Assembly: GCF_029946505.1 (NCBI RefSeq) | Contig: NZ_JARZHG010000009.1 | Coordinates: 170,927-234,926, forward strand | Source of the DNA: Polyangium sp. y55x31 | GTDB lineage: Bacteria; Myxococcota_A; Polyangia; Polyangiales; Polyangiaceae | Direction: 5' to 3' | DNA length: 64,000 bases | Shown here: one piece after another, positions 1-64,000 of the stretch | Layout of the letters: every line of letters starts with the position of its first letter | Position numbering within the stretch: the stretch's first letter is position 1 | Position numbers and translations under genes: made by a program | Notes under the pieces: model-generated | Told to the model about the DNA's origin: nothing | What the model saw: the letters and a program-made list of their open reading frames with translations, nothing else | The model's database searches: none

Positions 1-1
1 C

Positions 2-925
2 GGCGAGGGCCTCGAAGCCGCGCGCATGCTCGTGAAGGGCATCGACGCGCGCAGGCGCGCCGCGCAGATGTCGAGCGAGGAGCTCGCGCGCCGCATCAAC
101 CTCCTGGAGAAGGATCTCGCGGGTCAGTCGCGCACGATCGAGGAGCGGCGCTCGGGCATCCGCGAGGAGGTCGCCGCGATCCGCGCCTGGGTGCAGCGCG
201 ATCTCGCGCACTTCGTCGACGACGTGACCCGGCAGATCCCGGACCTCGTGGACAACCACGACGCCGACGACCTCAAGGTGTGGCTCGGGCCCTTCCTCGA
301 GAAGACGTTCGCCGACTGGGCGCAGGCCGAGACGAAGGAGATCGCGAACGCGCTCGAAGCGCTGGCCGAGAAGACGATCGCGCTCGTCCGCGAGGACGCG
401 CACGACGTGGCCAAGCGCGTCGGGCAAGCGCTCGGCTCGGACGTCCGCTCGCCCAGCGTGGAGGTCGACACGCTCGGCTACGACGTGGGCATCTTCGCGC
501 TCATGACCGTGGGCATCGGCGTGATGTTCACCAACATCCTGCTCGGCGGCCTGCTCCTGCTCGCCTCGCCCGTCCTCGCCGTCTACGTGAAGGACAAGGT
601 CGAGGCCGAGACGAAGAAGCGCGCCAAGGAGCTCGCGCCGAACGCGCTGCGCGAGGCCGCCGCGCGCGTGGGCCCCAAGCTCGACGAGATGATCCAGGAG
701 TTCGCGCAGCGGCTCGACCAGTGGGTCGTGACCGCAGGCGAGGAGCTTCACCGCGAGGTCATCGAGGTGCTGGAGGCCGCGCGCACCGAGCGAGCGGGCA
801 AGGCGCCGGCCGTCGAGGCAGCGACGCAGGCGTGCGACGCGGAAGCGAAGGAGCTCACGGGCGTGGTCGAGCGGCTCGAAACCATGCGCCGCTCGCTCTG
901 GGGCACGGACGCGGCCGCGAAGTGA
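2..925 (+). CDS. hypothetical membrane-associated coiled-coil protein, 5' end outside the window (possibly the C-terminal paddle region of a dynamin-like protein)
   Basis: The frame is open from the window edge to the stop at 923-925 (track ORF 26..925). There is one hydrophobic segment IFALMTVGIGVMFTNILLGGLLLLASPVLAVYV flanked by charged helical regions. GC3-rich codon usage matches the neighbours. No catalytic motif is visible in this part. Confidence 0.5.
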   Translation, partial: GEGLEAARMLVKGIDARRRAAQMSSEELARRINLLEKDLAGQSRTIEERRSGIREEVAAIRAWVQRDLAHFVDDVTRQIPDLVDNHDADDLKVWLGPFLEKTFADWAQAETKEIANALEALAEKTIALVREDAHDVAKRVGQALGSDVRSPSVEVDTLGYDVGIFALMTVGIGVMFTNILLGGLLLLASPVLAVYVKDKVEAETKKRAKELAPNALREAAARVGPKLDEMIQEFAQRLDQWVVTAGEELHREVIEVLEAARTERAGKAPAVEAATQACDAEAKELTGVVERLETMRRSLWGTDAAAK

Positions 926-970
926 CGATCCCGGGGGACGTGCGCCCTCGGCCCATGCGATAGTGCGAGC

Positions 971-1702
971 GTGCAGCTCGATTTCGCATCACGCGAGATC
1001 TCGATCAAGCTCGTCTATTACGGTCCTGCGCTGAGCGGAAAGACCACGAACCTGGTCGCTCTGCACGGCCGCGCCGGCGCCGACGCGCGCGGGCGGCTCA
1101 TGACGCTCGAGACGCAGGACGACCGCACGCTCTTCTTCGATCTCCTGCCGCTCACGTTCCGCTCGAAAGACGGCGACGTCTCGCTCCGCATCAAGCTCTT
1201 CACCGTCCCCGGCCAGCCGATCCACGCCGCGACGCGCAGGCTCGTCTTGCAAGGCGCCGACGGCGTCGCGCTCATCGCCGACTCGCGCGTCTCCGAGACG
1301 CAACGCAACGCCGACGCGTTCCTCGATCTCCGCCAGAACCTGCGCGACAACGGGATCGAGATCTCGAAGATGCCGCTCGTGATCCAGTTCAACAAGCGGG
1401 ATCTGCCGGACATCCGCAGCGACGAGGAGCTCGCGAGGCTCGCGGCGCGCGGGAAAGAGCCGGTCTTCCGCGCGGTCGCGACGCGCGGGATCGGCGTCGT
1501 CGAGACGTTCGTCTGCCTGCTCTGGCTCACGTGGCGGTCGCTCGATCAGAGCCACCAGCTCTCGCGCAAGCTCTCGATCGACGGCGACGACCTCGTATCG
1601 ACCGCGGCGCAGCAGCTCGGCGTGACCACGCCGTTCCGCGAGCTCATCGCCGCGCGCATGGGAGGCAGGGCGGCCGGCGCTGCGCCCGGAGGCGCTCCTT
1701 GA
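971..1702 (+). CDS. MglA-like Ras-family small GTPase (MglA/SofG paralog) with a C-terminal extension
   Basis: GTG start at 971. KLVYYGPALSGKTT P-loop, TLFFD switch, TVPGQ, and the NKRD guanine-specificity motif. Strong similarity to the MglA layout (SREINxKIVYYGPGLxGKTTNL...DRTLFFD...YTVPGQ...NKRDL). Confidence 0.8.
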   Translation: MQLDFASREISIKLVYYGPALSGKTTNLVALHGRAGADARGRLMTLETQDDRTLFFDLLPLTFRSKDGDVSLRIKLFTVPGQPIHAATRRLVLQGADGVALIADSRVSETQRNADAFLDLRQNLRDNGIEISKMPLVIQFNKRDLPDIRSDEELARLAARGKEPVFRAVATRGIGVVETFVCLLWLTWRSLDQSHQLSRKLSIDGDDLVSTAAQQLGVTTPFRELIAARMGGRAAGAAPGGAP

Positions 1703-3150
1703 GCGACGAGCGCTCGACCGACGTCGACGCGCTCGGCCTCGGACTCGGACCTCTCAGGCTCGAGGACCTCGTCGACCGCGAGGCGATGCGCGGCATGGTC
1801 GGCTCGATCGAGCAGGTCTTCGGCATGCCCGTGCGGATCGTCTCGAACTCGGGCGTGAGCCTGGCGAGCTCGTCGCGCGAGGCCCCGCTCTGCGCGATGA
1901 TCAACGAGGAGCCCGCGGGCCGCCGCGCGTGCGGCGCCATCGTCTCCGAGGTCAAACGTCTCCGCGTCACGTCGAGCGAGGGCACGACGCACGGCTGCTT
2001 CACCGGCGCGCGTTACCGCGTCGTCCCGATCGAATACGAGGGCGGCACCATCGGCCGCGCCATCCTCGGCCCCTACCTCCCGCCTTCGGTCGACACCGTC
2101 CCCGACACGCTCCTCGCGATCGAGGGCGTCGACCCCGCGCGCGCGGCGGAGCTCTTGCCGCACATGGCGCGCGCGACCGAGGCGACGGCCGAGATCGTCT
2201 CGAAGCACCTCGTCGCCGTGCTCGACGTGATCCTCTGGAGCGGGCACAAGGCCCTGCTCACGTCGAAGATGCACATCGCGTCGATCCGCGAGAGCTACCG
2301 CGAGCTGTCCGAGAAAAACGCGGCGCTCGAACAGGCCTACGAGCGGCAGCAGGAGCTCGACAAGCTGAAGTCGAACTTCCTCGCCACGATCTCGCACGAG
2401 CTCCGGACGCCGCTCACCTCGATCCTCGGCTACAGCGAGATGCTCGTGGGCGGCATCGCCGGCGAGCTCACGGGGCCGCAGCTCGACTTCGTGCAGATCA
2501 TCCACTCGAAGAGTGATCAGCTCCTCAAGCTCATCATGAGCCTGCTCGACCTCTCGAAGCTCGAGAGCGGCACCGTGATGATGCGAAGGAGCGACGTGGC
2601 GATCGGCGCGGTGCTCGCCGAAGCCGCCTCGACGGTCGCGCCCGTGGCCACGAAGAAAGGCGTGACGCTCACCGTGGACGCGCCCGGGGATCTGCCGCTC
2701 GTGCTCGGCGATCCGGAGCGGCTCCGGCAGGTGTTCGTGAACCTCGGCGAGAACGCCATCAAGTTCACGCCGCCGGGCGGCACGGTGCAGATCGTGGCGC
2801 GGCAGATGGCGACCGAGGCGGACGCCGGCGGAGACGAGCCCGGCATGGTGCTGCTCGCGCCGCTCCGGCAGATGATCGAAGTGCGCGTGGCCGACACGGG
2901 CATCGGCATCCCGGAGGCCGAGCGCGACAAGGTCTTCGATCCGTTTTACCAGGTGGACCAGTCGTCGACGCGCGAGCACGGCGGCACGGGGCTCGGGCTC
3001 TCGATCGTGAAGCGGCTCGTCGAGGCGCACCACGGCACCGTGCACATCGAGGGCAACGAGCCGACGGGCGCCGTCTTCGTCGTGCGTTTGCCCGCGTCGC
3101 GCCCGTCGGCGCCGCCTTCGAAGGCGGCGATCTCGGTGCGGTTCGCGTAA
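1699..3150 (+). CDS. sensor histidine kinase (PocR-like N-terminal sensory region, HisKA, HATPase_c)
   Basis: H-box ISHELRTPLTSILGYSEML, then N/G1/G2 motifs up to GTGLGLSIVKRLVEAHHG. The track ORF begins at 1531 but overlaps the GTPase gene. A TTG at 1699 gives a TTGA 4-bp start/stop overlap with the upstream gene. The exact start is uncertain (alternative internal ATG MRGMVG). Confidence 0.75.
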   Translation: MSDERSTDVDALGLGLGPLRLEDLVDREAMRGMVGSIEQVFGMPVRIVSNSGVSLASSSREAPLCAMINEEPAGRRACGAIVSEVKRLRVTSSEGTTHGCFTGARYRVVPIEYEGGTIGRAILGPYLPPSVDTVPDTLLAIEGVDPARAAELLPHMARATEATAEIVSKHLVAVLDVILWSGHKALLTSKMHIASIRESYRELSEKNAALEQAYERQQELDKLKSNFLATISHELRTPLTSILGYSEMLVGGIAGELTGPQLDFVQIIHSKSDQLLKLIMSLLDLSKLESGTVMMRRSDVAIGAVLAEAASTVAPVATKKGVTLTVDAPGDLPLVLGDPERLRQVFVNLGENAIKFTPPGGTVQIVARQMATEADAGGDEPGMVLLAPLRQMIEVRVADTGIGIPEAERDKVFDPFYQVDQSSTREHGGTGLGLSIVKRLVEAHHGTVHIEGNEPTGAVFVVRLPASRPSAPPSKAAISVRFA

Positions 3151-3159
3151 AGTCGGGGC

Positions 3160-4119
3160 ATGACAGCTCGGAGCTCGGAGCGAGCGCGGATCGAGATGCT
3201 CGCGCGCGTGTTCGGCGCGGAAAGCTCGGGCCGGACGGTCGTGGGCATCGGCGACGACGCAGCCGTGATCGCACCGGGCAAGGAGCCCCTCGTCTGGACC
3301 GTCGACGCACAGGTCGAAGGCATCCACTTCCGGCGTGACCTCGTCTCGATGGCCGACCTCGGCTACCGCGCGACGATGGCCGCTTCGAGCGACCTCGCAG
3401 CGATGGGCGCCTCGCCGCTCGGCATCCTCGCGGGCCTCGTGCTTCCCGAGTACGTCACCGACGAAGACCTGCGCGCCATCGCAGAAGGACAACACCAGGC
3501 AGCGAAGGAAGTTGGTACCCAAATCATCGGCGGAAACCTCGCGCGGGGGCGGGAGATCTCGATCACGACGACCGTGCTCGGTGAGACGCCGCGCCCGCTC
3601 GGCCGATCGGGCGCAAAGCCCGGGGAGGTCGTGGCGATGGCGGGGCCACTCGGGCTCTCGGCAGCGGGGCTCGTGCTGATCGAGCGAGGGCGCACGGAGG
3701 AAGCGGACGCAGCGCCGGCGGTCCGCGCATACCGGAGGCCCGTCGCGCGCATCGCGGCAGGGCTCGCGGCGCGGGACGTGGCAAGCGCGGCGATCGACGT
3801 GTCAGACGGGCTCGCGCGGGACGTGGGTCACGTGGCGCGAGCGAGCGGCGTGCTCGTGGTGCTCGACCCGGCGGCCCTCGTGACGGCCGAGCTCGCGCGA
3901 GCCTCAGCCCTCCTCGGCGTGGATCCGCTCGCGCTCGCGCTACACGGCGGCGAGGACTACGCGGTCGTGGTGACGGTGCCGGAGGGCGCGCTGCCTCCAG
4001 GTTTCAAGCAAATCGGGAAGGTGGTCCCGGCCGAGGGCAACACGAGCGGCGTCGCCCTCGAACGGGAAAACGGCACGCGCATCCCTCTCGAGGAGCGCGG
4101 CTACGACCACTTCGGCTGA
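3160..4119 (+). CDS. thiL: thiamine-monophosphate kinase
   Basis: VVGIGDDAAV motif, AIR-synthase-related N- and C-domains, GGNL, and the length (319 aa) typical of ThiL. Confidence 0.8.
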   Translation: MTARSSERARIEMLARVFGAESSGRTVVGIGDDAAVIAPGKEPLVWTVDAQVEGIHFRRDLVSMADLGYRATMAASSDLAAMGASPLGILAGLVLPEYVTDEDLRAIAEGQHQAAKEVGTQIIGGNLARGREISITTTVLGETPRPLGRSGAKPGEVVAMAGPLGLSAAGLVLIERGRTEEADAAPAVRAYRRPVARIAAGLAARDVASAAIDVSDGLARDVGHVARASGVLVVLDPAALVTAELARASALLGVDPLALALHGGEDYAVVVTVPEGALPPGFKQIGKVVPAEGNTSGVALERENGTRIPLEERGYDHFG

Positions 4120-4134
4120 TCGTTCGTCCTCGAA

Positions 4135-4599
4135 CTAATTACAAGCGGAAGGCGCATTCCCGGCCATCGTGGCCCGGATCTGCGTGAGCGCCGTCGAGCG
4201 CGGCGCCTTGCCCTCCTTGACGAGCTTCGACGTGCTGGCGCACATCGCAGCCGCCGAAGCAGCCTTCGATTTGACGGTCGTGTTCGCCTTCGGATCCTTC
4301 GCGAGGGCCTGCAGAGCCGAGCAACACCCATCAATCGAAGGCGCCGCCACGGGCTTCGGCGCCTCCGTGGGCGTGGCCGCAGCCGACGGCGCAGGCGCAG
4401 CCTCGGTCGGCGCAGCGCTGCCGGCCGCCGACCCTTGCGCCGCCTGCGGCGTATCTTCCGTGGCCTTGACCGGCGCAGGAGCCGCCGAAGGAATCGGAAC
4501 AGCCTGAGGCGCCTCTTCCTCCTTCTTGCAGCCGGTGAAGAGCAACGCGCCGAGAGCAAACGTGAGCAGGGCGGAGCACGCGCGAGCGGAAGTGAGCAT
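4135..4599 (-). CDS. Ala/Pro-rich lipoprotein, hypothetical
   Basis: Signal peptide with lipobox LLFTGC, a low-complexity Ala/Pro linker, and a Cys-containing C-terminal domain. Located downstream of nrdJ on the same strand. Confidence 0.55.
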   Translation of the reverse strand: MLTSARACSALLTFALGALLFTGCKKEEEAPQAVPIPSAAPAPVKATEDTPQAAQGSAAGSAAPTEAAPAPSAAATPTEAPKPVAAPSIDGCCSALQALAKDPKANTTVKSKAASAAAMCASTSKLVKEGKAPRSTALTQIRATMAGNAPSACN

Positions 4600-4675
4600 G
4601 AACGCCGTTTACCCGTGTTTCAGGGCGGCGGCTACTTTCGAGGCGGCGTGGCGCCGGGGTTTCACCCCGGGCCCG

Positions 4676-4727
4676 ACCAGGGGTTGTCCACCCCTGGACC
4701 CGGACCAGGCACGGCCTGGACCGAGGG
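4676..4727. repeat. partial copy of the same repeat family as the 19915-20200 TIRs
   Basis: GGGGTTGTCCACCCCTGGACCCGGACCAGGCACGGCCTGGACCGAGGG is about 85% identical to the TIR consensus GGGGCTGTCCGCCCCTCGACCCGGACCAGGGCAAGCCCTGGACTCAGGG. Confidence 0.35.
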
Positions 4728-4728
4728 T

Positions 4729-4753
4729 GCATCGACCGCGATGCGGTCGATGC
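4729..4753 (-). terminator. perfect 11-bp-stem hairpin (GCATCGACCGC-gat-GCGGTCGATGC) 10 nt downstream of the nrdJ stop
   Basis: The inverted repeat is seen directly in the sequence. No U-tract follows, so this may be an RNA-stabilising or attenuating hairpin rather than a strong intrinsic terminator. Confidence 0.4.
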
Positions 4754-4763
4754 AGTCGGAGGT

Positions 4764-7700
4764 TTAGCTGCAACCCATGCTGTTGCCGCAGTTCAGGCAC
4801 TTGTAGCAAGCGCCGTTGCGGACGGTGATGTGGCCGCAACCGTCGCACACCGGCGCGTCGCCCATCATGTCCTCGAGCTGCGCATCGAGCGCGCTCGTGA
4901 CGCGCTCCTGCGCCTCGACGCGAGGCGCCGCGGCAGGCAGCGCCGGCGCAGCCGAAGAGCTCTCCTGCGCCCGCGTCTCCGCCGGATCCTGGATCGTCGC
5001 CGCCGGCTGCGGCTGCACATGCGCGAGGTCGTACCGGTGCAGGTACTCGATGCCGAGGATACGGAAGATGTAGTCGACGATCGACGTCGACAGCTTCACG
5101 TAGTCATGCCCCTCGACCACACCCTGCGGCTCGAAGCGCGTGAACGTGAACTGATCGACGAAGGTCTCGAGCGGCACGCCGTACTGCAGGCCCACCGAAA
5201 CGCTCATGGCAAAGCAGTTCATGAGCGAGCGGAAGGCCGCGCCCTCCTTGTGCATGTCGATGAAGATCTCGCCGAGCGTGCCATCGACATACTCGCCGGT
5301 GCGGACGAAGATCTTGTGCCCGCCGACCGTCGCCTCCTGCGTGAAGCCCGTGCGCTTCTTCGGCAGTCGCACCCGCGCACCCGTCGGGCGAAGCGCAGGG
5401 ACCGCAGGCGCCTGCGTCGCCGCCACGACCTCGGCCGGAGCCGCGGCCTTCGCCTCGGCCTTCTCCGCCTTCTCCTCCTTCGAATCACCCGACGCCGAGA
5501 GCGGCTGCGACGCCTTGCAGCCGTCGCGGTAAAGCGCGACCGCCTTCAAGCCGAGGCGCCAGCCCTCCTCGTAGATCTTCTGCACCTCGTCGACCGTCGC
5601 CTCGTTCGGCAGGTTCACCGTCTTCGAGATGGCACCCGAAAGGAACGGCTGCGCCGCCGCCATCATCCGCACGTGCGACATCGGCGCGAGGAACCGCTTG
5701 CCGATCTTCCCGCACCGGTTCGCGCAATCGAACACCGCGTAGTGCTCTTCGCGCAGGTGCGGCGCGCCCTCGACCGTCATGCGACCGACGATGACCTCGT
5801 TCGCCTCGGCGATCTCCGACGACGAGAACCCGAGCGCGCGGAGCAGCGAGAAGCCGGGCGTCTGGCGCTGCTCGGGCGTGATGCCGAGCCGCACGTACGC
5901 CTCTTCGCCGAGCACCCACGGGCTGAACGCGAGCCCGAGATCGAAGACGCCCGGGATGGCCGCCTCGATCTTCGCGAGGTCGTCATTCGTGAAGCCGCGC
6001 TGCTTGAGCGACGCGCGATTCACGTTCGGCGCGGCGAGCAGCGTGTTCGTGCCCGAGACGTAGGCGACGATCTCCTGCACCTCGTGCTCGCTGTAGCCGA
6101 GCCGGCGCAAAGCCTCCGGCACCGACTGGTTCACGATCTTGAAGTACCCGCCGCCCGCGAGCTTCTTGAACTTCACGAGCGCGAAGTCGGGCTCGATGCC
6201 CGTCGTGTCGCAGTCCATGAGCAGGCCGATCGTCCCGGTCGGCGCGAGCACCGTCGCCTGCGCGTTGCGGTAGCCGTTCTGCTGGCCGATGCGCACCGCC
6301 TCGTCCCAGTCCGCGCACGCCGCGCGCCAGAGCGGCTCCGGGCACTTCTCCCGATCGATCGCGTACGCCGCGTCGCGGTGCAGACCCATCACCCGCAGCA
6401 TCGGCTCGCGGTTCTTCGCGTAGCCCGGGAACGGCCCGCGTGAACCGGCCATCTCGGCCGAGACCTTGTACGCATGGCCGCACATGATCGCCGTGATGGC
6501 GCCGGCCACCGCGCGCCCCTGGTCCGAGTCGTACGGGATGCCGAGGAGCATGAGCAGCGTGCCGAGGTTGGCGTACCCGAGCCCGAGCGGCCGGTAGTCG
6601 TGCGAGTTCCGCGCGATGGACTTCGTCGGGTAGGACGAGAAATCCACGAGGATCTCCTGCGCCACGAAGAAGACACGCGTCGCGTGGCGGAAGCCCTCGA
6701 TGTCGAAGGTGCCGTCGGTGCGGAGGAACTTCGTGAGGTTCAGGCTCGCGAGGTTACAAGCCGTGTCGTCGAGGAACATGTACTCGGAGCACGGGTTGCT
6801 CGCGTTGATCCGGCCCGAGTTCGGGCAGGTGTGCCAGCGGTTGATGGTCGAGTCGTACTGGACGCCGGGGTCGGCGCAGGCCCACGCCGCATCGGCGACC
6901 AAACGCCAGAGGTCCTTCGCGTTCAGGGTCTCGACGACCTCGCCCGTCGTGCGAGCCCGCGTCTCCCAAGTGCCCCCGGTGGACACCGCACGCATGAAGT
7001 CGTCGGTGACGCGGACCGAGTTGTTCGAGTTCTGGCCGCTGACCGTGTGGTAGGCCTCGCCGTTGAAGTCCGCGGACATGCCGGCGCCGATGAGCATCTG
7101 CGCCTTGCGCTCCTCGCGGACCTTCCACTGGATGAAGTCGACGATCTCGGGATGGTCCATGTCGAGGCAGACCATCTTCGCGGCGCGGCGCGTCGTGCCG
7201 CCGCTCTTCGTCGCCCCGGCTGCGCGGTCGAAGACCTCGAGGAAGCTCATGAGCCCCGAGCTCGTCCCGCCGCCCGAGAGCTTCTCCTGCTTGCCGCGGA
7301 TGGTGCTGAAGTTCGTGCCCGTGCCCGACCCGTACTTGAAGAGCCGCGCCTCGCTCTTCACGAGGTCGTAGATGCTCATCAGGTCGTCGTTGATCGACTG
7401 GATGAAGCAAGCCGAGCACTGCGGCCGCTCGTACGCGTTCGAGAGCTCGACGATCGAGCCGTCGCCCTCCTCGCGGTCGAAGGGCTGCTTTTGCTCGGTC
7501 CAGGCGTAGTTGCCGCCGGCCCCGACGATGCCGTAGCGGTGGTAGAGGCCGCAGTTGAACCAGACGGGCGAGTTGAAGGCGCCGTACTGGTTCACGAGGA
7601 GGAAGGTGAGCTCCGCCTCGAAGACCTCCGCCTCCTTGGTGCTGGCGAAGTAGCCGCCGAAGGTCTCGCCCGCCTCGCGGATCGTCTTGGCGAGGCGCTC

Positions 7701-8111
7701 GACCACCTGGCGCACGCTGGTCTCGCCGAGCTCCTTCTTCCCGTGGAGGCCGGCTTTGCGGAAGTACTTGGAGACGACGATGTCCGTCGCGAGCTGCGAC
7801 CAGCCCGCCGGCACCTCGGCCCCCTCCATCTTGAAGACCACGGAGCCGTCGGGGTTGTTGATGACGCTCGAGCGGCGCTCCCAGGTGACCTCGTCGAGCG
7901 GGTTCGTGCCCCGGTGCGTGAAGACCCGGTCGAAGGTGAGGCCACGCGTACGTGCCGCCTTCTTCGCCTCCTTCGCGGAGACCGCCGCCCCGGCCGCCGC
8001 GGCCGCCGCGGTCTTGCCGGGCTTGTCCGAGGTACGGGCCGCGCGCTTCGTGCCCTCCCCTGACGACTTCGCCACCTTCCCGCCTTCCTCACCGATCGTC
8101 GGCTGCGCCAT
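4764..8111 (-). CDS. nrdJ: adenosylcobalamin-dependent ribonucleoside-diphosphate reductase (class II RNR)
   Basis: 1115 aa. Active-site region [21 protein letters not shown], an N-terminal ATP-cone-like region, and a C-terminal Cys cluster [21 protein letters not shown]. Length and motifs are typical of NrdJ. Confidence 0.9.
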
Positions 8112-8330
8112 CTACATGTCTCCCAAGATGGAAAACGTCGCCTGCCCGTACGAACCGCTCCGAGAATCGTACAGTGGCGACGCTGCATTGGCAGGCCCGC
8201 GGCACTGCCTCTGCTTTTGTTCAGGAGTAATTCGAATTCGTTTGCCGCGCCGGGCTCGACTCACCCCGGCGGGCGGCCCCGCTGCCGACGGGTAAACCCC
8301 ACCGGCAGCGTCCAGGTCGCCGTCGTACCC
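8112..8330 (-). promoter_or_regulatory. long nrdJ 5' leader carrying a B12-box-like GCCACTG element and riboswitch-like helices (candidate cobalamin-responsive or other structured leader)
   Basis: On the transcribed strand the leader reads ...CCGGGGTGAGTCGAGCCCGGCGCGG...GTCGCCACTGTACGA(hairpin)TCGTACGGGCAGGCGAC. Compare the cobalamin riboswitch core GGTG-AA-CCGG-GC-G, the B12 box GCCACTG, and GGGAAGGC. Element order is only partly canonical and I could not fold it fully by eye. Confidence 0.25.
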
Positions 8331-8517
8331 CAACCCCTAGCGTCCAGGCAAGCCCTCAAGATCAGGATGAGGGTTCAGCACACCAAACCACATGAACCGC
8401 TGCGCCCCTGTGGATTTGTCCCGGCTCAGCCTGGTTTTTCTGAACAAAGACCGAGATATGGAGCGCCTCGGGCAAACCTCCGGTGGCCCCGCTTGGCAGG
8501 AAAATTCCGTTTATCAT

Positions 8518-8551
8518 CCCACACTGATTCCAATTCGGTCGAATTGTGTGG
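8518..8551. promoter_or_regulatory. 33-bp imperfect palindrome CCACACTGATTCCAATTCGGTCGAATTGTGTGG in the AT-rich nrdJ promoter region (candidate NrdR-type or other operator)
   Basis: CACAC...GTGTG outer arms with a nested AATTCGgtCGAATT palindrome. It lies in a patch (8440-8600) whose GC is far below the genome average, about 400 nt upstream of the nrdJ ATG. Confidence 0.3.
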
Positions 8552-8701
8552 ACCTGCCAAATGTAAGGAAACAACGCATTGACAACGCAAAGCGTGACGG
8601 TTCAGGCGCCGCCGCCGCTGCGCGGTGCGTAGCGTCGTTCCCACCGCGCGCCACGAAAAAGGATGGAACGCGCAGATCTTGCGGGATCTCTTGGGGAAAC
8701 G

Positions 8702-10432
8702 TCACGTGAGCTCCAGCCAGGTTCGTCCATCCGAACCCCACGGCTCGTAGACGAGAACGCGCTCGCTCGCGGCGAGGTTCAGGCCGAGCAAGGCACGCTC
8801 GGCCACCGGCGAGAGGCCCAGTTCCCCGAGCACCGAGAGCGCCGTCCGAGCCACGGACGCCGCTGCCGGCGGCGGCCCCTCCCCCCGCGGCGGCGTGACG
8901 AGCCGAGGCTCGAGCGGCCCGAGCCCCGCGAAGTCCGACGCCCGAGCGACCGCGTCCGAGAAGCCCCCGAGCTCGTCGACGAGCCCACGCGCCCGCGCCT
9001 CGGTCCCGCTGTAAATGCGGCCCTGCGCGAGCTTGTCGATGTCCTCGAAGGGCCGGCCTCGGCCGCGCGCGACCACGCCCACGAACGTCCGGTAGAAGGC
9101 GTCGACCTCGGACTCGAGCACCGCACGCTCGGACGCTTCGAGCGGCCGGACGGGCGAGAACAGATCGGCGCGCGCTCCTCGCTTGACCACGTCCGTCGAC
9201 ACGCCGAGCTTCTCGAGCAGCCCGCGCAGGACGAAGTGCGCCGACACGACGCCGATGGAGCCCGTGATGACCTGGGGCTCGGCGATGATGACGCGCGCCG
9301 CCGCCGCGACGTAGTAGCCGCCGCTCGCCGCGACGTTCGAGAGGTACGCGACGACCGGCTTCTCCTTCGCGAGCAGCTCGACCTCGTGGTGGATGCGATC
9401 CGAGGCGACCGCGCTGCCGCCGGGTGAATCGATGTGCAAGACGACGGCCGCGATGCGTCGGTTGCTACGCGCCGCGCGGAGCGCCCGGACGATGCGGTCC
9501 TCGACGGCGAGCTTGCCGAGCGAGAAGCGGCTGCGCGAGACGATGGGCCCGTGCACCTCGACGAGGCCCACGACCGGCCGCGGCAAGAGCGGCCGGAAGC
9601 GGCGGGTTCGACGCGCTGCGAAGTAGTCGCCGGCCGACACCCAGCGCGCCGTCGGGGCCGGCTCCTTGCCGAGCAGCTTCGCGACCTCGTCCTCGTAGGC
9701 GACGGCATCCACGAGGCCGAGCTCGGCGGCGCGGCTCGCTCGGTAGGGCGCCTCGTCGACCCAGCGTGACGCGACCGTCACGTCTCCGCCGCACCGCTCC
9801 GCGAGCGCGCGGACGAGCGCGTCGTGACGCGCGCCGAGCACCTCGCCGAGCTGCTCGCGTTGCGCCTCGCTCATCGCGTCGCGCACGAGCGGCTCGGCGG
9901 CGGACTTGTACGTGCCGCGCGCAAAAACTTCGGGCTCGACCCCGATCTCGGCGAGGGCCCGCCGGAGGTACCGACCCGTCGCCGCGTAGCCGATCGGCGC
10001 GACGAGCGTCTCCGGACCGACGACGACGCGGCTCCCGGCGGACGCGAGGTACATCGTGTCGTTGTCCGCGCCCGTCGGCAGGTAGAAGACGACCTCCTTG
10101 CCCGCCTCCTCGAGGCTCGCGAACACCTTGCGCAGCGAGGCGAGCACGCTCGGACCGGCCGAAAGGCCGTCGAGCCGGACGAAGAGGCCCGCCGCTCGGT
10201 CGTCTCCGGCGATGAGCTCGCAGAGCTCGCGCACCCGCGTGACCGAGAGCGGCGGGCGCACGCGGCGCAGGATTCTGGCGAGCCCACGTGGCTTCGAGGG
10301 CAGCGTGTCGACGACGGGGCCGTCGAGGTCGAGCACGACGTAGCCGCCCTTCGGGATGGCGAACGCGCGCCGGAGCTGCCGGAGGGGCATCACGAGGAGG
10401 AGGAGGAGGTTCGTGAGGACGGAGCGCAGCAA
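8702..10432 (-). CDS. sppA: signal peptide peptidase SppA (protease IV, 67K type)
   Basis: N-terminal signal anchor and two ClpP/crotonase-like S49 domains. Catalytic Ser region SGGYY and Lys region are present. Confidence 0.85.
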   Translation of the reverse strand: MLRSVLTNLLLLLVMPLRQLRRAFAIPKGGYVVLDLDGPVVDTLPSKPRGLARILRRVRPPLSVTRVRELCELIAGDDRAAGLFVRLDGLSAGPSVLASLRKVFASLEEAGKEVVFYLPTGADNDTMYLASAGSRVVVGPETLVAPIGYAATGRYLRRALAEIGVEPEVFARGTYKSAAEPLVRDAMSEAQREQLGEVLGARHDALVRALAERCGGDVTVASRWVDEAPYRASRAAELGLVDAVAYEDEVAKLLGKEPAPTARWVSAGDYFAARRTRRFRPLLPRPVVGLVEVHGPIVSRSRFSLGKLAVEDRIVRALRAARSNRRIAAVVLHIDSPGGSAVASDRIHHEVELLAKEKPVVAYLSNVAASGGYYVAAAARVIIAEPQVITGSIGVVSAHFVLRGLLEKLGVSTDVVKRGARADLFSPVRPLEASERAVLESEVDAFYRTFVGVVARGRGRPFEDIDKLAQGRIYSGTEARARGLVDELGGFSDAVARASDFAGLGPLEPRLVTPPRGEGPPPAAASVARTALSVLGELGLSPVAERALLGLNLAASERVLVYEPWGSDGRTWLELT

Positions 10433-10602
10433 GGGAGCCTTTTGGATGCTGGGGAAGCAGCGGGCGCAACGTAGACCCTCGGAGGCGTGGGCGGTAGATC
10501 GGGCCGTTCCCTCCTCGGGAAGGGCGCCATACCGCCCCGGCCGCGTTATGCTCCGGAGACGAGCAGGCCGATGACGGCGCTCGAACGCGACAAGGAGCGC
10601 TG

Positions 10603-12324
10603 TTGTCCTCGTTGAACGATCCCGAGAGCCGTATGTCCCCCCCTCACCCGCGTGGCCCTTCGGATGGGCGCGGCTCGCTGCGTATCGTCCCTCTCGGCGG
10701 GCTCGGCGAGATCGGGATGAACTGCATGGCGCTCGAGCAAGGCGACGACGTCGTGCTCGTCGACTGCGGCGTCACCTTCCCGACGACCGACCTCGGCATC
10801 GACACGTACCACCCGCGCTTCGACTACGTGATCGGGCACAAGGAGCGCGTGCGCGCCGTCGTGCTGACCCACGGGCACGAGGACCACATCGGGGGTCTGC
10901 CCTATCTGCTCGCGCACCTCGACGAGGACGTCCCGGTCTACGGACCGGCCCACGCGCTCGAGCTCGTCAAGCACAGGCTCGCCGAGCACGGCTACGGCGA
11001 CGAGGAGGTCGAGCTCATCCCCGTCGCGCCGCGCAAGACGTACGAGGCCGGCTCGTTCTCGTTCGAGCCCATCCGCGTCACGCACTCGATCGTCGACGCG
11101 GTGGCCCTCGCGTTCCGGACGTCCGCGGGCATCGTGGTGCACACGGGCGACTTCAAGCTCGACCCCACGCCGCCCGACGGCGAGCTGACCGACGAAGAAC
11201 GGCTCGCCGAGCTCGGCGACGAGGGCGTCTCGCTCCTGCTCTCCGACAGCACGAACGTCGACTCGCCCGGCCGCTCGACGAGCGAGCTCTCCGTGGGCCA
11301 GACGCTCGAGGAGATCATCACGCGCGTAAAAACCCGCGTCGTCATCGGGATGTTCGCCTCGAACGTGCAACGCCTCGCCATGCTGGCGAAGGTCGCCGTG
11401 GCCACGCGGCGGCGGATCTGCTTGCTCGGTCGCAGCGTGCAGGCCCACGTCCGCGCCGCCGAGATCTGCGGCCGTCTCAAGTTCCCGAGTGATCTGCTCG
11501 TGCCGCCCGAGCACCTCGGCTCGATGCCGCGCGACCGCGTCCTCATCATCGCGAGCGGCACGCAGGCCGAGCGCATGAGCGCGCTCGTTCGCCTCGCGGC
11601 CGGCACGCACCCCTTGCTCCGGCTCGACCCGGGCGACGTCGTCGTGCTGTCGAGCCGCATCATCCCGGGCAACGACCGGCCGGTCTTCGAGATGATGGGC
11701 GATTTCCTGCGCATGGGGATCGACCTCAAGACGTGGCTCACGGACCGGGGCGTGCACGCGAGCGGGCACGCCCATCGCGAGGAGCAGACGCGCATGATCG
11801 AGCTCTGCCGGCCGCGCTCGTTCGTGCCCGTGCACGGGACCTTGCACCACCTCGTGCGGCACGCCGCGCTCGCCCGCGAGGTCGGCGTCTCGGACGTGCT
11901 CGTCGCCGAGAACGGCGAGGTGGTCGAGCTCGGCGCACGGCCTTCGCTCACCAAGGCGGCGCGCGTGACCGTCGGCAAGGTCGCGACGTACGGCGGCGAC
12001 GAGCTGCCCGACGAGGTGATCCGCGAGCGCGCGCAGCTCGGGCGATCGGGCGTGGCGATGGTGTCGATCGTGCTCGACCGGCGCGGCGCGGTCGCCGCCC
12101 CGCCGCGTGTCGTGCAGCGCGGCGTCGTCGATCAAGAGGAAGGCGCCTCCGAGGTGATGCGCGCGGCGGCGACCGCCGTGTCGCGCGCGGTCGCCGACAC
12201 GGACGGGCGGACGCGGACGAGCGACGAGGGCATGACCGAGGTCGTGCGACTCGCCGCGCGACGCGTCATCGAGGCGAAAACAGGACGCAAGCCGATCGTC
12301 GTGGTGGCGCTCTCCCGGATATGA
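10603..12324 (+). CDS. rnj: ribonuclease J (metallo-beta-lactamase / beta-CASP RNase)
   Basis: HGHEDHIGG motif, beta-CASP region, and C-terminal domain. 573 aa. Confidence 0.85.
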   Translation: MSSLNDPESRMSPPHPRGPSDGRGSLRIVPLGGLGEIGMNCMALEQGDDVVLVDCGVTFPTTDLGIDTYHPRFDYVIGHKERVRAVVLTHGHEDHIGGLPYLLAHLDEDVPVYGPAHALELVKHRLAEHGYGDEEVELIPVAPRKTYEAGSFSFEPIRVTHSIVDAVALAFRTSAGIVVHTGDFKLDPTPPDGELTDEERLAELGDEGVSLLLSDSTNVDSPGRSTSELSVGQTLEEIITRVKTRVVIGMFASNVQRLAMLAKVAVATRRRICLLGRSVQAHVRAAEICGRLKFPSDLLVPPEHLGSMPRDRVLIIASGTQAERMSALVRLAAGTHPLLRLDPGDVVVLSSRIIPGNDRPVFEMMGDFLRMGIDLKTWLTDRGVHASGHAHREEQTRMIELCRPRSFVPVHGTLHHLVRHAALAREVGVSDVLVAENGEVVELGARPSLTKAARVTVGKVATYGGDELPDEVIRERAQLGRSGVAMVSIVLDRRGAVAAPPRVVQRGVVDQEEGASEVMRAAATAVSRAVADTDGRTRTSDEGMTEVVRLAARRVIEAKTGRKPIVVVALSRI

Positions 12325-13259
12325 ACGAACCGAGTCATGCCCACGAAGTCCTCGCCGTGGCGCTCCACGCGCTCATCGCGGACGCGCGCGCGGCGCGGGC
12401 GCGGGTGCTCGCCGTCTCGGCGTCCGCGCTCGCGCAAACGCCGGGCGGCCCGACCGACGAGGAGGCGCTCCACGACTTCCGCGTGGCGCTCCGGCGGATG
12501 CGGACGATCCTCCGCGTCGCGCGCGAGGTCTGGCGGCGCAAGCGCCTCGCGCGGATCGAGGGCGAGATCCGCTACCACGCCCAGGCCACGGGCATGCTCC
12601 GCGACGAGGAGGTCCTACGCGAGACGCTCGCCGCGCTCGACCTGCCGCCCGAGACGCGCGCCGAGGTGGACGCCTGGCTCAACCGCCGCGACCGCACCGT
12701 GCGGAAAGAACACGCCGATGTGACGCGCCTCCTCCGGGACGGCCCTCCCCGTCGCGCCCCGACCTTGCCGAACGGCAAGCACATACGGCCTCTCGAGCGC
12801 TCCTTCCACGCGCTCGCCGCGCGCCTCGACGGCGACACGCCGCGGCTCGTGTCCACCGTCGATCTCGGTCACGCCGTCCTCGATCATGCCGCGCGCGACG
12901 TGGTGACGTGGGCGATGCGGGACGTCGGCGACACCGAGGCGATGCACGAGCTCCGCATTCGTTACAAGCGCCTGCGGTACACCGCCGAGCTCTTCGCCGA
13001 GCACCTCGGCGCCACCGCGACGCGCTTCGCCAAGCACGCGACGCGCATGCAGCGACACCTCGGGGAGCTCCACGACATCGACCACGCGATCGTCACGCTC
13101 TCTCGCGCGCGCGGCCTCGACGCGGCCTCGAAAGGTGCGGTCCTCGCGGCGCTCCATGCTGCCCGCGTGCGGTGCGCATCGAAGGTCGAGCCGCACCTCG
13201 TGGAGGCGCGAAGCCTCATGGATCGTGGGCCGGACGACGAGACACCCTTGCCCGTGTGA
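12321..13259 (+). CDS. CHAD domain-containing protein
   Basis: ATG 12321 overlaps the rnj stop (ATGA). The protein is helical and Arg/His-rich with CHAD-like conserved His/Arg positions. The track ORF starting at 11733 is an over-extension into rnj. Confidence 0.65.
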   Translation: MNEPSHAHEVLAVALHALIADARAARARVLAVSASALAQTPGGPTDEEALHDFRVALRRMRTILRVAREVWRRKRLARIEGEIRYHAQATGMLRDEEVLRETLAALDLPPETRAEVDAWLNRRDRTVRKEHADVTRLLRDGPPRRAPTLPNGKHIRPLERSFHALAARLDGDTPRLVSTVDLGHAVLDHAARDVVTWAMRDVGDTEAMHELRIRYKRLRYTAELFAEHLGATATRFAKHATRMQRHLGELHDIDHAIVTLSRARGLDAASKGAVLAALHAARVRCASKVEPHLVEARSLMDRGPDDETPLPV

Positions 13260-13348
13260 GCGCTCGCCGGTCTCCTGCGATTGCGCGTGACGTGATACCT
13301 TCGGGCATCCTTTCCAATCGGGCCAGCGCGCCCGAGCGAGGTGATGCC

Positions 13349-14356
13349 GTGAAGCGCTCCGCCATCTTGACCGCAACCCTTCTTTCGGCCCTGGGCCTCA
13401 CGTACGTGGGCTGTACCCAAGACTTCAACCAGTTCGAGCCCACGGGCGGCACCGGTGGCCTCGGAGGTGGAGCGAGCTCGTCGAGCACGATGAGCGGGCC
13501 CGGCGGCATGGGTGGCATGGGCGGCGTCGGCGGCATGGGCGGCGTCGGCGGCGTCGGCGGCGTCGGCGGCGTCGGCGGCATGGGCGGCTCGGGCGGCATG
13601 GGCGGCATGCCCTGCCAGAACCCCGGCGACTGCCCGGCGGACACCGCTTGCCGTGACTGGAGCTGCGTTCAGGGCATGTGCGAGGCGAACGACGCGCCCG
13701 ACGGCATGGGCCTGCCCGACCCGACGAACGGCGACTGCAAGGACCTCGAGTGTGACGGCATGGGCGGTGAAAGGGAGGTCGTCGACGAGGGCGACACGCC
13801 GCCCGGCGACGGCAACCCCTGCACGGACTCGGCCTGCGTGAATGGCATGCCCATGCACGTGCCGAACACCGGTGACCCCTGCCAGGGCGGCGTGTGCAAT
13901 GACGCGGGGATGTGCGTCGCGTGCATCGCGGACGGCGACTGCATGGGCGAAAACCCCACGTGCCTGCCCGACAACACGTGCATCTCGTGCAGCGACGGCG
14001 TGATGAACGGCGACGAGACCGCCGTCGACTGCGGCGGCAAGTGTGGCCTGTGCCCCGGCGAGACGTGCGCGGCGAACGGCGATTGCAAGAGCGCCTTCTG
14101 CGTCGACGCCGTCTGCTGCGAGACCGCCTGCACCGGCACCTGCCAGGCGTGCAACGTCGCGGGCAACCTGGGCACGTGCGTGAGCACGCCCAAGGGCACC
14201 GAGGACGCGAACGGCGCCGTGGCCTGCACGATGACGATGGCCTGCGACGGCAACGGCGCGTGCAAGCTGAAGGGCGGCGAGAAGTGCAATCAGAACAGCG
14301 ATTGCATCAGCAACATGTGCATGGGCTCGGGCGCGAACAAAACCTGCGCGCCCTGA
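13349..14356 (+). CDS. secreted cysteine-rich repeat lipoprotein with a (G-M-G-G)n low-complexity linker
   Basis: GTG 13349 gives the signal MKRSAILTATLLSALGLTYVGC (lipobox). A GGMGGMGGVGG linker follows. Five or more Cys-rich repeats (CxDxxC.../DGxC) resemble the myxobacterial cysteine-rich repeat. Confidence 0.65.
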   Translation: MKRSAILTATLLSALGLTYVGCTQDFNQFEPTGGTGGLGGGASSSSTMSGPGGMGGMGGVGGMGGVGGVGGVGGVGGMGGSGGMGGMPCQNPGDCPADTACRDWSCVQGMCEANDAPDGMGLPDPTNGDCKDLECDGMGGEREVVDEGDTPPGDGNPCTDSACVNGMPMHVPNTGDPCQGGVCNDAGMCVACIADGDCMGENPTCLPDNTCISCSDGVMNGDETAVDCGGKCGLCPGETCAANGDCKSAFCVDAVCCETACTGTCQACNVAGNLGTCVSTPKGTEDANGAVACTMTMACDGNGACKLKGGEKCNQNSDCISNMCMGSGANKTCAP

Positions 14357-14416
14357 TCGAAGCCCCCGCGCGCGCCGGGTCTCCGCGGAGGCCCGGCGCC
14401 GCTTCGCCGGCTCCGG

Positions 14417-14986
14417 CTACTGCCGGAAGATCTCCACCCGCTCGAGCACCACGTCCTGCACCGGCCGATCCGCGGCCCCGCGCTGCACGTTCGCGATCTT
14501 GTTGACCACGTCCTGACCGGTCACGACCCGGCCGAAGACCGAGTGCCTGCGGTCGAGGTGCGGCGTCGCCCGCTCCGTGATGAACCACTGCGACCCGTTC
14601 GTCCCCGGGCCGCTGTTCGCCATCGACAGCACGCCTGGCCCGTCGTGCTTGAGGTCCGGGTGGAACTCGTCGGCGAACTCGTACCCCGGCCCGCCCCGGC
14701 CCCAGTTCGGCGCCATGTCCGGGTGCCGCGTGAGCGGATCGCCGCACTGGATCATGAAGTTCGGGATGACGCGGTGGAAGCGGACGCCGTTGTAGAGCGG
14801 GCCCTGCTGCGTCTGCTTGGTCTTCGGATCCCGCCAGGGGAGCGTGCCGGTCGCGAGGGCGACGAAGTTCTTCACGGTGTTCGGCGCGCGCTCCTCCTCG
14901 AGCCGGATGACGATGTCGCCGAGCGTCGTGACGAGCCGCGCGTGGAGCTGCCCTTGGCCGGGCACGTTGATGGCCGGAAATTGCAT
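14417..14986 (-). CDS. ppiB: peptidyl-prolyl cis-trans isomerase, cyclophilin type
   Basis: [32 protein letters not shown], and other cyclophilin signatures. Confidence 0.85.
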
Positions 14987-15032
14987 GTCTCTTCCTCTTC
15001 CTTTACCTGGGGCCTTTTGGGCCCCGACCCCC

Positions 15033-16256
<1,224 letters not shown>

Positions 16257-16545
16257 GCGAAGGGACTCTAGTCCCAGCCCCCGAGCCTTCGCAAAGCTTC
16301 GTTTTCCTCACCCACGACCGCGCACGACGTGAGGCTTCGTGCGCCTCGCATCACGTGCATTCGATGCGGCCTCACACGCGCGCAAATCCTGCGTGCGTGA
16401 TGCGCGTGGAGGAACGTCGCAGACGGACCGAGACGCGACACGTTTTCTCCGACGAGGCCTTTTTGTCGCGTATCACGACGAAAATGAAGGTACGCTCCGG
16501 AGTCGTCACCGCGTGGGGGGGAGCGCCGCGCACTGACGGAGCGCC

Positions 16546-19869
<3,324 letters not shown>

Positions 19870-19914
19870 TTTTGGTCTCGTCTGGCAGCCGCCGCGCCGG
19901 GGCGCTGCCCCGGA

Positions 19915-20200
19915 CCCCGCGGGGGCTGTCCGCCCCTCGACCCGGACCAGGGCAAGCCCTGGACTCAGGGGGGAAAAACTGCGCTACGCGCAGTTTTTCC
20001 CACAGGCCGGTGGCAAGACCGTGGAGGTTCGTCTCGTGCGGCGACGGGCGCTGCCTGTCGAGACGCCGTGTTGGCTGGCAGGGTCGTGGGTGGTCTTGAC
20101 CCTGACCCGTTCGATGAACTGCGCACCGCGCAGTTCATCGACCCCGAGTCCAGCGCTTGCGCTGGTCCGGGTCCCGGGGCGGACAGCCCCGGGTGGGGCC
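19915..20200. mobile_element. MITE-like non-coding element: ~50-bp imperfect terminal inverted repeats flanking two internal palindromes
   Basis: The left arm GGGGCTGTCCGCCCCTCGACCCGGACCAGGGCAAGCCCTGGACTCAGGGG (19922-) is about 90% reverse-complementary to the right arm ending GGGGCGGACAGCCCC (20176-20190). It lies between convergent genes and has no coding capacity. Confidence 0.4.
19971..20001. terminator. bidirectional intrinsic-terminator-like palindrome GGGAAAAACTGCGC-tac-GCGCAGTTTTTCCC (A5-stem-T5)
   Basis: Perfect 14-nt arms with an A-tract on one side and a T-tract on the other. It sits between convergent genes ending at 19869 (+) and 20239 (-). A second related palindrome GATGAACTGCGC-acc-GCGCAGTTCATC lies at 20113-20139. 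Confidence 0.5.
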
Positions 20201-20238
20201 TGGGGCAAAGCCCCAGCGAGGCGTCCCGGGTGCTTGCT

Positions 20239-21993
20239 CTAAGGCTTGCCCGCCTGCTCCTGCACGAACTTCGCGAGCAGCGCCCGATCCTTCTCGGACA
20301 GCTTGTCGTTGAACGCCGGCATGTGCCCTTCGAGCTTCGGATCCATCGCGCCCTTCGGGTACGTCTTGCCGCTGCCCGGATCATCGATCTGCGCGAGGAT
20401 CCACGGCACCGAGGCCCAGCCGCGCAGCTCCGGCGCGAGCGAGTCCTCGTCGTCCGTCTTGCCGTCGAGCCTGTGGCAGCTCGTGCATCGTTGCGACACG
20501 AGCTTCTCGCCCGGCATGCCCTCGCCCTTCTTGCCTTGCGCTTGCGCCGCGAGGAAGTCCGCGATCGCGTCGAGGTCCGGCGCGCTCATCGCCGTGAAGT
20601 TCTTCGCCGCCTCGGGATCCGCGGGCGGCTTCGTCATGCTCGGCATCTCGCCCTTGAACGCGGTCTTGCCGAACATCGTGTCGTGATCCGGCTCCTCCAT
20701 CACGCGCTTCGCCCACGCCTTCGTGCCGAAGCCCGTGAGATCCGGCGCCGTGTCCTTGCCCTTCGGCGGACCCAGATCGCCCATGCGATGGCAGTTCGCG
20801 CAGTGCTGCTCGAACAGCGCCACGCGCCGCGTCTCCGGGTGGTTGCGCAGCATCGCCAGCGCGCCCTCGGGCGGCACGCCTTCCTGCGCCAGCTTGCGCG
20901 CCTTGTCGCCTTGCGCCTCGGCCTTCGCCACGGCCTTCGCGAACTCCGCGTCGGCCGCGTCCGTGCGCATCGACGCGAACGTCAACACGCCCGCCGCGAC
21001 GCCGAACAGGCCCACCGGCACGAGCAGCGGCAGCCGCTTCATCACGCCGCGATCGGCCTTCTTGTCGATGAGCGGCAGCACGAACAGGTACCCCGCCACG
21101 AGCCCCGGGATCACCACCGTCGCGATCAGCTCGAGCTTGCCCGGGAAGGGCTTTCGCATCTCGTAGAGCGCGAGGAAGTACCACTCGGGCCGCGCCGGGT
21201 AGTCGCTCGTCGGATCCGCCGGCGCGTCGAGCGGCGCGCCGTGCCGCAGGTACGTGAGCGCCCCGATCACGCCGAGCACCAGAACGGCCACGATCACGTC
21301 GCGCGCCGCCTGCGTCGGGAAGTATCGATCCGACTTCACCGCATCCGCGGGCGTCGCGAGCGCCGGCCCGTGCTTGCGCGACAGCCACAGGTGCTTCGCC
21401 GCGATCGCGCCGAGCAGGAACGGCAAGACCACCGTGTGCAACGTGTACAGACGCGACAGCGTCATGTGCCCCGGCGTGCCTCCGCCGAGCAGGAGCTGTT
21501 GCAGCACGCCGCCGACCACGGGCACCGTCCCGATGATCCCCGTCTCGACCCTGAGACCCCAGAAGCCTCGTTGATCCCAGCGCAGCGGATTGCCCGTCAG
21601 CGCCGAGACCACGACGAGCCCCACCATCGCGATCGCGAGCCAGTACGTGAGCTCGCGCGGCTTGCGATACGCCCCGCGCACGATCGCGTAGCCCACGTGG
21701 ATCACCGCGAGCACGATCGCCGCCTGCGCGCCGAACTGATGCAGCCCGCGCACGACCCAGCCCGCCGGCACCTTCTGCTGCAGGTACGCGACGCTCGCCC
21801 ACGCCGTCGTCGCGCTCGGCGAATACACGGTCATCATCAAGATGCCCGTCACCGCTTCGAGCACGAGCACGATCCCGAGCGCCGCGCCCCACGCGTACGC
21901 GAAGCGCGCGCCGCCGGGGACGGTCGCCTCCACGAGCTTGCGGACGATCGCCCGGTGACCCGTGCGTTCGTCGAGCCAATCGCCGAGCTTCAC
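20239..21993 (-). CDS. cytochrome b (bc-complex type) fused to a C-terminal dihaem cytochrome c domain
   Basis: The cytochrome b membrane core carries conserved His ligands. Two CxxCH motifs (CANCH, CTSCH) lie in the C-terminal soluble part. The start is set at GTG 21993, giving a GTGA overlap with the Rieske stop. The track ORF 20239..22368 over-extends into the Rieske gene. Confidence 0.75.
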   Translation of the reverse strand: MKLGDWLDERTGHRAIVRKLVEATVPGGARFAYAWGAALGIVLVLEAVTGILMMTVYSPSATTAWASVAYLQQKVPAGWVVRGLHQFGAQAAIVLAVIHVGYAIVRGAYRKPRELTYWLAIAMVGLVVVSALTGNPLRWDQRGFWGLRVETGIIGTVPVVGGVLQQLLLGGGTPGHMTLSRLYTLHTVVLPFLLGAIAAKHLWLSRKHGPALATPADAVKSDRYFPTQAARDVIVAVLVLGVIGALTYLRHGAPLDAPADPTSDYPARPEWYFLALYEMRKPFPGKLELIATVVIPGLVAGYLFVLPLIDKKADRGVMKRLPLLVPVGLFGVAAGVLTFASMRTDAADAEFAKAVAKAEAQGDKARKLAQEGVPPEGALAMLRNHPETRRVALFEQHCANCHRMGDLGPPKGKDTAPDLTGFGTKAWAKRVMEEPDHDTMFGKTAFKGEMPSMTKPPADPEAAKNFTAMSAPDLDAIADFLAAQAQGKKGEGMPGEKLVSQRCTSCHRLDGKTDDEDSLAPELRGWASVPWILAQIDDPGSGKTYPKGAMDPKLEGHMPAFNDKLSEKDRALLAKFVQEQAGKP

Positions 21994-22571
21994 CCGACCT
22001 CCTTTCGCTCCGCGATCCCCTGGCGGAAGAGCTTGAAGTCCACCTCCACGTGACCGTCCACGACGCGCACGGCGAGCGGATCCATCCCGCGTGGGCTCGG
22101 CCCTGCCTCCGCCGCGCCCACGAGCGAGAACTTCGACGTGTGGCACGGGCACGAAAAACTCTTCTTGTCCGCGTTCAGATCGATCGAGCAGCCGAGGTGC
22201 GGACAAACCGCGCTGAGCGCCGTCACCACGTCGCCCTTCTTCGTCACCCAGATCGAGCCGAGCTGTTGATCCTTCGTCACGGTGTACGCGTCGCGCTCGT
22301 CGCCGACGACCACGACGCGCCGCGGCTCGCCCTCGGTCAGATCGGCGAGACGACAAACACGCATCCACCGCGCCGCGCCCGCGCCGCCCTCGGACGACGG
22401 GGCCAGCATGGTCACGGCGGGGACGACGATCGCGCCCGCGTACGCCGCGCCACCCAGCGCGACGAGCACCTTCAACGCGCCGCGACGGCCGCCGTCCGCG
22501 CGCGAAGGTTCCTCGGGACGCTCGGCCCGCGGCGGCTCGACGCCGAGGTCGTTTTGCATTGGCTCCGCCAT
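21990..22571 (-). CDS. Rieske [2Fe-2S] iron-sulfur protein
   Basis: CPHLGCS and CPCHTSKF Rieske boxes, with a TAT/Sec-like N-terminal anchor. Confidence 0.8.
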   Translation of the reverse strand: MAEPMQNDLGVEPPRAERPEEPSRADGGRRGALKVLVALGGAAYAGAIVVPAVTMLAPSSEGGAGAARWMRVCRLADLTEGEPRRVVVVGDERDAYTVTKDQQLGSIWVTKKGDVVTALSAVCPHLGCSIDLNADKKSFSCPCHTSKFSLVGAAEAGPSPRGMDPLAVRVVDGHVEVDFKLFRQGIAERKEVG

Positions 22572-22636
22572 CTCGTAGGCTCTCCCTCCGCCGCGCCCGC
22601 GCGCGGCGGTCCGAGGATACCCGAGGGGGAGGTCAC

Positions 22637-24904
22637 TTGACGCAGAACAGGAGCACGTCCGGCGTCGCCTTGCGCAGGCTCTTGCCCCTCGCCTTGCCCC
22701 TCGTCACGTCCACGGCGTGCCAGACCACGCCGCCCAAAACCCCGACGTGTAACCCTCAAGACCTCTCCGGCTGCATCATCGAGGACGTCGACATCCTCGG
22801 CAACGAAGAGATCCCCGACGCCGCCATCAAGGACCGCATCGCCACCGCGGAGAGCGCGCACCCCCTCGGCGGCGTCCTCCAGGGCATCCCCATCCTCGGC
22901 CTCAGCGACGTCCTGGCCGTCGAGTACGAGCGCTTCGACCGCTTCGTCCTCGAGCGCGACCTCGCCCGCATCGAGCGGTACTACCGCGGCCGCGGGTTCT
23001 ACGAGGCGCACGTCGAGGCGGGCCGGGTCATGCGCCGCAAGGACGGCAAGATCCGCATCGAGATCGTCGTGCACGAGGGCAAACCCGTGAACCTCCGCAA
23101 GGTCGACCTCGCCTGGGTCGACTGGCGCCTGCCCGACGCCGCCGACGTCACGCGCCCCGTCACCGAGGCGAAAAACGAGCTCCCCCTCGGCAAACGTTTC
23201 GAGGAGGACAGCTACGAGGCCACGAAAAAGGCCATCACCCGCGCCCTCACCGACCGCGGTTTTCCCTACGCGCTCGTACGGGGCGACGCCAAGGTCGACC
23301 TCGTCGCCCACACGGCCGACGTCACCTACACGATCGAGCTCGGCCCGAGCGCCACCTTCGGCGACATCCGCATCGAAGGCCTCGGCGAGCTGCCCGAAAA
23401 GCCGATCCGCGCCGCCCTCGGCTTCCACAAAGGCGAGCGCTTCTCCACCGCGACCCTCGCCTCCGCCGAGCGCGCCCTCGCCGACTTCGGCATCTTCGGC
23501 GCCATCGACGTCCGCCCCGAGCTCCCGCCGCCCGACAAGCCGCGCACGGACGTCGTACCGATCACGATCGTCGTCCAGCCGGCCGCGCTGCGCGCCGTCA
23601 AGCTCGGCTTCGGCGCCGAGGCCGGCGGACGTGTCGAGGCGCACGGCGTGGCGAGCTGGGAAGACCGTAACTTCCTCGGCGGCTTGCGCCGCTTCGCCAT
23701 CGAGGCGCGCCCGGGCCTCGTGTTCTACCCGAACGCCCTCTACAACCTCTTCCTCGCGCGCCCGAGCTACATCCTCCCCGAGATCCGCCTGCGCTTCGAG
23801 CTCCGCCAACCCGGCGTCTTCGAGCCGCGCACGCAGGCCGTCCTCCGCGGCGCGGGCAACGTCTACCGCCCGCTCAACATCATCACCGCGCCCGCGCCGG
23901 GCACGCCCGAGGCGAAGGAGCCGGCCCTCGGCTACCGCGAGGCCGCCGTCACCCTCGGCCTCGAACGCCGCTTCGTCGACTTCACCCACTACCTCGGGCA
24001 GTTCATCCACGTGCAGTACGACGACCCGTTCCTGTACTGGCACGACGCCGCCCCCGAGGGTTTCACGCGGCTCGTCTTCACCTACCTCGAAACCGTGGGC
24101 ACGCTCGATTTCCGCCAGAACGACCGCGGCGAGATCGACCGCATCGCCCCCCGGCGCGGCGTCTACCTGAACCTCAACGCCCAGCTCGCCGGGTATTTCC
24201 TACCCGGCGACGCCGACGACGTCCGCCTGCGCCCCGAGTTCCGGGCCTACGTCCCCGTCGCCAAGCGCGTCACCCTCGCCTTCCGCCTGGCCGGCGGCTT
24301 CCTCATCCCGCGCTCGGACGACTTCCAGCAGACCCTCGCCCTGCTCGAACCCAAGGCCCGCGACCGGAAGCGCCCCGACGAGGACGACGACGGCATCGTC
24401 GACGGCACGAACATCCCGCTCGACGAGCTCCGTCGATCGCTCCAGCTCCTGCAATTCCGCGGCTTCTACAGCGGCGGCCCCAACTCGAACCGGGGCTACA
24501 TCTACAACGGCGTCGGCATGCACGCGAGCGTCCCGCTCCGCGACACCGCGCGCGGGGCCGTGCCTCCGTGGGCGCCGACGGGCGGCCTCACGCTCTGGGA
24601 GTCCGCGCTCGAAGTGCGCCTCTCCTTCACCGAAAACCTCGGCGCGATCCTCTTCCTCGACGCGAGCGACGTCCGCCCCGGCCTCGCCGAGCTCGCCCTG
24701 AGCCGCCCGCACCTGTCCGCCGGCCTCGGCCTGCGCTACGCGACCCCGGTCGGCCCTGTCCGCGTGGACGTCGGCTACCGCGTCCCGTGCGCCCAGCAGA
24801 TCGGCATCTGCGACGAGGCCGAGCTCAACTACGACGTCGGGTTGTTCGGATATACGGGCGGATTCCCGATCGTGACGACGATCGCGATCGGCGAGGCGTT
24901 CTGA
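22637..24904 (+). CDS. Omp85-family outer-membrane protein (BamA/TamA-like; POTRA domains plus beta-barrel)
   Basis: TTG 22637 with GGAGG 5 nt upstream. Signal peptide LRRLLPLALPLVTSTAC, POTRA-like repeats, and a C-terminal beta-barrel ending in an aromatic-rich terminus (...IAIGEAF). Confidence 0.75.
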   Translation: MTQNRSTSGVALRRLLPLALPLVTSTACQTTPPKTPTCNPQDLSGCIIEDVDILGNEEIPDAAIKDRIATAESAHPLGGVLQGIPILGLSDVLAVEYERFDRFVLERDLARIERYYRGRGFYEAHVEAGRVMRRKDGKIRIEIVVHEGKPVNLRKVDLAWVDWRLPDAADVTRPVTEAKNELPLGKRFEEDSYEATKKAITRALTDRGFPYALVRGDAKVDLVAHTADVTYTIELGPSATFGDIRIEGLGELPEKPIRAALGFHKGERFSTATLASAERALADFGIFGAIDVRPELPPPDKPRTDVVPITIVVQPAALRAVKLGFGAEAGGRVEAHGVASWEDRNFLGGLRRFAIEARPGLVFYPNALYNLFLARPSYILPEIRLRFELRQPGVFEPRTQAVLRGAGNVYRPLNIITAPAPGTPEAKEPALGYREAAVTLGLERRFVDFTHYLGQFIHVQYDDPFLYWHDAAPEGFTRLVFTYLETVGTLDFRQNDRGEIDRIAPRRGVYLNLNAQLAGYFLPGDADDVRLRPEFRAYVPVAKRVTLAFRLAGGFLIPRSDDFQQTLALLEPKARDRKRPDEDDDGIVDGTNIPLDELRRSLQLLQFRGFYSGGPNSNRGYIYNGVGMHASVPLRDTARGAVPPWAPTGGLTLWESALEVRLSFTENLGAILFLDASDVRPGLAELALSRPHLSAGLGLRYATPVGPVRVDVGYRVPCAQQIGICDEAELNYDVGLFGYTGGFPIVTTIAIGEAF

Positions 24905-24911
24905 ACGAGGC

Positions 24912-25184
24912 CTAGCCTTCTTCTTCTTCGACGCTCCACGTGGCGAGCGCCGTGATTCCGATGGCCGTCGCGCATTGCGCGCAGAGCGGCGGCTCTTCGT
25001 AGCGGACCTCGTCTCCGCGGGTCCACACGTACAGCCCTCGACCGGCCGGCTCTCCCTCGATGAGCTCCGAGCAGGCGTCGCACCGGAGCTCGCCCGCGTC
25101 CTCCGGCGTCACGCGCGCCTTGAGCGCCACGTCGGCCAGCGAATCGATGGCCATGGAAAAAACCATGTTTCGCGGTTGCTCCAT
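24912..25184 (-). CDS. small acidic zinc-ribbon protein, hypothetical
   Basis: 90 aa with CDAC...CAQC (two CxxC pairs). GAGGGAGG RBS 4-5 nt upstream of ATG 25184. Protein-like composition. Confidence 0.5.
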   Translation of the reverse strand: MEQPRNMVFSMAIDSLADVALKARVTPEDAGELRCDACSELIEGEPAGRGLYVWTRGDEVRYEEPPLCAQCATAIGITALATWSVEEEEG

Positions 25185-25313
25185 CTGCCTCCCTCGGTCC
25201 GGCGACCGCCCGAATCTAGCTCAGGCTCTCGTCGGACGCACGTGCTCCGGAACGAGGGGGGGTGGACCAGGCGATTCCTGGTGGGAATTGAGGGAATCGC
25301 GGAGCTTGCGTGA

Positions 25314-27644
25314 TCAGGCCTCGGCCTGGGCTTCCGCCTCGGGCGTTGCCTTCTTCGCCTTTTCCTTCTTCGTCCCGCCTTCGAGGCAGCTCTCGAGGAG
25401 GATCTCGGCGACATCGAGCTGACGCACGCTCTCTTCCTTGCCGTGCGCCTTCAGGCCGTCGGTGATCATCGTCTGGCAGAACGGGCACGCGGTCGCGATC
25501 GTCTTCGCCTCCGTCTGCAGGAGCTGGAGCGTGCGCTTCACGTTCACGCGATCCTTGTTTTGCTCCTCCATCCAGAACTGCGCGCCGCCCGCGCCGCAGC
25601 ACAGGCCCTTGTTGCGGTTCCAGCCCTCGGCCTCGACGAGCTCCACGCCCGGGATGCTCTTCAGGATGTCGCGCGGCTGCTCGTACACGTCGTTGTAGCG
25701 GCCGAGGTAGCAGGAGTCGTGGAAGACGACCTTGCCCTTCACCGCGTTCTTCGGCGAGAGCTTCCGCTCCGCCACGAGCCCGAGCAGGAAGTCGGTGTGA
25801 TGCACGACCTCGAACTTCGCGCCGAAGTCGGGGTACTCGTTCAGGATCGTATTGAAGCAGTGCGGGCAGGCCGTGATGATCTTCTTCACGCCGCCCTGAT
25901 CCTTGTACCCGTTCAGCGTGGCCACGTTCTGCTCGGCCAGCATCGCGAACAGGTACTCGTTGCCCGCGCGCCGCGCCGGGTCGCCCGTGCAGGTCTCTTC
26001 CTGCCCGAGGATCGCGAAGTCCACGCCCGCCGCCTGGAGCAGCCGCGCCGTCGCCCGCGCGATCTTCTTCGCCCGATCGTCGTAGCTCGCCGCGCAGCCG
26101 ACCCAGTAGAGGACCTCGGCCTTCGGGTTGTCCGACATCATCGGCACGTCGAGCCCCTCGGCCCAGTTCGCGCGATCCATGCGGGCGAGGTTCCAGGGGT
26201 TGCCGTTCACCTCCATCGCCTGGAACGGACCGTTGAGCTGCGCCGGGAACTCGCCCTTCACGAGCACGAGGTGCCGCCGCATCTCCACGATCTTGTCGAC
26301 GTAGCTGATCATCACGGGACACTGCTCTTCGCAGGCCCGGCACGTCGTGCAGGCCCAGAGCACGTCCGGGTGGATCACGTTCGCCACGAGATCCTTGTTC
26401 GCGTCCGCCACAGCGCCGCTCGGCTCGGCTTGCGCCTCGGCCGCGGACTCGGAGCGGTAGGGGCCGACCTCGCCGTTATCGTCGGTCGTCGCGGACGGAC
26501 GCGGCAGCGCTGCGCCGATCCGATCGGCCTCGTGCTTCTGCGCGATGAGCTCGCTGTCGTGGTCGTACAGGTGATCGCGCAGGTTCAGCGTGAACTGCTT
26601 CGGCGAGAGCAGCTTGCCGGTCTTGTGCGCGGGGCAGTTGTCGGAGCAACGCCCGCACTCCGTGCACGTGTAGAAGTCGAGGATCGCCTTCCAGGTGAAG
26701 TCCTGGATCTTGTTCACGCCCACGGGCTCGGCCTTCGCGGGCTCCTCGGCCATCTTCATGACCATCTCGCCGATCGCCTCCGCGCTCGGCGCCATGAGCG
26801 GCAGGCGCCCGCGCGGCTCTACGTTCCGGAAGAAGACGTTGAAGACCGCCGTGATGACGTGGAAATGCTTCGAGTACGGAAGGATGTTCGCGAAGATCAG
26901 GACGAGCGACGCGTGCGTCCAGAAGCCGATCTTGGCGATCACGAGCAACGTGTCGCGCGGCACGCCCGCGAGCAGGGTCGCGAAGAGCGAGCCGGCCGGC
27001 GACGGGAACGGCGCCCAGGCGATCGGGTGCGTCGGCGCGGGCCCGAGCGGGGCCACGACCTTGCGGACGGCGTCGCAGTACTCGGGCTCGAGGTTCCGGC
27101 CCGTACAGCCCACGAGGCCCTTGTGGTGCAGGACCATGGACGCGCCGTCGTAGAGCATGTCCGCCAGCATCATCGTCATGATGATGCCGAGGATCAGGAT
27201 CGCCTCGCCCGACTTCGTCATGCGGGGGTCGACCTTGATCACGCGGAAGTACAGGAAGACGAGCGCGCCGACGATGACGAGCGACGCGATGACGTCCTTC
27301 AGGAACTCGTAGACGTGCCCGAGGGGCAGGCCGAGGAAGCCCTCGGGCCCCAGGATGAAGAGGTTGAACGACGGGTCGAAGCCGCGCCCCCAGAGGATGA
27401 GCGACCGGGCCAGGAGCACCACGAAGCCCAGGAAGATGAGCATGTGGGCCGCGCCGGCGAGCCGGTAGTAATGCATCTTCTTCTGGGCGAGCGCGTAGAT
27501 CGCCGTGCCTTTCACGCGCTCGGGGACGTCGTCGAAACGATCTTCCGGCCGCCCGACCTGGAGCAGCGACCACCGCCGGCCTGCGCTGTACGCGAAGGCT
27601 CCGGCCAGGCCGAAGATCATGAGAAACATCATGAGCGGATTCAT
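25314..27644 (-). CDS. membrane-anchored (Fe-S) oxidoreductase: NarI-like haem-b membrane domain, two [4Fe-4S] ferredoxin motifs, and two CCG (HdrD/GlpC-like) domains
   Basis: CTECGRCSDNCP and CTTCRACEEQCP motifs, then CPHCFNT and CCGAGGAQFW CCG motifs. The start is set at internal ATG 27644 (MNPLMMFL...) with GGGAGAA RBS, not the track start at 27704. Confidence 0.75.
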   Translation of the reverse strand: MNPLMMFLMIFGLAGAFAYSAGRRWSLLQVGRPEDRFDDVPERVKGTAIYALAQKKMHYYRLAGAAHMLIFLGFVVLLARSLILWGRGFDPSFNLFILGPEGFLGLPLGHVYEFLKDVIASLVIVGALVFLYFRVIKVDPRMTKSGEAILILGIIMTMMLADMLYDGASMVLHHKGLVGCTGRNLEPEYCDAVRKVVAPLGPAPTHPIAWAPFPSPAGSLFATLLAGVPRDTLLVIAKIGFWTHASLVLIFANILPYSKHFHVITAVFNVFFRNVEPRGRLPLMAPSAEAIGEMVMKMAEEPAKAEPVGVNKIQDFTWKAILDFYTCTECGRCSDNCPAHKTGKLLSPKQFTLNLRDHLYDHDSELIAQKHEADRIGAALPRPSATTDDNGEVGPYRSESAAEAQAEPSGAVADANKDLVANVIHPDVLWACTTCRACEEQCPVMISYVDKIVEMRRHLVLVKGEFPAQLNGPFQAMEVNGNPWNLARMDRANWAEGLDVPMMSDNPKAEVLYWVGCAASYDDRAKKIARATARLLQAAGVDFAILGQEETCTGDPARRAGNEYLFAMLAEQNVATLNGYKDQGGVKKIITACPHCFNTILNEYPDFGAKFEVVHHTDFLLGLVAERKLSPKNAVKGKVVFHDSCYLGRYNDVYEQPRDILKSIPGVELVEAEGWNRNKGLCCGAGGAQFWMEEQNKDRVNVKRTLQLLQTEAKTIATACPFCQTMITDGLKAHGKEESVRQLDVAEILLESCLEGGTKKEKAKKATPEAEAQAEA

Positions 27645-27783
27645 GGCGCGCGTTCTCCCGGGGAAACGGACCCTGTTGTAGGTGGCCGAGCGGCCGCGCG
27701 TCAACCCGAGCGATGCCGCGCGTCAACCGAAATGCCACGCAGGATCGCGCGCCCGAGGAGCAGCGCGAGCGCGGGGCCCGGCG

Positions 27784-28373
27784 TCAAAGTGTGAACTCGA
27801 ACGACTTCTCTTCCGTGCCCGCGCCCGGCGCGAGCTCCACGACCATGCTGAACGGCCGCTGCCCCACGCGCGCGCCGAGGCGCACGCGCACCGGCGCGGC
27901 CGCGCCGTTGAGCTTGTCGAGGCGGATCACCACGCGGTACCGCCCGCGCTTCGGCTCGCCCTCGGACAGGTAGACGTTCTCCACGTTCTGGCCCTGGCAC
28001 TCGTTCTCGGACTGCGGGCAATCGCGGTCCTTCACGAGCCCCGTCGAGGTCGGCTCCCCGACCCGCGCGAGCTCGCCGCCGACGTCGTAGACGTTGAGGT
28101 CCACGTCCGCCTCCACGGCCTCCCACGCGATCGCGAACTGCAAGATCCCCGTGTGCAGCCCGCAGCCCTCGTCGATCACGCCGTTGCAGTTGTCGTCGCG
28201 CGCGTCGAAACACGTCTCGATGCCCGTCGGCACGCACGCCGTCTCGAGCACCACGCCCTCGCTCGCCTTCACGTCGACGACCTTGAGCGCGTCCTTCGCC
28301 GGCGGCGCAGGCACCTCGATACACGCGGGCGCCGCGAGCACGAGCGCCGTCGCGGCGAGCAGATGACGGGGAC

Positions 28374-28392
<19 letters not shown>
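27784..28392 (-). CDS. secreted lipoprotein, hypothetical (Cys-rich N-terminal region)
   Basis: Signal peptide with lipobox LAAPAC. It is the last gene of the kinase operon. Confidence 0.55.
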
Positions 28393-29452
<1,060 letters not shown>

Positions 29453-29453
<1 letters not shown>

Positions 29454-31495
29454 CAGAACTTGATGTTACCGACCTTCGGCGCGACGGTACTAGAAGGCTT
29501 CGGTTTTGCCCCGCCGGTCTTCGTCGTCGCCGTGGTGGCGGCCACCGCGCCGGCCGTGGACTTGGCGGTCGGCGTCGTCGTGGGCGAGGCGGGAGGTTCG
29601 GCCGTGGCGACCGGCTCGGCCGTCGGCGCGGCCGTCGACGCGGGCTCGATCATGAGGTCGTCCGCGGGCTCGGCCGTCGGCGCGGCCGTGGCCGCCGGCT
29701 CGGTCGTGGGCGTAGGCGCGGGAGGCGGCGCGACCGGCGGCGGCGTGGGTTCGGGCGGCGCCGCGGTCTGCGCCGCGGTCGTTTGCACGGCCGGCGTCGG
29801 GTTCTGCTTGCCTTGGCCGTTCAGCACGAAGAAGAGCCCGGCGGCGCCCGCGAGGCCGAGCGTGAGGCCGATGCCCGCGACGACGGCGCCGAGCTTCGGC
29901 TTCCCGGACGCGGGCGCGGGGGCCTGCGTCGAGTAGAGCGGCGCGCCCGTGGTCCCCGGCGGGATCGTCACGCGCGGGATCGGCGCGCCCGACTGCGACA
30001 TGCCCATCGCGGCGAGCTGCGCGGCGGTCACGCCGGACTGAGAGACCGCGGCCGGATTCACGCCGGGCGGCAGCGGCATGCCGGCTTGCGACAAACCGGC
30101 GGCCGGGACGCTCGTCCCCGGGATTGCCATGCCCGGCGGGATCGACGCGCCTGCCACGCTCATGCCGTACATCGGCACGCCTTGCAGCGCTTGACGCACC
30201 TGGGCCGAGGCGGAGAGATCCGCCGGGTTCGGCATGTCGAGGTTCGTCGGCTGCGCCGCGTAGTTCACCTGCAGCGCTTGCGCGAGCGCCTGGATCTGCT
30301 CGACCGCGTTCGTGTACCGCTGCTCGGCCTCGCGCGCGCAGGCCCTCGCGAACCACGCGTCGAAGCGCGGCCCGAGGTGCGGCGACATCGTGCTCGGCGG
30401 GGCCATCGGCTCGTAGAGGATCTGCCCGATGAGCGCGGCCATGCCCTCGGCGGACCAGTAGTTCTTCCCGGTGAGCAGGCGATACGCGATGAGCCCGAGC
30501 GCCCAGAGATCCGCGGCGGGGCCGACCTTCGACGCCTGCCCGCGGGCCTGCTCGGGCGACATGTACCAGGGCGTGCCGAAGATCGCGCCGTCCTGGGTGA
30601 GCTCCTTCGCGTCGCTCTGATCGACGAGCTTGGCGATGCCGAAGTCGAGGATTTTCACGAGCGGCGTGCCGTCCTCGCGTTGCGTGACGATGAGGTTCGC
30701 CGGCTTGAGATCGCGGTGCACGATGCCGAGCGCGTGCGCCTTGTCGAGGACACGCGCGACCTGCTTCAGGTACACGACGACCTCGCCCGCGGGCAGCGCG
30801 CCGCGTTGCTTGAGCTCCGAGCCGAGATCACGGCCCTTGAGCAGCTCCATCACGATGAACGGCACGCCGCCGATCTCGGGCGCGACGTCGGCGTCGATGA
30901 CGCGCACGACGTGCTCGCTGCCGATGCTGACGGGCGCGCGCGCCTCGGTGCGGAAGCGCTCGACGGCGCCGGGGTTGTTCGCGACCGACGGGTGCAGGAG
31001 CTTGAGCGCGCAGATCTCGCCCGTGTTGACGTGACGAACCGCGTACACCGCGCCCATGCCGCCACGACCGATGAGCTTCTCGATGCGGTAGCGGCTCTGG
31101 ATCACGAGCCCGGGCTGGAGATCCCCCTGCTGCGGGTTCACGGCCTCGCCGACATCGGCGGGCACGGCCGGCGCGCCGGCAGCGGGGCGCGGCGCGGGCG
31201 CGGGCGCACCAGCAGCGGGGCGCGGCGCGGGCGGCGCGGCGGGTGCGGGCGCAGCCGCGTCGACGGGGCTCGGGAACGGCACCGTGGCGACGGCGGAGGG
31301 CATGGGCGCGTCCGCGAACACGGGCGGCGCCGGCGCGGGGTTTGCCGCGGGGCCGGGGTGCACGGGCATCGGCACCGTTCCCGCGGCCGGCCTGGGAGGC
31401 GGCGCGGAAGGGCGCGCGATCGCGCCGGGCGCAGGGGGAGCCGCGCGAGGCGGCGCAGGCGGTTTCGGCGGCGCAGGCGGAGCAGGCACGAGGAC
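29453..31495 (-). CDS. eukaryote-like serine/threonine protein kinase with a Pro/Ala-rich N-terminal region and a long low-complexity C-terminal tail
   Basis: GRGGMGAVY...ALK (VAIK-like), [11 protein letters not shown], and APE motifs. The start is set at GTG 31495 (GGGAG 5 nt upstream). The track start at 31654 would abut the divergent gene at 31657 and is rejected. Confidence 0.75.
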
Positions 31496-31656
31496 TCCCG
31501 GACGATCGAAAGCAGCCGACAATCGTCGTTCGGGACAGGCTATCGACTTTCGCGGAAAGGGGCAAGCGAGGCGCTCGAAGGGCGCCTGGTCGCGCCCTTT
31601 TTCCGGTGCGCCCTCTCGCGAGGGCAACATGGGTTGACTAGACTCCGCGCGCACCG

Positions 31657-32718
31657 ATGAAGATCACCCGGCTCGGACTACGCCAGTTCACGGTGTTCTC
31701 GGACGTGACGTTCGAGTTCGCTCCTGGGGTCAACGTCTTCATCGGCGAGAACGGGACGGGCAAGTCGCACGTCCTCAAGCTCCTCTACGCGCTCACGGAG
31801 GCGACCCGCCGTTTCGCGACGCGCGGGCCCCTGGAAGACGGGCTGGAACCGACGCTTCCCCACCTCGTCCAGGGCATGCTCAGGGGTGTCTTTCAACCCG
31901 ACGACTTGAGCAGCTTCCTCTCCGCGGTGCCGGGTCGGGCGACGCTCACGCTCGAGTGGGAGCGCGCCAGGCTGGAGGTCACGCTGGAGGACGACGGAGC
32001 GAGCTCCACGCTCACGGCGACGGCCGAAGGCGCGATCGCGGAGGTGGGCCCGCCCCTCTTCATCCCCCCTCGCGAGGTGCTCTCGATCTTCCCGGGCTTC
32101 GCCTCCGCATGGCTCAAGCGCGAGTCCGCGTTCGATCGGACGTATTTCGATCTCTGCGTCGCGCTCGACCTCAAGCCCCTCCGCAAGGGAGGGCCCAAAG
32201 CGCTGCTCGATCCGATCGAGCGTGAGCTCGGCGGCAACGTCGTGATGAAGGACGGGCGCTTCTACCTCGCCTATCCGGGGGGCGACATGGAGATGCCCAT
32301 GGTCGCCGAAGGGGATCGCAAGCTCGCGATGATCGCCTGGCTGCTCATGAACGGATCGCTCTCCGAGAACGCCTATTTGCTCTGGGACGAGCCGGAGGCG
32401 AACCTCAACCCGAAGCGCGCACGCCTGACCAGCGATACGGCTGCGGCGCTTGCCCACGCGGGCGTCCAGGTCTTCCTCGCCACGCACGATTATGCGCTCA
32501 CCTCCGAGCTCGCGCTGAAGGTCGACACCGGGTCGCTTCGAGCTAGCGAGGCCGCCTTCCACGCGTTCCGGCGCGTCGCCGAAGGGCCATCGGTCGTCGT
32601 GGAGCGCGGAGAGAGGCTCGCCGAGCTTTCGAACAACGCGATCCTCGACGCGCTCGCGTCGCTCCACGCGCGGGAGCAGGAAGCCCTGTTCACGACGGAC
32701 GAGGAAGCTCCCCGGTGA
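31657..32718 (+). CDS. ABC-type ATPase (AAA_21/AAA_15, RecF/SMC/OLD N-domain-like), no TOPRIM domain
   Basis: Walker A GENGTGKS, an ABC-signature-like [13 protein letters not shown], Walker [11 protein letters not shown], and H-loop LATHD. 353 aa. Confidence 0.8.
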
Positions 32719-33272
32719 AGACCGTCGACGTGGAGCGCATTCGCTTCTCGTTCGGCGAGAGCTGGACGGTGGTGGAGAAGTGGGACGACTGCCGTCTGTA
32801 TCGCGAGGGCATCCACGAGCTCGACGGAACGAAGGCCGTGGACATCGTGGGCGTGCGCGACGGTGACCTCTACCTGATCGAGGTCAAAGATTTCCGGGGC
32901 CACGCGATCGAGACGAAAAGGCGTCAACCGAGCGAGCTCCCGCTGGCCATCGGCTGCAAGGTCCGCGACACCATCGCCGGCTTGATCGGGGCGAGCAGAC
33001 AGAGCGGGGAGCCGTGGGTCGAGACGTGCGCGAGGCTCCTGCTGGACGGCAAGCGGCGTATCTACGTGATCGCGTGGATCGAGGATCCGGCCCTTCGCGC
33101 GGCAGAACCCATCAGCAAGCGGCAAGTATGGCAAAAGGTGCGGGCCGATCAGCTCAGGCAGCGCCTCGCTTGGCTGACGAACCGCGTCACGGTGGCGAGC
33201 CCTCTCGATGGGGCGGCGCTTGCAGACGTGATCGGGAAGAACCTCCCGGGCGCCGGCGGCAGCCCCGCCTGA
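32715..33272 (+). CDS. small PD-(D/E)xK (restriction-endonuclease-fold) nuclease-like protein, coupled to the upstream ATPase
   Basis: GTG 32715 overlaps the ATPase stop (GTGA). The motif VDIVGVRDGDLYLIEVKD matches D...(D/E)xK. 185 aa with no other recognisable domain. Confidence 0.6.
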   Translation: MKTVDVERIRFSFGESWTVVEKWDDCRLYREGIHELDGTKAVDIVGVRDGDLYLIEVKDFRGHAIETKRRQPSELPLAIGCKVRDTIAGLIGASRQSGEPWVETCARLLLDGKRRIYVIAWIEDPALRAAEPISKRQVWQKVRADQLRQRLAWLTNRVTVASPLDGAALADVIGKNLPGAGGSPA

Positions 33273-33274
33273 CG

Positions 33275-34024
33275 TCAGCCCGCCGCTTCCTCGAACCCGA
33301 GCGCGTCCTCCCCGAGTGAAATCCCGTTCGCGAGGAGGATCTCCGCGGCGTGGTCGATCGTGAGGATCATCGCGCGGGCCTGGAGCGCGCGTTGCTCGTC
33401 CGCGGGGAGATCACCGGGCCGGCCCGAGGTCGCGTGCTGGAGGAGGATCGCGGCGGTGACGCTCACGTTGAGGCTCTCGGCGAAGCCGCGCATGGGCACG
33501 CGCACGCTGCGCTTGCAGCCGGCGACGAGCTCCTCGTGGATGCCGTCGCGCTCGTTGCCGAGGACGAGGCAGACCTTGGGGATCGAGCGCAGATCCTCGG
33601 GCGCGAGCTCGCCTTGCGGGTGGGTCGCGACGAGCTCGTGGCCGGAGGCGGCGAGGACGTCGAGGGCCGCTCGGCTCGTGGGGTAGGTGCGGACGTGGAC
33701 CCATTGCTCGGAGCCACGCGCGACCTGGCGGGCCGCGAGGAACGAGATGCCGCCGCGCTCGACGACGTGGAGGCGCTGCACGCCGAACGCGTCACAGGAC
33801 CGGAGGACGGCGGCGCCGTTGTGCGGGTCGTACGGCGCGTCCATGAGGACGGTGACGGAGCCGAGGCGAGAGGAGAACACCGCGTCGAAGCGGGCCTGTC
33901 GCTCGGCCGTGAGGAAGGGGCCGAGCACGCGGACGATCGCGGCGTGGTCGAGGCTTCCGAGCCGGGCGAGGAGCCGCTTCTGCGCGAGCTCGACCTGGAT
34001 GGCATGAGGGGTCCTGCGGCGCAT
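33275..34024 (-). CDS. SpoU/TrmH-family RNA 2'-O-methyltransferase
   Basis: SPOUT fold motifs (LVLGNERDG, SLNVSVTAAILL). Confidence 0.8.
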   Translation of the reverse strand: MRRRTPHAIQVELAQKRLLARLGSLDHAAIVRVLGPFLTAERQARFDAVFSSRLGSVTVLMDAPYDPHNGAAVLRSCDAFGVQRLHVVERGGISFLAARQVARGSEQWVHVRTYPTSRAALDVLAASGHELVATHPQGELAPEDLRSIPKVCLVLGNERDGIHEELVAGCKRSVRVPMRGFAESLNVSVTAAILLQHATSGRPGDLPADEQRALQARAMILTIDHAAEILLANGISLGEDALGFEEAAG

Positions 34025-34078
34025 CGCGGGGCGGGGATAGCACGGGGGAGGCGGAACGCGGAGGCGGAAACGGGGCGA

Positions 34079-34954
34079 TCAGCGTGCCGCGGCCATGGCG
34101 AAGGCGATCCCGCTCTGGACCGTGCTCCGTGTGACGATGCCGCCGAGGTCGGCGTGGATCTCGACCAGCGTCTGCGCGACGTCGCGACGAACGCCGGTCA
34201 GCACCACCTTCGCGCCGAGGAGCTGCACCGCGCGGGCGGCCTGGACGAGCGCGTCGGCCACCTGCGTGTCGACCACCGAGATGCCCGTGATGTCGAGGAT
34301 GGCCGTGCGGGCGCCCCGCTCGTTCACGCCTCGGAGGAGCGTCTCCATGGCCTGCCGCACGCGTTGCGCGTCGAGCACGCCGATGAGCGGCATCACCACG
34401 ATCTCGTCGGTGACCGGGATGAGCGGCGTCGACAGCGCGGACAGCGCCGCCTCCTGCGCCTCGATCACCGCTTGCCGGCGCATCCCCTCGGCGAGCGCCT
34501 GCTCGGCGCGCTTGCGATCGGTGATGTCGCGCGCGACGGCGATCACCACGTCGTCCGACATCGGCGTGATGTTCGTGCTGAAGAAGGCCTCCCGACCACC
34601 GGCCGGCAGGTTGTACTCGACCGTGACGAGCCCCTTGCTCTCCAGCGCCGCGCGGACGTGGGACAGGAGGAAATCCGCCATCTCGGGCGGCATGACCTCG
34701 TGCAGCGTCTTGCCGAGCAGCTCGTGGCTCGGCTTGTAGAGAAGGTCTGCCCCGGTGGGCGCGATCTTCAGGTACCGCCCCTCCCCGTTCATGACGATCA
34801 CCACGTCCGTCATGGCCGTGAACATGGCCCGGAGCTCCGCCTCGGCGGCGAGCGCCCCGGCGAGCTCCGCCTCGGCTGCCGCGAGCCGCGCCCGCAGCAC
34901 CTCGACCTCGGCCCGAAGCGACGGGCTTTCATCCTGATCAGCGTTGTCCCGCAT
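34079..34954 (-). CDS. PAS plus STAS domain protein (RsbR/anti-sigma-antagonist-like)
   Basis: A coiled-coil, a PAS fold, and a C-terminal STAS domain (VVMPLIGVLDAQRVRQAMETLL...ILDITGI). The start is set at internal ATG 34954, because the track start overlaps the divergent gene at 35118. Confidence 0.65.
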   Translation of the reverse strand: MRDNADQDESPSLRAEVEVLRARLAAAEAELAGALAAEAELRAMFTAMTDVVIVMNGEGRYLKIAPTGADLLYKPSHELLGKTLHEVMPPEMADFLLSHVRAALESKGLVTVEYNLPAGGREAFFSTNITPMSDDVVIAVARDITDRKRAEQALAEGMRRQAVIEAQEAALSALSTPLIPVTDEIVVMPLIGVLDAQRVRQAMETLLRGVNERGARTAILDITGISVVDTQVADALVQAARAVQLLGAKVVLTGVRRDVAQTLVEIHADLGGIVTRSTVQSGIAFAMAAAR

Positions 34955-35117
34955 CCGTGCGTACGTCCCCTGCGGGACGGACGATGTCCAGGCCCCTGTC
35001 GCGCCTCTTTTCGAGGTGTCGCCGACCCCACCGCCCCCGGGCGGTGGAGCGGAGTGATGGCGAGCACGAGACCAAGCGGGACTACCCAAGGACGTCCGGA
35101 TCTGGGAGGCTCCGCGC

Positions 35118-36290
35118 ATGTGGCGCCGCGTCGAGCTTCGGAATTACCGCAGCATCGAGCACGTGAAGGTCGACCTCGCCCCGTTCACCCTGCTCGTCGG
35201 GCCGAACGGAAGCGGGAAGTCGAACTTTGCCGATGCGCTGGCGTTCGTGCGGGATGTGGCGTTCGACGCGGTGACGGCGGTTGAGCGACGAGGCGGAATA
35301 GGTGAACTGCGACGCTGGCGCCCCACGAAGCCGACGGACATCTCTGTAGACATCCGAAGTGCCGCTTCTGAGCCGGCACTCGAGAGCACGTACGTACGGC
35401 ACTACTTCAAGATTCATAGCGGCCGTGAAGGCAGGTGGTCCTTCAGCCGAGAAATCGTCGAGGTAGTGAGGGACGGGGACGGCGTCTTCAATGTCGTCAG
35501 GGAACGCGGGAGAATTTCGCTGCACACGGAAAGCGCTCTCGACCGACTCACGGAGTTGGCGTCGGCGGCCGCCAGCCGAGCGCTCAGCGACATGAGCAGC
35601 GCGATGGTACTGGCGCGCCAATTCCGAGCCATGAAGAGCCACGCAGGCTTGCGAGAAGTGCGACGGATCCGCCTCACCCCTGACGCGATGCGACTCCCGC
35701 AGCCTGCCACGGAGAATACACGCCTGGATGAGACGGGCAGCAATGTGGCCGCCGCTTACCGAAGTCTCAAGGCAGACGCTCAGGAAGATGTTCTCGCAGC
35801 CATGCAGAAGATCGTGCCGGGTCTGTCAGGGATCTACGTGGAGAACTTCGATCGCTTCCTACTTCTCAAGTTCGCGCAGCGGCAAGGAGATGAACAGGCG
35901 ACATTTTCGGCCGCCGCCATGTCCGAGGGAACTTTGCGCGCCCTTGGTATCCTCATTGCAGCGGAGCAGATGACCAAGGACGAACTCTTGATCATCGAAG
36001 AACCCGAAGTAGCCATCCACGTCGGAGCCGCCCAGCTCCTCTTCGACGTCTTGAAGCGCGCCTCGGAGCGCGGCGCCGTCCTCGTCACGACCCACAGCGC
36101 CGACCTCCTGGACGCCGCCAAGGACGAAGAGATCCTCGTCTGCGCCTACCGCGACGGCGTCACGAAGATCGGCCCCCTCGCCTCCGAGCAACGCGCTGTC
36201 GTGAAGGAAGGTCTCTTCTCCGTCGCGGAACTCATGCGCTCCGAGCCCCTGCGCATCGAGGGCGAGCCGATCCCCGCGGTCGAGCCGTGA
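35118..36290 (+). CDS. ABC-type ATPase (AAA_15/AAA_21, OLD/RecF-like), paralogous to 31657..32718
   Basis: Walker A GPNGSGKS, signature-like MSEGTLRALGIL, Walker B LIIEEPEVAIH, and H-loop VTTHS. The 5' half has clearly lower GC and A/T-ending codons (aga, ata, gga) that are foreign to this genome. Confidence 0.8.
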   Translation: MWRRVELRNYRSIEHVKVDLAPFTLLVGPNGSGKSNFADALAFVRDVAFDAVTAVERRGGIGELRRWRPTKPTDISVDIRSAASEPALESTYVRHYFKIHSGREGRWSFSREIVEVVRDGDGVFNVVRERGRISLHTESALDRLTELASAAASRALSDMSSAMVLARQFRAMKSHAGLREVRRIRLTPDAMRLPQPATENTRLDETGSNVAAAYRSLKADAQEDVLAAMQKIVPGLSGIYVENFDRFLLLKFAQRQGDEQATFSAAAMSEGTLRALGILIAAEQMTKDELLIIEEPEVAIHVGAAQLLFDVLKRASERGAVLVTTHSADLLDAAKDEEILVCAYRDGVTKIGPLASEQRAVVKEGLFSVAELMRSEPLRIEGEPIPAVEP

Positions 36291-36883
36291 AGCGCCTCGT
36301 CTGCATCGTCGAGGGCAAGGGCGAGGTGCAGGCCGTCCCGAACCTCTGCTTTTCCGTCTTCCGTTACCTCGGCGTGGAGGGCTGGCTCGTCGACAAGGAG
36401 CCGATCAAACAGCCGCGTAGCCAGCTCGTCGACGAGCGCGTCCCGAGCCCCCGCCGTCCTTGCCGCAAAGAAGGGATCACACGCGCCGTCGCGCTCGCCC
36501 GCGCACGACGTGCGAACGCCGCGTTGATCCTCTGCGACGCCGACGATGACTGCCCGGCCACCTGGGGCCCGGATGCCGCGCGCGCCATCCCGACCGTCAT
36601 CGATGGAGCCGCAGTCATGGCCTCACGCGAGTACGAGACATGGCTCCTCCACAGCTTCTCGGACGAGGAACGCAGGAAGGCCAAGGTCACCACCGCCGAC
36701 CTGCGCAAGCGCGACGCGAAGGGACTACTCGCCCGGCTCGTACCTGGTTACTTGCCGACCACCCACCAGCTCGACATCACCCGTCGCATCGATGTCGCTC
36801 GTGTCCGAACCCACTCGGACAGCTTCGACAAGCTCGTCCGTGACCTCGCTCGGCTGTGTGGCGTGACACCCCCGCCACGATGA
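36287..36883 (+). CDS. TOPRIM-like DUF4276-type protein, coupled to the upstream ATPase (split-OLD / AbiL- or PARIS-like partner)
   Basis: GTG 36287 overlaps the ATPase stop (GTGA). Conserved Glu in CIVEGKGE and a DxD-type motif LILCDADDDC are as in TOPRIM. 198 aa. Confidence 0.65.
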   Translation: MKRLVCIVEGKGEVQAVPNLCFSVFRYLGVEGWLVDKEPIKQPRSQLVDERVPSPRRPCRKEGITRAVALARARRANAALILCDADDDCPATWGPDAARAIPTVIDGAAVMASREYETWLLHSFSDEERRKAKVTTADLRKRDAKGLLARLVPGYLPTTHQLDITRRIDVARVRTHSDSFDKLVRDLARLCGVTPPPR

Positions 36884-36934
36884 GCCCGCGTCTCTGGAGA
36901 CAGGACCGCAAGCGTCATCGGAGACGGTCACGAC

Positions 36935-37385
36935 CCTCCTGCAAGCCTGGTCGACCTGTCTCCAAGACAGTCCCGACCCTCCCGAATCCCTCCTCGACCG
37001 GCCTCTGGGACGGCCCCGACCCTCCCGAATCCCTTCTCGACCACCCTCCGAGGTGACTCCGACCCCTCCCCGAACCCTCGCCGACCTGTCTCCAAGACGG
37101 CCCCGACCCTCCCGAACCCCTCGTCGACCCCCCTCCGAGGTGACTCCGACCCCTCCCCAAACCCTCGCCGACAGGCTGCCGAGATGGTCTCGACCTTCCC
37201 GCAGGCCTCGTCGACCCCCCCCCGAGGTGACTCCGACCCCTCCCCAAACCCTCGACGACAGGCTGCCGAGACGGTCTCGACCCTCCCGCACCCCTCGTCG
37301 ACCTGTCTCCGAGGTGACTCCGACCCCCCCAGAACCCTCGTCGACCTGTCTGCCGACCTGGTCTCAACTCACCCAATCGACCGGA
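36935..37385. repeat. degenerate tandem-repeat array (~44-bp sub-unit, ~89-bp super-unit, about 5 copies) in a convergent intergenic region
   Basis: Units such as GACGGCCCCGACCCTCCCGAA(C/T)CCCT(C/T)GTCGACC alternate with CTCCGAGGTGACTCCGACCCCTCCCC(A/G)AACCCTCG(C/A)CGAC. It is not a CRISPR array: there are no regular unique spacers. Confidence 0.75.
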
Positions 37386-38661
37386 GCGCCGCGACCACCC
37401 CACCGAGCGACGCCCGGTCATCCCGATCGAGCGCGCTCGTCCCGCGGGACAGCGCCTCCACCAGCACCCGCAGATCCCCGTCGCGCACCGGCGGCTCCAT
37501 CGACGACACCCGCTCGGCCCGCGCCACGTCGTCCAGCAAAAGACCGAACTCCCGCTCGTCGAGCCCGAACGCCTGCGCCTGCTTCGACACCACGCCCGCC
37601 GCGCTCGCCACCGCCGCCAGGCCCTTGCGCGCTTGCAGCCCGAGCCGCGTCAGCTCCGCGCGCTCCCGCAGCGACCGATACGCCGACTCGATCACGTCGA
37701 GATCCGCCCGCGCGTGGGCCAGCGGATCCTTCGGGCGTCCGTCGTCGTCGTCGTCGTCGTCCTCGTCCGCGTCCGGGGCCGGCGGCGGGATCGTGGGTCG
37801 CCGCGCCGTGACCTCTTCGAGCTCGGCGCGCGCCTCGGCGATCGCCGCGAGATAACCGTCGATCGCCGCCGTCGCTGCGGCGAGGCGCGCCTCCGGATCT
37901 CCCGGCGCGGCCGGATCGAGCCCCGCGATCTCCGCGGGCCGCTTGCGCACGAGCTTCTTGATCGGCATCGCGCACGCGAGCCGGAACGCCGCGGCCTCCG
38001 CCGCTGCGAGCACACGCTCCCCGAGCTCGATCCGGAGCGTCAGCTCGTCCCGAAGGCGCGCGACCTCCGGCGCGAGCCGCGCCTCGCCCGTGCCGTTTGC
38101 CGTCTGGAGCTTCTGCCCGAGCGCCGCGCGTGTATCCACGAGCGTGCCGAGCGCCTCGCGGAGCCTCGTCAGCGCATCGTCGGCGGCCCTGAGCTCCGCG
38201 CGCAGATCCTCCCCTGCGAGCCGCTTCTTCGCCGTCGCTTCGAGCTTCGCCGTCTCCGCCGCCCGCGCCGCCGAGAGCGCTTTGTTCTGCACGACGCGCG
38301 CGCCTTGTCGCTTCGCGGCCGTCCGCATCGCGAGCATCGACAGCGCGAGCGTCCCTCCGCGCGAGAGCGCGCCGAGCGCCGCGGCGAACGTGATCGTCCC
38401 GATCGTGCCACCAACGGTCGACGTCGCGATCACGAAGGCGAACGTGATCACGCCGAGGATCGTGGCGATCGCGCGCAGCACACGCGCGCGGCCTGCCATG
38501 ACCTCGGGCAGCACCCCGCGCGGCGCGGCGAGCCCTTCGAGCCCCTGCGCCGCCGCGGCGAGCACGTACGCGCCCGCCGCGAGCACGAAGAGCAGCGACA
38601 CGAACGCAACCACGCCCGCCAGCGTCGCGACGATCTGCCCGAGAAAGGTGATCTCGATCAT
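37369..38661 (-). CDS. membrane protein with N- and mid-region TM helices and an extended coiled-coil, hypothetical (last gene of the VIT-vWA operon)
   Basis: 430 aa. Two hydrophobic clusters, long heptad-like Ala/Glu/Arg-rich helices, and an acidic D8 tract. Confidence 0.6.
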   Translation of the reverse strand: MIEITFLGQIVATLAGVVAFVSLLFVLAAGAYVLAAAAQGLEGLAAPRGVLPEVMAGRARVLRAIATILGVITFAFVIATSTVGGTIGTITFAAALGALSRGGTLALSMLAMRTAAKRQGARVVQNKALSAARAAETAKLEATAKKRLAGEDLRAELRAADDALTRLREALGTLVDTRAALGQKLQTANGTGEARLAPEVARLRDELTLRIELGERVLAAAEAAAFRLACAMPIKKLVRKRPAEIAGLDPAAPGDPEARLAAATAAIDGYLAAIAEARAELEEVTARRPTIPPPAPDADEDDDDDDDGRPKDPLAHARADLDVIESAYRSLRERAELTRLGLQARKGLAAVASAAGVVSKQAQAFGLDEREFGLLLDDVARAERVSSMEPPVRDGDLRVLVEALSRGTSALDRDDRASLGGVVAALRSIG

Positions 38662-38671
38662 GCGCCTCTCC

Positions 38672-41600
38672 TCAGAGCGTGACCTCCGTGTCCTTCGCGC
38701 CGAGCTTCGCCTTCCGGATCGTCACACGAAACGCCTTCCCGTCCCATGCGATCGCGTGCAGCGTGACGGGCACGTCGCGCCCCAGGCTCGCCTTGCGGAG
38801 ACGCGCCAGAAACGCGAGGCGCCCTTCGTCGCCGAGCGGCAGCTCCACCGCCGAGATCCCGATCGACGCCGCATCCGAGACCTCGGTCAGCGTCGCCTCG
38901 ACCTCGCCGTCCTTCCCGACGAGCCCGAGCTCCGTATCGAGATCCTCCCACGTGAGGATCGCGAGCGCGCTCGGGCCGCTGAAGAGCGACAGCTCCTTCA
39001 GCTTGCGCGAGAGCCCCTCGGCGAGGCTCGGCTCCACCGGTTTGCCCTCGCCTTCGAGCAGCCGCGCGAGGTGCGCCGCGGCCCAGAGCCGCGCCCAGAG
39101 ACGCGGATCCCGCGGCCCCGGCGTGCCCTCGGCCGACGCGACTTGCCGCTCCAGACGAAGCGCCTCGTCCACACGCCCGCTGCCCGCGGCCGCGAGCGCG
39201 AGGCGCAGGAAGCTCGGCGCGTCCGCGGCCGGAAGATCCGTGAGCGTCTTGTATTGCCGGTACGCCGCGCCGTACCAGCCGTGCCGCAGGAACACGTCGC
39301 CGAGCAGCCGCCGCGACGCGGCGCTCTGCGAATCGAACTCGACGATCTCCGAGTACGTCCGGAGCGCCTCGTCCTGGAACCCCTGCGCCGCGAGCACGTC
39401 GCCGAGCGCGAGCGCGAGGTCGGGGCTCATGAAGCCACGATCACGCAGGCGCCTTCCTTGCGCGAGCGCGTCGTCCTTCTTGCCCGCCTCCGCGAGCAGC
39501 CGCACGACCCGCAGATCACCCTGCGGATCACCGGGCGCGACGAGCATCCGCTCGCGCAGCTTCGCGAGCTTCGCGTCCACGCCGTCGATCGCGGCGAGCT
39601 CCGCGTCCACCTGCTCCCAGGCGATCTTGTCGCCGAAGAGCGCGCGCCGCACGGACGCGGCGATCCGCGGATCGACCGAGCGACGCAGGATCGCCTGCGC
39701 CACGTACGCGCGCGTGTCCGGCGCCGACTCGAAGTGCGCGAGCAGCATGGTCACGGCGTCCTCGGTGCGGGCCTTCTGCTGGAGCAGGTCGAGCAGCGCT
39801 TGCTCGGCGCGCCAGTCCGGGATCTCGCACGCGCCGCGCGCGGCCTGGTACCGCGACACGAGCGTCTTGCCGTCGAGCTCGCCGCGCAGCCGCTTCGACC
39901 ACATCACGATGCGGTCCGCGAGCGGCCTCCGCGCGATGTCGCTGCACGGCGTGGCCGGCGGCGTGACGGGCGGGAGGAACCGCCCCGCCGTCGCCGCCCC
40001 CACCGGCTGCTTCTTCGTCGCGTCGAACGTGGACGTCGACGTCGACGTCGGGGGCGGCGGCGGCGCCTCGGGCGCGTGAACCTTCTCCTTGTTGAACGCG
40101 AGGAACTCCCCGTTCGCCGGCCCGGTCACCGACGATCGCGTGGCAGCCTTCTCCTCCTGCCCGTCGCTCCCCTCCCGCTCCACCGCCCCGCGGAACGCCC
40201 CCCCGCCGCCGCCCGGCGCAGGCTTCGCAGGCGGGGCCCCGTTCGCGGCGACCGCGGGCTCCGGCTCCGCGGGCGTGGCCGTCGGCATGACCGTCGGCGG
40301 TGGCGTCTGCGCCTGCTCCTCCGTCGGTTTGTCATCGGCCAAGGCCTCCGATACGGGCGCCTGCTGCAGCGGCGCGGGCGCGGCCGCCACGCTCTCCGAT
40401 GCCGGCGCCTCCTCCTTGCTGCGAAGGCTGCACCCCATCGCCACCGCGGGCGCCGGGTTCAACGCTGCATCCATCAGCGCCCGCTCCGTGCGCGCATCGA
40501 GCGCGGTCAGCCGCACGCCACGCAGCGGCGAATACCTCCGCCGGATCCCTTGCCGCGCATACGCCGCCTCGCTCTCCAGCGCGAGGATGCTCGTGAACGG
40601 CGTCATCAGCCCGTATTCGAGCCCGACCTCCACGATCTTGCCGCGCTGCTCCTCCGGATCCGTCACCTCGCCGAGCAGCCGCCGCACCTTCTCCGCCGCC
40701 CACAGCCGCGGCACGAGCGACGTGCTCGTCCCCTGCGCGAGCGTGATCGGATACTTCTTCGAGAAATCTTTCCCGCCCACGCGACCCTTCACGGTCGCCT
40801 CGGCCGGCAGCGCGTGGTGCGTCCGCGCGAACAGGAGCACCTCCTCTCCGCGCGACACCTTCCCGCTCGCCGTGAGCATCGCCTCGTCGAGCCCCGCGCC
40901 GAGATCGATCACGAGCTCCGTGATCGTAGGCGTCTTGATCGCGCTCGCGAGCCGCAAAACCTCGCTCGTCGCCGTCTCCATCCGATCGATGCGGAAGCTC
41001 TGCCCGCCGCCCTGCCGCGCGAGCTCACGCAAGAGCCCCACGTTGCTTTGTGTGCCAACGGCCACCGTGAAGAGCCGCGCCCGCGACGTCGACAGACTCC
41101 GCCGCAGCCGCTCCGACAATCGATCGCCGCTCACCTCACCCGACGTGGGCAAACCATCGCCGATGTAGACCACCGCCGGCTGCTCGGTCCCGTGCAGCCG
41201 CCCGAGCGCCGCGTCGAAGAGCGCGCCGAGATCCGTCGCGCCGCCCGACGCGTGCTCCGCGAGCCGCGCCAGGGCCGCCGCGATCTCCTTGTCCGTCGCC
41301 TCCGCGAGCCCTTCCTTCGGCCAGAGCACCGTCGGCGCCGAGTCGATCGCGATGAGGACGAACTTGTCCTTCTGCGACAGCGCCCGCAGGATCGCCTCCG
41401 CCGCGGCCGCCTTCTGCTGCCGCACCGCCTCGTCTCCCGACGCCGACGTGTCGACCACGACCGCCACGTCCCCCGGCGGCTCGGGCACCGCGGCCCAGTC
41501 GATGTCCGGCACGTACCGCGACATCACGTAATCGGCCCGATCCGCGCCCGCGGCGAACCGCGAGACCGTCAGCGCGGCCCGATTCGAAGGCTCGATCGGC

Positions 41601-42883
41601 GTCGCTTCGAGCTGGAAGTCCGCGCGCGGCAGATACCCGCTCCGGCGCATCGTCACGCGCCGCCCGCCGTCCTCGACCACCGCGTCCGCGAGGCTCGCGA
41701 TGCGCATCTTCGAGCCCGCCGCGCCGAGGTCCACCTCGAGGGAAAACTCCCCGATCCGCGCCGGATCCTCGCCGCGCATCGGATAGAGGTACTCGAGCTT
41801 GCCGCCCTGCGAAGGCAGCACTTCGAGGTACCGGAGCACCACGCGGCGCGAGCCCGACGCCGGGATCGGGTAGATGCGCGAGCGGTAGGTCCGCCCGTCG
41901 ATCCATTCGAGCAGCGCGGGCGAATTCCCCGTCGCCACGGCCGTCGCGTACTTCGCGGCGGCCTCCTTGCGCTCGGTCACCTCGCCCTCGACGAGCACGC
42001 CGTTCGTCTCGACCGCGAACGACGTCACGATCGCCCGCTCCGGCACGCTGAACCAGTACCAGCCCTCGAGCGCGCCTCCGCCCGGGTTGCCGAACGTCTG
42101 ATCGACCTCGGTCTCGGCGAGCCCCTCGCGGATCACCGCCCGCACCGACTGGCGGCTGACCTCGAGCACCTTCGCCTTTTCCCCGGCAAGCCCGGGGCTC
42201 ACGCCGTAGATCCGGCCCGCGCCGCTGCCCGCGCCCGCGAGCGGCCGACCGTCGCCCATGCCGCCGGTCCAGTCGTCCCAGAAGAGCACCGGGCTCACCT
42301 TGGGTTTGTCGTTCCCGGACGCCTGCGCCTGCTCCCCGGCGCTCACCTCCACGCGCCCGCCCGGCGACGTCAGCACCGCGAGCCCGCGCGTCACGACGAC
42401 CACGACCTCGGCGCCCGCGCGCCGGATCGACAGACCCGCGTCCGCCGCGGCGATCGTCGCGTCCCCGGCCTTGTGCTGGAGGCCGCCGCGCTCCGAGGGC
42501 GGCGCGTCGAGCCAAACCTCGCCCGCCACGATCTCGGCGCCGTCCGGCTGGAGCCGCACCGTCGAGTCACCCCGCAAAAACAAGGACGATCCGTCCGAGA
42601 GCCGCACGAGCGCCCGCGCCCCGTTCCCGGTCGCGAGCTCCGCGCCGGCGCCGAGCGGCGCGCCCGAGATCACCGTGCTGCCCTTTCCGCCCTCGACGAG
42701 CCGCACCTCGCCGGCCGCGAGCTCGAGCCGCGCATCCACGACGCCCGCGCGCACCGGCGGGACGCGTTGCGTTTTGATGAACACGACGAGGCTCGCGACG
42801 AGCACGAGCAGGCCGATCGCCGCGCGCAGCGGCAGGGGGTGGGTCTTCGCGAGCGCCCTGATTCGATCCAGCGAGCGGGTCAT
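38672..42883 (-). CDS. membrane-anchored VIT plus von Willebrand factor A domain protein with a long TPR-like C-terminal region
   Basis: TM anchor, then a FecR-like beta region, a VIT domain, and vWA with MIDAS VVDTSASG. A Pro/Ala-rich linker and a helical-repeat C-terminus follow. The start is set at ATG 42883 (MTRSLD, GGAGGA upstream). The track start at 43171 is rejected. Confidence 0.75.
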   Translation of the reverse strand: MTRSLDRIRALAKTHPLPLRAAIGLLVLVASLVVFIKTQRVPPVRAGVVDARLELAAGEVRLVEGGKGSTVISGAPLGAGAELATGNGARALVRLSDGSSLFLRGDSTVRLQPDGAEIVAGEVWLDAPPSERGGLQHKAGDATIAAADAGLSIRRAGAEVVVVVTRGLAVLTSPGGRVEVSAGEQAQASGNDKPKVSPVLFWDDWTGGMGDGRPLAGAGSGAGRIYGVSPGLAGEKAKVLEVSRQSVRAVIREGLAETEVDQTFGNPGGGALEGWYWFSVPERAIVTSFAVETNGVLVEGEVTERKEAAAKYATAVATGNSPALLEWIDGRTYRSRIYPIPASGSRRVVLRYLEVLPSQGGKLEYLYPMRGEDPARIGEFSLEVDLGAAGSKMRIASLADAVVEDGGRRVTMRRSGYLPRADFQLEATPIEPSNRAALTVSRFAAGADRADYVMSRYVPDIDWAAVPEPPGDVAVVVDTSASGDEAVRQQKAAAAEAILRALSQKDKFVLIAIDSAPTVLWPKEGLAEATDKEIAAALARLAEHASGGATDLGALFDAALGRLHGTEQPAVVYIGDGLPTSGEVSGDRLSERLRRSLSTSRARLFTVAVGTQSNVGLLRELARQGGGQSFRIDRMETATSEVLRLASAIKTPTITELVIDLGAGLDEAMLTASGKVSRGEEVLLFARTHHALPAEATVKGRVGGKDFSKKYPITLAQGTSTSLVPRLWAAEKVRRLLGEVTDPEEQRGKIVEVGLEYGLMTPFTSILALESEAAYARQGIRRRYSPLRGVRLTALDARTERALMDAALNPAPAVAMGCSLRSKEEAPASESVAAAPAPLQQAPVSEALADDKPTEEQAQTPPPTVMPTATPAEPEPAVAANGAPPAKPAPGGGGGAFRGAVEREGSDGQEEKAATRSSVTGPANGEFLAFNKEKVHAPEAPPPPPTSTSTSTFDATKKQPVGAATAGRFLPPVTPPATPCSDIARRPLADRIVMWSKRLRGELDGKTLVSRYQAARGACEIPDWRAEQALLDLLQQKARTEDAVTMLLAHFESAPDTRAYVAQAILRRSVDPRIAASVRRALFGDKIAWEQVDAELAAIDGVDAKLAKLRERMLVAPGDPQGDLRVVRLLAEAGKKDDALAQGRRLRDRGFMSPDLALALGDVLAAQGFQDEALRTYSEIVEFDSQSAASRRLLGDVFLRHGWYGAAYRQYKTLTDLPAADAPSFLRLALAAAGSGRVDEALRLERQVASAEGTPGPRDPRLWARLWAAAHLARLLEGEGKPVEPSLAEGLSRKLKELSLFSGPSALAILTWEDLDTELGLVGKDGEVEATLTEVSDAASIGISAVELPLGDEGRLAFLARLRKASLGRDVPVTLHAIAWDGKAFRVTIRKAKLGAKDTEVTL

Positions 42884-43040
42884 GGTCCTCCGGAGCCGAC
42901 GAAGGCGAACGGCCCGGGGGGGCTCGGAGCTGACACCCCGCTCGATGGTCCCCCCGGCCGCGCGGTCCATGTTCGCGCCGTCCACGCGGCGAGGGAAAGA
43001 TTTCTCGCGCGACGCGCGATTGCTCCGGCGCGACCGGCGC

Positions 43041-43463
43041 TCAGAACCCCGGCTTTTTTTCGGGCGGCGGCACGGCAGAGAGGCGCCCCGTCGGCGTCCG
43101 TGTGACGTCAGGCACCATCGACGATCGCCCCGGGGAGGACGGCGGGATCGTGGGGCGCCCCATCCGGGCAAAGACCCGCTCCGGCGTCTCCCCCTCGGAC
43201 GACTCCATACCCATCGTCTCGCGGACGAGGATCCCGATCTGGTAACAAATGGTCCCCGCGTCCCGCACGCCGCGCTTCAAGAGCAATGGAGGCAGCGTCT
43301 TTTCGAGCACCACGATCATCGAGCGCGGCGACACGTTCTTCGGCAAAAAGCCCGCCTCCCGGAGCGCGAACCGGAGCGTCCCCCGCGCCTCCAGCCGGCT
43401 CAGCTTGGAGAGCCGCTCGAGCTCCTCGGCGACCCGCTCGAAGACCCGCGACCCCTCGCTCAT
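43041..43463 (-). CDS. small hypothetical protein (140 aa), translationally coupled to the upstream 7-TM gene
   Basis: ATG 43463 overlaps the upstream stop (ATGA) and has GGGAGAAG RBS. The track ORF 43041..44303 is an over-extension. Confidence 0.5.
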   Translation of the reverse strand: MSEGSRVFERVAEELERLSKLSRLEARGTLRFALREAGFLPKNVSPRSMIVVLEKTLPPLLLKRGVRDAGTICYQIGILVRETMGMESSEGETPERVFARMGRPTIPPSSPGRSSMVPDVTRTPTGRLSAVPPPEKKPGF

Positions 43464-44191
43464 GACGCTTCTCCCGCGCCGAGGCGGCGCTCGACGTATC
43501 GCACGTAGGCGACCGGCGGAAAAAAGCTCAATCCGATCGCCAGCATGGCCGGCACCCCGAATGCCGCGCCGCCGACCAGGAACACGTCGGCGAAGCGTGA
43601 TTGCTGCACGTGGAGCGCGCCGCCCGCGGTGAGGCCGTCGAGCATGAGCGTGGCGCAAAGATGCCCGACGCCCCAGAGGACGAACCGATCGGCGACGATC
43701 GGCTCGGCGAGCCCGAACCGCACGCGTTTTCGCATGAGCGCCGCATACCGGAGCGCCTCCACCGCGGCCCAGCCATAACAAATCGTCCGCAAGACCGCGC
43801 GTGGCCAGAGGGCCGAAGGCAATCCATTGGACCAGGGCACGACGTGGTTCACGACGGGCATCGCGAGGCCGACGATCACGAGTAGAAACGAAAGCACCTG
43901 GGCCCAGATCTCTTCCCGGCGGAAGACGAGCCAGACGAAGACCGCGACGGTCAGAAATCCCGTATCGACGACGAGCCCGCCGATCTCCACGGCGAGGGGC
44001 GCGGGCGTGCCGCCTCGCGTCACGGCGCTCGAGACCTGGATCGAATACCCCACGAGTGGAAGCAACATCGACAGACCGAGCAAGAGCTCCGGTGCTTTGC
44101 GCGTGCGCGCCGCAAGCCCGAGCAACCGTACGGCGACCGCCGCCGTGACGAGCCCGAACACCACCAGGACAATGAGGGTGAACGGTTTCAA
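43460..44191 (-). CDS. integral membrane protein (about 7 TM helices), hypothetical; first gene of the operon
   Basis: 243 aa, highly hydrophobic, with no recognisable motifs. Confidence 0.6.
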   Translation of the reverse strand: MKPFTLIVLVVFGLVTAAVAVRLLGLAARTRKAPELLLGLSMLLPLVGYSIQVSSAVTRGGTPAPLAVEIGGLVVDTGFLTVAVFVWLVFRREEIWAQVLSFLLVIVGLAMPVVNHVVPWSNGLPSALWPRAVLRTICYGWAAVEALRYAALMRKRVRFGLAEPIVADRFVLWGVGHLCATLMLDGLTAGGALHVQQSRFADVFLVGGAAFGVPAMLAIGLSFFPPVAYVRYVERRLGAGEAS

Positions 44192-44324
44192 ACCTGCCAG
44201 GAGACGCTACCACGACGGCCGGCTCGACGTCGAGCCCCGCGCGGCCGAGCAGGAAACGGGCATGGGCCGCGCCTGACGAAACGAAACGAAAGGCGCGGCC
44301 CATGTTTTTCCTATCGGTACATTT

Positions 44325-46880
44325 TTAGTTGTTCTGCACGATGATGGCCCCGTACGCGGGCAGCTCGAACGACGTGCCCGTCGCGCCCGAGACGAGCTCC
44401 GTCGCGGCGGCGCCCCACGTGATCGTCTGCGGCGTCGACTTGCGGCTGAGGACGACCGAGAGCGTCTCCGTGGCGTTCTGGAGCTTGTATTCGTAGACGT
44501 CGGCCGTGTTCTTCACGAGCGAGATCGTCGCGGCGAGGTCCGTGAAGACCGCGTGCGCCTTCCGGATCGCGACGAGATTCCGGTAGTGGTGCAAGAGGCT
44601 CGACGTGTTGGCTTCCTGCGCGGCCCACGAAGCCGGCTCCTCTTCCGCCATGAACTTCACGAACGGATAGTCCGGGTTCGGCGCGACCGTGACGCCCACG
44701 CCCGCGAACGGCAGCACGTCCTTGTTCGCCAGGTTCGTGGCCGCCGGGTCGATGTTCCAGCCCGTCGTCTTGTCACCGACGAACACGTTCTTCTCGAACC
44801 AGCTCATCGGCTCGCGGATGAACTCGTCGCGGTCCCAGGACTCGTTGCCGACGTACTTGTCGCGCTTGCCCTTCTTGCCGAACTCCTCGCCGTAATAGAT
44901 GACCGGCATGCCCGGCACCGTGAGCACGATCGTCGCGGCCTGCTTCAGCTTGGCTTCGAGCGCCGCGCCCGCGCCCTCGAACTGCGTCGCCGGCCGTTCG
45001 AGGTCGTGGTTCGACAGGAACCGCTCGAGGTAATGGTGGGGGCTGCCGCCATTGCCGCCCGCGGCGAGGTCCGCCTGCACCTTGTTCACGTACCCCACGA
45101 AATCGACCGCGTCGCCCGTCTGCCCGTTCACGAAATTGCCGACGATGCTGCGGAACGGGAAGTCGAACTGCGAATCCATGTCGCTCCCGTACGGCATCAT
45201 CTTGTCGTATTGCGCCGGATCGTCCCAGCGATTCTCGCCCGTCAGGAGCACGGCGGCCGAGCCCGCGGGCCGCACGACGTCCTTCTTGACGAAATAGTTG
45301 AACTCCTTCCACCACACGTGCGTGCCGTGCTTGTCGAGCGGGATGCCGGCGTTGTCGTCGAACTGATCGATGTGCTTCGACGCGTCGAGGCGATACCCGT
45401 CCGCCCCGAGATCGATCCAGTGCTCCGCGATCTTCTTCATCTCGGCGCGCACCGCGGGGTTTCTGTAATTGAGCTCCGGCATCGGCCCGCCGAAGATCTG
45501 GTGGTAGCACTGGTAATTCTTGCAAGCCCACATCACGGCCGAGCCGTCCCACGGGTGCCCGTCCGCCAGCATGTTCGAATACTGGTCGGACCAGACGAAC
45601 CAGTCGTGGTACTTGTCGTAATCGGGGTGCTTCGGATCCGCGCCCGCGATGAACCAGGGGTTCACGTCGGCCACGTGGTTCTGCACGAGATCGAGGATGA
45701 TCTTGATCCCCGCGGCGTGCGCCGCCTCCGTGAGATCGGTGAAATCCTTCATCGTGCCGACCGACGGATCGATGTCGTAGAAATCCGTCGTGTCGTAGCC
45801 GTGGTAGCTCTTCGCCTTGAACACCGGCGTCATCCAGATGGCGTCGGCGCCGAGGTCCTTCAGGTACGGCAAGGCTTTCCGTAGACCGACGAGATCCCCG
45901 ATGCCGTCCGTCTTCGTCTCGTCGATGCCGCTCTCCGTCTTCGAATCACCGACCGCCTTCGTCGCGCCGCCGTCCGCGAACGTGCGCACGATGAGCTGGT
46001 ACATGATCCCCTGGCTGCCCCACGACGCCCAGTCGGCCGCGTCCGTGATCGTCGAATACGAGATCGGCGTCAGGTCGAGCACGTCCGACGTGTCCTCGAG
46101 CGTCTGCCCATCCACATCGAGCTTCGTCGAGATCTTGTAATGGACGGCCTGGCCCGGGGTCAGGCCCGTGATCACGAGGCCATTCTTGTTGATGTCGTCC
46201 GCGGCCGCCCACGTCACCTTCTTGTCGAGCGCATCCGCGGCCGCGCCGTACTCGACCGTCCCCGTCGAGCCCTTCGCCACCCGGAACATCATGCGCACGC
46301 TGCCATTGCCGAGGTCGATGAAATCCTTCGGCCGGGAGATCTCGTACGCCGGCCCCGCCGCCGTCGGCGGCGTCTTGGAGATGGCCTGGCCCTGCGTGAT
46401 CCAGCATTCAGCGATGTTCGGATCCTGCGCATTCTTCGTGAGGTCGACGAAACGAACCCCCGTCTCGACGTCCTTCTTGCAGTCGCCGTTCGTGCATTGC
46501 ACCGGGATGAGCCCGAGCCACGCGTCGTCCGCCTCGCCCGTCACCGTCACGCGCACGTCGGTGTACACGCCGAACTCGTCGGTCCCATCGAACATCTGCG
46601 GCGTTCCCCACGTCGGCGACGTCGAGCCCGCGCCCCAGAAATGCACGCCCCACGCCTTCGGGTCGCCGCCGTCCTGCAGCCGATAATGGATCCTGACGAA
46701 GCTCTCTTGCGCGATCCCGCCCGCGCCGCCCGTGCCGCCGCCCGCGCCGCCCGTGCCCGTATTCGTGGTGAGCCCGGATCCGCCCGTGCCGTTGTTGAGA
46801 TCCTCGCCTTCGCACCCCGCAGCCAGCGCAAGGACGCAAGCGAGCGAACCGAGGACCGAATAACCAAGATATCGTCTCAT
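44325..46880 (-). CDS. secreted GH13 alpha-amylase-family glycoside hydrolase lipoprotein with N-terminal accessory beta domains
   Basis: Lipobox LAAGC. GH13 conserved regions DLVQNHV, GYRLDASKH, and EFGK-type, with a catalytic triad context. 851 aa. Confidence 0.85.
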   Translation of the reverse strand: MRRYLGYSVLGSLACVLALAAGCEGEDLNNGTGGSGLTTNTGTGGAGGGTGGAGGIAQESFVRIHYRLQDGGDPKAWGVHFWGAGSTSPTWGTPQMFDGTDEFGVYTDVRVTVTGEADDAWLGLIPVQCTNGDCKKDVETGVRFVDLTKNAQDPNIAECWITQGQAISKTPPTAAGPAYEISRPKDFIDLGNGSVRMMFRVAKGSTGTVEYGAAADALDKKVTWAAADDINKNGLVITGLTPGQAVHYKISTKLDVDGQTLEDTSDVLDLTPISYSTITDAADWASWGSQGIMYQLIVRTFADGGATKAVGDSKTESGIDETKTDGIGDLVGLRKALPYLKDLGADAIWMTPVFKAKSYHGYDTTDFYDIDPSVGTMKDFTDLTEAAHAAGIKIILDLVQNHVADVNPWFIAGADPKHPDYDKYHDWFVWSDQYSNMLADGHPWDGSAVMWACKNYQCYHQIFGGPMPELNYRNPAVRAEMKKIAEHWIDLGADGYRLDASKHIDQFDDNAGIPLDKHGTHVWWKEFNYFVKKDVVRPAGSAAVLLTGENRWDDPAQYDKMMPYGSDMDSQFDFPFRSIVGNFVNGQTGDAVDFVGYVNKVQADLAAGGNGGSPHHYLERFLSNHDLERPATQFEGAGAALEAKLKQAATIVLTVPGMPVIYYGEEFGKKGKRDKYVGNESWDRDEFIREPMSWFEKNVFVGDKTTGWNIDPAATNLANKDVLPFAGVGVTVAPNPDYPFVKFMAEEEPASWAAQEANTSSLLHHYRNLVAIRKAHAVFTDLAATISLVKNTADVYEYKLQNATETLSVVLSRKSTPQTITWGAAATELVSGATGTSFELPAYGAIIVQNN

Positions 46881-47004
46881 CGTGATCTCCCGTTTCTGTC
46901 GAACCCGTCACGGACCCGCGAATACATCTTCGCGCCGCATTCACGGGCGATCGCTCATGATGCGACCCACGAACGGGATGTCAAGCGAGGAATCGGCGCG
47001 CGTG

Positions 47005-48495
47005 TTATGGCGAATTCTTGCGCGAACCACGCCGACTTCTGGTCGCCGCCAATACCACGCCGATCGTACCGAAGAGACCCGCGCCCGCGCCGAGCCCGAA
47101 GCCGAGCAAGAATCGCTTTCCCCCGCCGGCCCCGTCCGGGCGCGGCTTCGCGACGATCCCGGCAGCAGGCACGGAATCGCGCAACATCTCTGAAAGATGG
47201 ACCTTGCCCCGCGCCACCTCGGACGACGGCGCGGCCGGCCGTACGCTCACGAGGTCCGCGCTCGGCGGCCCGCCCCAGATGTCGAAATCGGGATTCGGGC
47301 ACGTCACCGGGCCCTGCCAGCGATGGCGAAGAAGATAGCGCCCCTGAAATGTGCTCACCTCCGCGGGCACCGCCGCCTGCCCCTCGCCGCCGCGCCCGCC
47401 CTGGATCGGCGGCGCGTCCCGCAAAACGAGGTCCTCCCGGAGCGCCTCCTTGCGATAACGCGCATGAAGACGTGTGTGCACGGCCATCCCCGACGGCGCG
47501 CCCAGCAATCGCAACTCCTCGGGTGAAAGCATGGGCCCCGGGCACGGATCACACGACCCCGCGTCCCACGCGTATTCGGTCACGAACGCACCGGGATTCT
47601 CGTCGAGCGTCGCGTCGAAGAGCGACGCGTAGAGCTCGCCGAAGCGCGCGCGGGCCGACCCGTCGACCTCCACGTTCGTCGGAATCGTGAGGTTCGGAAA
47701 ATTCGCGGCCTCGTACCTCTTGTCCGCGAGCACGTGCACGACGAGGTCGTGCATGCCCGTCGCGTTGAGGGTCCCGAGGCGCAGCGGCAGCCCGACCGAC
47801 TCCGCGTCGAATTCGAATCGAATCGGCGAGAGCAGGGCGCGGCCGTCGCTCGCCTTTGGCTTCGGGACGTCGATGAGCACCACGAGGAGCTTCCACCCCG
47901 CTTCCGCGTACGAGCGCAAGACGGGCTCGGCGCCCTCCGGGAGGCTGTGACCCCCATCGGTGAGCCAACCGGTGAGATGCCCCAGATGGTCGGTGTCGAG
48001 GCGCAAGACGTTGAAATCACCGACCGTGTATGCTGCGTCGATCTTGACGGTGTGCGCGCCCTGGGGGCGGCGGCGCGTCGCGCCCTCATCCGGCCGCCCA
48101 CCGGCGAAGGCGTGCTCGTCCCGCGCCGCGATCGAGGTGATGTCCGCGTAGGAGCAGGGATCCTGCTGCCAGGATTCGACGAGCCGCGGCGCGCTGATCG
48201 CGTCGAGCCGCTCGAAGAGGTCGTTCGGGAGCAGTCTCACCCCGCTCGGGGAGACCGTGCCCCGCACGGGCAGGACCAGCATGGGCATGGTCAGCGTGTG
48301 GTCGTCCCCGACAGGACCGAAGTAGTCGGGTTGCATCGAGACCACGGTGCGTGTCCCGCTGCGCCCGATCACCACGGTCGTCGCGCGGCTCTCGGCCTTC
48401 ACGGTCGCGTTGCCCGCGTAGACCCCGCAAAACGCGTCGGCCGACGACGCCGCTGCCGTCACGAAGGCCCACGCCAAGACGCCCGCGGCGCGCAT
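47005..48495 (-). CDS. secreted DUF2330-like protein with a C-terminal membrane anchor, hypothetical
   Basis: Signal peptide, a large beta-rich ectodomain, and a C-terminal GFGLGAGAGLFGTIGVVLAA TM segment followed by a basic tail. Confidence 0.55.
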   Translation of the reverse strand: MRAAGVLAWAFVTAAASSADAFCGVYAGNATVKAESRATTVVIGRSGTRTVVSMQPDYFGPVGDDHTLTMPMLVLPVRGTVSPSGVRLLPNDLFERLDAISAPRLVESWQQDPCSYADITSIAARDEHAFAGGRPDEGATRRRPQGAHTVKIDAAYTVGDFNVLRLDTDHLGHLTGWLTDGGHSLPEGAEPVLRSYAEAGWKLLVVLIDVPKPKASDGRALLSPIRFEFDAESVGLPLRLGTLNATGMHDLVVHVLADKRYEAANFPNLTIPTNVEVDGSARARFGELYASLFDATLDENPGAFVTEYAWDAGSCDPCPGPMLSPEELRLLGAPSGMAVHTRLHARYRKEALREDLVLRDAPPIQGGRGGEGQAAVPAEVSTFQGRYLLRHRWQGPVTCPNPDFDIWGGPPSADLVSVRPAAPSSEVARGKVHLSEMLRDSVPAAGIVAKPRPDGAGGGKRFLLGFGLGAGAGLFGTIGVVLAATRSRRGSRKNSP

Positions 48496-48627
48496 GCCGT
48501 GCAGGGTATCGATGGCCGCGGCGCGTTGTCACGGTTTTTCCCTCGCGGCGCGGGGCCCGCTCCGGATACCCTGCGCGGCGTGGCTGACAAGGACGCCTCG
48601 GGCAGCCCCGAAGAGCGAGCCCGCCGC

Positions 48628-50838
48628 GTGTCCCGACGCTCGCGGCAAAACCTCGCCGTCGCGACGATCACGCTCGTCGTGCCGATCGCCGTCGCGCTCG
48701 TCCTGCTCGCCGAATCCGAGGCGGGGCTCGTGCGGGTCGCCTTCTTCAACCTGCACCTCGCCGAGCCCCACGCCGCGCTCGCCGTGGGCTTCGGCCTCGG
48801 ATGCGCGCTCGCCGCGACCGTCGCCCTCACCCGCTTCGTCTCGCAACGGCGCGCCTCCGCGTCCCTCCTCTGCCTCCCGCCCGCCTTCCTCGCGGCCACG
48901 ACCTTCGCCGCCTCGATCGCGTGGGTGCCGGATCCGCTCGCCAAGATGCCCGATCTCGCGTTCGGCGACCGCGCGCGGGCCGCGGCCTTCGCGCTGACCC
49001 TCCGCGCGTCCCTCGAAGGCGCGGGCCTCCTCGTCGCTTCGATCTCGCTCGGCATCGCCGCGCTCGCGCTCCGGCCGGCGCGCGCGACGGCGTCGATCAA
49101 CAAGGACAAACGTCCCCTCGCCGCCCTCGTCGTCGCGGCGCTCTCGCTCCCGGCGGCGGCGCTCCTCGCGCGCCTCCTCGGCAAGGGCGACCTCGGCCGC
49201 GACGCGGTCGGGAGCTGGGTCGCGGCGCTGCCCGCGGGCATGGGCCTCGTCGCCGTGGTGCTCGGCGCCTCGCGGACGAACCGCGGCGACGGGTATGCCG
49301 CCACGCGCCTGCTCGCTTCGGCGTGCGCCGGCATCGGCGGCGTCCTCCTCGCGGCGCTCGCGCCTGCGATGGGCGAGGTCATCACCATTTCGACACCCGG
49401 CACCACCCTTTCCCAGCTCGGCCGCGCCGCGATCGGCCTCCGCCGCACGACCGTCGAGCTCGCGGCCGCGGGCGCGCTCTTCGCCGTTCCGATCGTCCTC
49501 ACGACGCTCGTCGCGATGCCGCCGCGTGGCCTCTCGGGCGCCCTCGCCCGCGTGCGACCCGCTTTGCTCGTCACGTTCCTCCTCGCGCTCGCGCCGGCCC
49601 TCTTCGTCCTCCCCACGAACGCCGCGCTCCGCCACATCGAGTCGCTCGTCGCCGACCAGAGCCGCCTCGCCGCGAACCCCGGCGTCACCCTCGCGGACCC
49701 GTCCTTGCCTGCGGGCGCGCTCGTCGTGGACCTCGTGAGCCCCTTCCCGACCGAGCTCCCGCCCACGACGCCCACGCGGATCGTGCTCGGCTCTTCGTTT
49801 GCCCCCGCGCGCTGGGAGGACGGCGTGCCCGTCCGCTTCGACGGCCTCGACGCGAGCACGTACGACCTTCTCCTCGACGGCCCCTACCTCGGCGCGCCCC
49901 TGCGCGTCTCGCTGCCCGACCCGCGTATCGGCGCCCGCATCCTCGTGCCTGCGATTCCGCTCGCGCCGCCGCTGCTCGGGCCTACCGAGCCCATCCACAC
50001 CGATCCCGAGACGCCCCCCCATCCATCGCCCGACCACCTCGACGTCGACGCGACGTCGCCCGACACGTTCGTCCTCCACTGGCGCATCGCCGACATCGTC
50101 AAGGCGTTACGCCGCGTGCCCCGCGAGGACGCGACCGCGGACGGCCTCGGGTATCCGGCGCTCAGCGTGGCGATGCTGGAGATGTGGAAGGCGCACGGCA
50201 TACACAAGGACCCGCAGGATCGGAAGCGTGACCGCGTGATGATCCGTTTGTCGCCGGGCACGTCGCTCGAAAAGGCGCGCGCCGTCGTCGCCGCGGCTCT
50301 CTCGCTCGAACGCACGATGAAGACGCCCCACGGCGAGGAGCGCTCGATCCCGGTGTTCGAAGTGACGGTCGCTGAGCCGCTCGCGCCGCGCCCGCAGATG
50401 AAGCTCCCGACCCCTGCCGCCCCCGAGAATCCGGCGTCGGAGGCGGAGGCGGAGGCGCCGGTGGAGCCCGAGATCCTCTCGCTCTTCGGCAAACTCGCGC
50501 GCGAGGACGTCGACGCGCGGCTCGCCGTCCTCCGCGCCTCGGTCGACGCCTGCTACCAGGACCATGTCGAGGCGCACGGCCCCGAGAGGCTCGAACCGGT
50601 GATCCGGTTCGTCGTGGGCGCGGACGGGTTCGTCGGCCAGGTGAGCGTCCAGGAGCCTCGCCATGGGATCACCGTGGACGACGAAGAACGCGTCGCGCGC
50701 TTCAGCGGATGCCTGTATCGCGCCGCGCACCGGCTCACCTTCCCCGAACCGGAAGACGGCTCTTACGCAGGAATCCTCGTGAAGTTCACTCTGGGTCCTC
50801 TGCCGCAAAGCTCGGGCTGGCCGGCGGGGCCGCCCTGA
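48628..50838 (+). CDS. polytopic membrane protein with a C-terminal soluble domain, hypothetical
   Basis: More than 8 predicted TM helices, then a roughly 300-aa Pro-rich and globular C-terminal region. The start is uncertain (GTG 48628 or GTG 48580). The track ORF from 47734 overlaps the divergent gene and is rejected. Confidence 0.5.
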   Translation: MSRRSRQNLAVATITLVVPIAVALVLLAESEAGLVRVAFFNLHLAEPHAALAVGFGLGCALAATVALTRFVSQRRASASLLCLPPAFLAATTFAASIAWVPDPLAKMPDLAFGDRARAAAFALTLRASLEGAGLLVASISLGIAALALRPARATASINKDKRPLAALVVAALSLPAAALLARLLGKGDLGRDAVGSWVAALPAGMGLVAVVLGASRTNRGDGYAATRLLASACAGIGGVLLAALAPAMGEVITISTPGTTLSQLGRAAIGLRRTTVELAAAGALFAVPIVLTTLVAMPPRGLSGALARVRPALLVTFLLALAPALFVLPTNAALRHIESLVADQSRLAANPGVTLADPSLPAGALVVDLVSPFPTELPPTTPTRIVLGSSFAPARWEDGVPVRFDGLDASTYDLLLDGPYLGAPLRVSLPDPRIGARILVPAIPLAPPLLGPTEPIHTDPETPPHPSPDHLDVDATSPDTFVLHWRIADIVKALRRVPREDATADGLGYPALSVAMLEMWKAHGIHKDPQDRKRDRVMIRLSPGTSLEKARAVVAAALSLERTMKTPHGEERSIPVFEVTVAEPLAPRPQMKLPTPAAPENPASEAEAEAPVEPEILSLFGKLAREDVDARLAVLRASVDACYQDHVEAHGPERLEPVIRFVVGADGFVGQVSVQEPRHGITVDDEERVARFSGCLYRAAHRLTFPEPEDGSYAGILVKFTLGPLPQSSGWPAGPP

Positions 50839-50853
50839 TTTCCTTGGGAAAAC

Positions 50854-52143
50854 CTATCCCCCCGCCCCCTGATCCTCCACGTACGGCGGCAGCGCGAATC
50901 GTTTCTCCTCGCAACCGTACGCCGTCGGCGTCAACTGAATCACCGTGTGGAGCGGCACGCTGATCGACGGACACTCGCCCGGCGGCCGGTCCATCAGGTA
51001 CGCGTAAATCGCCCGCAGCACCGCCTGGTGCGCGATCACGAGCGTCGGCGACCGCTGGCGTTCGAGCTGGATGATCACCGGATCGAGCCTCTGGATCACG
51101 TCCTCGTACGACTCGCCGCGCGGATATCGATAGCGGAATTTGTCGGCGCTCCGCGCGGCCCACACGTCCGGCATCTCGATCCGCACCTGGTCGTACGTCA
51201 TCCCGTCGCACACGCCCGCGTCGATCTCGTCGAGCGCGCGCCAGGTCCGCGGCGACCGCGTGATCTTCGTCGCCGTATGGATCGTCCGCCGCAGCGTGCT
51301 CGTCCACACGGCGACCTCTTGATCCCGCGGCGCGTTTTTCCGAACGAACTCCGCCAGGTGCTTCGCGTATTCCTCGCCCGCGGGGGACAGCTCGGGGTCG
51401 CCGCCGATGCGGCCGTGCCGGTTGTAGTCGCTCTGCCCGTGCCTCGTCAGCCAGATCGGGCGCGGCGAGACGTGCAGGTCGATGAGCAGCGGCGCGAGGC
51501 GCGCGGGCAGGTAGCCGTGGATCCGGTTCAGGATCACCTGGCGGCCGACGTCGATGATCTTGATGTAGCTCTGGTTCGGATCATCGAGCGTCTCGTACAT
51601 GCTCTCGTAGTGGGCGATGCGCCGCAGGAAATCCTGCGCCGCCGCGTCCGGATCCATGTCGACGTAGTCCGGCGACTTGAGCTTCGTGTCGCGGACGTTC
51701 GCCTCGATCACACCCGGGTCGTTGCAGAACGACTCGATGAAGACGACGGGCAGCCCCTCCTTGCGGCACCGCTCCTCGACGAGGCGCCTGCGCTCCTTCG
51801 TGCTGTTCGTCGCGTCGAAGATGCCGACCTCGCCGCCCTCGCGCAGCCACGCGAGCATGTCGTCGAGCGCCGTCATGGCGAGGTCGTGCAGCACCTGCCG
51901 GCCTTCCTTGTTCGTCGGCGCGAAGAAGTCCGCTGGCTGGCTCGCGCCGATCTGCCGGCGACGGTAGCTGCCCACGTTGAACACGCGGGTCGGATGACCA
52001 AGCCAGCTCAGGTAACGCGCCACGCGGCGCCCGATGTACGTCTTTCCCCGCGCGGGGAGGCCGACCATCGACAGAACGGTCGTCGCCTTGTCTCGCTCGC
52101 CCGGCACCCTTTTGCTCCGTACCCCCGACACGGCACGCTCCAT
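50854..52143 (-). CDS. bifunctional 6-phosphofructo-2-kinase / fructose-2,6-bisphosphatase-like protein (eukaryote-type PFKFB)
   Basis: The kinase P-loop MVGLPARGKTYIGRRVARYL is nearly identical to animal PFKFB (VMVGLPARGKTYIS). The C-terminal histidine-phosphatase carries RHGQSDYN (RHG motif) and a second catalytic His region. Confidence 0.8.
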   Translation of the reverse strand: MERAVSGVRSKRVPGERDKATTVLSMVGLPARGKTYIGRRVARYLSWLGHPTRVFNVGSYRRRQIGASQPADFFAPTNKEGRQVLHDLAMTALDDMLAWLREGGEVGIFDATNSTKERRRLVEERCRKEGLPVVFIESFCNDPGVIEANVRDTKLKSPDYVDMDPDAAAQDFLRRIAHYESMYETLDDPNQSYIKIIDVGRQVILNRIHGYLPARLAPLLIDLHVSPRPIWLTRHGQSDYNRHGRIGGDPELSPAGEEYAKHLAEFVRKNAPRDQEVAVWTSTLRRTIHTATKITRSPRTWRALDEIDAGVCDGMTYDQVRIEMPDVWAARSADKFRYRYPRGESYEDVIQRLDPVIIQLERQRSPTLVIAHQAVLRAIYAYLMDRPPGECPSISVPLHTVIQLTPTAYGCEEKRFALPPYVEDQGAGG

Positions 52144-52198
52144 ACCGCCCTACGAGCATGAGGGGAAGCATGAACCGCGGACGCGCGGATCGTGACGA

Positions 52199-54010
52199 TC
52201 ACGCCTCCCGCAACACCGGCCGCGCCTCGCTGGTCCCATGAAGCTCGGCGTAGCTGCGCCTGAGGCCGAAGCAGCGCGCCGAGAGCTCACACCGTCCGCA
52301 CGCTTCCGCCCGGACGAACTCGCCGCCGTCGTGGTTGCTCGGGATCTCCGCGAGGTCGAAGAACACGCGTGGATCGACGGGCGCGAGGCAGAGCGGGATC
52401 CCGCACATCGACTCGAAGCCGAGCACCGGGATCCCGGCCTCGCGCGCGATCGCGAGGCCCTCTCGCATCGCGGGCAAGAGATCCGTGTACCGCGGGATCA
52501 AGCTCTCCGTGCGAGGCACGAGATCGGTGAATGCAGAGGCGACCGAGACGTTGATCTCCGCGGCCGGCCAGCGCGCCGCGACGAGGCGCACGAAGTCCGG
52601 GAAATCAGCCTGATTCGGCGCGCAGAAGACGAAGTTCAGGCGAACGCGGATCTTCGTCTGCGCGAGCGCGTCGAGGCCCCGCGCCGTCTTCTCGAACGTG
52701 CCCGGCGCGCGTGTAATGGCGTCCGAGATTTCGGCGCGGGATCCGTGCAGCGACACGAACGCCACGTCGAGCCCGGCCTCTTCGAGCTCGCGCGCGCGGC
52801 CCGGATCCGCGAGCCGCACGGCGTTCGTCTGCAGCTCCACGGCGAGCGCGCCTTCACGCTTCGCGAGCGCGACGTACGCAGAGAGACGCCCGTTCAAGGT
52901 CGGCTCGCCGCCCGAGACCTGGAGGACGCCGCCGGCGTGCGCGATCTCGAGGATCGCGCGGCGCACGGCGTCGTCGTCGGGCGCCGGCAGGTGCGTCGAG
53001 ACGAAGCAAAAATCACAGGCCTGGTTGCACTGAAACTGGATGCGCACGATGTGCGAAGGCACGAGCCGGCCGTCGGGCGCGCGGTGGACGTCGCGGGTCA
53101 CGAGCTCGCGATCGATCTGCTCGCGCACCGAGGAGATCACCGTGAGCTTGCGGCGGATCCGGTCCTCCGTGAGAGGCCGGAACGAAGACGCGGACTCACG
53201 CGCGAGGAGCGCGCGCGGCACGCCGGGACAACGATCCGCGACGACACAAGCGCTGCATGCGGGCACGCGCTCGTGGCCGGGGCGGTTCGCGCCGCCGGGG
53301 TTCAGCGCGTAGAGGTGCGCGAGGCGCGCGGGACGCTCGAACGAGCACGGAGGGATGGACGCGCCGGGGTCGAGCGAGAGCTGGATCGCGGCCTCCCGCG
53401 CGGCTTGATCGAGCCGTTCGAGCGCGCGCGCGGCGCCTTCGAGGGGCGCGAGGGTCGTGGGATCGGGCGCGTCCACGGGGATCGACACGAGGATGCGCGA
53501 CGCCTGTAGCTCCTCCGCGCGCAAGCGACCCGGGATCGCCGCGACGACATCGAGGTTTTTCCGGACGATCGGCGTCGAGATCTCCAGCGGGATCCCCGCG
53601 GCGGCGAGGGCACGCGCGCCCGCGAGCGCGGCGGAAAAACCGCCCTCGTCACGCGTGATCCCGTCGGCCTCGGAGCCGAACGCCGGCATGTGCACGCGCG
53701 CGATCGAGAGGCCGGCTTCCACGAGCGCACGCGCGAGGCTCTCCGTGACGAGCGTCGCGTTCGTCTCCAGCACGACGCGCTCGGCGCCGCGCGCGCGGGC
53801 GTGACGGACGAGCACCACGAGATCCCGGCGCATCGTGGGCTCGCCGCCCGTCAGCACGACCTCGCGCGCGCCCTTGGCGAGCGCCTCGTCGATGCGGGCG
53901 AGCACGGCCGCGGGGCGGACGAAGTCCGGCCGCTCGACGGGCCTTCGCGCCGAGCAGAAGCCGCAACCCTGGTTGCAGGTCTCGTTGGTGAGCACCCGCG
54001 CGACGCGCAT
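52199..54010 (-). CDS. tandem radical-SAM protein: two consecutive rSAM modules, each followed by a SPASM/twitch-like Cys cluster
   Basis: Module 1 has CNQGCGFCS and GGEPT, then CSACVVADRCPG. Module 2 has CNQACDFCF and SGGEPT, then CGRCELSARCFG. The start is set at ATG 54010 (MRVARVLTNETCNQGC), because the track start at 54217 would overlap the divergent gene. Confidence 0.7.
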   Translation of the reverse strand: MRVARVLTNETCNQGCGFCSARRPVERPDFVRPAAVLARIDEALAKGAREVVLTGGEPTMRRDLVVLVRHARARGAERVVLETNATLVTESLARALVEAGLSIARVHMPAFGSEADGITRDEGGFSAALAGARALAAAGIPLEISTPIVRKNLDVVAAIPGRLRAEELQASRILVSIPVDAPDPTTLAPLEGAARALERLDQAAREAAIQLSLDPGASIPPCSFERPARLAHLYALNPGGANRPGHERVPACSACVVADRCPGVPRALLARESASSFRPLTEDRIRRKLTVISSVREQIDRELVTRDVHRAPDGRLVPSHIVRIQFQCNQACDFCFVSTHLPAPDDDAVRRAILEIAHAGGVLQVSGGEPTLNGRLSAYVALAKREGALAVELQTNAVRLADPGRARELEEAGLDVAFVSLHGSRAEISDAITRAPGTFEKTARGLDALAQTKIRVRLNFVFCAPNQADFPDFVRLVAARWPAAEINVSVASAFTDLVPRTESLIPRYTDLLPAMREGLAIAREAGIPVLGFESMCGIPLCLAPVDPRVFFDLAEIPSNHDGGEFVRAEACGRCELSARCFGLRRSYAELHGTSEARPVLREA

Positions 54011-54128
54011 CGGGACATCGTACTCTAGTCCCGAGGGGGACGCCTCGCGAGCTCGCAGAGCGCCGTTCGGCGCTCTCGCCCATGCCTCTTGCGCGCGGCG
54101 CCGCGCGCGGCGAACAATGCGCTCTCCC

Positions 54129-57100
54129 ATGAGCCCCCGCGCCGGCACGACCGACACGAGCCTCCTGCTCGCCGAGGGCTGCAACCTCGCCTGCCCCGTC
54201 TGCGATTGCCGCGCCAAGGCAGCGGACGAAGGGACGCGGCAGCGCGAGCTCCGGCGCGGCGGCGGCGTGCTCGAGCTGCGCGGAGAAGCTTCACGTCTGA
54301 AGGATCTCCGCGCGATCGTGCAAGACGCGCGCGACGCGGGCTGGGGCGCGGTGTACGCGCGGACGAACGGCGTGGCCTACGCCGCGGAGGGCCGCGCCGA
54401 GGAGCTTCGCGCGGCGGGCCTCTCGGGGGTCGTGTTTTTCCTCGCGAGCGACCGGCCGGCCGTGCACGACGCGATCTCCCGCGTGCGAGGCGCATTCTCC
54501 GCCGGGCTCGCGGGTCTCGGCGCGATCGCGGCGACGGGGCTCGACATCCTCTTCGAGATCCCGGTGCTCGATCCTTCGATCCAGGACCTCCGCGGCGTCA
54601 TCACACGGCTCTCGGGCGCGGCGCCGAACGCGCGTCGCGTCCGCCTGTACACGCCCGCCGCGCTCCGGCCCGTGGATGGGCGTGCGCCGCGCGAGCTCTC
54701 GCCGCCGCGCTGGGATCGGGCGCGGGACGGGCTCCTCGCGGCGATCGGGTTTGCCCGGGAAAAAGGGCTCGAAATCACGCTGACCGAGCGCGACGGGATC
54801 CCGCTCTGCGCCGTCGCCACGAAAACCGCGGACGGCGGGATCGACGTCCCCGAGCGCTTGCTGGCCGATCGCGGCGGCCGCCCGATTCCGCGCCACGCGA
54901 CCTCCTCGCTCGCGCCGGGCTGCGACGCATGCGGCGCCGCGCGCGCCTGCCCCGGCACGACGACGCTTTACCTCCACACGCACGGCGCTTCGGGTTTGTC
55001 CCCTTTGCCCCGCGCCCCGCAGCAGCGCCCGCGCGAGCGCTGGGACGAGACCCGAAAAAGCGCGGCGCGCGCGGCCTTCTTCACGGTCCTCCGCCCGACG
55101 GTCCATTGCAACCAGGATTGCTGGTTCTGCAGCGCGAACGAGACCTCCCACAACGTGGAGGAAGATCCGGGCCGGATGATGCGCCGGATCGCGCGCCTCG
55201 GCCGCACGGGGGTCGAGCAGATCTCGTTCAGCGGCGGCGAGCCCACGCTCTCGCGCCACCTCGTCGATTACGTCTCCGTGGCGAAGCGGACTGGCGTCCG
55301 CAGCATCGAGCTCGTCACGAACGCGGTGCTCCTCGACAAACCGGAAAAAGTCGACGCCCTCGTCGCGGCGGGCCTGACGAACGTCTTCGTCTCGCTGCAC
55401 GCGCACGACGAGGCGCTCGCGCGGCTGCAGACCCGCAAAATGGGCGACCACGCGCGCACGGTGCGGGCCTTGCACCTCTTCGCGCGCCACGACGAGCTCC
55501 GGCTCGACGTGAACCACGTCGTCTCGGCCCAGAATTACCGGCACCTCGTGCGGTTCGTCGAGTGGATGCACGCCGAGTTCGGCACGCGCATCGGTATTTC
55601 GTTCGCGTACGTCACGCCGCAATACAAAGCCCTCGAGCGGCTCGCCGACCACGTGCCGCGCTTCTCCGACGTCATGCCCTACCTGAAGCGCGCCATCGCT
55701 CGGGCCAGCGAACTCGGCGTCGAGGTCGTGGTGGGCTCGCGCCAAGGCGTGCCTCCGTGCCAGCTCGAAGAAATGGCGCCGTGGAGCGACGTGCTCGTCG
55801 CGCTGAGCGGCGCGCTCACGGAGGACGCCCCGCAAAAGCAGAAAGGACCGGCCTGCGCCGATTGCCGCTTCGACCTCGTCTGCACGGGCGTGTGGAAACC
55901 GTATGCGGCGCTCTTCGGCACGGATGAGCTCCGCGCCGTCCCCGGCGAGAAAATCACGCCGGAGAAATGCCTCTCCGAGCCGCGCATCGCGCGTTTCCGC
56001 CCCGGCATCGATCGCCTCGACGAACTCCGCATCGGCGACGGCCGCATCCCGCGGAGCGACGAGATCCCGCTCCCGGAAGCGCCGCGCGAGCGTGTCCACC
56101 TGCCCGTCGCGCCCGCGTCCACGCCGCGCGCCGTCCGCGTCGCGATCGTCGGCACGGGCCGGCGGGGCCTCGCCTTCGCGGCTGCGCTCGGGCAAGCGGG
56201 CGGGTTCGTCCTTTCGGGCATCGCCTCCCCGCACGCGCCGGACAAGGATCTGCCGGAGATCGCGGCCGACGTGCCCCGCGCGCGGACGCTCGCCGAGCTC
56301 TGCGAGCTTGCCGCGATCGACGCGGTGATCGTCGCCACGAGCACGCGGCATCACGCGGAGATCACGCGCGACGCGATCACGCGGGGACTCCCCTGCCTCG
56401 TGGAAAAACCGCTCGGCGCGACGCTCGCCGAGGCCGAGGCGCTCGCTTCCGAGGCGAAAGAGCGCATCACGGTGGCGCAGCAGCTCCGCACGGCCGGCGG
56501 GCTCGAAGAGATGCTCTCCGTGCTCGGGGATCGCAAAGGGGTCGATCGTCCCGTCGAAATCGAGGTCGTTCACCGGGCCACCGCGACCTCGCCCGCGAGC
56601 TTGCACGCGTGGTCCCGCACGGCGCTTTACGAGCTCTTGATTCACCTCGGCGACGTCGCGCAGGCCGTCGCAGGCGAGGATCTCCACATCCGCAAGGCCA
56701 CGGCCAAGGGCGGCGGGAGGCCCGAGCGCGTGACCTTGCGCGCGCGCGGCACCGGCCCGTCGCAGCCGGACGTGACCATCGAGCTCTTGCTCGCCGAGGC
56801 CGCGGATGCCCTCGAAGTGCGGGCGCGTCTCGGCGATGGACGGCGTTTGTCCTGGATACGCTCGGAGGGGCGTGACCTCGTGGAGGTGAGCGACGCAGGC
56901 GGCAAACGGACCCGCACGCCGCCGCGCGGGGGCGATCTCGCGCGCCTGCTCGTCGCGTTCCGCGAGAGCGTGGTTCGGGGCGATCGGCCGAAGGTCTCGG
57001 CGGAGGACGGCGTGCGGGCGATGCGGCTCTCGGCGGAGGCGATCACGGCGCTGGAGGCCGCGGGCGCGCCGTTCGACCGGGCCGCGGAACCGAAACGCGT

Positions 57101-57134
57101 GGCCTCGGTTCCGCTCCGGGATCGGGTGGGTTGA
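54129..57134 (+). CDS. tandem radical-SAM protein (two rSAM/SPASM-like modules) fused to a C-terminal Gfo/Idh/MocA NAD(P)-binding oxidoreductase domain
   Basis: Module 1 has CNLACPVCDC (CxxxCxxC), then CDACGAARACPG. Module 2 has CNQDCWFCS and SGGEPT, then CADCRFDLVCTG. The C-terminal Rossmann region reads VAIVGTGRRGLAFAAALG...LPCLVEKPL. The track ORF from 53835 is an over-extension. Confidence 0.7.
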   Translation: MSPRAGTTDTSLLLAEGCNLACPVCDCRAKAADEGTRQRELRRGGGVLELRGEASRLKDLRAIVQDARDAGWGAVYARTNGVAYAAEGRAEELRAAGLSGVVFFLASDRPAVHDAISRVRGAFSAGLAGLGAIAATGLDILFEIPVLDPSIQDLRGVITRLSGAAPNARRVRLYTPAALRPVDGRAPRELSPPRWDRARDGLLAAIGFAREKGLEITLTERDGIPLCAVATKTADGGIDVPERLLADRGGRPIPRHATSSLAPGCDACGAARACPGTTTLYLHTHGASGLSPLPRAPQQRPRERWDETRKSAARAAFFTVLRPTVHCNQDCWFCSANETSHNVEEDPGRMMRRIARLGRTGVEQISFSGGEPTLSRHLVDYVSVAKRTGVRSIELVTNAVLLDKPEKVDALVAAGLTNVFVSLHAHDEALARLQTRKMGDHARTVRALHLFARHDELRLDVNHVVSAQNYRHLVRFVEWMHAEFGTRIGISFAYVTPQYKALERLADHVPRFSDVMPYLKRAIARASELGVEVVVGSRQGVPPCQLEEMAPWSDVLVALSGALTEDAPQKQKGPACADCRFDLVCTGVWKPYAALFGTDELRAVPGEKITPEKCLSEPRIARFRPGIDRLDELRIGDGRIPRSDEIPLPEAPRERVHLPVAPASTPRAVRVAIVGTGRRGLAFAAALGQAGGFVLSGIASPHAPDKDLPEIAADVPRARTLAELCELAAIDAVIVATSTRHHAEITRDAITRGLPCLVEKPLGATLAEAEALASEAKERITVAQQLRTAGGLEEMLSVLGDRKGVDRPVEIEVVHRATATSPASLHAWSRTALYELLIHLGDVAQAVAGEDLHIRKATAKGGGRPERVTLRARGTGPSQPDVTIELLLAEAADALEVRARLGDGRRLSWIRSEGRDLVEVSDAGGKRTRTPPRGGDLARLLVAFRESVVRGDRPKVSAEDGVRAMRLSAEAITALEAAGAPFDRAAEPKRVASVPLRDRVG

Positions 57135-57140
57135 GCCCCT

Positions 57141-60100
57141 TCAGGGCGTGGTCATGCACTGATCCAGCAGTCGATAGCCGTTCACGTGCGTGGCCGACAC
57201 CAGCGTGCGCGACACCGTATTGCCGCTCGACCCCCAGCCCCGCCGGTAGAGCACGTCGTACGTCCCCGAAGGCACCTTCCCGCCATAGGTGTTCGGACTG
57301 AGCACGTAGACCCCGGGCGACTGATACTGATAGCTGTAGCCGCCGATGTAATGCGCGGCGTCCGTATCCTTCGCCACGAGGTAGATGTCCGCGCCGTCGT
57401 AATCGGTGTTCTTCGTCGGCAGCGGCCCGCCCGCGAGCGTGAGCGTCCCGCCGACGATCGACACCGGGATGTCCACGTTCAGCGTACTCGCGCCCGCCGG
57501 AATCGCGACGTTCGTCGCGAGCAACCGATAGCCGTTCACGTGCGTGGCCGACACCAGCGTACGCGTCACCGTGTTCCCGCTCGACCCCCAGTTCCGCCGG
57601 TAGAGCACGTCATACGTGCCCGCAGGCACCTTGCCGCCGTAGGCGTTCGCAACCAGCACGTACACGCCCGGCGACTGGTACTGGTAGCTGTAGCCTCCGA
57701 TGTAATGCGCGGCCTTCGTGTCCTTCGCCACGAGGTAGATGTCCGCGCCGTCGTAATCGGTGTTCGTCGCGGGTAGCGCCGCGCCCGCAAGCGTCAGCGT
57801 CCCGGTCACGCTCGCCACCGGAATATCAACGTCGAGCGTGTTCGCCCCCGCCGCGAGCGTGACGTTCGTCGCGAGCAACCGATAGCCGTTCACGTGCGTG
57901 GCCGTCAGCAGCGTACGCGTCACCGTATTCCCGCTCGACCCCCAATTCCGCCGGTAAAGCACGTCGTACGTGCCCGCGGGCACCTTGCCGCCGTAGGCAT
58001 TCGCAACCAGCACGTACACGCCCGGGGACTGGTACTGGTAGCTATACCCGCCGATGTAATGCGCAGCCTTCGTGTCCTTCGCCACGAGGTAGATGTCCGC
58101 ACCGTCGTAATCGGTGTTCGTCGCCGGCAGCGCCGCGCCCGCGAGCTTCAGGGTCCCGGTCACGCTCGCCACCGGAATATCCACGTCGAGCGTGTTCGCC
58201 CCTGCCGAGAGCGTGACGTTCGTCGCCAGGAGCCGGTAGCCGTTCACGTGCGTGGCCGTCAGCAGCGTACGCGTCACCGTATTCCCGCTCGACCCCCAGT
58301 TCCGCCGATAGAGCACGTCATACGTGCCCGCGGGCACCTTGCCGCCGTAGGCGTTCGCAACCAGCACGTACACGCCCGCCGATTGGTACTGGTAGCTGTA
58401 GCCGCCGATGTAATGCGCGGCCCCCGTGTCCTTCGCCACGAGGTAGATGTCCGCGCCGTCGTAATCGGTGTTCGTCGCCGGAAGCGCCGCGCCCGCGAGC
58501 GTCAGCGTCCCGGTCACACTCGCCACCGGAATGTCCACGTTCAGCGTGTTCGCCCCCGCCGCGAGCGTGACGTTCGTCGCCAGGAGCCGGTAGCCGTTCA
58601 CGTGCGTCGCCGTCGGCAGCGTACGCGTCACCGTATTCCCGCTCGACCCCCAGTTCCGCCGGTAGAGCACGTCATACGTGCCCGCGAGCACCTTGCCACC
58701 GTAGGTATTCGCCGAGAGTACGTACACGCCCGGCGACTGATACTGATAGCTGTAGCCGCCGATGTAATGCGCGGCCCCCGTATCCTTCGCCACGAGGTAG
58801 ATGTCCGCGCCGTCGTAATCGGTGTTCGTCGCCGGAAGCGGCCCGCCCGCGAGCGTCAGCGTCCCGCTCACGGTCGCCACCGGGATGTTCACGTCGAGCT
58901 TGCTTTCCCCCGCGCCGATGACGACGCCCGTCGCGAGCATCCGGTAACCATTCACGTGCGTGGCCGAAGGCAGCGTGCGCGACACCGTGTTCCCGCTCGA
59001 CCCCCAGCCCCGCCGATAAAGCACGTCGTACACGCCCGCGACCACCTTGCCGCCGTACGTGTTCGGGGAGAGCACGTACACGCCCGGCGATTGATACTGG
59101 TAGCTGTAGCCGCCGATGTAATGCGCGGCCTTCGTGTCCTTTGCGACGAGGTAGATGTCCGCGCCGTCGTAATCGGTGTTCGTCGCCGGCAGCGCCGCGC
59201 CCGCGAGCGTGATCGTCCCATTCACGACGCCCACCGGGATGTCGACGTCGCCCGTGCCGGGGTGCGTGGTCATGCAAGCCCCGCCGTTGCAGCCGGCCGA
59301 GGGCGCGCCCTTGCAGGCGCCCTGCACGTCGCACGCGTCTCCGGTCGTGCACGAAATGCCGTCGTTGCAAGACGTCCCCGGCGACGCGATCACCTTCGGG
59401 AACGACTGCGTGGCCTCATCGCACGCGCCATACGTCACGCACGGGCTGATGCTCACGGGCTTCTGCGGCACGTTCACGTGCACGCACCCCTCCGCGTCCG
59501 CGCCCGCCTGGCTCGGCGCGCAGACCTCCGCGCCCGTGCACCACGCCCCGTCGTCGCAAGCCGCGTTGCTCGTCGTGTGCGACGCGAGGCCGCCCGCGCA
59601 TTTGTCGATCGTGCACGCGACCCCGTCGTCCGGCACGTTCGTGTCGTCGTTCGTCGCGACGCACCCGGCCGCGAGATCACACGAATCGTCCGTGCACGCA
59701 TTGCCGTCGTCACACACCCGCGGGCTGCCGCCGGCGCAGACGCCCGCCTGGCAGGCCTGATCCACGATGCAAAGCGACGTCTGGCACGCCGTCCCGTTGG
59801 CGAGCGGCGTATGCTGGCAGTTCCCGCCTACGACCGCGTCGACCGTGCACGGGTTCTGATCGTCGCACATGGGCGTGTAGCACTGCGCCATCCCGCCCAC
59901 GACCTGGCAGGCCTGGTTCATCACGAGGCAGACGTTCGGCGTGCAGGGATCGTCCGTGCACCCGCCGTTGCCGTCGTCGTGATACCCCGGGTCGCACGTG
60001 CACACGTACGAAGCGCCTTCTCCCGCGCAGACCGTCTTGTTCGGCATGACGCAGGGATTCGGCAAACACGGATCCGTCGTGCAGCCGCCGTTTCCATCGT

Positions 60101-61013
60101 CGTGATAGCCCCCCGCGGCGTCGCACGTATCGCAGGAGGCCCCAGCGAAACCAGCGTCGCACGTGCAGACCACGTGGCCGCCTTCGACCGCGCACGCGCC
60201 ATGGCCCGAGCAGCTCGACGGCGTGCACACCTCGTCGATCACGCAGGCGCCGTTCTGATCGTGATACCCGGGATCGCAGCCGCAGACCGGCGATCCTCCT
60301 TCGACGGTGCATACACTCGCGTGCGGGGCCACGCACGGGTTCGGCAGGCACGGGTCCGTCGTGCAGCCGCCGTTTCCATCGCTGTGATAACCTCCCGCGT
60401 CGTCACACGCGTCGCAAGCGCTCCCGCTCCAGCCGACGTCGCACGTGCACACGGCCTCGCCGCCCTCGTCGTTGCAGCTCCCGTGACCGCTGCACGTCGT
60501 CGGCAGGCACGTCTTGTCCTCGATGCAAACGCCGCCCTCGTCGTGCGTGCCCGGCTTGCACACGCACTTCGCGGTGCCCGAGCTCCCATCACAAACGCGA
60601 TCGGGCGACATGCACGGATCCGGCACGCACGGGTCCGTCGTGCAGCCGCCGCTCCCATCGTCGTGATAACCGCCCGCGGCATCACACGAAGCGCACGTCG
60701 CGCCCGCCCAGCCCTCCGCGCACGTGCAGACGGCCGACCCACTCGAATCGTCACACGTCCCGTGTTCGCCGCAGGGGTTGTTCTGGCAGCTCGCCTCGAG
60801 CACGCACACGCCGCCGTCGGGGTAAGATCCCGGCGGACACCCCGCGTCCGGCTCAGAGGCATCCGGCTCCGAGGCATCGGGCGTCTCGGTGACGTCCCGC
60901 CCGGCGTCGACGGGGCCCGGCGGTATGCCGCCGTCGTCGCCGCAGCCGAGGGCCACGAGCGCGAGGAACACGAGGAGCGTGGGGAGCAAACCCGTCGGGG
61001 GGCGCTTTCGCAT
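57141..61013 (-). CDS. large secreted lipoprotein: N-terminal EGF-like/Cys-rich repeat region plus six near-identical 118-aa tandem repeats
   Basis: The start is set at ATG 61013 (MRKRPPTGLLPTLLVFLALVALGC, lipobox). Repeated CTTDPC(L/V)PNPC...GYHD Cys modules are followed by six copies of NTDYDGADIYLVAKDTxAAHYIGGYSYQYQSPGVYVL...YDVLYRRNWGSSGNTVTRTL... Confidence 0.75.
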   Translation of the reverse strand: MRKRPPTGLLPTLLVFLALVALGCGDDGGIPPGPVDAGRDVTETPDASEPDASEPDAGCPPGSYPDGGVCVLEASCQNNPCGEHGTCDDSSGSAVCTCAEGWAGATCASCDAAGGYHDDGSGGCTTDPCVPDPCMSPDRVCDGSSGTAKCVCKPGTHDEGGVCIEDKTCLPTTCSGHGSCNDEGGEAVCTCDVGWSGSACDACDDAGGYHSDGNGGCTTDPCLPNPCVAPHASVCTVEGGSPVCGCDPGYHDQNGACVIDEVCTPSSCSGHGACAVEGGHVVCTCDAGFAGASCDTCDAAGGYHDDGNGGCTTDPCLPNPCVMPNKTVCAGEGASYVCTCDPGYHDDGNGGCTDDPCTPNVCLVMNQACQVVGGMAQCYTPMCDDQNPCTVDAVVGGNCQHTPLANGTACQTSLCIVDQACQAGVCAGGSPRVCDDGNACTDDSCDLAAGCVATNDDTNVPDDGVACTIDKCAGGLASHTTSNAACDDGAWCTGAEVCAPSQAGADAEGCVHVNVPQKPVSISPCVTYGACDEATQSFPKVIASPGTSCNDGISCTTGDACDVQGACKGAPSAGCNGGACMTTHPGTGDVDIPVGVVNGTITLAGAALPATNTDYDGADIYLVAKDTKAAHYIGGYSYQYQSPGVYVLSPNTYGGKVVAGVYDVLYRRGWGSSGNTVSRTLPSATHVNGYRMLATGVVIGAGESKLDVNIPVATVSGTLTLAGGPLPATNTDYDGADIYLVAKDTGAAHYIGGYSYQYQSPGVYVLSANTYGGKVLAGTYDVLYRRNWGSSGNTVTRTLPTATHVNGYRLLATNVTLAAGANTLNVDIPVASVTGTLTLAGAALPATNTDYDGADIYLVAKDTGAAHYIGGYSYQYQSAGVYVLVANAYGGKVPAGTYDVLYRRNWGSSGNTVTRTLLTATHVNGYRLLATNVTLSAGANTLDVDIPVASVTGTLKLAGAALPATNTDYDGADIYLVAKDTKAAHYIGGYSYQYQSPGVYVLVANAYGGKVPAGTYDVLYRRNWGSSGNTVTRTLLTATHVNGYRLLATNVTLAAGANTLDVDIPVASVTGTLTLAGAALPATNTDYDGADIYLVAKDTKAAHYIGGYSYQYQSPGVYVLVANAYGGKVPAGTYDVLYRRNWGSSGNTVTRTLVSATHVNGYRLLATNVAIPAGASTLNVDIPVSIVGGTLTLAGGPLPTKNTDYDGADIYLVAKDTDAAHYIGGYSYQYQSPGVYVLSPNTYGGKVPSGTYDVLYRRGWGSSGNTVSRTLVSATHVNGYRLLDQCMTTP
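57186..59240. repeat. six tandem ~354-bp near-identical coding repeats inside gene 57141..61013
   Basis: The motif GTGTCCTTCGCCACGAGGTAGATGTCCGCGCCGTCGTAATCGGTGTT recurs at about 57372, 57717, 58074, 58425, 58784 and 59139 with roughly 354-bp spacing. Confidence 0.8.
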
Positions 61014-61695
61014 GGCGCGCACTTTATCGGGGTTCGTTCGGGCTCGGAAGAGCGAGCGAGCGTTCGACGCGCAGCAGCCGACATGGGTGGACCGGGAGCG
61101 GAGAGCGCGACGCCGCCAGGGCCTCCGCGCCTTCGAGGCCTCCCGCGTGGTCACCGCTTCGGTTTGCCAAAGCGACTCGCACGGTTGTTAGCCGATTTTT
61201 GCGGTCGCTCATCATGCCACCGTCGATTGTCGGCGGTGCGGATGAGGGGCGCTGCAGATGGATGCCCGCTTTGCACATCTCGCCGCGCTGCGCAAGCGGA
61301 TGCTAATGGGCGTGGGCGCCTCGGGCTTCAGCTCCTCCTTATACGTGACGATGAGGCACTGGGGGGGTCGAGAAGGCCCCACCTCGTTGCGTTGCCGAAT
61401 TCGCTTTGTGCACAATCAACTTCGCGGCACTCAAAGTGTCACGGACGAAAATTCCCTCTCGTCGTTCTCGAATTTTGATGTATATTCATTACGTCCATAC
61501 ATCGTTAACGAGAATACGACATGGCGACCACCCGTGAGGCCGTGGGCGCATTGGCGCGCCCATACGACGGGGCCTCTCCCGCACGTGCGCGAGTCAACTC
61601 GGGTTCGCTCAAAAAGGAGCAAATAACACGAGAGCGGCGCAGAAGACCGTGATGATGAGCTTTTCGCTGCGTTCTGGCGGCGATCTGGAGGACCG

Positions 61696-64000
61696 ATGCT
61701 TGTAGATTTCGAAAAGTTTACGGGATCACTACCCTATGCAAGCGGGCTCTTTGGGATTTATCAGCCTTTGCTCGGCTGGCGCGCAAAGGCCATGACGCGA
61801 CGCTTCGGGAACAGCGTCAACTTAAGTGAAGCGGTCATCGCATACACGGCATCAAAGATCATTCCGCAATATACCATCTCGGGCGTCGGTGGGCGGGAGC
61901 TCGAGCTCCAGAGCCTCTCGGTGGGTACCGTGACGACGCCCTACCGGGTAAGGCTGCCGGCCCAGATCGACAGCCACATCGCTCGTCGTGTGCTCGAGAT
62001 GATCCGGTCGGAGGAGACGATCCTCACCCGGGAGACCATCACCTGGGCGGAATTCGTCGCCCCTGCGGTCCTTGAAACCGAGCTCGCCACGATTCGACGG
62101 AAGCTCGCGCCGCCGCCCGGGGTCAGCGCGAGCAGCCGCGAGGCATTCAGGCGCGCAGCCGAGCGCGAGTCGGTAATCGCCGGCGTTCTCAGCAAGCTCT
62201 ATCAACAGAGCTCCTGGGACATCCTGAGCGGGCTCTTCTTCCCGAAGACGACGGAGATCGACTACTCCGACCTTTCGGGGATTTTCACGATTCTGGCGGA
62301 GCCGGAGGAGGAGTTCGCCATCGATGCGGAGATCAACCGTGCCGTGCTGTCTCCGGTCGGGATCATCCACCTGTTCCGCCAGTACTTCTTCGAGTTCGAC
62401 TCGTTCCTCGGACCCTCCATCCAGCACGTTTGGCTCTCGCCGGGCGCCGTTGTGGAACTCGTCGAGAGCCACGCGCGGAGGGTACAGACCGAGCGCTTTA
62501 CGGAGATCTCTTCCGAGTCGAGCCAGAAGACCGAGGAATCGGTCACGGACACGGACGAGATCTCCGATGCCATCAAGGACGAGAACACCAACAACACGAA
62601 GCTCGGCGTCAGCGCGAACATCGACGCCGGCCTGGACATGGAGATCTTCTCCGCGCACGCCTCGGCGAACGTAGGCTACGGGTTCGACAACACCCAGAAG
62701 AAGGCTCGGGAGCAGCTCCACAAGCAAACCCGAGCGCAGAGCTCGAAGGTCACGAACGAGATCAAGAGGAACCACAAGACCTCGCTGCGCACCGTGACCG
62801 AGACGACGGACGTGTCGAGCAAGCGTTACGTGCTCACGAACAACACGTCCGCGCTCGTGAACTACGAGTTGCGTCGGAAAATGCGGCAGGTCGGCGTGCA
62901 GCTCCAGGACATGGGCACGCAGCTTTGCTGGCAGGCGTACGTCGATGATCCGGGGCTCACGCTCGGCGTCGCCGAGCTCGTCCATATCGCGGAGCCGGCC
63001 GACTTGGCGAACCTCCCCCTGCCGCAGGCGCCGGTGTACCTCGAGCCCAAGGTCGTCGAAACGACGGTCAAGTTCGACTACGAGAGAGCGGACGACAGCG
63101 AAGGTAGCGAGATGGACGTCACCTTCTATGAGGGCAGCGATGAAGAGGGGGGGACCGACAACAACGACAAGATCGTATGGCAGAAAGAATACGACGTGTC
63201 ACCCCCGCAACATGGATACTGGCTCGAGAGCGTCCAGGTCACGCCCCTCCACAGCGCGGTGTGCGTGGCGGAGCCGGAGGTGATCCATTCGGGGGGTAAG
63301 TTCAAGATCAGCCTCAAGCAGGTCAATTTCAACAATCAGCCCTCGATCAACCTGGCGGTGAAGCTCAACTGGAACCCCCCGGATCAAAAAGCGCTCGAGG
63401 AGCAGTTCAATGCGGAGCTGGCCTCGCACGAGCAAGAGAAATCGCGACTGGCCAAGGAGGCCTTCATCAAGGCGGCGCGGGAGCGCGTGAGGCTCGCGAG
63501 CAGCATCGAAGCACGTAACAGCGTCGAGCTCCGCGAGGAGGAGCGGGTCGTCGTGTACCGCAAGCTCATCGAAAAGCTGCTCGACGTCGGTGTGGACCTG
63601 AAGAAGAACCCCACCACTCGGCACCTGATGTCCGAGCTCGTGAGCGCCCTGTTCGACGTCGACAAGATGCTCTACTTCGTGGCGCCGGAGTGGTGGAGTC
63701 CCCGTGCGCACCCCGTGAAACAATCGCTCGGCGCAGTCCAGGGCCCTGATGGCACGAAGTACGAAAAGCTCACGCCCGACAACGCGGTGAGCTGGGGCGG
63801 CTCCGCCGAGAACTTGCGGGATGCCAACTATTACATCACCGAGGATTCCCGGCCCGCGAAGCTCGGGAGCTCGCTCGGGTGGCTGCTGCAGCTCGACGGC
63901 GACACGATGCGGAATGCCTTCCTGAACGCACCGTGGGTGAAGGCGGTCATCCCCATCCGACCCGGCAAGGAGCTCGATGCGCTCAAGTGGCTGAAGAACG
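61696..64000 (+). CDS. large hypothetical protein, 3' end outside the window (at least 768 aa); no recognisable family; lower GC than the rest of the window
   Basis: Not in the supplied ORF track because no stop falls inside the window. I translated frame +1 block by block from ATG 61696 (GGAGGA 4 nt upstream; in-frame TAA at 61624) to 64000 and found no stop. Residue composition is protein-like and diverse. All overlapping track ORFs are in other frames or antisense. Confidence 0.7.
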   Translation, partial: MLVDFEKFTGSLPYASGLFGIYQPLLGWRAKAMTRRFGNSVNLSEAVIAYTASKIIPQYTISGVGGRELELQSLSVGTVTTPYRVRLPAQIDSHIARRVLEMIRSEETILTRETITWAEFVAPAVLETELATIRRKLAPPPGVSASSREAFRRAAERESVIAGVLSKLYQQSSWDILSGLFFPKTTEIDYSDLSGIFTILAEPEEEFAIDAEINRAVLSPVGIIHLFRQYFFEFDSFLGPSIQHVWLSPGAVVELVESHARRVQTERFTEISSESSQKTEESVTDTDEISDAIKDENTNNTKLGVSANIDAGLDMEIFSAHASANVGYGFDNTQKKAREQLHKQTRAQSSKVTNEIKRNHKTSLRTVTETTDVSSKRYVLTNNTSALVNYELRRKMRQVGVQLQDMGTQLCWQAYVDDPGLTLGVAELVHIAEPADLANLPLPQAPVYLEPKVVETTVKFDYERADDSEGSEMDVTFYEGSDEEGGTDNNDKIVWQKEYDVSPPQHGYWLESVQVTPLHSAVCVAEPEVIHSGGKFKISLKQVNFNNQPSINLAVKLNWNPPDQKALEEQFNAELASHEQEKSRLAKEAFIKAARERVRLASSIEARNSVELREEERVVVYRKLIEKLLDVGVDLKKNPTTRHLMSELVSALFDVDKMLYFVAPEWWSPRAHPVKQSLGAVQGPDGTKYEKLTPDNAVSWGGSAENLRDANYYITEDSRPAKLGSSLGWLLQLDGDTMRNAFLNAPWVKAVIPIRPGKELDALKWLKN

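Follow-up and report, generated by a model that had tools for sequence, protein, structure and literature searches.

We identified a two-gene cassette on the forward strand of a 64,000-nucleotide stretch of Polyangium sp. y55x31 DNA (hereafter the window; GC content approximately 70%). The first gene (positions 31657–32718, ATG start) encodes a 353-aa ABC ATPase, and the second (positions 32715–33272, GTG start) encodes a 185-aa protein. At the junction (...ccccGGTGAagacc...), the partner gene, which starts with GTG at 32715, overlaps the TGA stop of the ATPase gene (32716–32718), giving an overlap of 4 bp. This GTGA start/stop overlap (32715–32718, + strand) was read directly from the sequence and is a signal of translational coupling; a preliminary description of this DNA had placed a GTGA-coupled cassette at exactly these coordinates. 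The ATPase sequence is 100% identical to a Polyangium sp. y55x31 protein. Both ORFs have a coding-type composition (GC3 of 0.87 for the ATPase and 0.86 for the partner, versus GC2 of 0.46 and 0.47), and homology searches return many homologues for each.

The ATPase contains well-conserved nucleotide-binding motifs. In an alignment of 45 sequences, which includes a Dickeya protein discussed below and in which the motif residues are at least 90% conserved, the Walker A motif or P-loop (G30–S37, GENGTGKS; positions 31744–31767, + strand) has G30, N32, G35 and K36 conserved in 96–100% of homologues. The Walker B and D-loop region (L241-L-W-D244-E245-P-E247; positions 32377–32397, + strand) is similarly constrained (D244 98%, E245 100%, E247 96%), as is the histidine of the H-loop (T276-H277; positions 32482–32487, + strand; H277 98%). 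An E218-G219-D220-R221-K222 segment (positions 32308–32322, + strand) has G219 and K222 in 100% and R221 in 96% of sequences, and its position before Walker B suggests that it is the ABC signature motif. Two further elements, Q271 and P137-x-x-E140, are also at least 90% conserved in the 45 sequences.

The Pfam matches of the ATPase are to generic ABC/SMC-type families alone (AAA_21, AAA_15, SMC_N), and the Pfam search detected no TOPRIM or other extra domain. Its structure model (pLDDT 84.7, with low confidence at residues 143–161) lacks both a long coiled coil and any additional C-terminal domain. A fold search among solved structures places the ATPase closest to the SMC head (20.1) and Rad50 (18.7), followed by the retron Eco7 and Ec83 ATPases (18.5 and 18.3) and Septu PtuA (18.0), and then by GajA (15.3), RecF (14.5), AriA (14.4) and OLD (14.0). 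Among defence proteins, the Septu-type ATPases are thus the structurally nearest to the modelled window ATPase. Pfam, model and fold search agree with the conserved motifs in bearing out the preliminary description, which had called the protein an ATPase with ABC/RecF-like motifs but lacking TOPRIM and coiled coil. The first gene encodes a stand-alone SMC/Rad50/PtuA-type ABC ATPase head with an intact nucleotide-binding site, without a coiled coil and without a fused nuclease.

We identified 87 homologues of the small partner, mostly in Polyangiaceae metagenomes and genomes, and aligned 30 of them (34–76% identity). Thirteen residues are invariant in this alignment: W17, D24, A41, D43, E56, V57, K58, D59, R61, G62, K82, D85 and W153. 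These include the putative catalytic residues D43 (positions 32841–32843, + strand) and E56-V57-K58 (positions 32880–32888, + strand), the latter also kept in the Dickeya protein (LIEVKDYR). The preliminary description had reported this D...E-V-K motif. An AlphaFold2 model of the small protein (mean pLDDT 91.2, pTM 0.88) has D43 at the opening of one strand (residues 44–48) and E56-V-K58 within the next (residues 51–59), followed by a long helix. Read off the secondary-structure string of the model, this topology would correspond to the canonical PD-(D/E)xK arrangement.

Structural comparison supports the assignment of the small protein to the PD-(D/E)xK nuclease fold. The fold search returns Upx (7.7), N.BspD6I (7.3), AF1548 (6.3), FokI (6.1), Can2 (6.1 and 5.9) and NucS (5.7), and also Card1, NgoMIV, McrC, HamA and Shedu SduA. 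Matches from Foldseek against the PDB are all weak (E > 0.01) and are enriched in Mus81, SfsA, HincII, Hjc and RecU. A profile of the small protein searched against PDB sequences gave chance-level matches alone (HlyU/ArsR at E > 0.05). The nuclease fold proposed in the preliminary description is thus upheld by the fold search, which groups the protein with nucleases rather than with a non-nuclease family.

At the level of sequence families, the small protein has no NCBIfam match and no Pfam family above threshold. NERD (Pfam accession PF08378) scores 13.4 bits (E 0.11; gathering threshold 22.1 bits) and DUF6661 (Pfam accession PF20366) scores 16.2 bits (E 0.0096; gathering threshold 27 bits). 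Among 30 relatives, matches at E < 0.1 were to NERD in 11 (best 0.0014), to Hjc in 6 and to DUF6661 in 12 (best 2.2e-8), and some relatives carry a precomputed PF20366 assignment. The protein is therefore NERD-like by fold and motif only and is not a NERD member by the Pfam cut-off. Searching 1.84 billion cluster representatives with a profile identified 1716 relatives at E <= 1e-3 (1077 at E <= 1e-10), counted as clusters at 50% identity; nearly all are stand-alone proteins of 175–200 aa. A C-terminal ...NLPGAG tail of the small protein is conserved as well; the Dickeya sequence has nothing equivalent. The second gene encodes a small protein of the NERD-like PD-(D/E)xK nuclease type whose putative D...ExK metal-binding/catalytic triad is intact.

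Both proteins match models of a catalogued defence system, HEC-02. HEC-02 (Hma-embedded candidate 02) is defined as the combination of an ABC ATPase and a NERD-like PD-(D/E)xK protein (Payne, Hughes, Fineran & Jackson, bioRxiv 10.1101/2024.01.29.577857) and has been in PADLOC-DB v2.0.0 since 2023. Searched against this database, the ATPase matches the HEC-02 model PDLC04213 (E 2.5e-78) along nearly its whole length (residues 1–343 of 353, profile positions 1–332 of 337) and the HEC-02 model PDLC04146 at E 9.6e-65. The small protein matches the HEC-02 models PDLC04145 (E 4e-21, residues 3–143) and PDLC04228 (E 3.4e-20, residues 7–161). The arrangement is also that of HEC-02, with adjacent genes on the same strand, the ATPase first and a 4-bp overlap, and the (D/E/Q)xK signature within a PD-(D/E)xK fold that characterizes the HEC-02 partner is present. 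The preliminary description could not place this pairing and considered it possibly new, a suggestion that does not hold.

A homologous pair has been tested against phages. For two or more coliphages, the HEC-02 pair of Dickeya dianthicola NCPPB 3534 (WP_024108366.1 and WP_024108365.1, taken from Table S2 of bioRxiv 10.1101/2024.01.29.577857) reduced plaquing efficiency in E. coli by orders of magnitude, and protection required both genes (Fig. S3 legend of the same preprint). This assay, reported in a preprint, used a heterologous host and an added inducible promoter. By BLASTP, the window ATPase is 32% identical to the Dickeya ATPase over 334 aa (E 7e-56), and the small proteins align over 125 aa at 31% identity (E 3e-13), a match in which the D and the IEVKD block fall in register. 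The best ATPase model is PDLC04213 for the window protein and PDLC04146 for the tested protein; together with identities of 31–32%, this places the window pair in a sister subfamily. Sequence comparison thus identifies the window pair as a divergent sister-subfamily member of the known HEC-02 system, not a new design.

The ATPase and its partner form a near-obligate two-gene unit. Scanning one genome per species (approximately 185,000 representatives) with a conserved peptide of the partner as query, we identified 48 loci, all of which have an ATPase homologue directly upstream on the same strand. These loci span nine phyla (Myxococcota, Planctomycetota, Chloroflexota, Desulfobacterota, Pseudomonadota, Bacteroidota, Acidobacteriota, Verrucomicrobiota and Deinococcota). 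Seeding with the ATPase instead yielded 80 metagenome loci, human-gut contigs among them; 70 contain the partner, 6 stop too short for a decision, and in 4 no partner was detected. The partner is thus present in 70 of the 74 loci with enough DNA, and 69 of these 70 have the same arrangement. The 4-bp overlap is available in approximately 21 of 47 related loci, and in most of the others a few bases separate the two genes. When the ORFs flanking the 48 loci were clustered all against all, no conserved third gene emerged beyond within-genus synteny. One methyltransferase cluster recurs in 5 of the 48 loci.

Several relatives of the pair reside in defence or mobile contexts. A Type III methyltransferase and a Type III-restriction (REase_III)-like helicase flank the pair in two loci (L021 and L024), and in another (L046) it adjoins DndD/PbeC. 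A cyanobacterial copy, on the Pseudanabaena plasmid pPg_01, is surrounded by toxin-antitoxin genes (RelE/ParE, PIN). Nucleotide searches of plasmids returned nothing meaningful. One match was found in a phage-labelled contig.

The plasmid copy bears on an alternative in which the pair is a toxin-antitoxin-like or addiction module, its ATPase restraining a nuclease toxin so as to stabilize carrier DNA or a plasmid rather than to provide immunity. The neighbouring RelE/ParE and PIN genes and the tight coupling of the two genes by overlap are consistent with such a role, as is the membership of the ATPase in Pfam AAA_21, described as ‘putative AbiEii toxin, Type IV TA system’. This label, however, describes a broad family and by itself is no sign of a toxin. 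Protection from phages has been measured for the HEC-02 family, and most copies that we found are chromosomal, with only two matching plasmid records. We consider an addiction module improbable, while recognizing that it overlaps with the defence reading, as one system can act both in abortive infection and in addiction.

The window pair itself has different surroundings. Upstream is a divergently transcribed Ser/Thr kinase, and the downstream neighbours, a SpoU/TrmH methyltransferase and a PAS-STAS protein, are encoded on the opposite strand; neither a typical defence island nor an embedding Hma system is seen in these flanks. A 9-kb block containing the pair keeps its gene order in P. spumosum and a Polyangium metagenome-assembled genome (MAG), where it is collinear with the window at 85–87% nucleotide identity, a pattern that looks like stable vertical inheritance. 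Synteny at the locus does not extend from Polyangium to Sorangium, in which the flanks are entirely different. The Sorangium locus is kept among Sorangium species, with a truncated partner in Sorangium So ce513. The locus is thus stable within a genus and not across genera, which fits an accessory system rather than a conserved repair operon.

This distribution is central to a second alternative, anticipated in the preliminary description, that the pair serves housekeeping DNA repair or recombination and is inherited vertically in Polyangiaceae. Such a module would combine a RecF/Rad50-like ATPase with an Hjc/NucS-like structure-specific nuclease acting at stalled forks or breaks. Synteny of the locus was found within genera, whereas across phyla the pair alone is conserved, and its occurrence is patchy, with 48 species representatives of approximately 185,000 in nine phyla. 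The loss of Polyangium–Sorangium synteny, the truncated So ce513 partner and the presence of relatives inside restriction-modification and Dnd loci and on a plasmid all argue against a repair role. So do the anti-phage activity demonstrated for a homologue and the finding that no NCBIfam repair equivalog matches above cut-off. We therefore regard a repair module as quite improbable.

The truncated partner in one Sorangium species could also indicate decay, with the window genes persisting as an intact but silent relic that is unexpressed or non-functional in its host. We detected no sigma-70-like promoter or terminator around the operon with a crude E. coli-type consensus, which would fit a silent locus; such a scan, however, is uninformative for a myxobacterium with 70% GC. 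Both ORFs are full length, and the catalytic residues are intact across three Polyangium genomes whose proteins share 69–87% identity. A relic is accordingly very improbable.

Within HEC-02, the Polyangiaceae branch is marked by proteins of the PDLC04213/PDLC04228 type, the NLPGAG tail, and stable synteny within Polyangium and within Sorangium. Its host genomes are very large and developmentally complex.

We identified a second two-gene cassette on the + strand (positions 35118–36883), 1.85 kb downstream of the HEC-02 pair. It encodes an ABC ATPase (35118–36290) and a DUF4276/TOPRIM-like partner (36287–36883), again with a 4-bp overlap, and matches a different PADLOC system, HEC-01 (HEC-01A E 5.6e-88, HEC-01B E 5.9e-34). 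The partner has a weak Pfam match to DUF4276 (E 4.5e-6). The preliminary description was right that a cassette lies about 2 kb downstream, but not that it is paralogous. The two ATPases share similarity only at the level of the P-loop and Walker B (BLASTP E 8e-4) and belong to different families, and the 185-aa protein and the HEC-01 partner are unrelated by pairwise BLASTP.

The HEC-01 region has a GC content of 0.65, below that of the window. P. spumosum lacks HEC-01 at the matching position, and in the Polyangium MAG it occupies a different slot. It is thus a separate cassette that varies among Polyangium genomes, while the HEC-02 pair is fixed in position. In published assays, HEC-01 gave no protection (bioRxiv 10.1101/2024.01.29.577857).

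Taken together, these observations make it likely that the pair is an HEC-02-type anti-phage defence operon in the Polyangium chromosome. This reading draws on family membership, the tested homologue, the conserved ATPase motifs, the near-obligate linkage, the defence context of relatives (the Type III restriction-modification-like loci, DndD/PbeC and the plasmid toxin-antitoxin genes) and the HEC-01 cassette, a second defence candidate, at 1.85 kb in the window. Points that weigh against it are the low identity to the tested pair and the different best ATPase model, the surroundings that resemble no defence island and look vertically inherited, the origin of the family's experimental evidence in a preprint assay in a heterologous host, and the sub-threshold NERD and weak Foldseek scores of the small protein. 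Defence is the best reading of the ABC ATPase and separate-nuclease module, as the preliminary description had proposed. There is a small chance that the Polyangiaceae branch is functionally distinct from enterobacterial HEC-02, either responding to another trigger or acting on another substrate, or having been domesticated for an endogenous role.

If the pair is a defence operon, the two proteins, HEC-02A (the ATPase) and HEC-02B (the nuclease), would be translated together from the overlapping genes and most probably associate in a complex. An oligomer of the ATPase would serve as sensor and regulator, binding the PD-(D/E)xK nuclease and holding it inactive. An infection cue, for which a phage protein, aberrant DNA ends and altered nucleotide pools are all conceivable, would act through variable inserts of the ATPase or through its nucleotide state. 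The nuclease, once released or activated, would cut nucleic acid, most likely DNA, and so halt phage replication directly or through abortive infection. We infer this scheme by analogy to Septu, PARIS and Gabija and from the discussion by Payne et al., and the same holds for complex formation, which protein senses, the trigger, the substrate, activity in Polyangium and whether the outcome is direct restriction or abortive infection. In the literature that we searched, there is no biochemical or mechanistic study of any HEC-02 protein. What has been proposed for the family is only that its ABC ATPases are diversified sensors that activate associated effectors (bioRxiv 10.1101/2024.01.29.577857).

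These results give the locus a name and remove a false lead, as the combination of an ABC ATPase and a small PD-(D/E)xK protein is already catalogued as HEC-02, with data on phage protection. They add a divergent myxobacterial subfamily to a defence system and show HEC-02 and HEC-01 as neighbours in one Polyangium chromosome, the first fixed in position and the second variable. What novelty is left concerns how the family works and the uncommonly stable position of this branch within Polyangiaceae. Any biochemical result on the Polyangiaceae branch would be new. Phage defence in myxobacteria has, to our knowledge, barely been studied, which makes the pair a reasonable, if not urgent, candidate for testing.

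The window pair can be set against other ATPase–nuclease systems. Septu combines the ABC ATPase PtuA with the HNH nuclease PtuB (also found as retron-associated PtuAB), whereas the window partner is of the PD-(D/E)xK type and has no HNH match in Pfam or PADLOC; PADLOC PtuA models match the window ATPase in the P-loop region alone (residues 1–53, E 1e-7 to 1e-11). PARIS pairs the ABC ATPase AriA with AriB, a TOPRIM/DUF4435 effector, in place of which the window pair has a PD-(D/E)xK protein. AriA models match only the N- and C-terminal motifs of the window ATPase, and Pfam and PADLOC searches found no TOPRIM or DUF4435 match (PARIS/AbiL) in the window partner. In Gabija GajA and class 1–2 OLD proteins, the ATPase carries a fused TOPRIM nuclease, with the helicase GajB as a further component of Gabija. 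The window ATPase, in contrast, is unfused, and no helicase gene is adjacent to the pair among the ORFs and flanks.

HEC-01 resembles the window HEC-02 pair in its two-gene layout with a 4-bp overlap and in having an ATPase of a related class. The two systems differ in that their partners are non-homologous (TOPRIM-like versus PD-(D/E)xK) and their ATPases similar at the motif level only. NERD (PF08378) and DUF6661 (PF20366) have in common with the window protein the fold class and the D...ExK signature. The closest correspondence is with HEC-02 itself, in which two co-oriented genes encode an ABC ATPase of approximately 340–350 aa followed by a NERD-like (D/E)xK protein of approximately 170–185 aa. 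HEC-02 was discovered inside Hma systems yet is widespread elsewhere, and is expected mostly outside Hma (bioRxiv 10.1101/2024.01.29.577857). The window pair lies outside any Hma system, diverges from the tested Dickeya pair in sequence, and is of the PDLC04213 plus PDLC04228 type, whereas the Dickeya pair is best matched by PDLC04146 plus PDLC04145.

The HEC-01 pair, an ABC ATPase with a DUF4276/TOPRIM-like partner (window 35118-36883), is a variable cassette among Polyangium genomes. In our locus comparison, the corresponding region of P. spumosum (L049) does not contain the pair. In a Polyangium MAG (L001), the pair occupies another slot, between TrmH and PAS-STAS. GC content is approximately 0.65 across the cassette, compared with approximately 0.70 elsewhere in the window. 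The start of the HEC-01 ATPase adjoins that of a divergent PAS-STAS gene (at 35118/35119). We also identified a tandem repeat array (window 36921-37356; period of 43/87 nt, approximately 5-10 copies, 68-82% matches) located immediately past the stop codon of the partner gene and ahead of a minus-strand 430-aa open reading frame. This array could mark an edge of the inserted HEC-01 cassette.

Upstream of the HEC-02 pair, which encodes an ABC ATPase and a small NERD-like PD-(D/E)xK partner, the longest open reading frame of a Ser/Thr kinase gene (window 29453-31654, minus strand) encodes 733 amino acids from a GTG at 31654. This frame is probably too long at its start relative to the true gene. 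The P. spumosum orthologue has 611 amino acids, and the alignment of the window kinase with its L001 counterpart begins only at residue 112. With a shorter kinase, the divergent intergenic region preceding the HEC-02 ATPase gene would measure approximately 300 bp rather than 2 bp.

In three Sorangium genomes (L029, L033 and L038, approximately 11400-11950), a STAS-domain gene lies about 1 kb downstream of a second, divergent HEC-02 copy. In Polyangium, PAS-STAS genes follow downstream of the HEC-02 pair at a distance of one to two genes (window 34079-35119). This proximity may be coincidental, since Sorangium and Polyangium genomes are rich in such genes.

HEC-02 looks to have decayed in a single species, Sorangium sp. 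So ce513 (L005), in which the small partner (10001-10306) is truncated to a 123-aa product (P0063) that aligns over residues 1-88 alone, alongside an intact ATPase. Elsewhere, the Pseudanabaena galeata plasmid pPg_01 carries a HEC-02 pair (L051, 2365-10522 with its surroundings) flanked by a DUF1257 gene on one side and by DUF2997 and AAA ATPase genes on the other. GrpE and Hsp70 genes lie upstream of this pair, with RelE/ParE and PIN genes nearby. The plasmid-borne pair may be a further example of embedding within a multi-gene system.

The HEC-02 small partner in the window (32715-33272) has a conserved LAWLT...NLPGAG tail in its C-terminal region (residues 150-181). An alignment of 30 homologues shows W153 in every sequence, with conservation of 90% or above at G179 and G181. 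We consider this tail a candidate docking element toward the HEC-02 ATPase. The Dickeya dianthicola HEC-02 small protein, tested in a published phage assay, has no visible equivalent of the tail.

Follow-up and report, generated by a model that had tools for sequence, protein, structure and literature searches.

A HEC-01-type ATPase and DUF4276 gene pair in a variable neighbourhood of Polyangium genomes

A 64,000-nucleotide stretch of the genome of Polyangium sp. y55x31 (the window) carries two overlapping genes, here called A and B, which raise the question of what kind of system they form, how they came to lie beside resident genes and what they may do. The preliminary description regarded them as an ATPase and a TOPRIM-like partner of foreign codon usage, one of two cassettes bracketing trmH. 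The open reading frames, their GTGA coupling and the two partner motifs that it named are all read in the sequence. The features on which the analysis rests are the following:

31574..33273, + strand: upstream cassette, HEC-02 in PADLOC (ABC ATPase, 31657-32718, and 185-aa partner, 32715-33272)
33275..34024, - strand: SpoU/TrmH-type RNA methyltransferase, resident and outside both systems (Pfam SpoU_methylase 1.2e-31)
34079..34954, - strand: PAS-STAS protein gene, resident (Pfam PAS_4 2.9e-16, STAS 1.4e-13)
35002..35117, + strand: upstream DNA owned by the cassette, presumed to hold the promoter (homology to the cassette-less sp. 6x1 stops at about 35001)
35118..36290, + strand: gene A, ABC-type (SMC/Rad50/OLD-like) ATPase of HEC-01A type, 390 aa
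35298..35897, + strand: diverged low-GC3 centre of gene A, residues 61-260 (by divergence from other Polyangium alleles)
35448..35597, + strand: hypervariable segment of gene A, residues 111-160, candidate specificity or sensor region (by column entropy)
36287..36883, + strand: gene B, DUF4276-type protein of HEC-01B type with TOPRIM-type catalytic residues, presumed nuclease effector, 198 aa
36921..37356, no strand assigned: tandem array immediately 3' of gene B, the unit being 43 bp in about 10 copies or 87 bp in 5 (TRF)

Gene A, whose product is the 'AAA family ATPase' of Polyangium sp. y55x31 (100% identity), is on sequence criteria an intact ABC ATPase. Its Pfam matches are AAA_21 (4.8e-26), AAA_15 (1.3e-21) and SMC_N (2e-14), and the residues invariant in 60 homologues comprise Walker A (G28..G33-K34-S35), the signature (S269-x-G271), Walker B (E294-E295) and the H-loop (H326). 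The top Foldseek matches of its AlphaFold model (pLDDT 92) are SMC and Rad50 heads, PtuA and the OLD nuclease 6p74, with E-values of about 1e-12. P2 Old was aligned with the gene A ATPase by hhalign with a probability of 94%, the aligned part being the Walker B to H-loop region. The dN/dS ratio of gene A is 0.24 and that of gene B 0.09-0.13.

Gene B contains the motifs CIVEGKGE (residues 6-13) and CDADDDC (residues 83-89), placed such that E9 comes after strand 2-8 and D84-A-D86 ends strand 78-85. In distant homologues (28-50% identity) E9, D84, E117 and K145 are invariant, and D86 and E115 are conserved in at least 90%. The best Foldseek matches in the PDB are the TOPRIM (C-terminal) regions of class 2 OLD nucleases. 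DUF4276 (PF14103) is the sole Pfam match at E<=0.01, scoring 27.5 bits (E 4.5e-6) over residues 75-187 only, just under the gathering threshold of 30.2; the same model matched all 54 aligned homologues (best 5.2e-15), and the homologue on the predicted viral contig L069 scored 46.8 bits. Pfam, motifs and Foldseek thus bear out the combination of an ABC/OLD ATPase with a DUF4276-type TOPRIM-like partner, and no unrelated family is assigned to the 198-residue protein. Pfam OLD-like_TOPRIM (PF20469) did not match gene B and reached 2 of the 54 homologues at E of about 0.05. Comparison of the gene B family with P2 Old by hhalign was not significant (E 0.11, probability 0.5%; the alignment comprises 22 columns, those of the VEGxxE motif), and a profile search of PDB sequences with gene B returned chance-level matches only. 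With the gene B profile, 34 clusters (50% identity) were retrieved at E<=1e-30, out of 2049 DUF4276-like clusters at E<=0.001. No homologue of gene B was found among 72,556 plasmid records.

The two genes overlap by four nucleotides, GTGA (36287-36290), the GTG of B occupying 36287-36289 and the TGA of A 36288-36290. These overlapping stop and start codons are retained in the window, P. fumosum, the MAG OTE_70b, L069 and one further locus (L064). A and B were adjacent in all 10 distinct genomic contexts examined, with otherwise unrelated flanks, and a natural single-chain fusion of ATPase and DUF4276 exists (P0314, 609 aa). Constant adjacency amid unrelated flanks, together with the fusion, points to a functional link between A and B; the fusion also fits the earlier idea of a split OLD-like protein. 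A Shine-Dalgarno-like GGGAGG (35104-35109) lies 8 nt ahead of the ATG of gene A, and the last ~42 bp upstream of the gene (35076-35117) are common to OTE_70b, where the cassette sits in another slot. No sigma-70 consensus promoter was found upstream of gene A, and a consensus scan for promoters and terminators over 34.8-37.5 kb gave nothing above shuffled controls. The longest frame of the PAS-STAS gene reaches 35119; a start at 34954 is favoured by homology, as blastn alignments to relatives end at 34909-35001.

PADLOC supplies the family label, HEC-01 (Hma-embedded candidate 01; PADLOC-DB v2; Payne et al., bioRxiv 10.1101/2024.01.29.577857). The HEC-01A model PDLC04178 matches gene A at 5.6e-88 (293.7 bits; residues 3-383 on model positions 10-385 of 399), as do eight more HEC-01A models at 1e-34 to 1e-45, and the HEC-01B models PDLC04196 and PDLC04200 match gene B at 5.9e-34 (residues 1-191 on model positions 1-192 of 197) and 5.5e-30, respectively. 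Judged by these end-to-end model matches, A-B is another case of this catalogued candidate anti-phage type. HEC-01 has been described as a pair of ABC ATPase and TOPRIM protein with a conserved metal site (bioRxiv 10.1101/2024.01.29.577857), and the window pair shows the same order, an ABC ATPase and then a small TOPRIM-like (DUF4276) protein, adjacent on one strand. It differs in standing alone among metabolic and regulatory genes, outside any Hma (helicase-methylase-ATPase) system; such embedding is the context in which HEC-01 was discovered and is not demanded for its detection by PADLOC. The window pair also represents a myxobacterial subfamily, followed in Polyangium by the 43-bp array. 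The HEC-01 representative assayed by the definers of the type protected against none of their phages (bioRxiv 10.1101/2024.01.29.577857), one representative shielded E. coli B from at least one phage (bioRxiv 10.1101/2024.09.26.614923), and in HEC-04, which is related to HEC-01, ATPase and nuclease residues are both required (bioRxiv 10.1101/2024.01.29.577857).

The label 'PARIS- or AbiL-like' given earlier holds as an analogy and not as membership. PARIS (the ABC ATPase AriA and the DUF4435 TOPRIM nuclease AriB) has the same split architecture and provides the best-understood mechanism for such pairs, in which the TOPRIM nuclease stays bound to the ATPase scaffold, is set free in response to a phage protein and, as AriB, then cleaves tRNA (PMC11464382). 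However, AriB belongs to DUF4435, the Pfam match of gene B is to DUF4276, and the 390 residues of gene A fall short of the 464 of AriA chains in the PDB. At E<=0.01 gene B matched none of the AriB, DUF4435, AbiLii and mad4 models, and gene A matched AriA (4.6e-24 and 1.5e-22, partial stretches only) and AbiLi (1.2e-20) far more weakly than HEC-01A; PARIS and AbiL membership were therefore both rejected. OLD proteins (P2 Old, the class 2 enzymes BpOLD and XccOLD, GajA of Gabija) and HEC-04 likewise combine an ABC ATPase with a TOPRIM nuclease having a Glu and DxD metal site, but on one chain, whereas A and B are separate genes. Single-chain OLD membership was rejected on the separate reading frames and the lack of an OLD-like_TOPRIM match. 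Gabija was rejected by the model matches, and the window pair has no UvrD or GajB helicase partner. In Menshen, too, DUF4276 is a predicted Toprim nuclease effector beside an ABC ATPase, NsnB (PMC12065111), whose model matches gene A at 4.1e-23; that system, however, has three genes including NsnA, its DUF4276 is the C-terminal domain of NsnC, and the window contains neither NsnA nor NsnC.

As for the origin of the cassette, A-B is absent from Polyangium sp. 15x6, sp. 6x1 and P. jinanense, three of the five other Polyangium genomes compared, including both that are closest by TrmH, and in OTE_70b the HEC-01 cassette occupies a different intergenic slot. The cassette is thus not fixed at one locus among relatives. 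The upstream pair, previously read as an ATPase/PD-(D/E)xK cassette, corresponds to HEC-02 (HEC-02A, 2.5e-78; partner models, 4e-21 and 3.4e-20), the partner family of which is described in the literature as NERD-like PD-(D/E)xK. It brings 83 bp of upstream DNA of its own, with a hairpin and then a T-run at 31580-31602, and its GC3 is almost native (0.86-0.88). The HEC-02 site is a spacer of ~14-17 bp in sp. 15x6, sp. 6x1, P. jinanense and P. fumosum, and in OTE_70b HEC-02 is present at the same site. From these alignments, both cassettes are clean insertions missing from the nearest Polyangium species compared; no target-site duplications or terminal repeats were seen at the edges of either. 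Around A-B lie TrmH, PAS-STAS and a 430-aa protein, and in other Polyangium MAGs the trmH neighbourhood holds a third candidate system, PDC-M28. The two insertions, the alternative slot and PDC-M28 nearby sustain the proposed 'mini defence island'.

The composition of the cassette is indeed unusual, as had been claimed. Sliding GC drops to 0.595-0.63 at 35.2-36.2 kb, compared with 0.70-0.74 in the surroundings, and gene A, with a GC3 of 0.77, ranks last among the window's 32 coding-like ORFs, about 2.7 sd below their mean of 0.896 (sd 0.047); gene B has 0.81-0.82. The dip had been assigned to the 5' half of gene A, but low GC3 marks the central two thirds (codons ~51-300), where 50-codon windows have values of 0.62-0.80, and the first 50 codons have 0.88. 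The A/T-ending codons named as conspicuous do occur, but they are few (AGA 1, ATA 1, GGA 5, GAA 15). The GC content of the cassette is below that of its flanks in 8 of 8 loci, and one copy lies on the predicted viral contig. Gene B and the ends of gene A show dS of 0.45-0.53 to relatives, compared with 0.31-0.45 for flanking core genes. This similar divergence suggests that the cassette may have entered the genus long ago, with repeated losses since, and may not be a recent acquisition. In sp. 6x1, A-B seem to have been deleted, and a remnant of the 3' end of B stays beside the 43-bp array. The order of gains and losses is not derivable from the TrmH+PAS tree, since the branching of y55x31, P. 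fumosum, P. jinanense and sp. 6x1 has bootstrap <50%; the PAS sequence of sp. 15x6 is itself divergent.

Deep divergence between species is confined to the centre of gene A and is absent from its ends and from gene B. Compared with P. fumosum and OTE_70b, residues 1-60 and 341-390 are 94-96% identical (dS 0.14-0.45) and identity is 90% over residues 261-340, where dS is intermediate (0.61-0.97), whereas residues 61-260 have 27-66% amino acid identity and dS of 1.0-2.0 where estimable, one sub-segment being saturated. Blastn of positions 35461-35679 against OTE_70b yielded no alignment. Within this centre, residues 111-160 have a column entropy of 2.1-3.3 bits (mean 1.3), with indels at residues 141-150, and residues 113-165 are 14-40% identical to 59 homologues, other segments mostly reaching 37-95%. 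A search for a donor of the central part returned no close homologue over residues 113-165 (<=40% identity). Residues 111-160, hypervariable across the family, are a candidate specificity or sensor region.

The tandem array after gene B had been noticed before; it exists, although TRF gives its span as 36921-37356 and not 36935-37385. Homologous arrays lie 3' of gene B in P. fumosum and, in the different slot, in OTE_70b, and the array is present in sp. 6x1 despite the lack of A-B; at 7 loci outside Polyangium no array follows gene B. By its position, the array is linked to the A-B cassette in Polyangium. The 43-bp unit was found neither elsewhere in the window nor at any other of 69 loci, and the idea of a dispersed repeat was dropped after a metagenome scan with the unit core gave single matches, read as chance. 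Rfam produced no match at E<=1 on 31-38 kb, indicating that no retron-like or other known RNA adjoins the nuclease gene. A type III toxin-antitoxin assignment (ToxIN-like) was rejected on three counts: the array is downstream of B instead of upstream, Rfam has no match and the array is missing from the HEC-01 loci outside Polyangium.

Given the ATPase fold, the probable TOPRIM fold, the undamaged catalytic motifs, the organisation as an operon, purifying selection, variable presence, atypical composition and the hypervariable ATPase segment described above, the region is probably a self-contained, horizontally acquired two-gene HEC-01 operon in a variable Polyangium neighbourhood, in which a trigger-sensing ATPase would control a metal-dependent nuclease. 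The complex, its trigger, its nucleic-acid target and the defence phenotype are proposed by analogy with OLD, Gabija, PARIS and HEC-04. In such a scheme, the ABC ATPase would dimerise around ATP like SMC, Rad50, OLD and PtuA heads, its variable insert recognising a phage or other foreign trigger. Gene B would supply a small TOPRIM-type metal-dependent nuclease, kept in check in a complex with A. Binding of the trigger, together with ATP binding or hydrolysis by A, might then activate or release B, which would cut nucleic acid, either invader DNA or host RNA/DNA, and so stop the infection.

Alternatively, A-B could be the orphaned restriction part of a MADS-like or type I-like system linked to methylation, its self-marking DNA methyltransferase being either lost or encoded at another place in the genome; we regard this as unlikely. 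Associations with methylation do occur: in an Archangium lipolyticum relative (L068) a 972-aa SAP+HsdM_N+N6_Mtase+ABC ATPase fusion precedes the DUF4276 gene, on contig L069 a DNA methylase gene lies ~3 kb from the cassette, and many homologues are labelled 'type I restriction enzyme M protein' by JGI. MADS, an eight-gene methylation-associated system, also contains an ABC ATPase and DUF4276 pair, Mad3 and Mad4, both required for its defence, and its mad5 can be deleted only alongside mad2 or mad3. MAD3 is the best NCBIfam match of gene A, but at 104.4 bits against a cut-off of 420, and gene B lacks a mad4 match; mad matches are absent among the neighbours, the mandatory mad6-8 and the methylase are missing from the window, and MADS membership was rejected. 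No methyltransferase is found in or beside the cassette, and PADLOC detected no defence-system component among 10 neighbouring proteins, the single match being to a GlgB-like model (44325-46880). The SpoU/TrmH gene between the cassettes is resident, with orthologues in 60 Polyangiaceae loci, some of which have neither cassette. Moreover, the bare two-gene form lacks a DNA methyltransferase in 8 of 10 contexts (the exceptions being L068 and L069), and a restriction nuclease left without protection should kill its host.

It also seems improbable that A-B is a selfish, toxin-antitoxin-like addiction module, with an ATPase restraining a nuclease toxin, which confers no real protection against phages but persists and spreads since its loss is harmful. 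Such a module would agree with a compact mobile two-gene unit of atypical GC in every host examined, with the Pfam description of AAA_21 as 'putative AbiEii toxin, Type IV TA system' and with the one published HEC-01 test that found no defence. However, clean loss of the cassette is evident in several Polyangium lineages and speaks against strong addiction; other defence candidates lie alongside it, protection by one HEC-01 representative is on record, and the hypervariability within the ATPase suits an arms race better than simple addiction.

Quite improbable, in our view, is a mobile unit of three parts in Polyangium, ATPase, TOPRIM nuclease and array. Here the array would either encode an RNA that partners the nuclease as its antitoxin, as a decoy or as a mimic of its substrate, much as in type III toxin-antitoxin systems, or be a recombinase-free recombination substrate moving the cassette, and the sensor centre of the ATPase would be a specificity module exchanged through recombination. 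What suggests it is that the array follows B even in a different slot and persists beside the 3' remnant of B where A-B seem deleted. That A-B serve as housekeeping genes of DNA repair or recombination, like the ABC ATPase RecF and the TOPRIM protein RecR, is very improbable: RecF, RecN and SMC N-terminal models do match gene A, but all RecF and SMC scores are far under the family cut-offs, A-B are missing from three of the five other Polyangium genomes compared, their composition is atypical and their flanks are unrelated in every genome examined. Just as improbable is an inactive remnant without function, which the variable presence among relatives and the apparent deletion in sp. 6x1 might suggest, but against which stand the two intact frames, the fully preserved catalytic motifs, the kept stop/start overlap and the dN/dS of 0.09-0.24.

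The A-B cassette leaves the current understanding of such systems unchanged. As a HEC-01 operon, it offers a well-delimited natural example of a little-studied type, in which the boundaries of the insertion are exact, sister species supply the empty-site alleles and a second slot is on hand. It also provides a concrete candidate for the specificity determinant, ATPase residues 111-160, lying inside a segment whose synonymous divergence is saturated. The trmH neighbourhood of Polyangium gathers HEC-01, HEC-02 and PDC-M28 with no recombinase gene in sight, and is thus usable as a hotspot for further systems in myxobacteria, whose phage defence is hardly explored.

The pair and its surroundings lie in a window with a G+C content of about 70%.

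35118-36290 (+): gene A, ABC-type ATPase of 390 aa
36287-36883 (+): gene B, DUF4276 protein of 198 aa
36921-37356: tandem array of a 43-bp unit in ~10 copies, following B
31657-32718 and 32715-33272: upstream pair, matched by PADLOC as HEC-02 (2.5e-78 for the first gene, 4e-21 / 3.4e-20 for the second)
33275-34024 (-): trmH (SpoU/TrmH family)
34079-34954 (-): PAS-STAS gene

Both ORFs of the preliminary description are real at these coordinates, and the motifs it read in B, CIVEGKGE and CDADDDC, are both present. The two frames overlap in a GTGA tetranucleotide, composed of A's TGA stop and B's GTG start, and a GGGAGG motif read from the sequence precedes A's ATG by 8 nt. Protein A is 100% identical to an "AAA family ATPase" of Polyangium sp. 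y55x31. The G+C content has a minimum of 0.595-0.63 at 35.2-36.2 kb, and GC3 of A (0.77) is the lowest among 32 coding-like ORFs in the window (mean 0.896, sd 0.047), that of B being 0.81-0.82. The compositional anomaly described earlier is real but had been misplaced in the 5' half of A, since low GC3 occupies its centre (codons ~51-300). On the opposite strand, the longest PAS-STAS ORF reaches 35119, 55 codons beyond 34954, with a 2-nt head-to-head overlap with A's ATG. The PAS-STAS start is most likely 34954, because similarity to relatives stops at 34909-35001; this would leave ~160 bp between the divergent PAS-STAS and A. Elsewhere, positions 61200-64000 have the lowest G+C content of the window (0.56-0.62), and neither Pfam nor PADLOC models match a long ORF, enriched in E, S, T and I, that extends over at least 768 aa from 61696 to the end of the window. 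In the ORF listing, 57141-61154 (-) encodes a secreted-looking protein of 1337 aa, with Cys-rich EGF-like modules followed by ~7 near-identical repeats of ~100 aa.

Protein A is an intact ABC-type ATPase and lacks a long coiled coil, as follows from several lines of evidence. Its Pfam matches are AAA_21 (4.8e-26), AAA_15 and SMC_N, and residues invariant in 60 homologues include those of Walker A (G28, G33-K34-S35), the signature (S269, G271), Walker B (E294-E295) and the H-loop (H326). The AlphaFold model (pLDDT 92) retrieved SMC and Rad50 heads, PtuA and the OLD nuclease 6p74 in Foldseek (E ~1e-12, TM ~0.5), and the A-family profile aligned with P2 Old over the region from Walker B to the H-loop (94% probability).

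For B, the sole Pfam match at E<=0.01 is DUF4276, the family named in the preliminary description, with a score (27.5 bits) just below the gathering score of 30.2; DUF4276 is matched by all 54 aligned B homologues (best 5.2e-15). The very confident structure model of B (pLDDT 95.2) has its best PDB matches in the C-terminal TOPRIM regions of class 2 OLD nucleases 6nk8 and 6njx, at modest scores (E 7.5e-3, probability 0.94, TM 0.41-0.47). Residue conservation is a stronger argument for TOPRIM than these matches. Among homologues at 28-50% identity, E9, G10, D84, E117, W119, K145 and Q161 are invariant, and conservation is at least 90% at G12, D86 and E115; this set corresponds to the TOPRIM Glu and DxD, together with a lysine and a further pair of acidic residues. 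DUF4276 was independently assigned to the Toprim superfamily in a published analysis (PMC12065111). Sequence comparison did not demonstrate an OLD-type TOPRIM identity for B. The B profile retrieved 2049 clusters (50% identity) at E<=0.001 and just 34 at E<=1e-30; therefore, the B subfamily of the window is one small offshoot within a broad family.

PADLOC, named earlier as a check, assigned A-B to HEC-01 and the upstream pair to HEC-02. Both proteins match the PADLOC-DB models over nearly their full length (A to HEC-01A, 5.6e-88; B to HEC-01B, 5.9e-34). Other ATPase models match A far more weakly, namely, PDC-M07A (5e-30), mad3 (3e-25), AriA (5e-24), NsnB (4e-23), AbiLi (1e-20), Old (1e-19) and GajA (5e-14), and MAD3 was rejected as the identity of A with an NCBIfam score of 104 bits against a cut-off of 420. 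In PADLOC-DB at E<=0.01, B matches HEC-01B models alone, which rules out AriB, AbiLii and mad4. HEC-01 and HEC-02 were defined as an ABC ATPase with a TOPRIM and with a NERD-like protein (PD-(D/E)xK), respectively. HEC-02 was shown experimentally to protect E. coli from phages, with both genes required; the HEC-01 representative gave no protection against any phage tested; and HEC-04, a fused relative, required both its ATPase and TOPRIM residues (Payne et al., bioRxiv 10.1101/2024.01.29.577857). In a later study, one HEC-01 representative from cold-seep metagenomes was reported to confer protection on E. coli B against one or more of T4, T5 and T7 (bioRxiv 10.1101/2024.09.26.614923). The A-B cassette is another case of the already catalogued candidate type HEC-01, and its accurate name is a stand-alone HEC-01-type cassette beside a HEC-02 cassette in the variable trmH neighbourhood of Polyangium. 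The original observation is confirmed overall, and its interpretation supported.

We examined distinct contexts of the pair in P. fumosum, a Polyangium MAG, a Planctomycetes MAG, two further metagenome contexts, Archangium lipolyticum, a Sorangium, another large genome and one IMG/VR contig. In every one, the ATPase gene lies immediately 5' of the DUF4276 gene, with unrelated, mostly metabolic or regulatory, flanks. Both genes are under purifying selection (dN/dS against P. fumosum and the MAG of 0.24 for A and 0.09-0.13 for B). Variant ATPases of ~540 aa have a 155-aa N-terminal extension. A metagenomic protein, P0314, carries an N-terminal AAA_21 ATPase and DUF4276 (residues 419-598) in one chain of 609 aa. 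This natural fusion, an OLD-like fused form of the split pair, lends support to a direct functional link between A and B and to the "split OLD-like" reading of the preliminary description. In Archangium lipolyticum (locus L068, 5072-7990), a 972-aa fusion of SAP, HsdM_N, N6_Mtase and a HEC-01A-type ATPase is followed by a DUF4276 gene, which links the HEC-01 family to methylation-based systems.

To place the cassettes in their genomic setting, we fetched 60 loci around TrmH orthologues and mapped the window genes onto them; five other Polyangium genomes were comparable here.

Occupancy of the trmH neighbourhood in other Polyangium genomes (L numbers denote fetched loci)
Polyangium sp. 15x6 (L004; TrmH 97% identical): HEC-01 absent, HEC-02 absent, no tandem array
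Polyangium sp. 6x1 (L011): HEC-01 absent, HEC-02 absent, tandem array present
P. jinanense (L005): HEC-01 absent, HEC-02 absent, unrelated 8.2-kb insert in the PAS-STAS/TrmH gap
P. fumosum (L001/L006): HEC-01 present in the same slot, HEC-02 absent, additional 1108-aa gene
MAG OTE_70b (L002/L007): HEC-01 between TrmH and PAS-STAS, HEC-02 at the same site, array after B

The comparison with relatives proposed earlier thus finds A-B missing from sp. 15x6, sp. 6x1 and P. jinanense, and the OTE_70b arrangement recurs in an independent assembly (L003). HEC-02 is a clean 1.7-kb insertion (31574-33273) with a hairpin followed by a T-run at its left edge (31580-31602); the empty sites are a spacer of ~14-17 bp, homologous among four Polyangium genomes. 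Empty sites place HEC-01 at ~35002-36877. Neither integrase or transposase genes nor target duplications or terminal repeats were seen. In two Polyangium MAGs (L008 5204-9278, L013 52-3470), the three-gene PADLOC candidate PDC-M28 A/B/C, with a ParA-like ATPase and a 740-aa P-loop/TPR protein, lies between the gene for the 430-aa protein (orf430) and trmH (GC 0.54-0.57 versus ~0.70 for the genome), so the trmH neighbourhood is reused by different defence candidates. In three others (L009 6061-8280, L010 7716-9926, L012 6559-8778), a low-GC insert (0.55-0.57) in this region carries genes for an M13-family peptidase lipoprotein and a protein of 216-223 aa. The P. jinanense insert (1759-10000), with four ORFs of 382-721 aa and native GC3, is cargo in the same hotspot; its ORFs have no PADLOC match and one weak Pfam match, DUF6261. 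The 1108-aa gene of P. fumosum (L001 4308-7634), flanked by the array and the gene for the 430-aa protein, is missing from the window and matches no Pfam or PADLOC model. PAS-STAS of sp. 15x6 is 67% identical at the amino acid level, versus 97% for the adjacent TrmH, and resident genes of the neighbourhood are therefore mosaic too.

The G+C content of A-B is below that of the flanks in eight of eight loci, one of them on a viral contig. The only match in a viral collection (L069 4814-6582, IMG/VR UViG_2911276420_000001; GC 0.55, flanks 0.67) has a gene for a PD-(D/E)XK nuclease on one side of A-B and DNA polymerase A and DNA methylase genes on the other, surroundings that look like a prophage replication module; no B homologues were found on plasmids. 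Against P. fumosum and OTE_70b, dS is 0.14-0.53 for B and the ends of A and 0.22-0.45 for TrmH, PAS-STAS and orf430. Since B and the ends of A diverge to about the same degree as the core genes on either side, the cassette may have a long history in the genus, with repeated loss or exchange, rather than being a recent arrival; a local two-gene tree did not order the gains and losses. The mini defence island proposed earlier is supported by the presence/absence of HEC-01 and HEC-02, by the other cargo and by the low G+C content of A-B, with the nuance of this possible age.

Several other Polyangium genomes have related arrays. These directly follow B in P. fumosum (L001 3936-4303; 8.6 copies, 93% alike) and in OTE_70b (L002 10603-10689; 2.1 copies), although the cassette of the latter occupies a different slot. 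In sp. 6x1 an array is present without A-B (L011 reverse strand, ~8674-8979; 7.1 copies, 95% alike), and this genome looks like it deleted A-B, because its empty site still aligns with the final ~13 nt of B, stop codon included. Sp. 15x6 and P. jinanense have neither cassette nor array. The array is absent after B in all seven HEC-01 loci outside Polyangium and hence appears to be linked to the cassette in this genus, rather than being a general part of HEC-01. It has no Rfam match, and the unit was not found dispersed elsewhere.

Comparison with the P. fumosum and OTE_70b alleles divides A into zones. Residues 1-60 and 341-390 are 94-96% identical (dS 0.14-0.45) and residues 261-340 are intermediate (90%, dS 0.61-0.97), whereas residues 61-260, coinciding with the low-GC3 region, fall to 27-66% (dN/dS 0.14-0.57), with dS of 1.0-2.0 where estimable and one sub-segment comparison saturated. 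Within this zone, residues 111-160 are hypervariable family-wide (column entropy 2.1-3.3 bits, indels); identity is 14-40% over residues 113-165 and mostly 37-95% elsewhere. In the model, residues 111-160 lie between Walker A and the signature motif as an insert of three beta strands and one helix. Inserts of this kind were proposed to confer specificity on HEC ATPases (Payne et al., bioRxiv 10.1101/2024.01.29.577857). On the simplest reading, the history of the centre of A differs from that of the remaining cassette and is older, owing to recombinational allele replacement or long-maintained allelic lineages; no donor was found. The centre of A is also the best candidate for the trigger-recognition surface.

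The analysis shows an intact ABC ATPase, a DUF4276 partner with TOPRIM catalytic residues, overlapping frames, obligatory adjacency and, in a relative of the pair, a natural fusion. The best explanation, to which we give somewhat better than even credence, is that A and B form a complex in which the variable insert of A would sense a phage-derived trigger, ATP binding or hydrolysis would turn B on or free it, and B would then cleave DNA or RNA. The closest mechanistic precedents are PARIS, in which AriA restrains the TOPRIM nuclease AriB until a trigger frees it for tRNA cleavage (PMC11464382), and OLD, Gabija and HEC-04, whose nuclease is ATPase-regulated. Among the main rivals, an orphan restriction module of a methylation-linked system draws on the methyltransferase fusions and on Mad3/Mad4 of MADS; an addiction module, a repair function and a decaying remnant are the others, and specific evidence speaks against each of the four. 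Beyond an ATPase-controlled nuclease as the favoured reading, the locus is of modest interest for its exact empty-site alleles, second insertion slot, mosaic hypervariable ATPase core and genus-specific tandem array.

Follow-up and report, generated by a model that had tools for sequence, protein, structure and literature searches.

The DNA analyzed (the window) is a 64,000-nucleotide stretch of Polyangium sp. y55x31, and the genes considered here are two divergent radical-SAM genes, termed A and B, and a neighboring PFK-2/FBPase-2 gene, termed PFK2. The sequence features given in a preliminary description (motifs, domains, and positions) were all present where it had placed them and are listed below, with + and − denoting the strands. 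A Cys-rich lipoprotein gene (57141-61154) adjoins B on its other side.

50854..52143, −: PFKFB-type 6-phosphofructo-2-kinase/fructose-2,6-bisphosphatase (PFK2), co-directional with A and 55 bp downstream of it
52199..54010, −: gene A, 603 aa, a twin radical-SAM protein whose two modules (residues 1-290 and 315-603) are of HxsC-like/Twitch type
52271..52405, −: auxiliary Cys of A module 2 (C536/C541, C571, C574, C580), CGRCELSARCFG
53006..53029, −: radical-SAM cluster motif of A module 2, C328NQAC332DFC335 (CxxxCxxC)
53228..53347, −: auxiliary Cys of A module 1 (C222, C252, C255, C261), PPC ... CSACVVADRCPG
53954..53977, −: radical-SAM cluster motif of A module 1, C12NQGC16GFC19 (CxxxCxxC)
54011..54128, no strand: divergent A/B intergenic region, 118 bp, the B-start-proximal part conserved, GCATTGTTCGCC ... 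GCGCGCAAG
54129..57134, +: gene B, 1001 aa, in three parts: a divergent radical-SAM-like module, then a canonical one, then a Gfo/Idh/MocA dehydrogenase
54141..55028, +: module 1 of B (residues 5-300), with CxxxCxxCxC (54180-54209) and the auxiliary Cys 227/265/268/274 (54807-54950)
55068..55973, +: module 2 of B (residues 314-615), with CNQDCWFC (55107-55130), SFSGGEPT, and the auxiliary Cys 544/576/579/585 (55758-55883)
56127..57068, +: C-terminal Gfo/Idh/MocA domain of B (residues ~667-980), a predicted NAD(P)-dependent oxidoreductase from PF01408, GxGxxG, and Foldseek

Both A and B contain two homologous radical-SAM modules of ~290 aa arranged head-to-tail, and all four can be aligned collinearly across ~280 aa. 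Every module has CxxxCxxC together with a four-Cys auxiliary motif, PxC ... CxxCx5CxG. In A, the latter comprises C222 and C252-x2-C255-x5-C261-PG in module 1 and C536/C541 and C571-x2-C574-x5-C580-FG in module 2, while B module 2 has C327-x3-C331-x2-C334, C544, and C576-x2-C579-x5-C585-TG. The Pfam Radical_SAM model matched A in two stretches (E 3e-42) and B at residues 323-477, within module 2 (E 4e-27). The preliminary description, which had reported two cluster motifs and two auxiliary motifs per gene, was correct as to the motifs and their positions, but the SPASM-like label was rejected, as there are only four auxiliary Cys per module and the Pfam SPASM model matched none of the modules of A and B. 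From the same two observations the auxiliary motif was deduced to be Twitch-like, a label denoting a core followed by a short C-terminal extension that holds the Cys ligands of one auxiliary cluster. Four Cys would be enough for one Twitch-like [4Fe-4S] cluster per module, giving up to four predicted clusters per protein.

B module 1 departs from this pattern. Its Cys motifs are present (C18-x3-C22-x2-C25(-x-C27), C227, and C265-x2-C268-x5-C274-PG), it matched A module 2 by blastp (E 2e-17), and its AF2 model keeps a predicted beta/alpha barrel, but R-GE stands in place of GGEP and the Pfam Radical_SAM model gave no match on this module. "Complete," as applied to it, refers to the Cys motifs and the predicted fold and not to a canonical SAM-binding motif. 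Judged by its GGEP-less sequence the module may be non-catalytic, and it is conserved in this divergent form throughout the B family.

For A, 1089 homologues were found, the best 120 of which are 53-93% identical and mostly ~600 aa long; all motif Cys and both GGE motifs were invariant in an alignment of 25. The AF2 model of A had a pLDDT of 91.5 and a pTM of 0.81, and that of B had a pLDDT of 80.9. The 268 homologues of B include a best 120 of the same architecture at 37-93% identity. Among 17 that were aligned, the eight auxiliary Cys and the module 2 CxxxCxxC were invariant, and the module 1 CxxxCxxC was retained only in those having the N terminus. With dN/dS values of 0.24 for A and 0.30 for B, both genes are, on sequence criteria, intact, conserved, and under purifying selection. 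That one of them is a decaying, functionless duplicate could be suspected from the loss of GGEP in B module 1 and its being missed by Pfam, but for the whole genes this was rejected and its probability is negligible: the frames are intact with full-length orthologues, the motifs are invariant down to 37% (B) and 53% (A) identity, and the dN/dS values are low. The preliminary description had also taken tandem radical-SAM architectures to be rare, which is incorrect for the present family, where twin proteins are common, with 412 clusters (50% identity) at E<1e-30, many of ~600 aa and some with 3-5 module stretches. A and B are quite possibly functional paralogues within an uncharacterized family of "twin" radical-SAM enzymes.

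The assignment of the C terminus of B to the Gfo/Idh/MocA dehydrogenases was borne out by a PF01408 match at residues 669-779 (E 9e-17; 62.3 bits against a cut-off of 24) and by full-length Foldseek matches to GnnA, myo-inositol dehydrogenases, and 1,5-anhydrofructose reductase. In the 17-homologue alignment, GxGxxG and E759-K760-P761 were invariant. All 50 of the 50 best structural neighbors of the domain are carbohydrate or cyclitol oxidoreductases, and a sugar or cyclitol substrate for A and B is therefore plausible from the modeled fold. The enzymes compared (GnnA UDP-GlcNAc 3-dehydrogenase, 7bvj; IolG, a myo-inositol dehydrogenase, 3euw; 1,5-anhydrofructose reductase, 2glx; GenD2, 6nor) share with B a complete fold of two domains (TM up to 0.82), GxGxxG, and the EKP motif, but the identity to sugar oxidoreductases is 14-23%, and the B domain lies behind two radical-SAM modules, a fusion unrepresented among solved structures.

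The gaps between the genes are 15, 55, 118, and 6 bp, so that no precursor ORF fits, and no HxS-repeat ORF was found in any frame of 44000-64000; the earlier observation that no RiPP precursor lies nearby therefore holds. The 118-bp separation of the A and B start codons was likewise confirmed, both starts being supported by homologue N termini. Neither a sigma-70-like promoter nor an Rfam match was found in the intergenic region (54011..54128), which contains an insertion of ~50 bp specific to the Polyangium sp. y55x31 window. A local regulator had been considered likely, but neither a regulator gene nor a conserved operator was found for A and B, and the sole perfect palindrome of the region falls in the insertion that relatives do not have. 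The setting is chromosomal housekeeping rather than a defense island, and PADLOC returned only generic viperin-core matches.

The identification of the gene downstream of A as a eukaryote-type PFK-2/FBPase-2 was upheld. Its product matched 6PF2K (E 2e-75) and His_Phos_1 (E 6e-39), carries a Walker A motif (GLPARGKT) and an RHG phosphatase motif, and over residues 21-415, across the whole length of both domains, matched the PFKFB structures from rat testis and of human PFKFB3 (E 1e-127), but it is bacterial and does not have the long regulatory termini seen in animal isoforms. It is not new, being already annotated in Polyangium, Sorangium, Chondromyces, and Minicystis genomes, and is widespread across Sorangiineae as a conserved single gene. 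Only three of the sequences compared place it next to A, namely the window and the Polyangium-like contigs L093 and L095. The genes overlap by 4 bp in L093, which makes co-expression likely in the Polyangium lineage and gives a local functional link some small probability. Their linkage persists in L095, and PFK2 and A are probably co-transcribed. PFK2 was absent from the 37 B loci of a metagenome scan (five of them, non-redundant, also with A), from A/B loci L001, L002, L011, L012, L013, L092, and L094, and from L003, which is only 8.2 kb and ends inside A. The Minicystis A-B cluster also has none, though the same contig encodes PFK2 elsewhere, and in Sorangium, Chondromyces, and Minicystis rosea the neighbors of PFK2 are unrelated and include no radical-SAM gene.

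These data bear on the earlier proposal that A, B, and PFK2 form one self-contained tailoring locus, the substrate being a sugar phosphate. It accords with the co-directional arrangement of A and PFK2 at 55 bp, with their linkage in both related contigs, and with the Gfo/Idh/MocA domain of B pointing to sugars. It is nevertheless very improbable and is largely refuted by the neighborhood data, since beyond the Polyangium clade no locus with A or B contained PFK2; conservation of the pair with PFKFB across Myxococcota was thus not observed, and PFKFB loses its value as a pointer to the substrate. Moreover, the full PFKFB signature and a dN/dS of 0.09 fit the canonical role, and the proteins that recur beside A and B are other radical-SAM proteins and a DUF483-like one, encoded outside the window. 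From these comparisons PFK2 looks like a lineage-specific bystander and not part of the A/B system, a conserved central-metabolism gene that would have become the downstream neighbor of A only in the Polyangium lineage.

Orthologues of A and B recur together and with other radical-SAM proteins across Myxococcota and related metagenome bacteria. Elsewhere in Myxococcota they lie in radical-SAM-dense clusters, where 23 kb can hold as many as 9 such genes. Four kinds of protein recur as partners: a third twin of the radical-SAM type, a radical-SAM protein of ~430 aa, a B12-like radical-SAM/DUF483-like protein of divergent sequence, and a small one that is DUF483-like; none was found within the 64-kb window. 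In some genomes the divergent protein forms a fusion with a twin of the A or B type. Partner cluster 1 (c1) occurs in 12 loci and is fused to an A-type twin in P0269, P0277, and P0280 and to a B-type twin with the dehydrogenase domain in P0382; P0284 is a twin+DUF483-like fusion, and a DUF483-like gene directly follows B in L016, L019, L031, and L099. The A-B pair is divergent in the window, L003, L095, and L039, tandem in L099 (Minicystis), convergent in L055, and 5-9 kb apart in L002, L016, L036, and L043. Orthologues of A often occur without B (L001, L011, L012, L013, L092, L093, and L094), so the two may serve different pathways. The Minicystis A-B cluster also has a GT2, a PMT_2-type GT-C transferase, and a radical-SAM-aldo/keto-reductase fusion; GT-C orthologues occur in L044 and L048, with L055 joined to that group by clustering, and a UDP-GlcNAc 2-epimerase is present in L025 and L039. 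Across the 131 neighbors scanned in related loci, Radical_SAM was the only family recurring more than three times, no sugar-activating or sugar-transfer gene was universal, and glycosyl-related genes were at about chance level.

In a profile search against NCBIfam, A and B reached no curated cut-off, in line with the earlier view of a candidate undescribed locus. The best curated matches of A module 2 and of the canonical module of B were HxsC and HxsC4 (TIGR03977 and NF038332), the radical-SAM maturases of the His-Xaa-Ser (HXS) antiphage system (PMC13128918). The ~290-aa module covers positions 34-288 of the 292 in the HxsC model, but the scores are far under cut-off (134 versus 500 and 102 versus 268), the A and B modules are fused in pairs, and B carries a dehydrogenase domain. 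The best solved relatives were BlsE (7vob/7voc), then viperin and MoaA (1tv7), in sequence (E 1e-9 to 1e-11) as well as in fold comparisons. Like the modules of A and B, these have a radical-SAM core and a short C-terminal extension that holds the Cys ligands for a single auxiliary cluster, but they are single-module proteins of 17-21% identity to A and B, whose auxiliary Cys arrangement, unlike that of MoaA, is that of the SPASM core. BlsE is a sugar-acid decarboxylase, and viperin and MoaA act on nucleotides; other close fold matches were SkfB and SuiB (peptides) and GDGT-MAS (lipids). In FbiC (FO synthase, a CofG+CofH fusion) two radical-SAM domains likewise share one polypeptide, and there they act consecutively on one pathway intermediate, but its halves come from different families, while those of A and B are paralogous copies, each with a predicted auxiliary cluster. 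Identity with FbiC was rejected, as no CofG, CofH, or FbiC model appeared among the best 25 of 55-59 NCBIfam matches.

The Hxs similarity raises the alternative that A and B, like HxsB and HxsC, which mature the protein HxsA (PMC13128918), would carry out radical modification of a ribosomal protein encoded elsewhere, with the dehydrogenase domain acting on the modified side chain. It draws on the near end-to-end coverage of the HxsC model, on SkfB and SuiB, and on distant relatives (20-28% identity) that form genuine Hxs-type arrays of 5-9 HxsC-like genes, one adjoining an HxS-repeat peptide (L085:3528-3791); in L012, an A orthologue has as neighbors HxsD, a secreted Cys-rich protein of the MopE type, and a radical-SAM gene. 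We consider it unlikely. Besides the low scores, the window has no HxsA, HxsB, HxsD, or HxS repeats and no space for a precursor ORF, and the 131 neighbors include no conserved small ORF, protease, or exporter, no protease or transporter family recurring more than three times. An N-terminal recognition domain is also missing, since the cluster motif begins as early as residue 12 (A) or 18 (B). The adjacent Cys-rich lipoprotein could conceivably be the target, but it has a homologue in no related locus, and the carbohydrate and cyclitol fold neighbors of the dehydrogenase domain also speak against maturation. Somewhat less probable still is the tailoring of a membrane lipid or a tetrapyrrole-like prosthetic group, by analogy with Tes/GDGT-MAS or AhbC/AhbD/NirJ/BchE. 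The high conservation of A is what a housekeeping modification would predict, AhbD, AhbC, NirJ, and Tes are among the sub-threshold NCBIfam matches, and GDGT-MAS is one of the best solved relatives. Weak similarity (E 0.001-0.005) connects the c1 partner with BchE, HpnJ, and the B12-dependent MCR methylase, and acyltransferase, PhyH, thiolases, or P450 occur in some related loci. These similarities are, however, restricted to the generic radical-SAM core and well under cut-offs, lipid and tetrapyrrole genes are not recurrent among the 131 neighbors, and the nearest folds of the dehydrogenase domain are not biliverdin-reductase-like.

The best explanation, held tentatively at a little under an even chance, is that A and B are two parts of a radical pathway of several steps, not described before, whose substrate is probably carbohydrate-like. 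The leaning toward carbohydrates draws on the fold neighbors of the dehydrogenase domain, on BlsE, viperin, and MoaA as solved relatives, and on the glycosyltransferase, aldo/keto-reductase, and epimerase genes of some related loci. Of the preliminary view that the substrate is a sugar phosphate, cyclitol, or cofactor rather than a RiPP, the sugar or cyclitol part is plausible and the missing RiPP context stands, and the argument from PFKFB does not. In the proposed pathway, each active module would cleave SAM reductively to a 5'-deoxyadenosyl radical that abstracts hydrogen from the substrate, the auxiliary clusters anchoring the substrate or shuttling electrons, and the two modules of one chain would perform consecutive radical steps. 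The dehydrogenase domain of B would act on the same molecule (a sugar, nucleotide-sugar, or cyclitol), oxidizing a secondary alcohol or reducing a ketone left by the radical step. As judged from gene content and conservation, A and B belong to a widespread, uncharacterized multi-enzyme radical-SAM system of myxobacteria.

The new elements of this locus are an uncharacterised radical-SAM subfamily and its architecture, the PFKFB-type neighbour having already been annotated in related genomes. The subfamily is represented by gene A, encoding a 603-aa "twin" in which two radical-SAM modules of about 290 aa are fused in one chain, and by gene B, encoding a 1001-aa twin fused to a Gfo/Idh/MocA (GFO) domain. 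The gene calls around them, drawn from codon-position G+C, were as follows.

Genes around A and B, with the tandem repeat found in the lipoprotein gene
44325-46880, minus strand, pullulanase/alpha-amylase
47005-48495, minus strand, DUF2330 gene
end at 50838, plus strand, membrane protein
50854-52143, minus strand, PFK-2/FBPase-2
52199-54010, minus strand, gene A
54129-57134, plus strand, gene B
57141-61154, minus strand, Cys-rich lipoprotein
57172-59250, minus strand, lipoprotein tandem repeat, 5.9 copies of a 354-nt unit
start at about 61696, plus strand, gene of unknown kind

The window has a G+C content of about 70% and elsewhere encodes a class II ribonucleotide reductase, SppA, RNase J, a thiolase, cytochrome b/c, a BamA-like protein and kinases; the region is a housekeeping one and not a secondary-metabolite island. 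The DUF2330 gene overlaps a long plus-strand ORF (47734-50838) by about 760 nt on the opposite strand. The plus-strand gene within this ORF encodes a multi-pass membrane protein that is rich in Ala and matches no Pfam family, and probably starts after 48495. Convergent with B, the gene at 57141-61154 encodes a predicted 1337-aa lipoprotein (lipobox LALVALGCGDD) with EGF-like Cys-rich repeats followed by the tandem copies of the 354-nt (118-aa) unit, which match at 89%. The lipoprotein, the DUF2330 protein, the membrane protein (48496-50838) and the pullulanase were rejected as partners of A and B, as homologues were missing from the first set of related loci compared (loci and contigs carry L numbers); a pullulanase homologue was seen again solely in the Polyangium-like contig L095, where the local gene order is shared.

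The two CxxxCxxC modules attributed to each protein in the preliminary description, each with a following CxxCx5C(P/F/T)G motif, were found by motif and Pfam analyses at the expected sites. In A, the radical-SAM motifs are C12x3C16x2C19 and C328x3C332x2C335, each followed by one further Cys and CxxCx5C(P/F)G, and in B they are C18x3C22x2C25 and C327x3C331x2C334, each followed by CxxCx5C(P/T)G. The Pfam Radical_SAM model (PF04055, cut-off 29.5 bits) matched A in two stretches with 144.9 bits (E 3e-42) and B at residues 323-477 with 95.8 bits (E 4e-27). Judged by motif and by score above the gathering cut-off, both proteins are members of the radical SAM superfamily. Every motif Cys and both GGE motifs of A were invariant in 25 homologues. 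For B, the eight auxiliary Cys, the CNQDCxFC and SFSGGEPT motifs of module 2 and the GxGxxG and EKP motifs of the dehydrogenase were invariant in 17 homologues, while the CxxxCxxC of module 1 was not, owing to homologues with missing N-termini. The modules had been called complete, which holds for the Cys motifs but not for the SAM-binding motif in module 1 of B, where R-GE replaces the canonical GGEP and the Pfam model finds no match; its beta/alpha barrel is kept in the AF2 model.

The four modules are homologous over about 280 aa (blastp E 5e-5 to 9e-37) in collinear alignment. Since A and B align end to end at 30% identity, they were deduced to result from the duplication of an already twin ancestor. 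The N-termini of homologues confirm both start codons, as does L003, where the alternative ATG is frame-shifted. For A, the AF2 model was confident (pLDDT 91.5, pTM 0.81); for B, it was good within domains that are flexibly linked (pLDDT 80.9, pTM 0.41).

The auxiliary motif had been described as SPASM-like, and this assignment was revised. SPASM domains have 7-8 Cys and two clusters, whereas each module here has four auxiliary Cys with no CxxxC after the CxxCx5C, and the SPASM model PF13186 gave no match at E<0.01 in either protein. The modules were therefore deduced to be Twitch-like, each core being followed by four invariant Cys as ligands for a single predicted auxiliary [4Fe-4S] cluster. 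The nearest folds in Foldseek include the Twitch enzymes BlsE, SkfB and MoaA.

The C-terminus of B, previously proposed to be a Gfo/Idh/MocA dehydrogenase, was confirmed as such an oxidoreductase by sequence and model, in that the Rossmann domain, the EKP motif and the C-terminal alpha/beta domain are all present. It scored 62.3 bits with PF01408 (cut-off 24; E 9e-17), and G675/G677 and E759-K760-P761 were invariant in 17 homologues. Full-length fold matches were obtained at TM 0.63-0.82, with likeness to GnnA (TM 0.82), myo- and scyllo-inositol dehydrogenases, 1,5-anhydrofructose reductase and GenD2.

The proteins could not be placed in a known family, in agreement with the earlier view, as no NCBIfam or TIGRFAM model reached its own cut-off with either. 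The top match was HxsC4 of the His-Xaa-Ser (Hxs) system (NF038332; 134.5 bits for A and 122.4 for B against a cut-off of 500), and HxsC (TIGR03977) gave 101.8 and 86.3 bits against 267.9. After the Hxs models came MoaA, AhbD, StsB, TrsS, Tes and PqqE, with the generic core alone aligned; for MoaA (TIGR02666/TIGR02668), the scores of A did not exceed 112 bits (cut-off 325) and 105 bits (cut-off 284). The FO synthase models FbiC, CofG and CofH were absent from the best 25 NCBIfam matches listed for each protein. The best solved relatives by sequence were BlsE, MoaA, GDGT-MAS, SkfB and viperin (E 1e-9 to 1e-4), and Foldseek returned the same ones at 17-21% identity. PADLOC gave similarity to the generic viperin core alone.

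In an antiphage system, HxsB and HxsC are the maturases of the protein HxsA (PMC13128918). All frames of 44000-64000 were free of HxS repeats, neither HxsD nor a SPASM protein was found among the A/B neighbours, and there is no space for an Hxs-type precursor between the genes around A and B. Distant relatives of A and B (20-28% identity) on low-G+C contigs form arrays of 5-9 single or double HxsC-like genes, some as fused pairs (metagenome contigs L059, L062, L073, L076, L079, L083-L085 and L089), which look like expanded Hxs-type systems. Upstream of the L085 array lies an 87-aa peptide (L085:3528-3791) ending in HTSHGSHGSHGSHGSHGSHGQW (SHGSHGSHG...). Beside the A orthologue of L012, an Hxs-like set (L012:3629-7288) consists of a 274-aa radical-SAM protein, a 571-aa secreted Cys-rich protein whose repeats, CxGxDDNCDGxxDEG, are of MopE type, and a member of the HxsD family; in no other locus seen does A adjoin such a set. 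The view that a RiPP is unlikely was borne out: the gaps of 6-118 bp leave no space for a precursor, no N-terminal extension precedes the cluster motif of A or B, and no precursor, RiPP recognition element, protease or exporter family occurred in more than three of the 131 neighbours of related loci scanned with Pfam.

Tandem radical-SAM architectures had been considered rare; within the A/B family the twin architecture is common. An exhaustive family search gave 13,900 matches, of which 412 were 50%-identity clusters with E<1e-30; many are of about 600 aa, and some have 3-5 module stretches or about 1,500 aa. There were 1,089 homologues of A (the best 120 at 53-93% identity, nearly all of about 600 aa) and 268 of B (the best 120 all with the radical-SAM and GFO parts, 934-1070 aa, 37-93% identity); the closest relatives of both were in Polyangium species (92-93% identity). 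A contig scan with A as single query found one true orthologue because its search patterns were too specific. Neither gene is a pseudogene, as indicated by these full-length homologues and by dN/dS values against the L095 orthologues of 0.24 (A) and 0.30 (B), with 0.09 for the PFK-2/FBPase-2 gene. A description of the twin family was not found in the literature on tandem or dual radical-SAM domains, Myxococcota radical SAM, myxobacterial PFK-2 or DUF483, the one paper of relevance being that on the His-Xaa-Ser system (PMC13128918).

The neighbour at 50854-52143 was correctly recognised as a PFKFB-like bifunctional enzyme. It matched 6PF2K with 253.2 bits (cut-off 27; E 2e-75) and His_Phos_1 with 134.1 bits (cut-off 21.7; E 6e-39), and aligned end to end (residues 21-415) with rat and human PFKFB at E 1e-127, with the kinase P-loop and phosphatase RHG present. 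On this sequence evidence it is a genuine PFKFB-type enzyme, a eukaryote-like regulatory enzyme in bacteria, and it is kept and already annotated across the Sorangiineae (Polyangium, Sorangium, Chondromyces, Minicystis and Byssovorax; loci including L096-L098).

The grouping of A, B and this gene into one locus did not hold up. The PFK-2 gene lies downstream of A in the window (gap of 55 bp), in L093 (4-bp overlap; A 68% identical) and, with three small ORFs between, in L095 (A 80% identical). It was absent from all 37 B loci of the metagenome scan, five of which, non-redundant, also carry A, and from L001, L002, L003 (8.2 kb, ending inside A), L011, L012, L013, L092 and L094. The Minicystis A-B cluster is likewise without it, though the same 5.9-Mb contig encodes it elsewhere, and no radical-SAM gene lies within 8 kb of it in Sorangium cellulosum, Chondromyces crocatus or Minicystis rosea. 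The adjacency was therefore deduced to be a feature of the Polyangium lineage, where A and the PFK-2 gene probably form an operon. It is not evidence for a shared pathway, and the enzyme does not appear to be part of the A/B system.

Partners were sought by clustering all predicted proteins in 39 loci, which contained 98 radical-SAM genes. A and B are divergent neighbours in the window, L003, L095 and L039, tandem in L099 (Minicystis), convergent in L055 and 5-9 kb apart in L002, L016, L036 and L043; A often occurs without B (L001, L011, L012, L013, L092, L093 and L094). Besides radical-SAM proteins, two families recurred in more than three non-redundant loci, namely c1 (12 loci) and a protein of about 150 aa (5 loci). 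The c1 proteins (480-1090 aa) have an N-terminus weakly like the B12-dependent radical-SAM enzymes BchE and HpnJ (E 0.001-0.005), a Cx24CxxC motif (e.g., GCAY...RGCSFC) and a DUF483-like GYPxCC C-terminal part. They adjoin A- and B-type twins and in some genomes are fused to them, with A-type twins in P0269, P0277 and P0280 (about 1,450 aa) and with a B-type twin and GFO in P0382 (1,431 aa); P0284 fuses a twin to a DUF483-like part. The family is unannotated (examples L018:656-2530, L036:5572-8166 and L015:4278-7983; P0269, P0277, P0280, P0365 and P0382).

A third twin enzyme, about 28% identical to A, usually adjoins B directly, a radical-SAM protein of about 430 aa (54-67% identity) was found in six loci, and a 279-aa DUF483-like gene follows B in L016, L019, L031 and L099. 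The fullest version of the system seen is L099:1-23015 (Minicystis sp. MAG, GCA_047601355.1), with nine radical-SAM genes in 23 kb and the A orthologue directly upstream of B, together with a GT2, a PMT_2-type GT-C transferase, a radical-SAM-aldo/keto-reductase fusion, and B12-binding and SPASM types. None of these partners was found in the 64-kb window, where the sequence outside A and B gave neither another radical-SAM module nor a homologue of c1 or c2. In the Pfam scan of the 131 neighbours, only Radical_SAM occurred in more than three (7 members), three AAA-ATPase families having 3 each.

The intergenic region of A and B contains an insertion of about 50 bp (54040-54095) with a perfect 20-bp palindrome, AGAGCGCCGTTCGGCGCTCT (54057-54076). 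The palindrome was rejected as an operator because this insertion is missing from the orthologous regions of L003 and L095. A conserved element, GCATTGTTCGCC, lies directly upstream of the B start. The promoter scan gave no sigma-70-like site, its terminator-like matches were inside genes and were disregarded, and Rfam returned no riboswitch or other RNA in the window.

Beyond the observed domain architecture, conservation, selection, partners and fusions, the following mechanism may be inferred. Each active module would cleave SAM to give a 5'-deoxyadenosyl radical, and the four-Cys site would bind an auxiliary [4Fe-4S] cluster that anchors the substrate or transfers electrons. Within one chain, the two modules would act one after the other, and the dehydrogenase domain of B would work on their substrate too, at a secondary alcohol or ketone.

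A sugar-type substrate had been proposed earlier, partly from the PFK-2 gene; that argument falls, but the fold matches of the GFO domain make the proposal plausible. The favoured reading, and a quite conceivable one, is that A and B act on a carbohydrate-like small molecule, given that all 50 best fold matches of the GFO domain are sugar, nucleotide-sugar or cyclitol oxidoreductases, that among solved radical-SAM structures the one most closely related to both proteins is BlsE, a sugar-acid decarboxylase, that some clusters add a GT2, a GT-C, an aldo/keto reductase or a UDP-GlcNAc 2-epimerase, and that nothing RiPP-like recurs. The glycosyl-related neighbours (GT2, GT-C and UDP-GlcNAc 2-epimerase) count only as a weak hint, as their total is about chance level. 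For this reason, and because no carbohydrate gene is a universal neighbour and the nearest named family, Hxs, acts on a protein, two other substrate classes were retained: a protein substrate is unlikely, and a lipid or cofactor substrate is rather improbable. Returning to the carbohydrate reading, we tentatively hypothesize that A and B are two parts of an undescribed Myxococcota multi-radical-SAM pathway, which may make or remodel a new cofactor or envelope component derived from carbohydrate by consecutive radical steps, with a chemistry of no assigned radical-SAM subfamily. The system can extend to nine radical-SAM genes in 23 kb, enzymes of 3-5 modules, NAD(P) oxidoreductase fusions and the B12-like/DUF483 protein.

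The initial proposal is partly supported. In its favour, the proteins are undescribed, unlike RiPP enzymes in setting and possibly related to sugars; against it, the PFK-2 enzyme lies outside the system and the locus does not stand by itself. For most radical-SAM proteins, no reaction is known. The A/B family is notable for its two cluster-rich modules per chain and for a member fused to a sugar-type dehydrogenase, as well as for the fusions that tie twins to the B12-like/DUF483 protein; it also has many members and is conserved across the Myxococcota, in which new chemistry is often sought. The family and its radical-SAM-dense clusters deserve experiments; the window itself offers less, with just two of the components, set among housekeeping genes. 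Once the substrate is found, a new radical transformation of several steps will probably come to light, together with the reason for which these bacteria maintain as many as nine radical-SAM enzymes in one cluster.
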